DNA of 62,087 nucleotides, filler included, from Squatina squatina (Eukaryota): assembly GCA_031763465.1 (NCBI GenBank). It is 4 parts of 4 records of this genome, joined end to end, with 100 filler letters (N's around TTAATTAATTAA, not from the genome) between each part and the next. Parts side by side here need not be neighbours in the genome. Positions count along the whole stretch, not along the records: positions 31,560 to 46,959 come from JARFOE010000073.1; 3 more parts are not named here. The stretch is one strand, 5' to 3'. Both the position numbers and the translations under genes were made by a program. Of this stretch, positions 1 through 62,087 are shown piece by piece (positions within the stretch are counted from its first letter, which is position 1; each line of letters begins with the position of its first letter). The notes beneath the pieces were generated by a model that was not told the origin of the DNA, did not search any database, and saw nothing but the letters and a program-made list of their open reading frames with translations.

Positions 1-1080
1 CACTCACGTGCTGGGCTCCGCCATCATTGAGGATGGGGATATTCATGGAGCCTCCTCCTCCTGTTCGTTCTTTGATGGTCCAACACCATTCACGACTGGG
101 TGTGGCAGGACTGCAGAGCTGTGATCTGATCCATTGGTTGTGGGATCGCTTAGCTCTGTCTGTAGCATGCTGCTTCCACTGTTTAGCATGCATGGAGTCC
201 TGCCAGAGTGAGTAAGCTAAAACTTTTTAAAAAACTATCCCAGGTAACTTGGAGTTTCCTCTGTCTAAGCATTAAATCAGTATCGTGTCATACAGCAACT
301 GACAGATTATGACTTTCTTGACATTGAATTTCACAGAATATCAAGTTAATTTTAATGGGAATTTATGTAAAATCCAAAGACCTTTGTATATCACTCATTC
401 TCCCTGACACCAAAATGTTTTTTTTACCACTACTTAATTTATTAACACAGAAGTAAGAAATATTGGCAATTTAGGGCCTGTGAGCTGATAATATTCTGAC
501 CTGAGGCATTAGGCAGTATTTTACCAATTAAACCTCAGCACCTATTGTGCAGCTAAATGGTTTTTGCAAATGCAGTTTCTTATTCTTTCTCTGCATTTCA
601 GTTAGATATTTGCTTGTCTTACACCTCATTAAACTGCAAATTCACAGTCGCTGCAAATCTACAGCCATTTCATGGCAAAATGTTTGTATAAATGGTGCAG
701 ATTGATTTATTGTGATCTCAGTTCGGAATAAATGCTCTCAGCTCTGGGGACCAAATTTGAACAAATACTTATTGTGACTCTCCTGCTGCTTTCTACAGCA
801 AAGTAAAATGTATCAAGCTAGTCATGTAAGAAGGTTGGGGCATCCAATTAGTTCTCACACAGCTATTTATTCAGTACTTGGCTCAGTGGAGCAAAAAGGG
901 TTGAATTGTTTATAAAAGCAGAGAAAACGGGAGATCACCATTATATTTCATGAGAAAGATTAGATTATTTCCATACAGAATAATGCGAATCAATGCTAAC
1001 TGCATTTTGCTTTCGTGAAATATAACATTCTTCTAACCCACAAAATGTAATTTAAATCACTGTTATTATTTGAATACTTT

Positions 1081-1634
1081 GGGGGAAATTCCCAGCGCCG
1101 TGCCAGGAGCATTCGGCTTCCGTGACCTGTTTTTTTTGCGCCAGCCACAGATCTTTCGTCCCCGGTATTGGGTTACCGCTCCGGAAATCAGGCGAAGTGT
1201 TGTCCACCTCATTTCCGGGCCGGTATTTGGGCATTCAGTCGGCACTGACACGGGAGCGTTGGGAGCGCAGTGCTGATGACGTCAGCACCACGCTCCGGAC
1301 GCCAGCACACTGACGTCAGCCGAGGCCCCACCCCCTGAATTAAAGGGGCGGGCCGCCGGCCAAGACTGCATCACCAAAGAAAATGGCGGCTGCCGGCGCT
1401 CCAGCCATCCCCTTTAAAAGGTCACGGCAATGACAGCTGCCGGCCTTGCGTCACACGGGGGAATTTCCCTCACGGGTGCACTGGAGGCACTAAAGGGTCA
1501 GAGCGCATTTGGAGGACGTGGCACACTGACTCTCCGTGAAATTCCTCGGCGGCTGGGACCCCCCACCTCCCCGGGGGAATTTCCTGGTCGGTAAGACGGA
1601 CGCCTCGCCCTGCCCAATTTAATTTTTTTGCCCC
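1081..1634. mobile_element. GC-rich non-autonomous DNA element (Harbinger-type MITE, approximate ends)
   Basis: Starts GGGGGAAATT and ends AATTTTTTTGCCCC. Internal motifs (CATTTCCGGG, TGACGTCAGC, TTAAAGGGG) recur in reverse complement in the element at 33408-34091. Confidence 0.55.
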
Positions 1635-2379
1635 ATTAGCACCCCTCGGATGCACTATCAGGTCGTTAAAAAAGGGGAATTTCATCCTCATAATCGTTTT
1701 TCTTAATTTATTCTTCTCACACAATCTGTATTATTATAATTAGTTCATGTTATATGTCAGACGTAAGTTAGCATGTGTTTGTAATATTTCGATTTCTTAA
1801 TACATAGATAAAAACTTCCCAAACTTAACTGAAAGAACATAACCTTCCTGGGTGTATATCAGACATTGCAAATTGCCTACCTTTAATAATTAATCCCATC
1901 ATTCCTTCAGAAGCTTTTTCAACTGTGATTTTCCATTTCAAGGCAATTGCCTTTTAGCTATTACAAAGACTGTTAGCATCCACCTAATCACTTCATGAGA
2001 AAGCTGCAAAACAGATTCATTTCAGACGAAGCATAGTCTAGTGCTCTGCAGGATTGTAATACAATTAAATGCTAAGATCTGGATTCACACTACTTGCCTG
2101 GATTCTGCTACCATCACCAAAACATATATAAAAGATTAGGGGCGCTCAATTGGCCTTTTTATAGTCTGTGGCTATATGGGGCCAATACAGAATTGGCCTC
2201 TTCGAAAATTTCTTGTCAAAGCAAACCTATGTTCCAAACCAGTGCTAATGGGGCTATTGACACTTAGGTTTTTTCAGCTGCCCAATTGTTGGTCTGATGT
2301 AAGGAGGTGGTATCAGATGTCAGGCCACCTCTGTCCTTAAAGGGAATCGTTCTGCTGACACAAGCACTGGTTGTTGGTG

Positions 2380-2674
2380 GGCGAGGAGGGATAGTTTTAT
2401 CAACTGCTGGTATGTGCAGACATAATCGATGGCACCCTAGACCCTCGGGAAGCCAGATATCTTGGCAATGGCCAAAACTCTGTCTTGCTGAGTCTGAGCA
2501 CTCGCCAATCAAACCTCATTTGATGTCATCTTCCTGTCTGACCTCTCGGAGAACGATGCAGGGCTGTGGCGTGTGCCACCAGTGCCGTCACTGGGTATGG
2601 CAAGTGAAGGATTTGCTGTGTGTGATGATGGTGGGCAGCTGGTGATGCCAACTGCCTGGCATCATCCTGGTGTG
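2380..2674 (-). mobile_element. Degenerate PIF/Harbinger transposase fragment
   Basis: Minus strand reads ISGFPRV*GAIDY, matching the HARBI1-like GFPxVxGAID motif. Contains a stop codon and runs into an N gap. Confidence 0.6.
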
Positions 2675-3607
2675 NNNNNNNNNNNNNNNNNNNNNNNNNN
2701 NNNNNNNNNNNNNNNNNNNNNNNNNNNNNNNNNNNNNNNNNNNNNNNNNNNNNNNNNNNNNNNNNNNNNNNNNNNNNNNNNNNNNNNNNNNNNNNNNNNN
2801 NNNNNNNNNNNNNNNNNNNNNNNNNNNNNNNNNNNNNNNNNNNNNNNNNNNNNNNNNNNNNNNNNNNNNNNNNNNNNNNNNNNNNNNNNNNNNNNNNNNN
2901 NNNNNNNNNNNNNNNNNNNNNNNNNNNNNNNNNNNNNNNNNNNNNNNNNNNNNNNNNNNNNNNNNNNNNNNNNNNNNNNNNNNNNNNNNNNNNNNNNNNN
3001 NNNNNNNNNNNNNNNNNNNNNNNNNNNNNNNNNNNNNNNNNNNNNNNNNNNNNNNNNNNNNNNNNNNNNNNNNNNNNNNNNNNNNNNNNNNNNNNNNNNN
3101 NNNNNNNNNNNNNNNNNNNNNNNNNNNNNNNNNNNNNNNNNNNNNNNNNNNNNNNNNNNNNNNNNNNNNNNNNNNNNNNNNNNNNNNNNNNNNNNNNNNN
3201 NNNNNNNNNNNNNNNNNNNNNNNNNNNNNNNNNNNNNNNNNNNNNNNNNNNNNNNNNNNNNNNNNNNNNNNNNNNNNNNNNNNNNNNNNNNNNNNNNNNN
3301 NNNNNNNNNNNNNNNNNNNNNNNNNNNNNNNNNNNNNNNNNNNNNNNNNNNNNNNNNNNNNNNNNNNNNNNNNNNNNNNNNNNNNNNNNNNNNNNNNNNN
3401 NNNNNNNNNNNNNNNNNNNNNNNNNNNNNNNNNNNNNNNNNNNNNNNNNNNNNNNNNNNNNNNNNNNNNNNNNNNNNNNNNNNNNNNNNNNNNNNNNNNN
3501 NNNNNNNNNNNNNNNNNNNNNNNNNNNNNNNNNNNNNNNNNNNNNNNNNNNNNNNNNNNNNNNNNNNNNNNNNNNNNNNNNNNNNNNNNNNNNNNNNNNN
3601 NNNNNNN

Positions 3608-3700
3608 AGAGGTTTCGGGAGGGAATTCCAGAGCTTAGGGCCCAGTCAGCTGAAGGCACGGCTGCCAACAGTGGAGTGATTAAAATCAGGGATGTGCATG
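3608..3700 (-). mobile_element. L2-like LINE 3' fragment
   Basis: GAGGTTTCGGGAGGGAATTCCAGAGCTTAGG...CAGCTGAAGGCACGGC; a near-identical copy lies at 15907-16030. Confidence 0.55.
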
Positions 3701-3912
3701 ATATGATGCATGAAAAGTAACAGTATCATTTAGGTGTTAGGTCCAACCTGATACTCGATCAAGTAAAGCTAAACAACGTGAGACCTCCTCAAGTTGGCAT
3801 CCCCACACCTCTTTCAGCTTGCGCTGGCTGCAGCAAAACTCCAGCAAAGTCAAATTTTAAAAATTGCAGGTGGTTCACTGGATTTCCTGAAGTCTTTAAA
3901 AAATAAATCTGC

Positions 3913-4093
3913 GGTTGTAATTTTGACTTTGTGCAATAGTGCAAAAGGGTGGTGAATCGGCAGCCCCTGTTACATCTCTCCCGGTTTTTATTTCCATTGA
4001 CTTCAATGGAAATAAAAATCATTGAGAGATGTAAAACAGTCCCCTGATTTGTTAACACCTGCCGTGCACTATCCCACAGTCAAAATTACACCC
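3913..4093. repeat. Palindromic MITE (about 180 bp hairpin)
   Basis: Terminal GGTTGTAATTTTGACT / AGTCAAAATTACACCC; internal TACATCTCTC / GAGAGATGTA; central palindrome TTTTTATTTCCATTGA-CT-TCAATGGAAATAAAAA. Confidence 0.75.
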
Positions 4094-6764
4094 TGTACAT
4101 TATGAGCATACTCTCAAGGTTAGTCTGCAATATAACAAGGATCTGCTGATAACACATTGAAACCTGCTCTCGGATCAGTAGCTATCATATTACTACAGCC
4201 AAAGAATCTAGTGTTGAATGCTGGAAAACAGAAGTACACTACTATCAGCACTTTTGATGCTTCCCGGGTGTAGATGACCAGAACTATTTGCTTTGATTGT
4301 GCTCCATCATCTTGGGCGGGTTTGTTTGTTCAATCTTTTGTTCCTTTGTATGACATAATACCAGTTAATCTTTTCTTGATGATAAAATGGGTTTAAAAGT
4401 ATAATTTATATCCATTAAAATCAGATTTGATTGCAATTGCAAAATGTTTTGATCATCTATCCTGTGAGTAGAATAGAAGATCAGGGTGTTACCAAAACCA
4501 CATGCCATGACTTGAGAAAGGGCTTAATGTCTTATTCTCTTTCTAGGAATTACAAATTTTTTACAGTGTGGCACCTGTTTTACTCTGTAACACAGGAGAT
4601 AGACAACACGTTGTGGGCTTGTTTTCTCTTCACTTTTGATTGAAGTACAGATTTTGCAATATTCTGGTCTCCTAGTTTTATTTTAAGAAAAACGAAAGCA
4701 CATTTGAAAATTGCCTGATCTTTCATGCATTTATCTACAAGTGGAAAATTGTAGCATCATGTTGCAACCTACCAGCTAACTGAATTAATTAATAGTCCTG
4801 CATAATAAATGGCAAGAATAACCTTTTTAACAGGCCTTCTCATTTGCAGCTCTTTGCTGTAAACTTGTAACTGCTTTTTAAGTACTTTGTTTATCACAGT
4901 GTGATTCAGCTAATTATGGTCTTCTGTTATCCAGCATTATACAGTTCATTAAAAAAAATGGATGGAACATGCTGATAATATGCCTTTGGCAGTACTCGCT
5001 GACAATGTCACCACACTGTGAGCAAACTATGCCTGAGAGTAACTCCATTTATTTCTTCTCAATTTCTTTTTGCATGTTGTGTCATTTTTTTTCTTTTATT
5101 ATTCATTTATTCCTTCTTATTAACATGTTATTTTCTTTCTGTTGGACTAGCAGCGGTCATGGAGTATATTTTCCTCCATTCATTAATATCAGAAAATAGT
5201 TAGCATTCATGTCAAGCACAGAAATCTTTTCCACTAACGTTTGAGAATGAGGGAAAATATCCTCCCAAGTATATTCTTCCCTTCTCGATGTTAACATCCT
5301 CTATTGAGAATTCCTTCTGCAGCACTTCAAATATTCATGTGTGAAACATGGATCTCAACAAAAAAAAACATAAACTTGTCTCGGTCTGACTTTCATTTTC
5401 CACCTTGTCGCACCACAGTTCCATTTACTCAACTTGGAGGTTGCACTGATTTATACAGAAATAGTGTAACAGTTAAAATAAATTATTGAAATCATGGATT
5501 TTTTACGGGTACTAATACTGTATGGATTTTATAGGTATGTAGTAAAAAGCATAATTTAACATAACATAACATTAACGATCCAATATTTTTCATCCACCAT
5601 AAATGTTTCCTTTGTTTAGAGTAAAGTTTTGAATTAATCATTCCTTTGCCTGCTGTATGTTTCCTTCCCATTCCATTCAAAGGTTGAGCCTTAACTTGGC
5701 ACTGTTATCTGTTTTTTGAACAGCTTTTGGAATCATTGCATGGCCCTCTTTTAGCCTCAAACCCAAATCCAGCCTTCTGTTACATAAGGTGGTTTGGGTT
5801 GTACAGTTTCACAAGAATATATATATTTTGTGAGACCTGGCAAACTTAACACTGAGGTCATTTGTAGCACAGGTACACCTACAACATCAGTGGGGAGGGC
5901 AGGCCCCTCTTAAGTTTGCAAGTGACGCCTTCCCCTCTATTTTAANNNNNNNNNNNNNNNNNNNNNNNNNNNNNNNNNNNNNNNNNNNNNNNNNNNNNNN
6001 NNNNNNNNNNNNNNNNNNNNNNNNNNNNNNNNNNNNNNNNNNNNNTAGCCCCATATTACTGCCAAAATTACCTCAAAAAAATCCCCTTAAATGCCTGAGT
6101 TTAATAATCGGTAACAAAGCTGTAATTTACAATAATGCATTTAGCATCGTTAAGCTGTTCTAAAAAGAAAAGCAATGTACTAAACAATATACACAATTAC
6201 TGGAAGCCATCTGTGGCTGTTTTGGGGGTAATTGTGAGATGGGTGTATTGAGGGGAAGGGTTAGCTTTTGAATTTGAGGTGAATTTAGTTAATTTTGAGC
6301 ATTGAAATGGTCCTTATTGACAAGAAACAGCTGCAGGATTGGATGTACTGTAGTTTCAATCTGCTGTCATGGTCTAAATGTGGTACTTGTGAGCTGGTAA
6401 TGATATTTAACAATAAAACAATCAACTGAATTCAGGAACAGGACACAGCCACACCTATCATTCATTGATTCAACACATGTAGCAGGGATGTGTAAACCCC
6501 ACTTTCACTTGGATTTTCAGGTGTTTTAATCTAAACCAATTCCAGCCCATTGAATCTAAACCCGAAACTGAACCCTTCAAATCAATACTAACATTGCAGG
6601 GGCCAGTTAAGAGACTTGCTAAGTCAATCCCTATTTTATTATTTACTAATTATGGTTTTATTATGGTGCACTAATGTTTTTTTTTTATTCATAGTTTTAT
6701 TTTTCTAACATCTATATACTTGTACTAATTCTATATTTTGAAGAAGTTTATTTGACTGAATGGT

Positions 6765-7217
6765 CAAGTCCTCTGAGGAGAGATTGAGTAGACTAGGCCT
6801 ATATCCTCTAGAGTTTGGAAGGATGGAAGATGATCTCATTGAAACATACAAAATTCTTACAGGGCTTGATAGGGTAGATGCAGGGAGGATGTTTCCCATG
6901 GCTGGGGAGTCTAGAACCAGGGATTAGAGTCTCAGAATAATGGGTTTGCCATTTAGGACGGAGATGAGGAGAGATTTCTTCACTCAGAGGGTTGTGAATC
7001 TTTGAAATTCTCTACTCCAGAGGGCTGTGGGGGCTCAGTCATTGAGTATATTCAAGACCGAGATCGATAGATTTTTGGATATTAAGGGAATCAAGGGATA
7101 CGGGGATAGTGCAGGCAAGTGGAGTTGAGGTAGAAGTTCAACCATGATCTTGCTGAATGGCGGAGTAGGCGTGAGGGGCCAAGTGGCCTACGCCTGCTCC
7201 TATTTCTTATGTTCTTA
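6765..7217 (+). mobile_element. CR1-clade LINE 3' end (ORF2 C-terminus plus tail)
   Basis: Translates EERLSRLGLYPLEFGRMEDDLIETYKILTGLDRVDAGR and ends in the CCTGCTCCTATTTCTTATGTTCTTA tail typical of shark CR1/HER1-like LINEs. Confidence 0.85.
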
Positions 7218-9589
7218 AGTCATTTTAAATGCGGTAGCAGGAGATATTTGTACAATTACCAGTGTTTCTCAGTAGCCCTGTTTTTCTAGTTTTACTTTTA
7301 GAACTGCTGTTTAAAGATCATCTGGGAGCAGAAATTTTGAATCAGATTCACTTCATAAGATGAAGTTCTGGTTGAGTGACATCACAAGTAAGGACAGGAT
7401 TATGGGCAATGTGCTCCATTTATGATATTGGAGTGAAAGCTCATTACATCACAATGAAAAATTCAATAAAATATCTCCATTCAGAATGATGTGGCAATTC
7501 GGGGGAATGTGTTTCCCCTTTAACTTACAATATTCCAGGTAATAGCTTTTATTAGACAACAAAATATGTATTATGTATGTGTTACATATAGTGGCATAAT
7601 CTTTCAGATCTTCAGGGTTTCATTCTTCACTCATAGAACGCCTTACCAGGATTGTAGAAATGTTTTTTCTCCCCACAGGAAGGAAACACATCCCAAGTAC
7701 CCCACAATCACATTTTGTAGTTCAGTTCTACATTCTGAATTTACATTTTACAGTTTTATTTCAATCCCTATCAGCGCTCACTAGCATTATTCAATGGTGA
7801 TCTACATCTAAGTAACATTGGTAGTTGGAATCTTTAGGCCAGTGCCACAATATAGTTACAGTGCACATCCACCTATCTGCCAACGCAGCTTTGCTATTGC
7901 TGAGACGAGGGGAACACTAGTATTGGAATAGTTTGAATTAACTGTAGCAGTTATCAATATGGTATTACTACATGTCTGTCACAATGCACATCACCTTGTT
8001 GCCTTTTTCATTTCATCTCCATCAAAATTGACCCAGTAAAATTAATCTATTACTGTGTGAGAGTTCCTTGAGACCAGGATACTCGACCAAATTCAACACA
8101 ATTACACGCTCTACTAAACAAACTAATTGGCTGATTATGACTAATAGTTCACTTAGAGAAAAAATGATGATCTCATTTTCTTCCCTACATGCTATTTCCT
8201 CACGTAAGTTCATGTAGAAAGGAACCAGAGTCACAGAAGTGTTTACACAGCCATTGCTAAACAGCTGCCGAATAACATTAATACATCTGATGTGCTGCTG
8301 ACAATCAGGAAAGGAAATCTGCCAGAGTGCAAATAACAGGAAAGGATAATCCCCAGTTCTACATAAGAGCTGCTGCTGTGACACAACGAACCCAAACACC
8401 TGATTTCATTCAAATTGTTCTTTCCAGGTGACCTCACTGGGAAAAACAGGAAGCTGAGGAGTTCTGTATTTGCTTAAGCGAATGTTGTTTGCCACAACTG
8501 TCTGTATGGGGACTTTGGGATTTGTCCCAGTAACTAACAGGAAGCTCAGGAAGAGCCAACAACAATTGTCTAAACCTATTTGTTTTTTTCGGGTTCAATA
8601 GCTTTAATATTGTGTTCAGGGAAGTTTGTGNNNNNNNNNNNNTCTTGTTAAAGAAACCAGTGCTGAACAGTTAATTGATGGTGATTGCTGCTAAATGGTG
8701 ATTCCTGTGATGTTACACCAGTTTTATTGAGTCTGTCAGTTTAATAACTGGATTTTCAAATACTATTGCGACAATTTTAGGAAGTGCAGAGATGCAACCT
8801 GAAACTGCCACTGTATTTATATGGCATGTGATAATTAAACAGCACTGAGCCAAGGTGATGATGAAAATCATTTTAATTACAGGTCTATTGGTGGCTGATT
8901 TATGGCAAGCATTTTTGGATTGAGAGCATATTTTAATTACAAGCTGTAATTTCAGCGTGAATATATTATTCTAATCAGACCAGTATGTAAGCTGTTTCAA
9001 CTGTTCACCAAAAATAGTTGGAGAAAATGTGTAATTTTGTAGAGCACAATGGCAATAAATAGTTGCTGTGTGATGCCTGGTAATAATGGGGTCGATACTA
9101 ACTGCCCCATGATGAGTGGGAGAGTGTTGAGGAGGGTGGAGGTTAAATGGTCAAATTTGCGAAACTCGACTCTAACCCGCAGTGGACTCACCTGTTTCTG
9201 TATTAACCGCAGTGGATATTGTCCGAGGTTCCCACTCTGGAGCGGCAGGTCCTGAATTATAATATTTAACTGAGGCTCCTTTCATGAGATTTTGGCAGCG
9301 ATTGCAAAATTAACACCTCCTGACAGTGAAATATAGATGAGATCGAACGGTGCTTCATGGGGATGGTTAAAGGTCAGGAATCCCAAGATTAATAAAGACT
9401 CAGTGCTCACAGCTGATTTCTCACCAGTTTGGTGAGAGTACTTGTTGTGAGAACTTGTAAAGTGTGGGGGTGTTGATTCAGTGAACACCAAGATGGGTAG
9501 CATCCTGGCTGCTTTTGAATGAACTTTGATTACATAGACATGACAATCCAAGCAACCCCAGATCATCCAGGAGCATTTGTCACTGCAAG

Positions 9590-10090
9590 GGATTTCATTC
9601 CATCAATGTTTACAACCACAAGAAAAGGTTCATGCAGGTCTGAGCCAGATTCCCTGGGAGCTGCCAGGATGCTTTCAAACTGCAGCAGTCCAACATCCTT
9701 GACCTGTTCATACCTGGAACCAGCCTTAAGGGGTGTCTGCTAGATGACAAAGGATATCCCCTTCAAACCTGGCTGATGACATCCCTGAGGAACCCCACTG
9801 ATGAACACTAAGAATACTGCAACACGAGCCATATGACAACAAGATGTGTCATTGGCTAAGCCATCAGCATGCTTAAGATGCGCTTCAGGTACCTGGACAG
9901 GTCTGGAGGCTCCCTTCAGTACTCACCAGCGAGGGTCTTTAGGATAAATGTGTTCTGCACAACAGAGTGCAGCAGCGAGGACTGGAGGTGCAGGAGGAAC
10001 AAGCCACTTCGCACTCTTCATCAGATGAGGATTCCAATGGAGAGGAGGAGGAGGAAGAAGTGGAAGATGTGCCCCCAATGCCAGACCTGA
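9590..10090 (+). mobile_element. Degenerate PIF/Harbinger DDE transposase fragment
   Basis: Motifs FPGSCQDAF, LLDDKGYPL..WLMT and MLKMRFRYLDRSGGSLQYSP, then an acidic tail; frameshifted. Confidence 0.8.
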
Positions 10091-13000
10091 TNNNNNNNNN
10101 NGCTCGTGATACCAGGGATGTCCTAATAGCTCAAAGGTTGAGTTGGTCACTCACACTGCACCAAAGTAACTGTCACATCCCCTGTGCCTTCCCCTCACTT
10201 ACACAAGCAGTCTTGTAACCAACCATCCACCTGCTGCACATTCCACAATTGGTCTCGGTCACTTCGTGTCTTCACATTCATCACCAAGCAAGATTGGTGA
10301 ACATGAGAATCTGGCGCAAATTAATACATTTTATATGACTTAATATATTAAAGGTGCTTACAAGACATTTTTACAAACACCCATGTTCAAACACTCAGGG
10401 TACTGCAAAGCTTTTCTTTTTTGGTATTGGACACCTTAAGTTGAGAACCTTTGCAACTCAATGCTACTTGTGCAGAAAATAATTAAATATATTGTATCTA
10501 ATTTGTCAAACAAAATGATGAAATGACTAAAATGATATTGTCTGCTTGCATTTAATTTCAAATCTTAATTATTCTTTTGAAAATGCACTTCATAGTTTGA
10601 TGTGCAACGTTTCAAATGTGCTTCAGGCAATTTTCTTACAGTACACATTTGTTTTCTTCTGTATTGCATTCACAGACCTTTTCAAAGGTTTTTACATCAG
10701 ATGTTCTATTATTTCTACTTCAGTGAACACCCTCTGCTCCTTTTTTTAGAAAATGACTAGATGATGAAACCAATTTCTTCTCTTGTGTACATTTGTATTT
10801 TTCCAAATATTTGCATACAACAAAATGGATTTCGAGTTTTACAATATAAAAACTACAGAAGCAGCAAATAAATATAACTAAGGTTGTGTTCTGGTTAAAA
10901 TGCTCTTTCAGATATCTTGTCCATATTTCACATAAGCAAATTGAATAATGTCACAGTTACCAAGAATCTTTGTGCTCATTAATTGTTTTCTTTGAATTTC
11001 TAATTGTACTAATGGTTCATATTTTTCGGTTGTAACTTGTATGTGATGCAACACTGACCCATAAGAAAATAAATTGTATGAATGTTGTGTTTTGTCTGAA
11101 GATGCGCATATNNNNNNNNNNCTGTGAGGGCCGAGTGGTGTTTAGGGTTGAAGTGATGCACAAGCCACTTGAATTTCACTTTAGCGAATTAAGGTATCTG
11201 GATATGCCCATCAAATGTTGGAAATAAATTTGTTCTGCATGTAAATCTAACGGACTAATGTACAGGAAACCAGCCAGGACTCCAGGAAGTCTGTAACTGA
11301 AAGTTTACGTTTAACATTGTTTAAAACTTCTTTTCAAACCCAGTAAGCTTGTTTTCTTTGTATTTTTTTTTACATTTTTTAAAATCCAAAACCTAAACAG
11401 GAGACAGATGTGTTTTAAAAACATTTTTTTTAGACTTGTGGACATTTGGTAGTTTTATTTTTGTTCTCACTTTAACATTTGATTCTGACTCTAAGCTTTT
11501 CTTCCTCCTTTGTACTACCGTGGACANNNNNNNNNNNNNNNNNNNNNNNNNNNNNNNNNNNNNNNNNNNNNNNNNNNNNNNNNNNNNNNNNNNNNNNNNN
11601 NNNNNNNNNNNNNNNNNNNNNNNNNNGCCTTGCCAGCAATGCCCACATTCCAGGAGCTAATTAAAAAAAAATTACCCTTCAACATTAAGCTTTTTTAGTA
11701 GAAAATGTTTAGAGGAAATATCCATGTCATCCTGTCACATTGCTATTTGGAAAATTCTACGTTATCTCTGGCTTTCATTTTCGGTTCTTTATATTATTGC
11801 AGATTTATAGTACTTCGAGGTGACATGATGTATTTACATATATATGCTGTTAAAAAGGATGAAGAGTTACAAACAGTGTAAATCTGTGTGCTGTCTGATT
11901 TATTCTGCCCCTGACTGTCTTTACTAAAAGCTAAAACAAATAGAAACTCGAAATGACATCAGTGTCCTGTGCGATAAATAAAAGATGTCATATGTCCAGC
12001 TGCCTCAACTACTGTGGAAACTACATTGTTTTATTGGGAAGTGATTAAAATCTGCTCTTTAGCGACCTGAAAGCAAAGCAATTTAACAGTGCACTCTGGC
12101 TATTCTTTCACTGCATCGGTTTTGTGGTCCAATGGACCTGAACCTGCCGTAGTAGTGGTAATATAAACAAAGCAAAAGAGGAAGTATCTGCTGAAAGGTA
12201 GTGGAGGCGGCTGGCACTGCAGCTCAGGAAGCTTACAATAAAAAATAATTGTGCTGACTGATCCCAAGCAATGTTAAACTTCCTTNNNNNNNNNNNNNNN
12301 NNNNNNNNNNNNNNNNNNNNNNNNNNNNNNNNNNNNNNNNNNNNNNNNNNNNNNNNNNNNNNNNNNNNNNNNNNNNNNNNNNNNNAATAAACACAACCAT
12401 GAATGCTGGACAAGTCACACAGGCCTCTGATCAGCAGGCGTTCCCAAAGAAGCGTCTGCCCCACTGAACAGACAGTGGAAAAAAAACATGAAGTGCTCAA
12501 GAGTTGCCAATGTGAGGTCTACAGCGAAGTAGAAAATGGGACTTAAATGGCAATAGCTAAACCTTTTTGATATTTGACTTGTACAAAAGCTCTCCAAAAG
12601 GTGACTTTCAATAAATATACAAGGCACAGGAAACCTCATGATAACATAAATACTCTTACATACATTTTCATAATACAGTGAAAACATATCTTTTACATTG
12701 TGAGACACAATACTGTATGAGCGTATGTGAGGATTTTTAGGATATTGGGCTCTATTTCTCTGTAAGATGTAATATTTTACTTTCTTTCACAGTCATGGAT
12801 TCAGACATTAATTTGCAATTAGCCACAGAGCTATTATGTGTAAGAAAATAATTTAAATATTCCCAGCAATTGATGTGTGCAGGAAATAGTCTTTAGCAGA
12901 CAATTAAATAGAAGTTATTGCATGGTGACATCGCACAGTTCCGGCAGTAAGCTACACAAACAGGTGAAAAGGTTTCCTGTATGTAGCATTACGGACTACC

Positions 13001-15906
13001 GTGCATTGGACATGGTCTCCACGCTGTGAAAATTACAGAAATTTTGTCATGAAGTACATCTCCGTGTGCAATTGATTGTGAGGAGTCATGCTGTACGAAG
13101 CCTTTATCCTTCCTGAGATCTGCCTTTGTCAGTTCATTTTCTCTTGAAGCAATTTGAAACCAATAGTATAATAAAGCCAACATCGATTACTGTTCTGGGC
13201 TATAGAGTAAACTCTTGCATTACAGAGGTGACCTTGAGCGCACAATATCCTTCCAGCCATTGCCTGATTATTAAAATGATTGAAGGCTTTGCTAAAAAAG
13301 TAAAAGATAGCCAAATAATCTATGAAAGATATTACAGATGATTTTTTGGATTTTTAATTTTCCACCCCACCCACCAGGATACTTAAGTCCACTTGAGACC
13401 TGCTGACTTTCGATCTCCATCAGCAACCAATAGGTCCCAATCTGCGAGGCCTGGAACACAGCTACACCAGTCTTTCCTGCATCTTCTGTTGTCACTAGAC
13501 CCTGTCAGGGGACGGACCTGTGTCACGACTGCCCCAAGTCTATGGGGCCAAAATTGGGTAGCGCCACACTAGAAACGGTGCACCAGTGTTTAGCGCCGAG
13601 ACCGAGNNNNNNNNNNNNNNNNNNNNNNNNNNNNNNNNNNNNNNNNNNNNNNNNNNNNNNNNNNNNNNNNNNNNNNNNNNNNNNNNNNNNNNNNNNNNNN
13701 NNNNNNAAATATACTATATCCACTGGTTCCCCTTTATCTACCCTCTAGTTACATCCTCAAAAAACTCTCTAAATTTGACATCTCATCTGTGCAGCCAGCA
13801 CCACAAACAAGATAGCTCATTTCATGACAGAGATGTTAATTTGATGCATAAAACTTCCACCAAAGGTTGGTCTGGTTATATCTTTGACACAACCATGTCA
13901 ATTTGTCCAGTTCTGTCATTTATTGGGTAGTTGAAAAAAATGGAAATTTTGGGCCAATTTTCAACCAGTTCGATGAAACTCAAGAGGTTCTGGAACAAGG
14001 GGAAATTACAGTAATTTCAACTTTTAAAAACACTGTGGGGGTGGGGGGCTGCGGGGAGGGTCAGGAACAAGTCTCAAAGGGTTTCGTCTGTGGAAGTTTT
14101 ACCTATGGTTATTTGCCTTCCTCAGCAGACTAAAAATGGTTGGGCAGATTGCATAACATTATTAATTGTACATAGGCATTGGAAGGAGGGGGCTAAGTGA
14201 GATCTAAGTGGGAATTTGGCTCACTCAAAGCTTATGTTTTGAAGTTCTTAATTTATCATATGCTCAGTCACTTTTTAAACCCAACAATTTACTATCATTA
14301 ACCTCAATATCAGCAGTAACTAAAATAATGAATTTGTCCACATCTGTCTTTCTGATAGTAAAGTTTGATATTACGCATAACATATAAATATTGTCAAACC
14401 TTACTATTAGCAAAAAAGACAGGTGCAATGTTATTCTTTTACCAGGAGTTTGTCTTATTAAGTTTTGGAGGGCTGTCTTAACTTAATTGTTATGCTTTGC
14501 AGTGAGTGTTTATTCTAACAAGGTTTGAATTTACTTCATTATATAGTGTATGTGATTTTACTGTATGATGTATGTACTGACTTTGAATTATTTTCCTAAT
14601 GCTCCCTCAGAGCAGCTCTATATTTGTCTGATTTAGTTGAACTCCTTAGGGGACATAGACAAATTAAGATTGCTCGATCAATAGAATCATGGAAATATTT
14701 TGAGACAGAATGTCCTGTATGGAAAAAAAATTGCTAAATGTATCAGCACAACATGAAATCAATAAACGAAGAGACTGTTCACAGCCTTACTTAGTTTAAA
14801 ATAAAGAAATGGTAGTTACTGTTATTGATATTGAACTACTGTGGCAAACAGCATCGTTTATGCCTTTTCATAGTGGTAATCAAGCATATATTAATGTTAA
14901 ATCTAGCTAGATGCACACAACATGAGAAGATAATGGGGAATAATGTCTTTGGGATTATTATTGACCAATTAGAAATAATTGGATTTGACTATAGTCAAAC
15001 GATACCAATTTGGTTGTTTATGCTACAACTATAACAGAAAATTAATATTTAAGCATTTTTAAAGCTGTAGGGAAACCTCTTTTTGGGCTAATTATTAACA
15101 AAGCCAATAATGAACAGTGCACACATCAGCAATTTTGACACTCCAGTATTCTGTAGCTCAGGGGAAACAGTGATTAAAATGCTTGATATGCTCATGCATT
15201 TGACTCCATTACTGCCATTGCATCAGTAAGGTGGTGAAATTGGAAAGGAAAATCAGGCAGGATGGGAAACAAGCTGCCGATTAACTGTCGCTTGTTTTGT
15301 GCTCCCATCCAAGACCAATTTCTCAGAAGGAGGGGGGCCCCGATTTCTGGGCAGGTGGGTGGGTCAGAGAGGCAACAGTCCAGGTTTTGTTTTGTGGAGC
15401 CTGGAGGATCACTTCTGTTCCCTCCGACTCCGCATTCCAGTAAGTGCCAGGGCTTTTCTTTTCAGCGGCCTCCAGAGGTCCCTTTGAGCTCCGACTACAA
15501 ACCGGCTCTGGAATGGGCTCGGGAGCCTCCATTCAATTTTGCCATAAGGGCCTGAGCTCGATTCAGGCAACCGTCAGGGCCGCCGAAAAAGAACAAGTCC
15601 GTGACGAATTTAGCAGCGGCCCGTGAGCCGTGCAGATTAGGCGCGGTCCTCTGCCCCTGCTCAATTGTTCATTGCTGTGCTCACTCCAGACCCATAAAAC
15701 ATAGACCCATCGCCGCATCCCCGACCAAACCTTTTCAGACATTAAATCGAGCAGGGGAGTTATCCACGTCAATATTTATCATAGAAACATAGAAAATAGG
15801 AGCAGGNNNNNNNNNNNNNNNNNNNNNNNNNNNNNNNNNNNNNNNNNNNNNNNNNNNNNNNNNNNNNNNNNNNNNNNNNNNNNNNNNNNNNNNNNNNNNN
15901 NNNNNN

Positions 15907-16030
15907 GAAAGAGGCAGAGAGGTTTAGGGAGAAAATTCCAGAGCTTGGAGACTTGGCAGCTGAAGGCACGGCCGCCAGTGGTGGAGTGATTAAAGTTGCA
16001 GATGTGCAAGAAGCCAGAACTGGAGGAGCC
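15907..16030 (-). mobile_element. L2-like LINE fragment
   Basis: Same family as 3608-3700. Confidence 0.55.
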
Positions 16031-17320
16031 GATCCAGGTCAGCAACCATGTTTTAGGCTCGTGGGTTATGGTGGGTTATCTTCATCAAGGGCAAACAAAA
16101 CACACAACATTCTGCTGAGTTGGAATCGTCCCTTTGATAACATGATGCAACCAAAATAACCACTCAACCACAACAATGACGTGCATTTATATAGAGCCTT
16201 TAGCCTAGAAAAAGTGCTTGGGCAATTCATAGAAGCGTCGACAGATAAAAAAAAAACAGACAAGTACAGTCTTGATGAAAAATGCACAGGATTTTTAATT
16301 TGGTACCCTTGCTTAGGATGGATTTAACAAGGGATTCTTCTAAAATTTACAACTGAACTAACTCGTGGTTTGTGCTGTAACATGTAGGCATTCATTCAAC
16401 TAAATAGGAAGAAGGTTTTCTAATTTTGATAGTGTAGCTGAAGAATATCACATAGCTTGGGGCAATGACTAAAATATAATGGAAATATGCATGAATACAG
16501 GAAACATGAAGGCTTTCATGTATGTCATTGACTAGCACTGCCACATTTGCCAGGCTAATGGGTTCACAGCAATACTGTTGCTGCAGCAGGTACTTTCTGT
16601 GAATGACATTCAAGCCTATATATAGGTTAACAGCATCCCAAGTGCAACTTGTCAGTGCTATATATAGGTGTGAGCCAGTTCAGGGGCTAACACAATCAGT
16701 ACTTTGTAACTTATGGGAACAGGTTCTTGAAATGTTTCACTTAGTGACAATAATTGCAATAATCAGTAGCCATATTTCAATACAAGTTTTAAGTTTTAGT
16801 CTGACTTTTAAGTGCCATATTATTATATTAGCATTTACTCTATAATCATCTTTCATGCAATCAAATCCTCACAATCTATTTCTGATATATAAACAGGAAG
16901 GAACGAACAGCTAATTTTATCTCATACATTATGCAAAGATTTACTGTCTGGGTCATAAAATGATACATTGTACCTTTTCATGCAATGCAATGTAGATCTA
17001 AAGCTGTTGCACCATTCTGGATACCACAAGACAGACAATACAACAGTCATAAGGTCCATAGCTTAAAAGCTCTTAAGTAATTTCAAGGAGGTTGCTCCAT
17101 TATAAAGGTTATGTTTTGCCAGACGTTTTACAAGTTAAAGGATGCTAATCCTGCAATATCAGCACCGAACCCATGATCAAGTATGCTTGACTGCTGCTTT
17201 GATGCATGACGGAGTAGAAATGTCCCTAGACTGTTCAGCAGATTAGGCAGAACCCAACAGGAGTGATTTATTCACTTGTGCCTGAGGAACTATGGATCAC
17301 ACGGCACAGTTGATATAGCC

Positions 17321-17420
17321 NNNNNNNNNNNNNNNNNNNNNNNNNNNNNNNNNNNNNNNNNNNNTTAATTAATTAANNNNNNNNNNNNNNNNNNNNNNNN
17401 NNNNNNNNNNNNNNNNNNNN
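17321..17420. other. Artificial scaffold linker (N44-TTAATTAATTAA-N44)
   Basis: TTAATTAATTAA at 17365-17376 is centred in a 100-nt N block and has stop codons in all six frames. Confidence 0.95.
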
Positions 17421-17726
17421 ATGAATTTAAATAAAAAGCATCATCGTATTGCAAATTAACATTGCAACTACTTTATGTACTGCAAGCCCTCATAGTGCTG
17501 TAAATAAATACTAGAGGGTTTGCAGTAATTATCAGTATTTTGTGTTTTTAAGTCGCCTTCCTCCAGGCTGAATTCTGCTGTAACATTTGCTATTAAGATT
17601 ATGATTACTTCTCTTCATTAGCTTCAAATGGTAAAGAATCTGAATCATTTCTTTCAATTAGTTAAGACCCTTTATTTTTAGTGTGAACTGCTCAGCTGAC
17701 TCTGAACATGTATTGCTCTGTTATAG

Positions 17727-17848
17727 TATCTTGCTGTTCAATGAAATAAAATACGTGTCCTCATTGGTGGATCTTCATGACATTGAAAATGATATGAAAG
17801 GACGAGGTGATGTAATCTTTACATTTGTACGAGCAATAGGAGTTCCAG
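17727..17848 (+). CDS. TXNDC16: Thioredoxin domain-containing protein 16, internal exon (N-terminal half)
   Basis: Bounded by AG and GT. ILLFNEIKYVSSLVDLHDIENDMKGRGDVIFTFVRAIGVP resembles TXNDC16 [39 protein letters not shown]; syntenic with PTGER2. Confidence 0.85.
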
Positions 17849-18009
17849 GTATTGTTAAAATGAGATCATTATTAACTGCTTCATCAGTACTTTGACTGAG
17901 ACCTAATTATTTGTGTTTTTTCATAATATTATATTAGGCAAAATCCAATTTCAGCCAGTGCTAGGAAAATTGTTTGATATCACAATGCTGCCGATCCAGC
18001 TTCACATTG

Positions 18010-18230
18010 CTTGCCTTTCACTCTACCCCAGCACGGAGACTACTTTAGTCAAAGTCATTAATGACATCCGCCACGACTGTGATCTACTTGTCCTCCTCGA
18101 CTTCTTTGTGATGTTCCGTATGGTCAATCACCTCCTCCACCATCAATCTCCTGTAGTCCATCACTGTGGGAAAGCCATGCCTGGTTCTACCCTTTGTGTC
18201 CCACTGGAGTCGGTATAACACAAGCAATGG
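18010..18230 (+). mobile_element. L2-like reverse transcriptase relic
   Basis: STETTLVKVINDI..LLVLLD matches the LINE RT motif HSTETAL.KV.NDI...LVLLD. Confidence 0.7.
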
Positions 18231-19174
18231 TTTCTTGATCTTCCCACATGGCCACCTCCTGAAATGACAGTGAGATAAACTGTCAATGATGAGAGGGACT
18301 GGCAACAAAGCACTTCTAGCCTTTTCCCTGTGTTGCCCCTCTTGAATTTATTTTGCATCCTCTCCTCCCACACCGTCCCAATGGCAGTTTGCAGTTATAC
18401 ATTTCAATGAACCCCTAAACTATCAAGTTAGTATCAAATCTCCAAGAAACTTAGGGTCGTTATGTCTCACTGCCTGTAAAGTTCAGTTAAGTTGCATGAA
18501 AACACATTTTCGAATATAAGTACTATGGCCCTGATATTTTCGAGACCCAGGAAGGTGGAGGTCCTACCGAATTTAACGGCAGGACTTCGTTGATATCTTT
18601 TTGTTCCATTTCCCGCCTGGCAGCCAGCCAGATTGAGAATTTCCCTGGGAAAACCATCTGGCCAGCATTAAATTTAAATGGCTGTTAAAATCTGAGGAAC
18701 AAAGCTTCATTTAAATATTATAATCATGGACCCGCCTCTCCAAAGTGTGGTACCTGGACACCCCCAAACCTGCTGCTGTTAAACCGGGTTTCACATGGGT
18801 TGGGGTTGGGTTTCCCATATTTACCAACTTTACCCTCTCTTGCCGTAATAGGGATGTTAAAATTTGCCCCTTATGCTTCCAATGAATTCATAAAATTGTT
18901 GCTAAGCAATTCTTTGTTGCCCAGGAAAACAACAGCAGGGCTCAGCGATGGGCAGTGAGTGAATACTATGCATTTAAGCTAAAGGACAATCAAGGTCTAC
19001 TAAAGGCATCTTGATTCTTTCTGTTATTGCAGCAATTTTCTGATTTTCATCGAACAGGTAGAATTTATGAATTAATAAATGAGTCTCTGTTTAATGCACT
19101 TGTTGAGTGAGAGCCTTCACTTTACAATTAAAGGGTGTGTTGAGGATTGGAGAATTGGGCAACACCAGAATTAA

Positions 19175-19258
19175 CCATAGAAACATAGAAAATAGGAGCA
19201 GGAGTAGGCCATTCGGTCCTTCAAGCCTGCTCTGCCATTCAATATGATCATGGCTGAT
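19175..19258 (-). mobile_element. CR1-like LINE 3' tail
   Basis: CATAGAAACATAGAAAATAGGAGCAGGAGTAGGCCATTCGG; the same tail occurs at 15780-15806. Confidence 0.75.
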
Positions 19259-20041
19259 NNNNNNNNNNNNNNNNNNNNNNNNNNNNNNNNNNNNNNNNNN
19301 NNNNNNNNNNNNNNNNNNNNNNNNNNNNNNNNNNNNNNNNNNNNNNNNNNNNNNNNNNATTTTAGCGCCAAAAGAAAGTGCAAATTGGGCGCCCATAATT
19401 CTTTGTAGATTTGGGTTCACAGCAATTTTTATGAGCCTTCCTTGGAGTATTTCTTTAGCGATTTCCTGCTAACTGTTGGCACAGGCAGTAAGGATAAAAT
19501 GGCAATTGTGGTGCAAATGAACTCAAGAGAAAGCATTTACTTGATTTAATCACTACAGCCTCATTTGGAGAATCTATGAATGGAACTGATGAAATCCAAA
19601 TTGAGTTTCTGGGGAAATAATGTCATGTGGAAATATGCTCTAAAAACTGTTAATGAGTGCACAGTATAAATGAAAATCCTTTATTTGATTATTATCTTCA
19701 TATCATAGTTAATTAATTCAGTCAGGAAAAAGCATAAGGATACCTGTTCCTTCAATTTAAGGATTTCTAGGCAGGAACTACATAGCTTTCCTTTTTCGTC
19801 AATAAGATAGCCCCTCCACTGTATCATCTGTGGTTCTCTTTCATCAGTTGTAGCGTGAACTTCCACTACAAGAAACATAGTTTGTCATTTTTGTAAAAGA
19901 TTACCAAGCATTGGATAGTTTTCTTTTAAATGTGCAACACACATTATTCCATGTTAATAGCATAACTCAAATCTAATCCTTTCCTAGTCCTATGGTTTAG
20001 TTATTTTTGTTATTTTTTTCCTATATTTTTATACCACTAAG

Positions 20042-20232
20042 ACGAAATACACATGCCGGAGAAGAGATTCTTCAAGTATATTTGAACTACCTCCCACAGC
20101 TGCCAGCACTCGTCTTAGTGCAACTCAATTCTGGGAGCCAGGTGTTTGCATTTCCAGAAGGGCAGCTCATATCGAGAGAGGGTGTGCTACACTGGTTAAA
20201 GAAGGTGCAGACAGGACATGAGGATCCCACTA
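20042..20232 (+). CDS. TXNDC16: TXNDC16, near C-terminal exon
   Basis: AG acceptor and GTAAGT donor. RNTHAGEEILQVYLNYLPQLPALVLVQLNSGSQVFAFPEGQLISREGVLHWLKKVQTG matches TXNDC16 [38 protein letters not shown]...WLKKLEAG. Confidence 0.9.
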
Positions 20233-20959
20233 GTAAGTAAAATCTATGTTTCCCAACAGTTAAATGTAAACAGCTGTGTCTGCAGTCTCTTTCCAAAACA
20301 AGCATAATGGCTACCAGGTGGGAGAAAATCCATAGCCCTTCCAGCTCACTCCAGCTGTAACTATGGCAGGAATGCGAGGGATGAGCCAGGAATGAGGCTA
20401 GGACGTGGATATACTGGGTGTTGCAAATTCTTGCTAGTTTCTCTGNNNNNNNNNNNNNNNNNNNNNNNNNNNNNNNNNNNNNNNNNNNNNNNNNNNNNNN
20501 NNNNNNNNNNNNNNNNNNNNNNNNNNNNNNNNNNNNNNNNNNNNNATCCACATGGACTCTATTTCTGTCTTACTGATGGCTGTGTCACCTTTTTCTACTG
20601 CGAATATGTTATCTCCATTAAGAAGAACTACTCCACCCCGCCTTTTTCCCTCTCTATCTTTTCTAAATATGTTATACCCTGCATTGTTTAATTTCCAGTC
20701 CTGAATTTTCTGTCCCCATTTCTCAGTAATCTCTATTATATCCAGTTACCCTGTTTTATTACAGCATTGCTGTACAGGCAGTTTAACTCATTTTTAGTAA
20801 CAGTTCCTCTCACTTTAGTTTGAACCATCTTTTTACACTCCTATTCTATAACTCTATTTATTCCCTGGCCATTTAAGTCCTCCCTTAGTTTAGTCTGTCC
20901 TATGCTCTCTTTTCCTGTTTTGTTTATATTTAGGCTGGTTTTGTTTCTCCCCCTATCTT

Positions 20960-23320
20960 ACCAGTTTAAAGCCTTTGCCACCTCTCTATTTACACTTTCT
21001 GCTGGGATACTGGTCCCACTCTGGTTCAGGTGGAGCCCATCCCATTGGTACAGCTCCTTCCTGTCCTAGTGCTGGTGCCAGTGCCCCATGAAAAGGAACC
21101 ACTCTTTTACACCAGACCTTTAGCCACGTGCTAACTCTCCTGATCTGTTTGTCTCTATGCCAGTTTGCACGTGACTCAGGCAGTAATCCAGACATTATTA
21201 CCCTCGAGGCCCTGCTTTTTAATTTGGATGTGACTGCTGTCAACGAACCAGAAGTCGTTGCGTGTGCACAGTCTCAGTGTTTTTTTTTTAAAATGGCGAC
21301 ATTGTGCGTGCACCCTGCTTAGATAATAGGAAAGATCTTTAAAACATAGTAAACTTGAGATAAAGTTGAGCCTGGATTCCTACTGGGAAATTGATGAGCG
21401 TTTCTAATTTTATTTGCATTTCTTTATAATAAAATTATTTTCAACAAGGGAAGAAAATGCTATAAGTCACCTTTAAAATACGAGGATGTTTATCGAGCCA
21501 ATCCGGCGAGAATATTTTAATATTCATTTTTCTCTATTTCTTGCCTATGTTCATTCTCAAATCAGTGTCTCCACAGAACCACAAATATTAACTNNNNNNN
21601 NNNNNNNNNNNNNNNNNNNNNNNNNNNNNNNNNNNNNNNNNNNNNNNNNNNNNNNNNNNNNNNNNNNNNNNNNNNNNNNNNNNNNNNNNNNNNTTAAAGC
21701 CTTTGCCACCTCCCTTTTTACCCTTTCTGCTAGGACATGGGTCCCATCCCGGTTCAGGTGGAGCCCATTCCATCGGTACAGCTCTTTCCTGTCCCAGAAC
21801 TTGTGCCAGTGTCTCATGAAAAGGAACCCCTCTTTCCCAAACCAGCCCTTTAGCCACACATTAATTCACCTGATCTGTCTGCTTCTATGGCAATTTGAAC
21901 ATGGCTCAGGCAATAATCCAGAGATTATTACCCTCGAGGTCCTGCTTTTTAATTTAGAGCCTANNNNNNNNNNCAGGACCTCCTCCCTCAACATGGACCA
22001 CACCAACTGGATTTACCCCCACCCTTTCCAAGTTCCTCTACAGATAGGCAACACACCCTTCGGGATTCTCGTTCTTGGCTGCAGAGAACACTATTTATCC
22101 CCTGAATTATAGAGTCCCTTATCACTACCACATTTCTACTCTGCTCTCCCCCACCCTTGGACAGCCTTCTGAGCCACAGTGCCTTGCTCTGCATTGTGGC
22201 TGTCCTCCCTGCAGTCTTTCTCCTTGTCTCACAGGTAGCGAGTACATTGTACCTGTTGGACAGGACCAGCGTCTGCAGGACCTTCTTCTCAATCTCTCCT
22301 AAATCCCTGCTACACGNNNNNNNNNNNNNNNNNNNNNNNNNNNNNNNNNNNNNNNNNNNNNNNNNNNNNNNNNNNNNNNNNNNNNNNNNNNNNNNNNNNN
22401 NNNNNNNNNNNNNNNNTCCCTATTTACCCTTTCCACAAGGACACGGGTCTCATCCTGGTTCAGGTGGAGTCCGTCCCATTGGTACAGCTCCTTCCTGTCC
22501 CAGAACTGGTGCAGTGTCCCATGAAAAGGAACCCCTCTTTCCCACACCAGCCTTTTAGCCACATGTTAATTCTCCTGATCTGTCTGCTTCTATGCCAATT
22601 TGCATGTGGCTCAGGCAATAATCCAGAGAATATTACCCTTGAGGTCCTGCTTTTTAATTTAGAACCTAACTCCTGATAGTCTTTCAGCAGGACCTCCTCC
22701 CTGTTCCTACCCATGGCGTTTGTTCCAACATGGACCGTGACAATTGTATTTACCCCCTCCCTTTCCAAGTTCCTCTCCAACCGCCGTGAGATATCCCTTA
22801 CCCTGGCAACACACCCTTCGGGATTCTCATTCTTGGCTGCAGAGGACGCTATCTATTCCCCTAATTATAGAGTCCCCTATCACTACCACATTTCTACTCT
22901 GCTCTTCCCCCACCTGGATAGCCTTTTGAGCTATAGTGCCTTGGTCTGCATTGTAGCTGTCCTCCGTGCAGTTTTTCTCCTTGTCCTCACAGGTAGAAAG
23001 TACACTGTACCTGTTGGGCAGGACCAGTGTCTGCGGGACCTCCTTCTCAACCTCTCCTAAATCCCCGCTACCCAGCTCCCTAACACCCTCCCTTTCCTGA
23101 AGCTGCTCTGCCACATCTTAGTCGAGCCTTATTTAATTTATTTAATTAGTTATAGTCATTATCCAATGATTATTTATAGTTATATTGATTAGTTTAACTA
23201 GTTAAGCTATAAATTTAATGCAGTACTTTATTTTTTCCTGCACCTAGTTTAAGCCACAGTCTGAGGTTAGTGAGAAAAGAGAGAAAAAAAAACCAACCAA
23301 TCACCTATCTGCAGTCCCTA
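20960..23320 (-). mobile_element. Three partial copies of CR1-like LINE ORF1 (SGNH/GDSL esterase-like)
   Basis: Motifs VVVIGDSIIRG, VHVGTN, SGLLPE and (D/N)GLHLN in copies at about 20960-21230, 21694-22316 and 22417-23120; degenerate, with stops and frameshifts. Confidence 0.8.
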
Positions 23321-23466
23321 TTTTTTCTGGAAATCGTTGAAGGTTCTGCCTTCCCTGATATCTCATCCAATTAGGTCCTTCCCCCTCTTCTCCGAATTCC
23401 CTCTCTTTCCAAATTCCCAAATAAACCACTCTGTTTAAGATCACTCCAGTTAAGACACTGTGCAGA

Positions 23467-23661
23467 ACTTGCATTTATATAGCGCCTTTCACAACAACCA
23501 GACGTCCCAAAGTACTTTACAGCCAACTTTACACTTTTGAAGTGTGGTCACTGTTGTAAGGTAGAATGGCAACCAATTTGCGCACAGCAAGCTTCCACAA
23601 ACAGCATTGTGATAATGACCAGGCAATCTGTTTTCTTTTAGTGATGTTGATTGAGGAATAA
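23467..23661 (-). mobile_element. Shark SINE (L2-tailed, DeuSINE/SacSINE-like) 3' part
   Basis: AACTTGCATTTATATAGCGCCTTTCAC tail plus GTGATAATGACCAG..AATCTGTTT core; similar pieces at 23925-24016 and 40080-40320. Confidence 0.6.
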
Positions 23662-24260
23662 NNNNNNNNNNNNNNNNNNNNNNNNNNNNNNNNNNNNNNN
23701 NNNNNNNNNNNNNNNNNNNNNNNNNNNNNNNNNNNNNNNNNNNNNNNNNNNNNNNNNNNNNNNNNNNNNNNNNNNNNNNNNNNNNNNNNNNNNNNNNNNN
23801 NNNNNNNNNNNNNNNNNNNNNNNNNNNNNNNNNNNNNNNNNNNNNNNNNNNNNNNNNNNNNNCAGACAGACACACACTCACATAGGCACACACACACACA
23901 AATACCCACACAGCTCCCACAGACAGCAATGTGATAATGACCAGATAATCTGTTTCAGTGATGTTGGAGGAGGGATAAATATTGGTAAGACACCGGGGAG
24001 AACTCCCCTGTTCTTCNNNNNNNNNNNNNNNNNNNNNNNNNNNNNNNNNNNNNNNNNNNNNNNNNNNNNNNNNNNNNNNNNNNNNNNNNNNNNNNNNNNN
24101 NNNNNNNNNNNNNNNNGAGTAAAACTGAACTAGTTGGGGGATAATAGCAGGCGCACATTTGCTTTCTTGTTCCTAACAAAATCCTCACAGAAAAGTTATA
24201 CGCTAAGTTTTAAAAAGTGGCACGGGGGAATTAGGTGGATGAGGCTCCTTTAACACTCAC

Positions 24261-25046
24261 CGTGATAGGTACAGAACAGATCACGAATGTAATTGTCATT
24301 ATAGCTAAAAGACTGAGGTGGTCTACTTCTTCCGAGTGAGATAATTGATCCCTTCTTGGCCGAGGTGAACTCGAGCGTCTCCGCCTCTTTTGCCTCTGGT
24401 ACATTCGGCAGAGGTTGACTATAACCGAGACGTTGCACAGCAAGATGGAAACGATCAGCACCTTCATCAGAATGGCGTAGGACAGGGAATAAACGCGGTG
24501 CTTCATCTCCATCTTCGTCTGGAATTTCATCTTGATAAAGCACCAAGTGCCGGGGCAGTACTGCACGTTTTTGCCAATGCCCAGCAGGGGCAGCGAGCAG
24601 AAGAGGAGGCAGAAGACGCAAATGGCCGGGATGGCCACCAGCCCGCAGCGCTTGCTGTTGTGCCGCTGGTAGAAGTACGGGAAGCTGATGGAGAGGCAGC
24701 GCTCCAGCCCCATGGCGAAGAGGATGAACATGGAGGTGAGCCCGAAGAATGCTATGGCGAAGGCGCAGTAGTTGCACAGGTGCAGGGCCAGCAGCGTGCG
24801 GCCCTTGCTGTAGGCCGTCAGCACCAGCGGGCTGACAAGCAGCGTGCCCATCAGGTCGGTGACGATCAGGCTGCTCACCAGGATGTGGAAGAGCGACACT
24901 TTGCTCCTGTTGTCCCTCTTGTGGACCCCCAGCACGACCAGCGCCAGCACGTTGCCCAGCACCCCGGCCCCGAACATGAGGGCGCTGGCGGTCGGCTCGG
25001 CCTCCGGGCTGATGTCGGTGGTGTTCTCGCAGGTCTCATTGTCCAT
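24261..25046 (-). CDS. PTGER2: Prostaglandin E2 receptor EP2, coding exon 1 (TM1-TM6)
   Basis: Perfect Kozak GCCGCCATGG; 262 codons; motifs MFGAGVLGN, TDLMGT, ERC, PYFYQR, QYCPGTWCF and DHLSLLAIMTITF. A GTGAGT donor follows TM6, where prostanoid receptors have their conserved intron. Exon 2 is not visible (gap). Lies between TXNDC16 and NID2 as in mammals. Confidence 0.93.
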
Positions 25047-28000
25047 GGCGGCGCCGCTTCTGGCTCACACACAGCCAGAGAGAGAAAGTCTTTCCCAATC
25101 ACTTAATGTCACTGATCCACAATTTAAAAAAAAAACACCACACACAGCAACCGAACTGCAGATAATCCGGAGCACAAAGAGTGGGGAAACCACACTTCAT
25201 ACCTGAATCAACATGTGGCTCTGAGACATCCCGCCCCGGGGCTGGACGTCAGGCTCACTCCCAACCCCCTCAGTCCCTCGGCCGCCCCTAACAACCGACT
25301 CCTCGTTTAAAACCTCCGCCTCCTTGACAACGTGAAGTGTTCCTGCGTGGTCACGCTCACTCACTCTCTCACTGGCCCCCTCGAACAATACTTTTTCACA
25401 TCTCAAAGTCTTCCAGCTGCCAACCACGCCAGTCAGTCTTCACTCAGAGTTTCCGAAAGGGAGCTGTCGGTTTTATCGGGTGATTGGATAAACTGCTGGA
25501 TGTGTGGGAGGAAGAGGATGTGAGTCGTAACTGCTTCTGAAGAAAGCACAGACGGTGCTCTGGTGCTTGGCACCAAATCATTAANNNNNNNNNNNNNNNN
25601 NNNNNNNNNNNNNNNNNNNNNNNNNNNNNNNNNNNNNNNNNNNNNNNNNNNNNNNNNNNNNNNNNNNNNNNNNNNNNNNNNNNNGTGTATGTGTGTATTT
25701 CCATGTGGAATATGGAGGGGGTGGAAGGGGGGAGGATCATGAGAAACCATAATTTTACTGTTCCATGGTGTTTTGATGTTAGTGAACTAATGTGCATTCT
25801 TAAAGGTTCTGCTTTTTCTGCTTTTTTAAAGAAAATACTTGGCACATGCATTAGGTGATGGTAGGCTGCTCTCAATGGTGGCACTGCTGTTAGAGATGCA
25901 GGTTGAAATCACCTCCTTTGGTATTGTGGGTTTCCTCTTTTGGTAAATATAAATGAACGATAAATTTTAAAGTTATTTTAACTGAATTGGTTGTGATCAG
26001 ATCCCATTTAGATTGAACTTCTCAAGTATTACAAACTATTTAAAAAAATCTAATTCTAATAACTTTTCAAAACTTCTTGGAATTTACAACTCCAGGAAGT
26101 CTTTAAATACAAACACTTACAAGTAAAGGGATAAAGCTGAGGACAATAAACAGTTCTAGACAAATTTATTTGTAAAACATAGTAGTTTAGTTTGTTGGCA
26201 GCTGACAACCTTTACTCCAATGGAAATGTTATCACATGTAAATTTAATCAAATTACTTCAATGATATGGCAAAGCTTGCTTCAATTTTTGTTTTATTTCT
26301 GGAGATAAACCTTTGTAATGAAGTGGTAAACATTTGTTAAGTTCTTTCANNNNNNNNNNNNNNNNNNNNNNNNNNNNNNNNNNNNNNNNNNNNNNNNNNN
26401 NNNNNNNNNNNNNNNNNNNNNNNNNNNNNNNNNNNNNNNNNNNNNNNNNAGGTATTTCAAGTACACTGGAAGTCTGGCTCCTTTAATCCAGAGAAATGCT
26501 TTGCTGTAACTGATACTGGTCAGGACTCAGGCCTGTCTGAGAAACAAATAGGAGCCAAAGAAGATCTGAATGCAGATATATCTGATTAAGCATGAGATAG
26601 ACCAGTGAACAAAAGACAAAAGGAACTCCTTCAGCACATTCCATATCACCATAAATTAAGCCTCTATTCAATTTCTTAACAGGCAGTGTAAGAGTTGGAA
26701 AAATGAACAAATTACCAGCTCTGTCAAGTACTGTTATTACTCAATGGTCACCCTAGAGAATTTACCAATGATAAACTATTAATGTCAGTACTGACCAGAA
26801 AAACACTGCAGAACATAGAAACTTTGCATGTTGAACCTTCTTCCAACACAGACATACGTAGCAGTGAAATAATGCAGACTATTTCCACATTTTTGGACAA
26901 TGGTAATATTCCTGGCAACAACAATTTATTTGCTTATCCCTTCCAATCTTTTCCAAGAAGTTTCCAAATCACTGTAGTAATGTTTCCTGCCATGGCTTAT
27001 GAACTTTAAATATGTGCTTCGCTTGGGGAGATAATGACCTTAATAATAACATATAGAAAAGAACTGCTGGCAAGATTTATCACAAGTAAATTTTGTTGGG
27101 TCATCACAACATTTAAGTGCTCCAAAAGAGCAGACAGGAACTATGGTCACGAAATTCATGGATTGAGAGGGTGTAAAACAATTATGGGCCTGAAATTGCA
27201 ATCTCCCCGGGTGGGAACGATATTCCCACGCACCCGGGGAGACATCACAAAAGCCGGTTATGGGGCTGTCAATCGTAAGCCCGCATAACCGGCATTTGTG
27301 ATCTGTCCAGAAACTTCTGGACAGNNNNNNNNNNNNNNNNNNNNNNNNNNNNNNNNNNNNNNNNNNNNNNNNNNNNNNNNNNNNNNNNNNNNNNNNNNNN
27401 NNNNNNNNNNNNNNNNNNNNNNNNTCTTGCCCGAGTCTGGCGGTAACGGGCGGTGCTAAACCCCCAAATTTCTCGGCCATAATCTATTAAATATGTATAT
27501 ATTACAGTCCAGTGAGCATCAAATATGAATGTCAACCAGTTTTGCGCAGCCTGTGGTGAAGCAGTGAATGACTGACCGCAACTTCAGGATTTCTGTGTTT
27601 ATCTGCGCATGCGCTAAGTCCTGAATTTATGGTCAGTTTCAGCAAATGGTGACAGTTCACCATCATTACCACTGCAAAATCTGGGCCCTTAATTTGAATA
27701 GCTGCACTCTCTTTAGAGACTGTGATTCGGGAGTCTCAAAATAAGGCGACAGAGAATTATGGAAGTGGAGATGCAGTGTGAGCCTCCACCTATATTTTTG
27801 GTACATTGCACCTTTTCCACAGGTGCTTCTGGGGTGGTGGGTCCAAGAAAATACACATTCCTTGGTATCTAATACTTTATATACAACAGGCAATGTCTTC
27901 CAAAGTGTAAATGCCACTAAGTAGCACAATAAATACTGGATAATTCTGTCAAAGTTCTGGGATTTCTTTCAGAATTACATGGAGCAGATGGATTATAGGT

Positions 28001-29880
28001 AGAAATTTGCATAAACAGTATATGGATGATGCAATGTGCATGGTTTGCAAATTTGATTTACACCTTCATAATTGAACTGAAGCAGTATCATGAAGGCAGA
28101 ATTCAAACTTGACTGCTTTAATGCTCTTTACATGTCATGTATGGACACCTTTACGTGAATCATATCAGAAGACTTGGTGACCAGTACCAGAGGTCACCAA
28201 ACAAATTCATTAACATATTACAAATTCCAGTAACTTACATGTAGACTGTTTCCTTTGCAGCTTGCAGCTGCAAAGGCAACTCATAAATTACAAGGCTAAA
28301 CAATACCAGGTGCAGGTCATTCACGAGAAACCAGAACCGGTTAAATTCTCTATACTGGTCTCATGGGTGCACATAATCTGTTAAATATGTATATATTACA
28401 GTCCAGTGAGCATAAAACATGAATCTCAAGCAGGCTTTGCCAAGAAATGTTGCAACACTGTCATCCTATGTTCAACTACTTTATAAAAATAAATTTACTT
28501 TATAGCTTGTTTTAAAATAATCTTCCATAACATAGAAAAAGTTTTATCTCTTCAGAGCGATTGGCATGTCCTTAGAGTGGACCTTTTGGCCATAAAGAAC
28601 AACAACTGATTATTTTAGATCCCAATCATGTTTATGGTTTCTTGTCAAACTTACTATTGCGAAATGACTAACCTAAGAGAAAATCTTCCAGGCTTCTTGT
28701 AGAACAACAGTCCACACAGTGCTGTCGTGGATTACTTCAGATGGTTTCCATCTTGTTGGGCTATGTTATTTTTATTTACATTACAATGTCTCACAGTGAT
28801 CTCCAAATCCAATTTATTTTGCTCATAAAAGAAAACAACCTTCTGATGCTTTTAGAAGATGTTCTGCAGACTGAATGCAAACTTTCCTGAATTTGCAATA
28901 GCCTTCTTTTGGAATTCTGCATTAACCAGTCTTCTGTATTAGTATTGTGACACAGAGTTATCACAGCTCCAAATACAGAGCTACAAGGTCGTACATTTAA
29001 AAAACATTATGCAAATAGAACATATATCATTAAAAGCACACACATGTCCTCAAAACCAAGAGTTTCTCTGAGAACAGTTTGTTGCCACATTTATATTACA
29101 GTGCTGCTTCAGAAACCTCCAAGCTTCCGGACTCCGTATTATTAGGACTTTGACGAACAGAGCTCTCAGCTAGCCCATACAGACCAGACTTGTGGCTTTC
29201 TCTTTGTGGCCTTACAAGTCCTTCCCTTGAAATCGGGAAGGTCTGTAGTCAGAACGGGAAAGCCACAAAGACTTCATAGCAATTGCTGTCTTGTGCATTC
29301 AGTTATTCTAGTGTTGCTGCTGTGACAGCTACAACTCATATGACTAATGGCAAGATCACACAGTTGTCCACACTACAGGTTAAAACCTTGTGAATTGATT
29401 TTCACAAGGGATGAACCAGGGTTATGCTGTGGCACTTAAAAAACAGTTCCTTTATTGAATTACTTCCAGTTAACATGTTAAGTCCTGTTTTGCTGATGTG
29501 CAACTAGATACTCGCAACAAGCTGACTACACTGTGCTTTCTATGTTCTGGGCTAGGGGTATTTAGCTATTTTCACAAGGCTGTGTATGACACAAGAATTA
29601 AGCTCAGGAATTTCTGACGCGACCATCTGCCAGAAACAATGGCAGGCCCTTCTTACTGAAATCCNNNNNNNNNNNNNNNNNNNNNNNNNNNNNNNNNNNN
29701 NNNNNNNNNNNNNNNNNNNNNNNNNNNNNNNNNNNNNNNNNNNNNNNNNNNNNNNNNNNNNNNNTTTAATGGCAACCAGATGTTAACTACTGGCAGAGTG
29801 CGGCTTGACATGTCCATCATGTTTGGCCTTGGCGAGTGAGAGCGCGGGAATTGGGTTGTTCCCACCCTCGCCCGGGAACC

Positions 29881-29943
29881 ATTGGCTGTCGGTTGTGCGG
29901 CAGTTCCGGGGTTAAAACTCCTGCCATAAAACCAACTATAAAA
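29881..29943 (+). promoter_or_regulatory. Putative NID2 core promoter (reverse CCAAT plus TATA box)
   Basis: ATTGG at 29881 and TATAAAA at 29937-29943, about 80 nt before the ATG, in a CpG-rich stretch. Confidence 0.5.
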
Positions 29944-30020
29944 GTGGGAGATCGGCGCACAAGCCGCTTCTCTCTCTTTCCTCCCCTATCCACTTTGGAA
30001 CAAATCCGTTCGTTTCCAGA

Positions 30021-30221
30021 ATGCAGGAAAAGGGTTTCATTTTACTTTTAAAACTCCACTGTATGCTCAGCTTGGTTTCTGGAATCCAGAGAGAAGACCT
30101 TTTCCCGTTTGGTCCACACACCGAGGACCTTACCCTGCAAGAAGGCGATGATGAAAGCTCTCCAGTTGTTAATCTCAAAAGGCCACTTGTCTTTTATGAT
30201 ACACAGTTCAGTAATCTTTAC
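30021..30221 (+). CDS. NID2: Nidogen-2 exon 1 (signal peptide plus N-terminus)
   Basis: Hydrophobic leader, then LFPFG...LQEGDDESSPVVNLKRPLVFYDTQFSNLY; GTAAG donor. Confidence 0.93.
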
Positions 30222-30777
30222 GTAAGTTTTGCCTTAAATCTATTTACTATTGTGCCTGATATTAAACCAGAGTATGGTTACATTTAGTAGAAGCTGTCTT
30301 CTCCGGTCAAATTACATAACTAACAATGGACCGGACCTCCTCCCGAATCAGTATTTTGTTGGGTGGTNNNNNNNNNNNNNNNNNNNNNNNNNNNNNNNNN
30401 NNNNNNNNNNNNNNNNNNNNNNNNNNNNNNNNNNNNNNNNNNNNNNNNNNNNNNNNNNNNNNNNNNNNNNNNNNNNNNNNNNNNNNNNNNNNNNNNNNNN
30501 NNNNNNNNNNNNNNNNNNNNNNNNNNNNNNNNNNNNNNNNNNNNNNNNNNNNNNNNNNNNNNNNNNNNNNNNNNNNTTACCTATTTTATGTAGATGTGAC
30601 CATGTCTGTAAATGTCGCAGTCCAGGGTTCTAATTGCCCCGAAACAGCGCTAAAAGTGCCTTAAGTAGAATCGAAGTACTTCAGATAAATATTATTGTAG
30701 CCATTAGGTTTAAGAACAAAGACTGAACGAGACTTTCCGCTGGGGTGCTGATAAACGGTTGGATCCTTTATCTTCAG

Positions 30778-31080
30778 GTAGGAACGAATGGGATCATCTC
30801 CACCCAGGATTTCCCCAGAGAGACCCAGTACGTGGACGACGGATTCCCCACCGATTTCCCGGTGATTGCGCCTTACCTGTCAGATATCGACACAAGTCAT
30901 GGCCGAGGGCGGATTTATTACAGAGAAGACGATTCCTCTGACATCCTTGACCGCGCCGGCCAGGAGATCAGGAGAGGCTTTCCTCAGAGCTCATTCACTC
31001 CGACCAACGCTTTCATCGCCACTTGGGAGAACGTGGCGCCTTATGAGGAAGTGACGCGTTCGTTTGCCTCCTCCAACAGG
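30778..31080 (+). CDS. NID2: Nidogen-2 exon 2 (NIDO/G1 region)
   Basis: CAG acceptor, [51 protein letters not shown]..., GTGAGA donor; in frame with exon 1. Confidence 0.95.
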
Positions 31081-31459
31081 GTGAGAAACTCAGCAAACTT
31101 CATTAATACTGAGAAGAAATGCCAGCAATTATGCATGTGCCTGGCTTGGGCATAGCTTTAGCAGCTAACCTATTAGTGCTTTCTTCAAAGATTGATGATC
31201 CAGCTCTTGGCCGCCACTTCAAATACAACACTAATTCCCACTATTGATTTAAACAGTGATTTGGGATTTAAAGCCAGAACTGATTAAGTCAGTGCCACCA
31301 AGCAGTCTGGTTGAAAGAAACCATGATACATTTCGTTGGTTCTTAAATATTTATCCACAAGGCAAGTCATTCTGGCTGAAATGTCATCCATTTCATAGTC
31401 AATGGTGGGCCACGGTGAGGGAGGAATGCACACTAAATCTACATAATGGCTGAGTACAT

Positions 31460-31559
31460 NNNNNNNNNNNNNNNNNNNNNNNNNNNNNNNNNNNNNNNNN
31501 NNNTTAATTAATTAANNNNNNNNNNNNNNNNNNNNNNNNNNNNNNNNNNNNNNNNNNNN
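31460..31559. other. Artificial scaffold linker
   Basis: TTAATTAATTAA at 31504-31515 within a 100-nt N block. Confidence 0.95.
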
Positions 31560-33209
31560 CTCATGACGTTTAACTAAATCAGTCTCCAATAAGATTAGCT
31601 CTATCGTCCCTGGCAGGCTAACGTCGAGCTCGGCGCCTCCTCCCCCCTTCTTCATGGACCTCTTGCTCTTCCTGAGGGTGATCCGCGAGTGCTTCCTCCG
31701 GGTCCCAGTTCTCCTCTTCCTCTACATCCTCATTACCTGCCTCTGGCATCTCCACCTCAAGTGGCTGTGCCCGCATGATTACAGGTTATGCAACGTGCAG
31801 CAGACGACGGTGAAGTGGGAGACCCAGAGGGGCGAGTGCTGCACCAAAACATCTGCTTGACCAGACCAATGGTCTGCTCAATGAGATTGTAGGTGGCAGC
31901 ATAGCTTTCATTGTACAAAAGCTCGCCTGCAGCGGTGGGGTTTTGCTGGGCAGTCATGAGCTATGTATCCTGCAGGTATCCCTTATCGCCTAGGATCCAT
32001 CCTTGAAGAGAATATGGTGGCTGGAACATCTCTGGCGTGCCGCTCTGCCTGAGGATGAAGGCATCGTGGGAGCTGCCCGGGTACCACGCATCCATCATGA
32101 GGATTCTTCATGTGTGGTTACACACCAGCTGAACGTTCAGGGAATGATAGCCTTTTCTGTTGCGGAAGATCTCGGGATTGCGCTCTGGGGACTTGAAGGC
32201 AACGTTGGTACAATCTGTTGCACCCTGAACCTTGGGGAAACCCGTGACATGGGCGAAACCAACAGCTCACTCTGATCCTGCCTGGTGATTGGGAAGGAGA
32301 TGTTACTGCCTGCTCCTTTAATATAGAGCTTTAGTCACCTGTCTGATGCAGCAATGCACAGCATAATGAGATGTTACACCTTGAAATGACCCATTAGCAT
32401 AGAAATTGAGGGAACTGGTTACGTTCACCGCCACTGACAGAGCCTTGCTCTGGAGGGTGAAGGTCACCTTGCAATAGTTGGTATAGCTCCGTGTTCACTT
32501 CTTTCCTGAAGCATAGTCTTCACAGACATTGTTCATCTGTCATCTGGAAATAGGTGAAATGTGGATGGAATACTCAGAGCATAACTCCTCCAATTGCCCT
32601 GGCCGCCTCTACCAGAAGCTGCATTCTGCCTTGCCTCTCGGTGGCCTGCTTCAGGGGGCTGTGGCACATCAGCTTCTCCCTGCCTATGGCCATCTGCATG
32701 ATCCTCTGGCTCCTCAGCCCTCACACATTCTGCATTCGCCTCATCTCTCTCCGTTGTATTTTCAGTCTAAGATATGTCATGTGATGCCAATGAAGCTAAA
32801 GCAGAACCCATAATTTACGATTTTCTACCACAAGGACAGGAGAATGCTAATCCAAGTCGGTAAGCTATGTCCCAAAAATAGCAACTGAGACCCCCGACAG
32901 TTAGGTTGCAGCAGTTGCCTGCCAGGCCCATTTAAACCGCCATCCTGGACAAGATGGAGGTATTCTGTGCGATGGTGGCGCAGTCCAATGCAGCACCTTA
33001 GGTCCAGAATCAGTGGCGCACAGGCTGATAATGTCGTAGCTGCCTGCCACCGCCACAACCCCTGCCACCGGCGCCCAGCCTCCAACGCTGTTTTCATGCC
33101 GGCATGAGACTCTGCCAAATTCAGCGGTTTATGCTCCAGCTGCCACCAGCAGGCGTTAGGGCTCTAACGCCCATTTGGTGCCAGTCTACACTCACCAATT
33201 AGGCCCCCC
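31560..33209 (-). mobile_element. Degenerate PIF/Harbinger transposon with DDE transposase remnants
   Basis: Minus-strand motifs RKGYHSLNVQLVC, YPGSSHDAFIL, WILGDKGY and IEQTIGLVKQ; TIR-like AATTAGGCCCCCC near 33200. Confidence 0.85.
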
Positions 33210-33407
33210 TGTAGTTTAAACTGGCAACCAACAAATCAGATAGATCAGCAATGATGTTGTGAAAGCTTAAAATACATCACTAGGTCCTGGCTGCTGTTAC
33301 GTCTGAAGTTCATATTCTTACATTTGCATTTTTTGATTAAAAAATTCCAGTGGATGAAATATATATTTTACATCATAGGCTGAATTTGAGAATTGTTTTG
33401 AGTCATA

Positions 33408-34091
33408 GGAGCCAAAATTTCCCCTTCTTATAGCCCTGTTAGTGCCTCCGTGGGGCACTAACGGAGCGTTAAGTAATTTTTGCCCAGGGCGGTGGGGGGT
33501 GCTATCGCATCCCGGGAAATTGCCACGCCCTGCAATTTATGCCCTAGGCAGGTGCACAACCGGCAATGTTGTCATCACCGTACACACCAATCCCTTTCTC
33601 CTAGCGGGATGCGAGGCTGGCGATAGCACCGCCAGCTTCGTGTGGTGCGAAGCTGGCGCACATCGACGTCCAGGCTGCCCCTTAAAAGGGGAGACCTTTT
33701 GCGCCCCAGGCCATCACCTTTTTACATCAGCCGACGCCATCTTTCAGCCTGGCACACGACTGTGGGGGTGCTGGCCCAGTCGTTCACGTCCCTGGTGACC
33801 CAGTGACGGCGATTGGCAGGCGCTACAGAGAGCGCAGCAGCCCTCCCCTTTAACTGAAGGGGAGGGGCGTTGTCGCGTGTCAGCGCTCTGCGGAGCACTG
33901 ACATCAGCGCCGCACTACTGCCCCGACACCACCCCGGAAATGAAGCAGAGCGCCAGAGACAGCACCCCGCTTCATTTCCTGGGCGGTAAGGACAATTTTA
34001 CGTTGGCAGCGGGATTTCTGGGCCAGGAACTAAAAGTTCCAGCTCTGGAGAGTTACCACCCCCAAACCAGGCACAAGGCAATTTTGGCCCC
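33408..34091. mobile_element. Harbinger-type MITE with TIRs and 3-bp TSD
   Basis: TIRs GGAGCCAAAATT / AATTTTGGCCCC, flanked by ATA on both sides (33405-33407 and 34092-34094). Confidence 0.8.
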
Positions 34092-35101
34092 ATAATCTCA
34101 AGACAACACAAAACAGCCAATGAATTATTGGCTTCACTTAAGTGTGCTGTCCAACCTTAATCACTGCACCACAATAGTTGGCAAGTAAAAAATGATGATT
34201 ACAAAATTTTCCCAAAATATATTCATGGGGCCCAAGTGCTATAGTGTGCTAGCACATTTTGCATTCACCTTTGTGACAGTGGCTTGAATCCAATCCAGAA
34301 TGGGGTGAAAGTCTTCATCTTTTCCAAGAAAAATACAATTTGGCTGTCTCAAACAATTTCTTAGTGGGTTCAGGGCCACAACACAAAACTGCACAAAATT
34401 CAGTATGAGTTTCACTCCAAGAGGCCAACAGTTAGTTGGTGTGAGAATAGGAATATGTTACAGGAGGGGATGCTTGTTTCTGGGGCTGAAGCACTTTTCT
34501 GGGCTGAAGTAGAGGTTTCATCTTGTATCTAACCCATCTTAAAGCCAACCTTGGAGTGCCTGATGGATTATTGAGGGAGCTTTACTCTGCATATAACCAT
34601 TCTATACCTTGGAATCTGTGCAAAGCAGTGTTGAGGGTCTTTATTCTATATCTAACAATGCTATATCTGACATTGGATGCTCAAAATGGAAGCTTTACCA
34701 GCACTACATCTAGCACTAGCTTTCTATTCACTAGCGCTCCCCTAAAGCACAAAAAAGTAATCAACTACATTTTAAAAATGTTGGCAGGGTATTCAACCAC
34801 ATGTGCAGTTTCCAATAGGAATTACTGGACCATGAACAGGAGTGAGAACCCTGGCTGATATCAATTATAACACTCATACTACCCTTAATGAGATTAACAT
34901 ATGAGAGGGGCTGAGCCTGCTCTGTATGGCTCAATTACACACTGTCTTTACTAAATGAGCCAACTGTTAGAGTTCCAATAGGTACTTTAAACTTCCAAAT
35001 GGTGTATCCTTGGACAAAAGATGAACAGGCAATAGCTAGCGATGCTGTGTCAGTGTCATTGACATCAGAACTTTAATTAGAGCCAAGGCAAATCGATCAA
35101 A

Positions 35102-35307
35102 TTACCTGGCAAAAGCTGAAACAGCAATTATATCCAATATCACCTCCAATCCATAGGTTACCAGAAGGATCGCATTGATTATTACATCTGCTTTCAGCAC
35201 ATAGGTCTGCCACATCAAGAAGTGCAGGGAAAGCATCACACTTCCAATTGTCAGGACCATGCTAATTACAACTGGAACAGCCTCTTCAGTCAGGTTACCT
35301 TTAAAAC
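35102..35307 (-). CDS. TMEM80: Transmembrane protein 80, terminal coding exon
   Basis: CAG acceptor, then GFKGNLTEEAVPVVISMVLTIGSVMLSLHFLMWQTYVLKADVIINAILLVTYGLEVILDIIAVSAFAR*. GNLTE, HFLxWQ and VLxAD are TMEM80-type rather than TMEM216-type (GNLCQ, YYLLLQ, VLRLE). Confidence 0.85.
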
Positions 35308-36876
35308 CTGGGGAAAAGATAGAGAATCAAACCAGCTTTAAAACCTGTACTCTGGAGACCCATTACACTTAAGGTCACGCACACAAGAAAAACCTTTATT
35401 GAATACCTGAAGCAATCCTATAGCCTCATATAGTACTAAGCCATATAGACCAGAAGGTCTCCGGTTCAAGTCATCTCTGTGCTAACTTTTTTATAAGTAA
35501 CTATTGAAATTGATAACAAGAGTGTGCAATAATAGACATGTAATTCCTGAGCTTTAAAAGTCTAAAAGCTGTAAAAGTCAAGATCAAAGAGGTTATATTT
35601 TCCAATGCCAAGTAATGCATTTTTTTATTATCAATTTTACCAGAACTGTTTTTAAAGACAGTGAAAACACAAGAGGTAACAACATGTGGCAGGCTGAAAA
35701 AGCAAACTTATTTGCAATTCTAATTTCAAAAGAAATGAGTGCATTTAGATATTGTAAATATTGGGATCAAAGAGGAGGTAGTTTCAATGCTGCTTTTCCA
35801 TCAATGCTGTCAACAAGAGTCCTTTCAGATATAGTCCTTTATTACCCAGTCCCTTAGAGTTCATATTTGTACTGCAACCAAACAGGCTTTTTTACATAGA
35901 ACANNNNNNNNNNNNNNNNNNNNNNNNNNNNNNNNNNNNNNNNNNNNNNNNNNNNNNNNNNNNNNNNNNNNNNNNNNNNNNNNNNNNNNNNNNNNNNNNN
36001 NNNTTATTGAGCCATCAGCATTATGTTGCTTTAATTTTAGGAGAAGAAAGTGACAATCTATACAGCAACACTGAAATCCTAGGTTTGGCTTTAAATATTT
36101 AAAAGAAACGGTTCTTTGGGTTTACACAATCTATGGTGTGACATCAAGCTAAACAGACTATAAGAGTTTCAGATTTGATGGCCCATGTGTGCTGAGTTAG
36201 CATGATTAGCCAGATGAGCAGTTGGGAGGGGCTCAAGCCTTAGTATCCCTACGCTTATGGAGGAGGGCAAATAAAATCAGAGTTTCCCATTCCCAATGAG
36301 TATCTAGTTACCCCCGGAAAATGTATGGGTACATAGACACCGGAAGAGAACAGGATTGAGCCAGGCTGTGATGGTCTCTATGATAAAATAACCTGCTGAC
36401 ATTCACTATCTCGGCTCATACAACAACTTGCATTTATATAACATCTTTAATGTGGAAAAACATCCCAATACGTGTGGAATGGTCACTTAGGAAAGTTATG
36501 GAGGGCACTGATGGAATTATAACCTAGCAAGAATCACTAAGGACAGAAATCACAGGAGAAAAGAAGTTCATTAAGCTTACAATCTTGAATTGAAATGCTC
36601 AAGTTTTTCCAACTGAAATTTTCATCTTACTGCTGAGAATGTAATTTTTTTAAATAACTTATATTTTCCTCAATTTGGAAATCACTGCAGTAAAGTATGA
36701 GCATTAATGTTTTGCTAAAATGATCAAAGAGCAAGATATATAGGAACACTATTTTACCCTCAATCTACTTTTCAAAAAAATGTAATCTATATGGTTCTAC
36801 TGGCACAGATTTAACACACATATAAAGGGAAAATAACGCATTTAAAATACACCCATTAACAGGATTCAAAACCTAC

Positions 36877-36970
36877 TTTTGTATATGAAAAGAAGGATCT
36901 CTGCCACAAAGTACACTGCATAGTACCAACTGTTGAGGAGTAGCAGAATTTCCAGTGGAGTCAAGGAGAG
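36877..36970 (-). CDS. TMEM216: Transmembrane protein 216, 94-nt exon
   Basis: CAG acceptor, LSLTPLEILLLLNSWYYAVYFVAEILLFIYK, GTAGGT donor. TPLEIL..LN.WY and the AEIL..F.YK pattern are TMEM216-like; TMEM80 cannot be fully excluded. Confidence 0.72.
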
Positions 36971-37347
36971 CTGATGAAAAACATTAAGGATACACCACAT
37001 ATAAAAATCTTTATTAACTGCAGCTTTTTTATTTAATAAGAATTTCAGTGTTAGACCAAACTCCCAGCAATTAGAAATCATATGGTTTCTCTTAATAAGG
37101 CTGACAATTCAGAGTCAAAGTGTGAGCAGCTTTATGCTGTGGACTCATGTCAACCAGGTTCAAACAGCCTAAAGCTAACTTCATGTAGAACCCACACAAT
37201 CAGCAGAGGGGAGACTTTGAAGCTAGGTCTCAGAAGTGAAGAACTTTCAATACTTAAATTCTCATTTACTGCACTATTCAACCTTTTGTATTTGCATCCT
37301 CAACAGAGGAATAAATCTTGCACCAATGTTAATTTACAAAAGGATAC
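36971..37347 (-). other. U12-type (minor spliceosome) GT-AG intron, 377 nt
   Basis: 5' splice site GTATCCTTTT; branch point TCCTTAAT (36990-36983), with the branch A about 13 nt from the CAG end. Confidence 0.9.
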
Positions 37348-37364
37348 AATTGGAGGAGGATTTC
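37348..37364 (-). CDS. TMEM216: 17-nt micro-exon of TMEM216 (xNPPPI)
   Basis: TTATCTTGTTTTACAG|GAAATCCTCCTCCAATT|GTATCCTT. Phase 1 in, phase 0 out, joining in frame to LSLTP. Confidence 0.8.
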
Positions 37365-38610
37365 CTGTAAAACAAGATAACAATCATTAGAAACTGTTGC
37401 ACACGTGGCTCCACTATCTGCTCAATTTGATATGGTGCTGAGTCAGACAGACCAAGGTCCAGATTTGATCCATGTTGTGTCGTTGATCTCAGCCAGGGCT
37501 ATAGTAATGGTACTGAAAATACCAGGAAGCNNNNNNNNNNNNNNNNNNNNNNNNNNNNNNNNNNNNNNNNNNNNNNNNNNNNNNNNNNNNNNNNNNNNNN
37601 NNNNNNNNNNNNNNNNNNNNNNNNNNNNNNTATACTCAGAATATAATTCTATGGTGCAGTGCAAGGAATTTTTAAAAAGGTTGGCTTGAAAGGGTACAAA
37701 ATCTCATGTTACTGTCAGGCAATACCAGACGGTTACTGATTAGCAAAAGCATGACATTTAATCAAAAATATTGAACCGTATTTTAAGCTCAAGAATTATC
37801 ACAAACAGCTTTTATTCTTCATCTATAATACTCATTGGATATTAATACATTTCAAACATTAAATAAAGACAAACATCTCAATCTTACTTTTAGATTAAGT
37901 ATGTTAATCACAATGTAGCACTAAGCGAGACAGGCCCAGTTGCAGGTCGAACTCCATATTTGTGCTGAGTTAACTAATTAGGTCTTAGTGTCGGAGCTAG
38001 GAAAATGAAAAAAAAGTCGGTGTTCCCATCCTGATCGCTATCCATAACTGCTGCCAAAAAATAAATGTGTGGCTATCAAGTGATGTCATTAATAATTAGC
38101 CTTGTATGTAAATGTATTACCTTAAAGCCACCTCTAAAGGGGGAAGACACAAACAGCACCTGCTATGATGCCCTCCACAGTCAAATAGTGCTGACACTAA
38201 TCTAGGTCACTCATTAAAAAATGCCAACTTGGAGAATTACCAGTGCCACAGAACTGTACCCCAGCAAGACAAAGTCTATTCTGGAAAGGAGATACAAAAG
38301 GGGAGAAAACTGACAAAAAATAATCTGTATGTTTGGTGGTGAGATTTGAGCAAAATTAATACCCATTTGACACAGAAACAAATAATTAATGGCAATTTCA
38401 TGATTTAGCAATGAAATGCTGAGAGAATTCCCACCTCTTACTGCTTGAGTTCAGAAAGAAAATGAACACATTAGTGTACAGCAGTCCCCAAAGAATATTT
38501 TTTCACAAATATAGCTAGAAAACTCTAAGTTAAAAATGCTCTTTTTAAAATCAAATAAAAATCCGTACATGTGTAACACAGTCCATTTTTAACGTAGTGT
38601 ATCATCCCAC

Positions 38611-38625
38611 TTGTCGCTCCGCCAT
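38611..38625 (-). CDS. TMEM216: Candidate TMEM216 first coding segment (MAERQ), directly after the TMEM138 stop
   Basis: AAG ATG GCG GAG CGA CAA|GTGGGA resembles human TMEM216 K-M-A-P-R-G, but its phase (0) does not match the micro-exon (needs 1). Confidence 0.5.
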
Positions 38626-38626
38626 C

Positions 38627-38739
38627 TTATTTTCGGACACGAAAGAATTCATTTCGGAGCCATTCTGAGTCCTCGTATAATCGAGGGTCTCCAAGGCAGA
38701 GAATAGTTCTTTTGTAGAAGTAATAGTATAAAATAGCAG
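38627..38739 (-). CDS. TMEM138: Transmembrane protein 138, last coding exon
   Basis: CAG acceptor, then [37 protein letters not shown], aligning end-to-end with human [37 protein letters not shown]. Confidence 0.93.
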
Positions 38740-39119
38740 CTGGAGGGTGGGAAAAATAAAATACAGTTTCAAGTTAGTGCTTGATGGAATTACAGTTGAA
38801 ACTTTCTACNNNNNNNNNNNNNNNNNNNNNNNNNNNNNNNNNNNNNNNNNNNNNNNNNNNNNNNNNNNNNNNNNNNNNNNNNNNNNNNNNNNNNNNNNNN
38901 NNNNNNNNNCTCTCTGTTTACCAAAAACTTACAATATTCAGCTGGAAAGATAATTACGGGATCTCCCCTCCAAGAAAAGACTGAAAGAAAGATTACATTG
39001 GTATAGCATTATCACATCTCAAATATCACATGCAATGAATTAGTTGGCAGTGTAGTGACTTGATATGCACTCAAAAATGCAACATTTGCGATTTCTTCAT
39101 TTGTTTAAAGCTTGCGTAC

Positions 39120-39291
39120 CAGAATCCAAACGTGAAAGCTGACACTCAGAAGAAAGTAAATACCAGTGACAAGAATGGTTCCTGTAAACCTGTGAATCAG
39201 CAATTTCACCAACCCAGCTTGAAAGATGAATGTGTTGAAAAACATAAGGAAGATGATGATGACATTGAAGAGAATTCCAATGTCCTGAATA
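39120..39291 (-). CDS. TMEM138: TMEM138 internal exon (172 nt)
   Basis: CAG acceptor, [59 protein letters not shown] donor; matches TMEM138 [28 protein letters not shown]. Confidence 0.95.
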
Positions 39292-40679
39292 CTGAAGGAG
39301 GAAAAAAAACAAATTTTAGATTTCTTTTTTTAAAAATTCCCAGACTAAATATAACAATTCTACAGTAACAATGCCAATTAACACATAGTGCTCCTTTGAC
39401 TGCAAATCAGCAAACACTCTTTTTGAAATCGATCAACTGGATAACTGCAGTGTCCAGTGTAGTACTGAGCCATTCAGAGTAGAGGGTCCCATGTTAGATC
39501 CCTGGTCTGTGTTGATCTCAGCGAGGGCAATATCCAGCGTGCTATTATTGTTCTCTCTGCCACCAGACCAGAGAGGGGGAAATCAATCAGAGCTCCTGAG
39601 CCCCGCCGTGTTATCCTGACTGGAAGGGACCTGCATGTGAAGGGAGGTACAAATAGGATTGGGGTTGACTGTAATGCCATCTCTGATTGAATAACTTGAT
39701 GACATTCATTGTCCAGGCTTACACAAGGCTAATGGCCACTTGGATGAAGCACAGGAAGCCAGTCATTTCCCATGGAACATTACCCCAAATAAATTAGTGC
39801 CTTNNNNNNNNNNNNNNNNNNNNNNNNNNNNNNNNNNNNNNNNNNNNNNNNNNNNNNNNNNNNNNNNNNNNNNNNNNNNNNNNNNNNNNNNNNNNNNNNN
39901 NNNTCTCCCCTGTTGCTCAAAAATCTATCTCAGCCTTGGTTCCAAAACGACATGATCAAGAGTATCCAGTTATATTGGTTGCTGACACGGTCAAGTTATT
40001 GTCATTTTCACTGAAAGATAAGAAAAACAAAACATGTACCAGTGTTTCACAGTGAATTAGTTGTGGAGTGCAATGGCTTAGGTAGGTACATGCAGCAGCC
40101 ATTCTGTGCCATAAACATCAAAGACATGACCAATTAATCTGCTTTTTTATGGTCTTTGTTGAGGCAGGAATTTTGACTGAGTCACCAGGAAAATGCCCTG
40201 TTCTTTGAACAGTGTTGTGGAATAATTCATATTCTACTGAACAGGATATTGGTTGAATCTCTCATCTGAAGGATGGCACCAGTAATGCAGCACTCCTTCA
40301 GTGTCATCCTAACTTATGTCAGAGGCAAGAGCGCAACCAACTCAAGCAAACTGGCACTTGGGCAGCATTAAAAAGATCATAGTTACATATATGAATGCAT
40401 GTTATACTGCGGCCAACACCATAAGGAGGACAGGAAATACGTTTGTGACCTGCCTCTAAAAGACAGTGGAGCTTAATTACTGTAATTGAGGTGGCATCCA
40501 TAATGGATCCATATACTGCAAACTTTGGAGTTATTGAGTGGATCAGCCGGAGCAATAAATCCACAATTGTAGTATCAGTGATGCAGTGCAGTCCCTTCAC
40601 ACTTACTCAATCTATACCATGTCCAGAGGTTCCCTTCCTACAAGCATCATGATGCTGTAGAATACTAAGAATGCTGAAT

Positions 40680-41017
40680 CTATTCTTTTGGAAGTGGTAT
40701 TCCCAGTGCTGTGTGATTCTGCAAATTCCTGGCTTTTTCTACTTCNNNNNNNNNNNNNNNNNNNNNNNNNNNCAGGGTCGCTAAGTTACTCAGACGTTTG
40801 TTTTTGGACATGGAGAACCGTAGCATGCACTCAATAACCGGCATTGCTGTGATTTCTTCCCGGGACAAAGGAGTCATCAGGTATATTAATGTGGTAATGG
40901 CAGAGAGTATCGTGTCCTCGTTCGGGCTGGATAAGCAGTCCAGCACTGCCTGAACCCCATTGTTCTGTAAAATATATTCCTTGTTCTGTTTGTCTAGACA
41001 CAGGTTACAAAGACCAC
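40680..41017 (-). CDS. ARMC7: Armadillo repeat-containing protein 7, terminal exon (27-N in-frame gap)
   Basis: [17 protein letters not shown]...[17 protein letters not shown]...VIECMLRFS...[11 protein letters not shown]. Confidence 0.93.
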
Positions 41018-41974
41018 CTGTAGGAAATGAAAACATCGTCAACATGTGGGTCCATGCAAAAAATACTATTAAGAGAAGGAGATAATGTACAAGAACTACA
41101 GGTGAGGATATGCTNNNNNNNNNNACCCACATTAAACATTCATTTTACTGTTAATGTCCATACAGTTCTCTTCCAATTTAACACATGAATTAAAAAAACA
41201 AGGTCACTGATTTATAATTGCTACAAAAGTGTGGCGACAATGACACAATCTCAACCTGAAAATACTAACACTCCCATAATGCTTTGGAATAAAAAAATCC
41301 TAATGGCCATTATATACTGGCACATTAAATACCATAAACACATATCCCTGACTCCCCATGAGGAAATCCAAAGATCCACCATTATCTCTACAAAAGTTTT
41401 GAGAGAGTCTGAAGAGCATGCATCACACTTCAAAGGGCCCAAAGCAAAAAGAAAGCCAATCCTTTAAAGTGCGGATCGATTACGTGTCAATAACCCAACG
41501 GTGAGGACATTTTACAGATTGACCAGCAAAGTTACAAGTACCTTGCTATCTGTAAAAATCCCTCATTAACAATAATTAACCCATAATTGACCTCTGGATC
41601 AATGTAAATCAATTTCCTCAAGGGAGTACCTGAGCAGTGAGCTTAAAGGGACAGGTCAGATTAGCAGTTAAACATCACAACCATCTTCCAGAACCGAGAA
41701 TACCCATAAGCTGCATCACAGAAAATCAGATAAATCTGTAGATACAAAAAATCTTGAGATGGTACTGCCAACATTTCCAGTATCGCACTTTTTCAACATA
41801 TAAATGTCATATTTCCTAAAAAAAAGGTATTTTTAAAAAGTCAATCTGGTAATTTCCTGCTGATTGCTTCAGACAAGAGGCCTGGAATAGACCACAGCTC
41901 GGAGGATCCGGATCACACAACTAAAGATGTATGCAGTGAGGTGACAAAACACAAATACAAAATTTAGTCTTTAC

Positions 41975-42118
41975 CTATTCCAAATTCTACAAATCTTTCA
42001 TTATCTTCTGTGAGCATATCCAGGAATAGATCAATGACCTGCAGCTGCCGAAGATACTGATAGTTACTGGGATCATAGGCAAAATTAGCCAGGTTTGCCA
42101 GAACTTGCTCCTTTGACT
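41975..42118 (-). CDS. ARMC7: ARMC7 middle exon (144 nt)
   Basis: AG acceptor, [51 protein letters not shown] donor; phase-compatible with the next exon. Confidence 0.95.
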
Positions 42119-42991
42119 CTGAGGAGTTAGAATAAAACAATATTAGCTTTTATACACACTGGACTGTAGAGGATCTCCTCTGGCATAATAATTGTGCTCA
42201 TCAGTCTCAGTGACTATCATATTATGATGGAATGAACATCATGTAAAAGACAACTTCAGTGATGTTTGCCCAGTAAAGCACTGCAATAAATGCCTCATTA
42301 TACACTAGATTAAAAAATACGAAACATCATAAATTTAAACACTGGCAGCTATGCGTGGACAGAATCATGAACACAACCAAAATTATTGGTTTTCATGGCA
42401 TCTGCGCCTAACATCTCTGCAAAAGTTCCTTTTNNNNNNNNNNNNNNNNNNNNNNNNNNNNNNNNNNNNNNNNNNNNNNNNNNNNNNNNNNNNNNNNNNN
42501 NNNNNNNNNNNNNNNNNNNNNNNNNNNNNNNNNTTTTGCTATCCCAACTTTGCTGTCATCTTTCATCCCAGTGCACATAGCTATGCATGATCAGCACTCT
42601 CCCTTGAATTAGTGAGTTTAAGCTTCAAACCAGGACTTGAGTGCACAGATCTAGACTGATGCTGTATTGTCTGGGGTGCTCTTTCCACTGAGATGTAAAA
42701 TCCCATGGCATTTGCAGAGCAGAGAGTTCTTGTGTCTTGGCCAACATATCATTCCTCAACTAGCATTGCCAGTTGTAAATCATCTAGCGCCCCCATCCCC
42801 ACCTCCTGCCAATAGCTATCACTGCTGAGGTCCACCAACCCAGGACAGACTTAAGTTTTTTTTTTGCTCCATAATGAGGGGGTGGCCAAACAAGTGTCCC
42901 CTTCCTTAACGGGTACAAATATGTAGGTTGTGCCTGCTACAATTGGGTTCATTTTATGATGTTCTAACTTGTTCCTCCTTTTGATCTACAG

Positions 42992-43146
42992 TGGCTGCTG
43001 GGATTCCTGGGCTTTTTGCTGCCCTGCACACCACTCTGGCTTCGAGCTGCTTACAGAGACATACATGTCTTTTTTGGACTTTGCATCTTGGCAATGACTG
43101 TTGGTGCTTGTCTGTCAGGAATTAATGAAAAATTAATATTTGTGCT
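42992..43146 (+). CDS. CYB561A3: Lysosomal cytochrome b561 (CYB561A3), internal exon
   Basis: CAG acceptor, WLLGFLGFLLPCTPLWLRAAYRDIHVFFGLCILAMTVGACLSGINEKLIFV, GTAAGT donor. Carries the HVFFG heme-ligand motif and SGINEKL; lies between TMEM138 and DDB1 as in human. Confidence 0.88.
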
Positions 43147-43997
43147 GTAAGTTTTTTTCTTGCGGTTTAAAAGAGCAAAAAAAAGTCCTCTTCCTTGCCT
43201 GTATNNNNNNNNNNNNNNNNNNNNNNNNNNNNNNNNNNNNNNNNNNNNNNNNNNNNNNNNNNNNNNNNNNNNNNNNNNNNNNNNNNNNNNNNNNNNNNNN
43301 NNNNAACAACTCCATGTGGTAGTGAGTTCTGTTCTCTCTCAAAAGTTTCTCGTGAATTTGTTATTGGATATATTCGTGAGTATCTTATATTTATGGCCCC
43401 TAGTTTTAGACTCCCCACAAGTGAAAACATTTTCTCTGCATATACCCAATCAAACCCTTTCATAATTTTAAAGACCTCTATCAGGTCACCTCTCAGTCTT
43501 CTCTTTTCTAGAGAAACTGTGACTCAGGCCATACTGGACTGTGCACTTACTCATTTAGTCCACAAGGCTCCTGGAATTTGACAATCAGCATTTTGTTGTG
43601 GATGTTCTTCTCATGGGGTTTTGAAAATTTCACTGGTTTGTTTGTTGGCCGGTCTTTACTCCCCAGTGCTTTTTAGTAAAGTAAGTTCCACTCACAGTGA
43701 ATCAACTCTATATTCACAACCTTCTGAGTTCAGTGTATACTTCAAATCTGATAAATATGATACAAAGGAATAATGTTCATTTTTTCTCTCTTTCATTTTA
43801 CTTTTGCATGGACTATAAATGGGGAAGATTTAAAAAAAAAGTATGTTTGGCCTTCAGAGTCTGGTCACCTTCATTATTTTTGGTCTTGCTCATCATTTCA
43901 TTGGACAATAAATTATATTGGTACCTGCCATGGCTTTCTCATTATCAGGTTCACGTGACTGAAAAAATTGGTATAAATTTGTACCTTTTTGCTTTAG

Positions 43998-44146
43998 GTC
44001 ACTTCACCTCAGCAGATGATCTGAACCTGCTTATTGCAAAGAACACCAGGTTGGAGATTTATGTGGTGACTCCGGAGGGTTTGCGCCCTGTCAAGGAAGT
44101 GGGCATGTATGGCAAGATAGCTGTAATGGAGCTCTTCCGACCGAAG
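43998..44146 (+). CDS. DDB1: DNA damage-binding protein 1, exon 2
   Basis: [50 protein letters not shown]; AG/GT bounded. Confidence 0.97.
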
Positions 44147-44189
44147 GTAAGATATGCAATGATGTTTCAGGCTTCAGCTGTAATTTGCT

Positions 44190-44503
44190 GAGATGAGATA
44201 GATGAATTGATGGCACAAATAGAAACAAATGGGTATGATCTGATAGCCATTACTGAGACGTGGTTGCAAGGTGACCAAGGCTGGGATCTGAATATTCAGG
44301 GGTATTTGACATTTCGGAAGGATAGGCAGAAAGGAAAAAGAGTTGGGGTAGCTCTATTGATAAAGGATGAAAACAGTACAATAGTGAGCGAAATGATCTT
44401 GGCTCGGAAGATCAAGATGCAGAATCCATTTGGGTGGAGGTGGTAAAATAGCAAGGGAAAGAAGTTACTGTTAGGGGGCCTATATACTACTCCCAACAGT
44501 AGC
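44190..44503 (+). mobile_element. CR1-like LINE ORF2 endonuclease fragment
   Basis: YDLIAITETWLQGDQGWDLNIQGYLTFRKDRQKGKRVGVALLIK. Confidence 0.85.
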
Positions 44504-44769
44504 NNNNNNNNNNNNNNNNNNNNNNNNNNNNNNNNNNNNNNNNNNNNNNNNNNNNNNNNNNNNNNNNNNNNNNNNNNNNNNNNNNNNNNNNNNNNNNNNN
44601 NNNCCAGAACAACTTTGCCTTGCTACCCATTTCTCGATTTTGAAAAGCCGAGCTATTTGACCTTGCCTTCTGCTCACTTGTCTAAATGTCCCTGTTCCTG
44701 CTGGGCTTCCACCTCTGCCCTTATAAATGGCTATTCTATGTAATGTTCTAATATCTAATAAATACTATA

Positions 44770-44870
44770 AATAAAAACAGAAAATGCTGGAAAACACTCA
44801 GCAGGTCAGAGAGCATCTTTGGAGAGAGAAACAGCGTTAACATTTCAGGCCGATGACCTTCAATCAGAAC
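44770..44870 (-). mobile_element. Short shark repeat end (Penelope-type terminus) with a degenerate hammerhead-like core
   Basis: Minus strand CTGAT(T)GA-AGGTC-ATC-GGCCT-GAAA, followed by TCTCTCTCC..GATGCT..GACCTGCTGAG..TTCCAGCATTTTCTGTTTTT. Confidence 0.45.
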
Positions 44871-44974
44871 TTTCTGTACCATCTATGCCAGACATTTTAA
44901 TAATGGTTATCCTCTTCATCCTGTACACTCTCTAACACGTTGTAATTCTACAAATGATGCTAATATCCCTTTGA

Positions 44975-45217
<243 letters not shown>

Positions 45218-46371
45218 TAGAGTTTGGAGATAACTTGGGAATGCGTTGGGTTAGACACTAGCCTTTTACCTCTGTTCCAGAAAGCAAGTAACCTAACGGG
45301 AACACATGCAGATGTGAGAATTTTTATATACGATATTGGAAAGCTGCAAAAAGGTACATTTGAAAGGCATAGTACTAGCAAGAAAAACAAAAGGTAATAA
45401 AAAGGCTTTCTATGGGCACATTAGTAATAAGATAGGCTGACCAGATGTCCCTGTTTTCCGGGCCTGTCCCCGGTTTAGAAATCTTGTCTCCAATACTGAG
45501 TTTTTGATTTTTTCAATGCTAATGCACAGAAACCCGTTTATCGGAGATTTTAGGCCCGTTTGAGTTCAGGAATTAATTCTGGAGCAGGTTCAATGGCCCT
45601 GCCTTCCTACATTGCAGTGCAGCTGAGAAAAGGCCCCATCAATATCTCTGACTGCACTGTAGGGGATTGAGTCAGCTGATCAGTATTTTATCCAGTGGTG
45701 ACTGGCCAGCGGGACCTTCAAATGCACGGGAGAAGCCAAGGGAGTGGTGAGAGCTGGTGGGTGAGTGGATTTGATTTACTTTACCAGTTTATCTGTATGG
45801 TGCATCATGTTTTTTTTACTGAATAAGAGAAGGCAANNNNNNNNNNNNNNNNNNNNNNNNNNNNNNNNNNNNNNNNNNNNNNNNNNNNNNNNNNNNNNNN
45901 NNNNNNNNNNNNNNNNNNNNNNNNNNNNNNNNNNNNGCTAATTTAGTGTAATTTATCTTAGAGTAGTAATGTCCACTAACTGCTCTACACCTACTTCTGG
46001 TAGTTTTAAAATCTCAGTATGCAATTTCTCAGTGAAAACTAGGACAAATTATGTAACTAATATCTCTGCCATTCCCTCATTCTCCACTTTAAGTGCCCTC
46101 CTTTATCACTTAACAGCCCTACACCTTGACTATCATCTTACTAGTCATGTACCCCAGAAGCCTTCATGTTTTTTACTAATTCTCTCTTATGCTCTCTCAT
46201 AAACTTTGTAATCTCCGTTTTGAAGCTCTCCCTTGTATTCTTTATATTTGTCTTGGCTTTCCTTTTCTCTCCTTTCTGGAATACACAAGGTTTATAACCT
46301 TTCCATCTGCCATGTATTTCCCATTGCTGATCGAGGGTTCTAATTGTCTATTTTCCCCCACTTCCTGCCAG

Positions 46372-46530
46372 CAAAGCACGATTGTTTGCCATAACCGCGT
46401 GGATCCCAATGGTTCACGGTACCTGTTGGGAGATATGGAGGGACGTCTGTTTATGCTGTTACTGGAGAGGGAGGAACAAATGGATGGGAACATCACTGTC
46501 AAAGACCTCCGTGTAGAACTGCTAGGAGAG
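46372..46530 (+). CDS. DDB1: DDB1 exon 7
   Basis: [53 protein letters not shown]. Confidence 0.96.
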
Positions 46531-46959
46531 GTCAGCATTCTAGCACTGGAAGTTTAATGAACTTTGCAGGCGTGTGCCTATTTGTCTGATATAAAGCCGA
46601 GAAATTGCAGTTGGTGATATGAGTACATGAATGCTTAACACTTTCCTACAACATTCCTCTATCTGCTATTTTAGTGTGAGTATTAACCCTTTTATTCAAA
46701 ATAGTTTAACATCAGGGCTGAGAAGTAGAGAGGTGAATGTAATTCTGTGCTCAAATGCTGATATTACCGACAGTATACATCTACTAACATTCACACAACA
46801 AAGTCACTACGGTGGCGAAGTTGGTGCAAAGTTTCTCTCAATACTATAACCAAGTAAAAATCAACGGCATCAGCCCTTTCACACAGCACACGAGGTACTG
46901 TGAAGAACTACTGTGGCATTGAAAAGGGAAGCGTTCCCTCGAACACTCAGAGAGCTCTG

Positions 46960-47059
46960 NNNNNNNNNNNNNNNNNNNNNNNNNNNNNNNNNNNNNNNNN
47001 NNNTTAATTAATTAANNNNNNNNNNNNNNNNNNNNNNNNNNNNNNNNNNNNNNNNNNNN
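46960..47059. other. Artificial scaffold linker
   Basis: TTAATTAATTAA at 47004-47015 within a 100-nt N block. Confidence 0.95.
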
Positions 47060-47368
47060 ACAGTGGGTACCCAAAATGGAGTAGCGTTGATTGGCACTGA
47101 AATGTAGCACTGAAATATAACACAGCCAAAGTATTTTCCTCATAATTGCTTGATTTAATGCAATGATCCTCTTTGCCCCTCCCCCAACACGCAAATCACT
47201 TTATTAAATATTTCTGCTTTTATAATTGCCTATAAATGAATGGGTTTCTGAACAGGTGATGATACTTGTTGGTGAAGAATATGTTATTTGAACTACTGAA
47301 CGGAGTGAGGAAATGTCATGCCTTGACCAGTGATTATTTAAATAATGTTTATATTATCACGACATTAA

Positions 47369-47653
<285 letters not shown>

Positions 47654-48780
47654 TAGGTGTGAGTTCTTTTGGCGTAAATAGTTCAATGGAACCCAACTTT
47701 CTCCTGGACCGTCTAAAATGCTAATCAAACTTAATGTTAAGTAAAGAGACAATCTACCTTTGTTCCTGTGTACTGCACACTGAAATTAATAGAATTGCGC
47801 TAGTAAAATCGTATTTTCAACCATGCTGTATGACTGCATCCTGAGCAACATGTAAAGTGTTGCCAGCATCTGGGCTGCTTCTGTTTTAATCTGGCACTGG
47901 GAATTCTGGGCAGGACATAAGAGCTTGAAATGGGAAAAGGCTGTTTGCCATCAAGCCCACTTCTACAGCATTGACACATTCATAAACTTTTCCCCCATTG
48001 CCCTCCAAGTTCTCTGTACTCATATCTGAACCCTCTTCAAAATACCTCTACAATCCTCAGTCCCCTTTTTTGACGGGTGNNNNNNNNNNNNNNNNNNNNN
48101 NNNNNNNNNNNNNNNNNNNNNNNNNNNNNNNNNNNNNNNNNNNNNNNNNNNNNNNNNNNNNNNNNNNNNNNNNNNNNNNCTTTTTAATGATCTGAATTAA
48201 TATGAAAGGCCACAACACACCAGAATATTGGGTTATGTTGAAGTACTGGTTTTCTCTGTCCATTATAGAATTTCCATCTGATTGACTACAATTTATTAGT
48301 CCTCGCTATTATTGTGTTGGCACGTCGTCTTATAATTGCAGTTGTGAAAGAGGTAAGTTGCATACAACTTTTGTCTTAACTTTGAGTAATGCGTGCTCTT
48401 TACTTTTCCAGAAGGGTTTGCATTTTGGGTTGCATAAAAAAAATGTTGTTCTGCTCCAAACATATTAAATACAATTTAAGAAATAATGTTTCTACAGTTT
48501 GCAGTATAAAAAGTGTACTTGATTTTTAAAAAAAAAATACCTTCATCAGACAATGTGGTCCAATGGATAAGAACGATTTCCTTCAATCTCCCATTCAATA
48601 AAATGAGGTTGGTCAGTCTCCGTATTCCTAGCAGGCAGCATAAAGTTGTACATAATTTGGCACAGTCTGCTCTAAACTGGGCATGAGGACAGGTCTTAAA
48701 AAAAAAAAAAGGTACAAATTAAGATCTGCAGCATCTTAGCTAATTTAAGCCGCATACTAAGCAGCAGTTTGCAGTTTTAA

Positions 48781-49068
<288 letters not shown>

Positions 49069-50563
49069 TAAGTTGCCAATTTCCAAAGATTTACTGTTAT
49101 TTCTCAAATAATAACCTTATTTAGTGTAATGGAACCGAAATTGGCATTCATTTAGCATCTGTCATGCTGGAAAGATGCCCGAGAGCAATTAACATATTAG
49201 AATATGAAATGGACACCAATCTGGTGGGAAAAGAATGGCGTTATAAACAGGGTTTGAAAAGAATAGTTGGACTTTTGTAAACTGCTAACACATCATGTTA
49301 TATGTAACATGATAAATTAATTTTTGTTTCCGACAACAACTTGTGTTGCACCTGTAACGTAGTAAAATGTCCCTAGGTGCTTCACAGGAGCGTTATCAAA
49401 CAAAATTTGATAACCTTGGATGAACTACATTTAATAGTTAAAATTCATGGGATTTTTAAAAAAACTAGTAAGCAGTACAGTGTAGTAATTCAAAGTAGTG
49501 TGTGTTGGTTTTATTTTTAAAATACAACTGGGGAAGGGAAATAAATAAGATGCTGTGTAATTGAANNNNNNNNNNNNNNNNNNNNNNNNNNNNNNNNNNN
49601 NNNNNNNNNNNNNNNNNNNNNNNNNNNNNNNNNNNNNNNNNNNNNNNNNNNNNNNNNNNNNNNNNGATTGGTGTTCAGCTCTCCCAACAGTGGGTCATGT
49701 GTGCAGTTGAATCTAAAACGAAGGAAAGGCAGTGAATTGGATTATACGCACCACATTAGGAAAGTAATTTTAAAATGTTTTGCCCTTGATGTGCTCGAAT
49801 TCCATTTACCTGTGATGCAAATTTGAGGTTCCACAAGTTAAAAGTTGTCACTGCAGTGTTTTGCCTGAAAATTAGTAGCACCTTTCTAGCTGATGTGGTT
49901 TGTAGGATTCCTACAGTGCAAATTAGATGCAGCTGGGCTACAGTGACATCTACAGTAATTACCAGATATTCTCAGAAAAGGTATCAGTATTGACATTAGT
50001 AATCTGCTTTAATACCCAGATTTTTAATAACCCTGTTTTCACTAGGCTTATTTAGCTGAATGGGAACAGTACATTTCCAAATGCTCTTTTAACGTTGTGA
50101 GATATTCCTCTAATACCTCAAATTCTCCAGCAAATGATAGATTTATATGTTTTTCTGCTCCACTGTGTGTTCTGGACCCAAGTGCCTCTGCCTCTCTCCT
50201 CATCTCGTAACTGCTTCACCCTTATGTTCTTCTCCATCTCCTGTCTCTCTCTGTCGCCTTTGCTCTGTCCCAATTTTCCAGCCCCAGCACTATTCCTTTT
50301 CTCTCTTTTATCTTAGGCTTTTATTCCCTAATGGACTGGCTCACAGCCTCCTGCAGCCTTAATTTACCCCTTATTCACCGCATCTACCAATGCACATGCC
50401 ATTCCCTCATTGCATAACACCTAATCCCACCTGCATGGCGTGAACAGGCCTCTGCCATAAACTGATTTTCTTGGGTATGAATTAGTGAAAATTTGCTGGT
50501 AACAAATTTTGCAACGAACTAACAGAGGATATGACATGCTTATTATATTTTCTACTTTTTCAG

Positions 50564-50746
50564 GTTTGGAATGTATATACCTTTCTTTCGCCTGAATTAT
50601 GATCCAAAGAAGTCAAATCTCCCATCATCTGTGGCAAACATAGGCCCCAATGAGACAGGAACAGCTGTTGGAAAAAGTAAAGACTATTTAACAGTTTTAA
50701 AGGAAACTTGGAAACATCATACAAGCCAGATGTACAGCATAAACAC
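50564..50746 (+). CDS. TMEM39B: TMEM39B internal exon (3' end lost in gap)
   Basis: CAG acceptor, FGMYIPFFRLNYD...KDYLTVLKETWKHHTSQMY; runs into an N gap. Confidence 0.88.
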
Positions 50747-51929
50747 NNNNNNNNNNNNNNNNNNNNNNNNNNNNNNNNNNNNNNNNNNNNNNNNNNNNNN
50801 NNNNNNNNNNNNNNNNNNNNNNNNNNNNNNNNNNNNNNNNNNNNNNCAAAGGCATGTGCGAGGTTTTCATAACACCACTCCCTGACATAAAATGGATTTT
50901 AGAACAGGCAAATGAGGTGTGATCCATAGATGAAGCTTGCAGAGTGATAACAATGGGGGTGATTCAGTGGCAGCCTTCGCTTAAAGACTTAACGTTGGCA
51001 CTTTATGAAATTGACCGCAATGGATACCATTGGACTGGGAGTGGAGATGTCAGGTAAGGGGGGAGGGTGTGGAACAGAGATCTTGTGGACACGAGCAGGG
51101 AGTGAGCACTAAAATGCTTGAGAGAATAATAATGGCCCTGGACCATCTGCGAGAGTACAGTTGGGAAGAGGTGGGACAAAATAGCAGCAGCCAATAGTGA
51201 TGGAAAGAAGTCCAGTGAGATTCAGCTCCCTTCCCCAAGGATCATGTGGCTGGGACAAGTCAGTCCGATTGCCGGAAGAATCCTAAGCATAGTGATTCTC
51301 ACAGATCAGTTGTCAATCGAAGGCCGTATATGATTGGGTCAATCTAATAATATATTGATCAGGAATACCTTTTTTTGCCTTTTGTGGATTGTTTAAGTGT
51401 GTTCCACAGGACCTTGTTGGACACGTATAAAGTTTTAAATCCATCTTTTCATTATTTGCATGTATCTAAATTGCTAATGTAAACATATCTTGGTGCTCTG
51501 ATTGAGGATTTATCCACCAATGCACAACAGCCATTTACAAACCTGCAAACCCATGAAATTCGATACAAAGGACAAGTCTGTAAGTAATAAGTATTGGCAC
51601 AAAAACAGGACAGAGTTGCCTGAGCTTTGTGGACCAGATTACCTGGGTGTGGGAGCTGCATGTGGTGCACAGGCTGTAATTTGGACACTTCTGGTATAGA
51701 TACTCTCTCTCCAAATCAATTTCCAAGTAATTGCCTCGTGTGTAAATGTTTCTGAATTCCAGCTTTATTCCTCACTCTCAACATATGTAATGGGTATTAG
51801 TACACCATGTTTAACCCAGACATTTGCATGCAAGAAGGATTTTGCTACAGGTGGAAGGATCAGTTCTTTTTTTATTTGTTTCTCCTGTATTTGTATTATA
51901 TATATGTTAAAATACTCTTGTGCTTTTAA

Positions 51930-52121
<192 letters not shown>

Positions 52122-52636
52122 TAAGTAACTTTTTTCATATCTATGCACTTTATATTATTTTGATTGTTTTTGCTATTAGATATGAAGTGCTGCATTTCAC
52201 TCGGTCTTGGGAGGTTTCTTTTGAAGGAATGTTGACTCGGCCATACCTTGCTTTTTGCATTAAGAGTTATAAGATCTTCGTTGTTGATAGGGTGAACAAA
52301 GACTACATTTGCGCTGAGTACTTATGGCCATGAACTCAAATCCTTACCAACTTATTTAACACGATAAATTATTTTTGACATGCCTATATGAAAATCCATT
52401 TCAATGGGAAAGAACAAATGAATTCTTGCCTTATTAGCTTTAAAGTGAACCTTTCTGTAATTTTGTACATGAAATAGGAGCAGTTCAGTAAAAAAGTATA
52501 TTTCAAGAATTTTGGAGAGGGTCGGAATTCAATAACAAAACTATTTTGCAGCCATTGAAACTGAATGCTATGAGCTTTTGCGCAAAGTCGTCACAGGGAC
52601 ACTGAAATCGATCAGTAATGAAACTGGTCACTATAG

Positions 52637-52861
<225 letters not shown>

Positions 52862-53754
52862 TAAAAATAAAAATTATATTAATTAAATAGTTGAAGAATT
52901 CTTAATGTTTATTTTGTTTGTTTCAAATGTGGAATATTGGTGACATTGGAATAAGTGGCTTGGAGAGTTGCTGAAGCTGATTCTGNNNNNNNNNNNNNNN
53001 NNNNNNNNNNNNNNNNNNNNNNNNNNNNNNNNNNNNNNNNNNNNNNNNNNNNNNNNNNNNNNNNNNNNNNNNNNNNNNNNNNNNNGGGATGAACAATATA
53101 CAGTTAATCTTCCACATTTGCCATATGGTAGCCAATTTTAAGATATTGTTCTCTCTTGTAATTACGTTGTCTCAAAGTCGTGGCTTATAATCGTTCACGT
53201 GAAGATGTGACTTGCGCATCAAAATTTATGGTAGCTTGGAAGATCTCTGAAGGATCATGGTTAATGTCTGTCTCCATGATAAGTTCAGTGTAGTAACTTT
53301 TGTCCAAGCCAACGCCTTTGGTGTTATCAATGCTTATTATTTAAACACATTGTTTTTAAACCATCAAAGGTCAAAATTAAAGAAAGTCAAAATTGATTCT
53401 TTGGAATGTGTCTTTATGTAAAAAGCAGTTATTTGTTGCTGCTGATCTTATTGGTGGTGTTGCATGTTGCAGCAACCCTTGCAGAGACTGCAGGCTGGCT
53501 GCCTATGGCAGTGTTGCTACAAAATGTACGGGATGGAATGTTCCCTTCAATTTTTTTTGTGCACAGCCCCTGAGCAGTTTTTCCCATTTATAAGCCAGTG
53601 AGCTGGCAAACATCGATGGGATGACTTGCTAATTTTGCTGTTAGTAAATAAAGCACACCAATAGCAAAAGTGATTCAAATCACAATTTTTAATTGAGTAA
53701 GTAAAGATGACTGTATATAATTTATGCTAGCTTCAGACAAGTTCTGATATTTGA

Positions 53755-54006
<252 letters not shown>

Positions 54007-55330
54007 ACTATTTTCTCTTCTCTTCCCCCCCACCCCCGCAGTATCTGTTAAAATGATCAGAGCTTTGTATTTTTGTTACAATTGCTTTTTTTCATGTAAC
54101 TTTCATTAAAATATTTTTATATCTCTGGAACAGAGCTATTATTGTTAATTGCCACTGACTTTATTTTTGTATGATCACTTTTCATTGTTGACATTAAATC
54201 TCGATAAACACAAACCAAAAAAATGAAATGCACGCTTTTGAAACTGCACAGGTCAGAACTTCTATGACTGAATAAGAGTAGTGCATGGGTCTGCTTCATC
54301 TATACATTTAGCCAGGCTGAACTGTTAAGAACTTCATTACAATCTTTAACAGAATTTAGCCACAACTAGATTATTAATACAATAATTATTCAAATGAGCT
54401 CACCCTGTAAAATCACAAACAGATCAAATATGTGTTTGGTTGAAATTGGTTTTGTAGGTCAGTACAAGTTGGTTAGAAAACTACCCTTTTATCTTGGGTT
54501 AAAGCTAGCCCTGCACAAACTGGTAATGTATGAAGCCCAGGTCAAATAAGCTTACGTCAACCTTAATCCAGTTGCAAATAGATATGACTCCAGAGCACAA
54601 AACATTTCAGTATTAGAAACCAACTGATATAAATAACAATGGTGAATTTCACCGTATCCTTGCAATTAGAGCTAACAAAATAAATAAATTTCACTTAATA
54701 GAAAAATTAGTGTTAATAACAAGAATAAAACAATTTTCGAAATATAAATCAATCCAAATATCTATACTCATATACAAGTCAGTCTAAATGTGTAACTCAA
54801 TGATGACTTGACCACACTCCAGAAGCACTTTGGGAAATCAGAGCACACTGGATACAGCTTTATATAAACGCTAAGTGTTTGATCATATTCCCTGCACATA
54901 ATCAGCGCATTCCCTCAGTGCTGGGTTTGCCTAGTGAGCACAGCTCCTTGAATGGCAGGGACACAAAGTGGAATTGTTTGCCCAACGTTTCTGCCACAAT
55001 ATCNNNNNNNNNNNNNNNNNNNNNNNNNNNNNNNNNNNNNNNNNNNNNNNNNNNNNNNNNNNNNNNNNNNNNNNNNNNNNNNNNNNNNNNNNNNNNNNNN
55101 NNNGCGCCCTGGGATGTCTTACTATGTTAAAGGTGCTATATAAATGCAGTTTGTTTTTGAGTTGCCACTATTTTCACTGCAGTGTATTCTAGTTATTTTT
55201 CCAGCAAATTATGGTGTGAATTCGCCACTGGAGGATTGGGAAGCACAACAATGACATTCTAACTTGTGTTTGTCACCAATATTGCATTGTGTTGCGTTTC
55301 ACGGTTTAAATATGATCTTTTTATCCATAG

Positions 55331-55464
55331 AAAGCACGGCTAGTCCAGCAAAAGAAAACTATAGAATGAATCGTTACAAGAACAAAGCATTAAATCCGGA
55401 GGAGATGCGTAGAAGAAGGGAGGAAGAAGGGATTCAGCTACGGAAACAAAAGCGAGAGCAGCAG
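55331..55464 (+). CDS. KPNA6: Importin alpha-7 exon 2 (IBB domain)
   Basis: [44 protein letters not shown]; downstream of TMEM39B as in human. Confidence 0.92.
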
Positions 55465-56470
55465 GTACACCACTACAATTAGTTTGGGTCACTTTATTTA
55501 CAATTTTTCCAGGAATATAGCAAACCAAATTGAGCACTGCTGCTGAATTGAGCCCTGGTCAATGCCTCATTAGGCTCAAGTTTGACTTGCTATTTTTGTG
55601 CAATCCCAANNNNNNNNNNNNNNNNNNNNNNNNNNNNNNNNNNNNNNNNNNNNNNNNNNNNNNNNNNNNNNNNNNNNNNNNNNNNNNNNNNNNNNNNNNN
55701 NNNNNNNNNNNNNNNNNNNNNNNNNNNNNNNNNNNNNNNNNNNNNNNNNNNNNNNNNNNNNNNNNNNNNNNNNNNNNNNNNNNNNNNNNNNNNNNNNNNN
55801 NNNNNNNNNNNNNNNNNNNNNNNNNNNNNNNNNNNNNNNNNNNNNNNNNNNNNNNNNNNNNNNNNNNNNNNNNNNNNNNNNNNNNNNNNNNNNNNNNNNN
55901 NNNNNNNNNNNNNNNNNNNNNNNNNNNNNNNNNNNNNNNNNNNNNNNNNNNNNNNNNNNNNNNNNNNNNNNNNNNNNNNNNNNNNNNNNNNNNNNNNNNN
56001 NNNNNNNNNNNNNNNNNNNNNNNNNNNNNNNNNNNNNNNNNNNNNNNNNNNNNNNNNNNNNNNNNNNNNNNNNNNNNNNNNNNNNNNNNNNNNNNNNNNN
56101 NNNNNNNNNNNNNNNNNNNNNNNNNNNNNNNNNNNNNNNNNNNNNNNNNNNNNNNNNNNNNNNNNNNNNNNNNNNNNNNNNNNNNNNNNNNNNNNNNNNN
56201 NNNNNNNNNNNNNNNNNNNNNNNNNNNNNNNNNNNNNNNNNNNNNNNNNNNNNNNNNNNNNNNNNNNNNNNNNNNNNNNNNNNNNNNNNNNNNNNNNNNN
56301 NNNNNNNNNNNNNNNNNNNNNNNNNNNNNNNNNNNNNNNNNNNNNNNNNNNNNNNNNNNNNNNNNNNNNNNNNNNNNNNNNNNNNNNNNNNNNNNNNNNN
56401 NNNNNNNNNNNNNNNNNNNNNNNNNNNNNNNNNNNNNNNNNNNNNNNNNNNNNNNNNNNNNNNNNNNNNN

Positions 56471-56525
56471 TGCCATATTTGAAAGCCCTCTTATGGATTC
56501 ATATGTCAGCTCAACTGCAGCAGGG
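56471..56525 (+). CDS. KPNA6: KPNA6 exon 3 (3' part only)
   Basis: AIFESPLMDSYVSSTAAG with GTAAG donor, following an N gap. Confidence 0.85.
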
Positions 56526-57355
56526 GTAAGAACTGTATGATGTATGACTCCCTGTTAATGAACAATTTCATTAATTGGTATCTTCCTGATAATGTGGTTA
56601 TGGTACTGAATTAAAAGCTTTGAGGTTGCAAATTCATAAGGCAATAAATCTTGTAATTTGTGGACTAGCACAAGAATCCGTGACACTGAAAGCTGCTGGG
56701 TTGTCATTGATAATTTATTAAAACTGTGCCTTTCAAGGAAGGAAGCCTGCCAGTGCAATGTGTGGCCTATGTATGACTAGTTCACACCACTGACCCACTA
56801 CCATCTTCAGGCAACAAGTGATGGGCAGTGTCGCCCACATCCTAAGATTTTTTTTTAAGTTTAAGAATCTAAATAACACTGGTTTTAAAAGCTGCAACTT
56901 GCTACATAAAGGCTTTACTTTTTTTCAATAAAATAGATGGATATGCAAAAGCTGGCATTAAGAAATGGTAGCAATTGTGGTTAAACCATTTTTACATGAA
57001 CTAGGAAGAGTCATAGTAAAAATCATTACACTATGGACAGATCATGGTAAAATACAGAAGCTTGTTGTATTATTTAGCTGCAAATGATTCCTTTTTCTTT
57101 TTTTTAAACTGATGCAGTTGGGTCCAAATAAATTGATAAGGAATAATCATAATTCAAGCATCATGTTTCTTGATCAATTGTTTTATCTCGATTTTCTGTC
57201 GTTGTATATGTTTGCAGTAACGAGCAGGGTACAGGTCCAGACTTGTTCGGCGAACAAGATTTTTATATTTTCTTTCCCGTAAAGCATTAATATCTTGCTA
57301 GATTGTTATGAAAGAAATGGTCTATTTGTATCTTTAATTTGTATTTCCAATTCAG

Positions 57356-57455
57356 GAGGGTGTGATCACAAGGGAAATGGTAGAGATGCTTTTCTCTGAT
57401 GATACTGAGCAGCAGCTAGCTACCACTCAAAAATTTCGAAAATTGCTTTCCAAAG
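57356..57455 (+). CDS. KPNA6: KPNA6 exon 4
   Basis: [33 protein letters not shown]; AG/GT bounded. Confidence 0.94.
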
Positions 57456-57691
57456 GTAATAAAACTTTGTTTCCTTCCGTTTACAGTTAGATGATGTCAA
57501 AAATTTCTAACTGGACAATAGTTTATGTAAAAATACTTTATTTTCTTTAAGGTTGTTAAAGTGGAAATTGGCTGAATTTATCTTGAAGGTGNNNNNNNNN
57601 NNNNNNNNNNNNNNNNNNNNNNNNNNNNNNNNNNNNNNNNNNNNNNNNNNNNNNNNNNNNNNNNNNNNNNNNNNNNNNNNNNNNNNNNNNN

Positions 57692-57815
57692 GAGGGCAGA
57701 GGAAGTACTTCAAGGATGTTCTCAAAGCCTCCCTGAAAAAATGTAACATCCCCACTGACTCATGGAAATCTCTGGCCCAAGACCACCTGAACTGTAGGAG
57801 AAGCATCCACGAAGG
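57692..57815 (+). mobile_element. RTE-clade LINE 3' ORF fragment
   Basis: GQRKYFKDVLKASLKKCNIPTDSWKSLAQD is typical of the RTE/BovB C-terminus. Confidence 0.75.
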
Positions 57816-59093
57816 AGCTCTCGCTCTAGCTCCACCTTCCTTAATATCCACCATTTGACCAAGCTTTTAATCCTAAATTCTCTTCTGGTTCAGGGTCTGA
57901 TTTTCTTTCTTAAGCATATGTGAAAGGCCTTGTAATGTTTGCTATGTTAAAGCACTAAATAGATGCAAATTATTGTTGTTGCTGCTGCCACCCAATTACT
58001 GGGATTGTGCATGTGGATTTGTTCCAGTTTAATAAAGAATGATGCTCTGACTGTCACTCAATGTAGAGGGAGAAAGCCATTTTTGTAACGGTAGACATGA
58101 GAGTTTTCTGGAAGGGTAAACATCCTCTATTTTCATCAGAGCTTAATCACCTGCCCTGAGAAGGAAGCCACTTGCGTTCCTGTGAAGTCTCAAGTCAGAT
58201 GCTAGGAGCTGTGTAACTGGCATGGGTGATATTGGAACCCAGGCACAGTGAGGATCAAGCCAAACACCTGCCTTTCTGTTAGTTATTAAGTGACTATTAT
58301 TTGAAGTCTAAGATTGTGTTGTTTGGCCGACCAGGTGCGAGTCACCTAATGTGAGTCATCTGTCTCCTTGGGCAGTCTATTTACACATTAGTCACCCTCT
58401 TTGTGAAGTACTTAAGTCTATGTTTACTTTCCTCTTCTGAAGAACATGTATCCCTTGACCATAGATTGTGATTTTTGTGAAACAATTTATTGTTCAATTT
58501 ATCCATATTTCTTGGAATCTTGAAAAACACTAAGGTTTCCCCAAGCCACATCTTCCCAATTTACTTAGCCTCCTTAGTCCATTTGGCATACTCCCTGGGG
58601 TAATAGAGACTGGAACTGTACACAATTTTCCAGGTGGGCAACTGGCAGTGCCTGATGCAAACTCATTGTTACTCACTGGGGGCTTCTGTTCTATTCCTCT
58701 AGTTTGCTACCCGACATTTTATCAACTTTACAGCTGTCACACTCTTTGTTGACTGTTTTGATGAGCTATCTACCATTAGCTTCAGATGAAAATAGAATTA
58801 CATATTGAAAAGAGTAGCAGTGTGATCACCAGGTCAGGCCCAAGTTCAGTATAGATTTTGGATTTATCAAATCAATACCTGCTTGTGCATGCTGTATTTG
58901 GCGACCTAGCATACAAGAAAAACCAACATGGATAAGTGTTTTTAAATATACATAAATTCTTTGCCCTTTTTTAAATGGACTCAAGTACAAGGTTGTACAA
59001 AGGTTGCTTGTACAGATCAAATTGGATGTATTCTTAATGACACACATTTAATCCCGACATCTTGTTCTTCCTCAATGAAACCTTTCTTTGCAG

Positions 59094-59176
59094 AGCCAAA
59101 TCCTCCTATTGACGAAGTAATCAACACATCTGGTGTTGTAGAAAGATTTGTGGAATTCTTGAAAAGAAATGAAAAT
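59094..59176 (+). CDS. KPNA6: KPNA6 exon 5, truncated (followed by in-frame TAA; expected CTLQ and donor missing)
   Basis: [28 protein letters not shown], then TAA at 59177-59179. Confidence 0.85.
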
Positions 59177-59783
59177 TAAAGAATGGGTGAATTGGAATTT
59201 TTGGGGGGTGGTGTCCCATCAGTTGCCTCAGTCTATCCACATCCCAGAGAAAGTATAAAATCAGACAGGACACACTCGGTCAGGTTTGACGTGGGTGGTT
59301 TTCAGTTGGCGGAGTTACCCTGACCCCCCCAGAGGAAAGCTGACTTTTTTTTCTCCTTTCCCTGTCAAGTATTTTTCCCAATCTCTCAAGATAATGACAG
59401 ATGAAGAAGGTTATGCTGCCCATCTTAATTCATCCATCTAGAAACACTCTACAATCCTCCCGTTTCAGCATCTAAATTGATTCTTAAATGATCCCAAAGT
59501 ATCCGCCTCTACTCCTCTAGCTGGATGTCCATTCCAAGCTTTGATTGTTCTTTGTTTGTAGAAGTGCTTCTTGATGTCAATCATGAATTGCCTTTAAATT
59601 TACCTTTCCTGAAGGCATTGATTCTTTGCTGGGAACCAGTTCCACGGGCATTGGTTGCCTTCCAGTACCTCACCCTAGTAGCCGTTCTTTGCACATGTAT
59701 ACATCTGGATAGTGAGGAACAGCAGGCTATTCAACCACAGCAAGCATCGCAGCTACCCCCAATACTATCCACAACTGACATCT

Positions 59784-59898
59784 TCACACATGCACGCATG
59801 CATGCACACATGGAGATATACACACATATGCATACACATAAGCACATGCACACATACATACACGTATGCATACGCATGTGGACGCACACATACATCAC
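59784..59898. repeat. Degenerate (CA/TA)n purine-pyrimidine microsatellite
   Basis: CACACATGCACGCATGCATGCACACATGG...CACACATACATACACGTATGCATACGCATG. Confidence 0.8.
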
Positions 59899-60218
59899 AC
59901 TGCCAGATTTTATGCTGACATCAGTGCTCGGAGAGGAGGAAAACTGTCAATACATTGAAATTGAAATAAACACAGAAAGTGCTGGAGATGCACGGCAGGT
60001 CACTTAGCATTGGAAAGAGAAAAGAGAAGTTAGCATTTCCAGTGAAACTCTATATATATGACACTTAAATGTCCTCTGAAACGGCCTAGCAAGTCACTCA
60101 GCTGTATTGGCCAACTAGNNNNNNNNNNNNNNNNNNNNNNNNNNNNNNNNNNNNNNNNNNNNNNNNNNNNNNNNNNNNNNNNNNNNNNNNNNNNNNNNNN
60201 NNNNNNNNNNNNNNNNNN

Positions 60219-60590
60219 TGTCAAACATGATTTCCCTTTCATAAATCCATGTTGACTCTGCCCAATCCTATTATTTTCTAAGTGTCCTGTTATCATATCC
60301 TTTATAATAGATTCTTGCATTTTCCCTACTACTGATGTCGGGCTAATAGGTGTGTAGTTCCCTGTTTTTTTCCCTCCCTCCTTTCTTAAATAGTGGGATT
60401 ACATTTGCTACCCTCCAATCAGCAGGAACCGTTGTAGAATCTGTTGCATCTTGGAAGATGATAACCAATGCATCCACTCTTTCTAAACGCTGGATGTAGA
60501 TCATTGGGTCCTTGGGATTTATCGACTTTCAGTCCCGTTAATTTCTTTAGTACAGTTTTTTTCACTAATACTGATTTCTTTCAGTTCCTC
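60219..60590 (-). mobile_element. CR1-like LINE RT fragment
   Basis: ESIIKDMITGHLENNRIGQSQHGFMKGKSCLT. Confidence 0.85.
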
Positions 60591-61502
60591 ATTCTCGCCA
60601 ACCTCCAAGGTGATGAAACTGTTGCTGCTGTCTGTGCTACTTCACATCTTCCAATCCCCTTGCTTAGACAGCTACACTGTACTGGGTCATAGATTCCTCT
60701 CACATCCATGTAACCTGTAGATATTCAGAATATGATGAAGGGTGGTTTACTGTAATTTGGGTATTGTCCTGCCTTAGATATTTAACATTTTCTGTTCTTA
60801 ATCAGTTGGAATTCAAAGTATTTATCAGCAGTTGTGGATTTAATGTTTTATTAAGGTCTGACTAGCTTTTAAGTTAATTTTTTTTTAAACAAATTGGTCT
60901 CTAAATGCTTTTTTAATTTGATGTGGTACTAGTCTTGCATGATCCACAAGTTGTAGATTTCATTTATTTCAGGAGGAGACTGTTTATTCTTCCCCCTCTC
61001 CTCTGACCTTTTTACAATAAAAGGAAATAGTGTTGCCTCCATTTTTTTTTTAATTGGTTCTCAAAAAAAAGTACATGGATGTAGAGATGGATAGACATGT
61101 GTTGTATATTCACATTTTATGAAGCCATCTTGATTGTACAATGTTTATAGAAATGAGTTGATAAACCAGGTGAAGTGCCTTTTCTTGATTGGGAGATGGG
61201 GATGAAGTGGAAGAGTCAAATGTGCCCCAGTTTGAATATGTAATCAAGAGAATCTCCATTTTTTTTTTTCCATCTTCTGATTGCAATACTGTGCATTGAG
61301 TACACCTTTCTTCACACAACTACAGGTAAGTAACCTGTGTATTTGCTATGCTTTTGCAAATTACTTAATGCATTGTTACAGGCTGGATTGTGGGAGAGAA
61401 GCTGCAATGGAGAAATTCTGTATCAAGGAACTTTTTATTAGCCATGCAGAAGAAAATATAATTCCAATGTTGGTTTACGCACTGACCATTTTTGTTTTCT
61501 AG

Positions 61503-61655
<153 letters not shown>

Positions 61656-62087
61656 TAACTTTACATTTTTTTAAATGGCATTCTTGTCGAAAATAAAAAA
61701 TGTTTCGAATCTCTACACCACAAAGGCCAAGACTTGTTTTTTTTCAGTGCCCATCTTCCTGTCTCATTGGGCGAAGGGTTGCAGGAGGAAATGTGCATTT
61801 TATAAATGCATAAATCCCTGCTCCCGTTGAAGGAATATGTCTAACTGCAAACTCCATCTTGATAGGCACCTTTTCTGCAGATGGATTCCTAGTAGAGCTT
61901 GCATTGATTTTGGTGTGGGTTTTTTCATGGAAATGAAAAATTCACTCACCAACATCCAGCAAACTGATTTTTGCGATATTATTTGAGATCTTAGAATCAT
62001 ACAGTAAGAAGGAGGCCATTTGGCCCATGGTGCCTATGCCAGTTCACTGTCGGACTCCTGACATTCATACTCAAGAAACACCCACTC

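Follow-up and report, generated by a model that had tools for sequence, protein, structure and literature searches.

The DNA analysed here is from Squatina squatina (assembly GCA_031763465.1) and comprises 62,087 nt, called the window below, made up of four parts of four records with 100 N between parts. The TMEM138/TMEM216 locus lies on the part taken from JARFOE010000073.1 (window 31,560 to 46,959), with both genes on the minus strand. The window contains 45 N runs, 29 of them of exactly 100 N, and 46 contigs with a median length of 1.1 kb. A Pfam profile search with all 269 stop-to-stop segments of at least 58 aa in the window gave fragments of TXNDC16 (17662-17892), a rhodopsin-type GPCR (24234-25064), nidogen (30727-31152), cytochrome b561 (42968-43147), DDB1 (43685-46554), TMEM39 (47369-54003) and importin-alpha (55255-55479). 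Because gene fragments are strung together with many N runs, gap sizes are not reliable and exons are hidden in gaps, and gene order and distances across the 62-kb window should not be trusted. The called sequence lacks TMEM138 residues 1-42 and about 100-125, TMEM216 residues 42-71 and the first coding exon of ARMC7; neither TMEM138 nor ARMC7 nor TMEM216 retains its start-codon exon. A GC-richer minus-strand stretch at 31560-33200 has broken frames, which we take to resemble a Harbinger-type transposase, and no Pfam match at 1e-4. The features of the locus are collected in Table 1.

Table 1. Features of the TMEM138/TMEM216 locus, in window coordinates.
Feature	Position	Strand	Basis
TMEM138 internal coding exon, about residues 43-100	39120..39291	-	tblastn 88-93% to shark/ray TMEM138; Pfam PF14935; splice sites
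TMEM138 last exon, coding part, phase-1 entry, end RVRK-TAA	38627..38739	-	C-terminus same as in 162-aa shark/ray proteins
16 nt after the stop, with ATG at 38625; read as start of the TMEM138 3' UTR	38611..38626	-	no indel in 4/4 relatives; one variable site, 38615; ATG absent in skates
7-codon ORF MAERQVG* from the adjacent ATG if unspliced	38602..38625	-	no sign of function
GT taken as donor in the earlier note	38609..38610	-	donor scoring and relatives: weak, lost in one relative
AATAAA, candidate TMEM138 poly(A) signal	37811..37816	-	811 nt past the stop, before the gap
N gap	37531..37630		100 N, true size not fixed; 166 nt upstream of the TMEM216 micro-exon
TMEM216 17-nt micro-exon (G)NPPPI, phase-1 entry, phase-0 exit	37348..37364	-	orthologues (G)KPPP(I/V); upstream intron homologous to Pristiophorus
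TMEM216 intron with U12-type signals	36971..37347	-	donor GTATCCTTTT at 37347; branch-like TCCTTAAT at 36990-36983
TMEM216 exon 3, residues 10-41	36877..36970	-	77-97% identical to chondrichthyan TMEM216
Last exon of a PF09799-family gene, other contig	35102..35307	-	42-48% identical to chondrichthyan TMEM216; Pfam

TMEM138 appears as an ordinary gene of its family: the visible exons are 88-97% identical to their orthologues, carry PF14935 and end in RVRK-stop like the 162-aa proteins, with two exons lying in gaps. On the minus strand the TAA (38629-38627) is followed by a G at 38626, an ATG at 38625-38623 and the first GT at 38610-38609, 16 nt past the stop. According to one study, UAA followed by A or G is the commonest eukaryotic stop signal and terminates strongly and efficiently, and the mammalian readthrough context is UGA CUAG (10.1101/2021.04.18.440353). 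The TMEM138 stop, UAA-G, is not such a leaky context, and we agree with the earlier note that it is no classical readthrough context.

The micro-exon and exon 3 are orthologous to elasmobranch TMEM216. The intron between them has donor and branch signals of U12 type. The intron-extended Mustelus and Stegostoma models (FLNV) imply that the branch motif of the micro-exon intron is conserved in sharks. Whereas sharks have the 17-nt micro-exon followed by a U12-type intron, amniote TMEM216 models seem to lack both. In the parts of the literature texts found, a minor intron of TMEM216 is not addressed, and there is nothing on TMEM80 with U12. The exon at 35102-35307 stands where the last exon of TMEM216 would be expected. 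A protein search (Atlas) returned the PF09799/TMEM216 family only and a search against the PDB gave no matches. Judged by its sequence, this exon is likely a paralogue, presumably TMEM80-like, and not the TMEM216 of this locus; it would then be either mis-scaffolded or a true tandem neighbour.

The earlier note had proposed a splice from the GT at 38610 to the micro-exon, by which the TMEM138 frame would continue through its TAA into TMEM216. Its coordinates, letters, 16-nt spacing and phase-1 micro-exon entry are all correct. If the splice took place, the TMEM138 frame would indeed be RVRK*DGGATRNPPPILSLTPLEIL, and the frame of the adjacent ATG would be MAERQEILLQFSP*. The use of this GT as a donor was assumed, however, and is left unconfirmed by its score: it reaches 1.0 bits, where three donors that end exons in the window score 1.9-3.2, and it ranks 5th of the 68 GTs upstream of the micro-exon. 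The GT and the micro-exon sit on different contigs, with a 100-N gap between them. The 100 nt that follow the TMEM138 stop contain five GTs, three of them in phase 1; chance alone would thus account for the frame match. Two options had been missed. Skipping of the micro-exon puts the adjacent ATG (38625) in the TMEM216 frame, and a second in-frame ATG is found at 37000, in the intron after the micro-exon and 30 nt before exon 3; the Mustelus isoform model P0108 starts at the position matching this intronic ATG.

The junction was compared with contigs of four other organisms over 38571-38720, at about 92-96% identity; none of these is recorded as RNA, and contigs drop rare forms. In the stretch 38600-38630, where the earlier note had asked for an indel check, none of the four relatives has an indel in its contigs, and the only indel listed is one of 2 nt at 38576 in X12. 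This makes a missing G unlikely. The GT is kept at the same distance in three of the four, and in X6 (depth 8, one contig) its G is changed. No splice joint at the junction is listed in the contigs, not recorded as RNA, of any of the four. The 16 nt past the stop hold one variable site (38615) versus eight in the next 21 nt among the four relatives, a difference with a Fisher p of 0.029 that is post hoc and derives from related species that are not independent. At 38615 all four relatives differ from the window; the readthrough frame encodes the same amino acid before and after this change, and the ATG frame has Arg-to-Gln. The conserved stretch resembles a YY1 site, which could account for the conserved 16 nt without a coding role.

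X10 (80 million letters of contigs, which may be RNA) has one 2306-nt contig straight through the junction; its kind is unrecorded, and it is not counted as RNA evidence. Among the runs listed as sharing sequence with the window, the best share was 0.19 and none is recorded as RNA, which says nothing about expression. X1 matches at 95-99% or better but spans only 37637-38131, outside the junction. In X15 and X16, of which about 6 in 100 reads were examined, no read aligned. X2 and X12 each have a second contig in which about 45-55 nt of the TMEM138 3' flank (38568-38622) recur beside different neighbours; the loose end of this contig has an 8-mer in common with the gap edge at 37530, but the 8-mer occurs five times in the window. 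Two metagenome pattern scans for shark DNA of the TMEM138/TMEM216 locus gave no matches.

In skates the sequence past the stop takes another course. Five skate Logan ORFs in the TMEM138 cluster contain the whole spliced coding sequence and then continue with W-V-G-R... for 28 residues past RVRK, 27 codons on from the stop position, whereas the named skate TMEM138 proteins end at RVRK. We infer that the W at the stop position is a TGA read as W by the gene caller. The Val directly after that position means that G-ATG is absent there, though Amblyraja TMEM216 starts MARG. An alignment of the skate extension to the window flank reaches 38559, which lies 50 nt beyond the GT, and its score was equalled by one of 500 shuffles and by none of 500 other regions; against the whole window the match is not significant (20.8 bits, shuffled mean 22.0). 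Since the match extends beyond the GT, skate transcripts likely run unspliced through the flank. Past the stop there is thus no conserved coding extension: the sequence is kept in close relatives, the donor is lost in one of four, and the skate extension is different.

The start of TMEM216 was sought in orthologues with the TMEM216 half of P0005 as query, which matched 151 proteins, of which 120 are listed. Among the matches listed, 17 of 18 elasmobranch species have models with an MA(R/K/G)(G/A) start before the micro-exon, and the 18th, Rhinoraja, has only a truncated isoform. The 35 chondrichthyan models listed divide into 21 with MA(R/K/G)(G/A), one with MVRKG (Callorhinchus) and 13 alternative or truncated isoforms; none of the 35 has MAE near its start, or DGG. 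Such a first exon would be three codons plus one base (10 nt), and its phase-1 end fits the entry of the micro-exon. The end of this exon is fixed by isoforms P0118 and P0134, which join MARG straight to exon 4. In Stegostoma the frames of P0106 and P0137 overlap with one compatible offset, giving ATGCA(A/G)A as the 7 bases before the MARG ATG; with no Lys-stop-G in these bases, the TMEM216 start does not abut the TMEM138 stop there. These orthologues are predicted models, from pipelines that would not annotate stop readthrough, and their mutual agreement suggests that the MARG-type models have RNA support. The first exon itself is not in the called sequence. On both strands of the window, none of the 30 ATG-N6-G-GT sites encodes MA(R/K/G), and a degenerate exon-1 pattern had no exact match in the called sequence and 15 one-mismatch matches versus 13.9 expected.

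Taken together, it is very probable that TMEM138 ends normally at its TAA, that the 16 nt after it belong, like the GT, to plain 3' UTR, and that TMEM216 exon 1 is lost in a gap. The apparent readthrough fusion probably comes from a splice site that falls in frame by chance within an ordinary 3' UTR, and the flagged mechanism is likely not real. This reading is carried by the following results: the orthologue models in which shark and ray TMEM216 opens with a 10-nt coding exon, ATG-Ala-Arg-G, ending in phase 1 and fitting the micro-exon; the absence of an exon of that kind from the called window sequence; the junction without indel in the relatives; and a GT that is not invariant. The TMEM138 mRNA would be cleaved near the AATAAA at 37816, and TMEM216 transcription would start at a separate promoter inside the gap, yielding MARG-NPPPI-LSLTPLEIL.... 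The in-frame phase of the first GT past the stop would then be a one-in-three coincidence. The order of the features makes the gap at 37531-37630 the likely place of TMEM216 exon 1 and its promoter, although exon 1 could instead be in another gap or unassembled elsewhere. The earlier note had considered an extra exon in the N gap; an exon does appear to be missing there, but it would be TMEM216's own ATG-bearing first exon and not an internal one that follows the adjacent ATG and corrects the phase.

The headline of the earlier note, UAA readthrough with a splice from 38611 to the micro-exon yielding a full TMEM138-X-DGGAT-TMEM216 fusion, is not supported by these results. Its continuous frame, the 16-nt spacing in all four relatives with the GT in three, and a linker that varies less than the next 21 nt and whose lone change is silent in the fusion frame speak for it. 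Yet the donor is weak and its GT lost in X6, skates have a different sequence past the stop, UAAG is a strong terminator (10.1101/2021.04.18.440353), and in 17 species TMEM216 models open with a start of their own. Of the 89 longer TMEM138 matches, none passes RVRK into TMEM216, a weak argument as pipelines do not model readthrough. We regard such a fusion as extremely improbable. Less credible still, and hardly worth entertaining, is a G missing at the donor through assembly error or a null allele. The added G does improve the donor, from 1.0 to 3.9 bits, and puts the adjacent ATG in frame, as had been said. The idea is contradicted by the intact 38600-38630 stretch in four of four other organisms and by orthologues that start MARG, not MAERQG.

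The least improbable of the rivals, though one to which we give little credence, makes the adjacent ATG a lineage-specific TMEM216 start, reached by re-initiation or from a nearby promoter, with 38611 spliced to exon 3 and the micro-exon skipped to give MAERQ-LSLTPLEIL. The ATG is in frame there, has a purine-rich context and is invariant in all four relatives. An intact micro-exon and its U12-type intron signals would however go unused, the GT is lost in X6, no model among the 35 listed starts with MAE, and the stretch 36004-43300, which includes this site, shows no CpG island. Ranking between this start and the readthrough fusion, and likewise very unlikely, is that the two contigs are mis-joined or mis-spaced, with TMEM216 exon 1 far off or in another gap. 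The window does hold gene fragments of several blocks (TXNDC16, GPCR and nidogen; the TMEM138 locus; TMEM39 and importin-alpha), and a likely paralogous exon occupies the expected place of the last TMEM216 exon. Against a mis-join, TMEM138 and TMEM216 models have an equal longest source sequence in several chondrichthyans, e.g. Heptranchias, S. canicula and Callorhinchus, and order and strand fit head-to-tail linkage.

That linkage has a counterpart in mammals. Two reports describe TMEM138 and TMEM216 of human and mouse as head-to-tail with shared regulation (PMC9169668, PMC12148096). At this JBTS2-region ciliopathy locus there are two separate genes in the same order and strand as in the shark. 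The spacing differs: it is about 23 kb in human, and in the shark, where the gap size is not fixed, stop and micro-exon are separated by at least 1.26 kb. Linkage of the two genes in cartilaginous fish was reportedly described by Venkatesh et al. in 2013. ARMC7 (40680-42131, minus strand) is found directly upstream of TMEM138 in the same orientation, with an exon 98% identical to a Heptranchias perlo model. The TMEM138 exon reaches 88-95% identity to models of sharks and rays, and both values fit a shark scaffold. In five chondrichthyans (Heptranchias, Carcharodon, Mustelus, Hemitrygon and Callorhinchus) the models of ARMC7 and of TMEM138 or TMEM216 have an equal longest source sequence, so linkage at the chromosome level looks real. 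A donor-like GTAAGT is present about 75 nt past the ARMC7 stop, and an acceptor-like site near 40010. An ARMC7-TMEM138 co-transcript, considered on the basis of a skate TMEM138 5' extension homologous to 39904-40680 (the ARMC7 3' flank), was rejected, as 84 of 500 shuffles and 130 of 500 other regions reach its score.

Two known systems resemble the proposed fusion in part. In programmed stop-codon readthrough the class context is UGA CUAG, whereas the shark has UAAG, an extension that is unconserved in skates and a donor that is not invariant; its frame is open past the stop only if the assumed splice happens. Conjoined genes and cis-splicing chimeras involve same-strand neighbours at short distance with matching phase, here phase 1, as in the shark. 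In such chimeras the upstream gene loses its last exon and readthrough of a stop is not required; none was seen in this shark. The last TMEM138 intron and the micro-exon entry of TMEM216 are both in phase 1, and a skip of the last exon would thus be in frame in sharks without readthrough. The penultimate TMEM138 exon, which would supply the donor, falls in the gap 38810-38909.

Among the 89 longer TMEM138 matches, six also carry TMEM216 sequence; five of these are without the TMEM138 last exon, and none goes through the stop. Predicted chimeras of 262-325 aa from seven bird and lizard species (P0048, P0050, P0063, P0073 and P0323-P0325; two RefSeq and five GenBank predictions) have one join, FQRL to (G/D)R. 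As neighbouring genes are often merged by gene predictors, the bird and lizard chimeras are a lead only. P0005 of S. torazame was discarded as readthrough evidence: it leaves TMEM138 before the stop, and the later RefSeq model P0091 splits the genes. The literature search returned no paper on a TMEM138-TMEM216 chimera, and neither gene is named among the chimera papers listed. That the two genes are co-transcribed and give one fused membrane protein by skipping the TMEM138 last exon, from the donor after residue 125 to the micro-exon, is therefore a speculative proposal that we consider unlikely.

For gappy assemblies, the locus holds the lesson that, when a first exon of 10 nt is absent, the GT closest upstream comes to resemble a donor. 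The exon-skip fusion, if true, would mean that a chimera has been conserved between sharks and sauropsids. A fusion that is both real and conserved would offer a new reason, beyond the shared regulatory elements described so far, for the continued linkage of two unrelated ciliopathy genes and for the indistinguishable disease that they cause.
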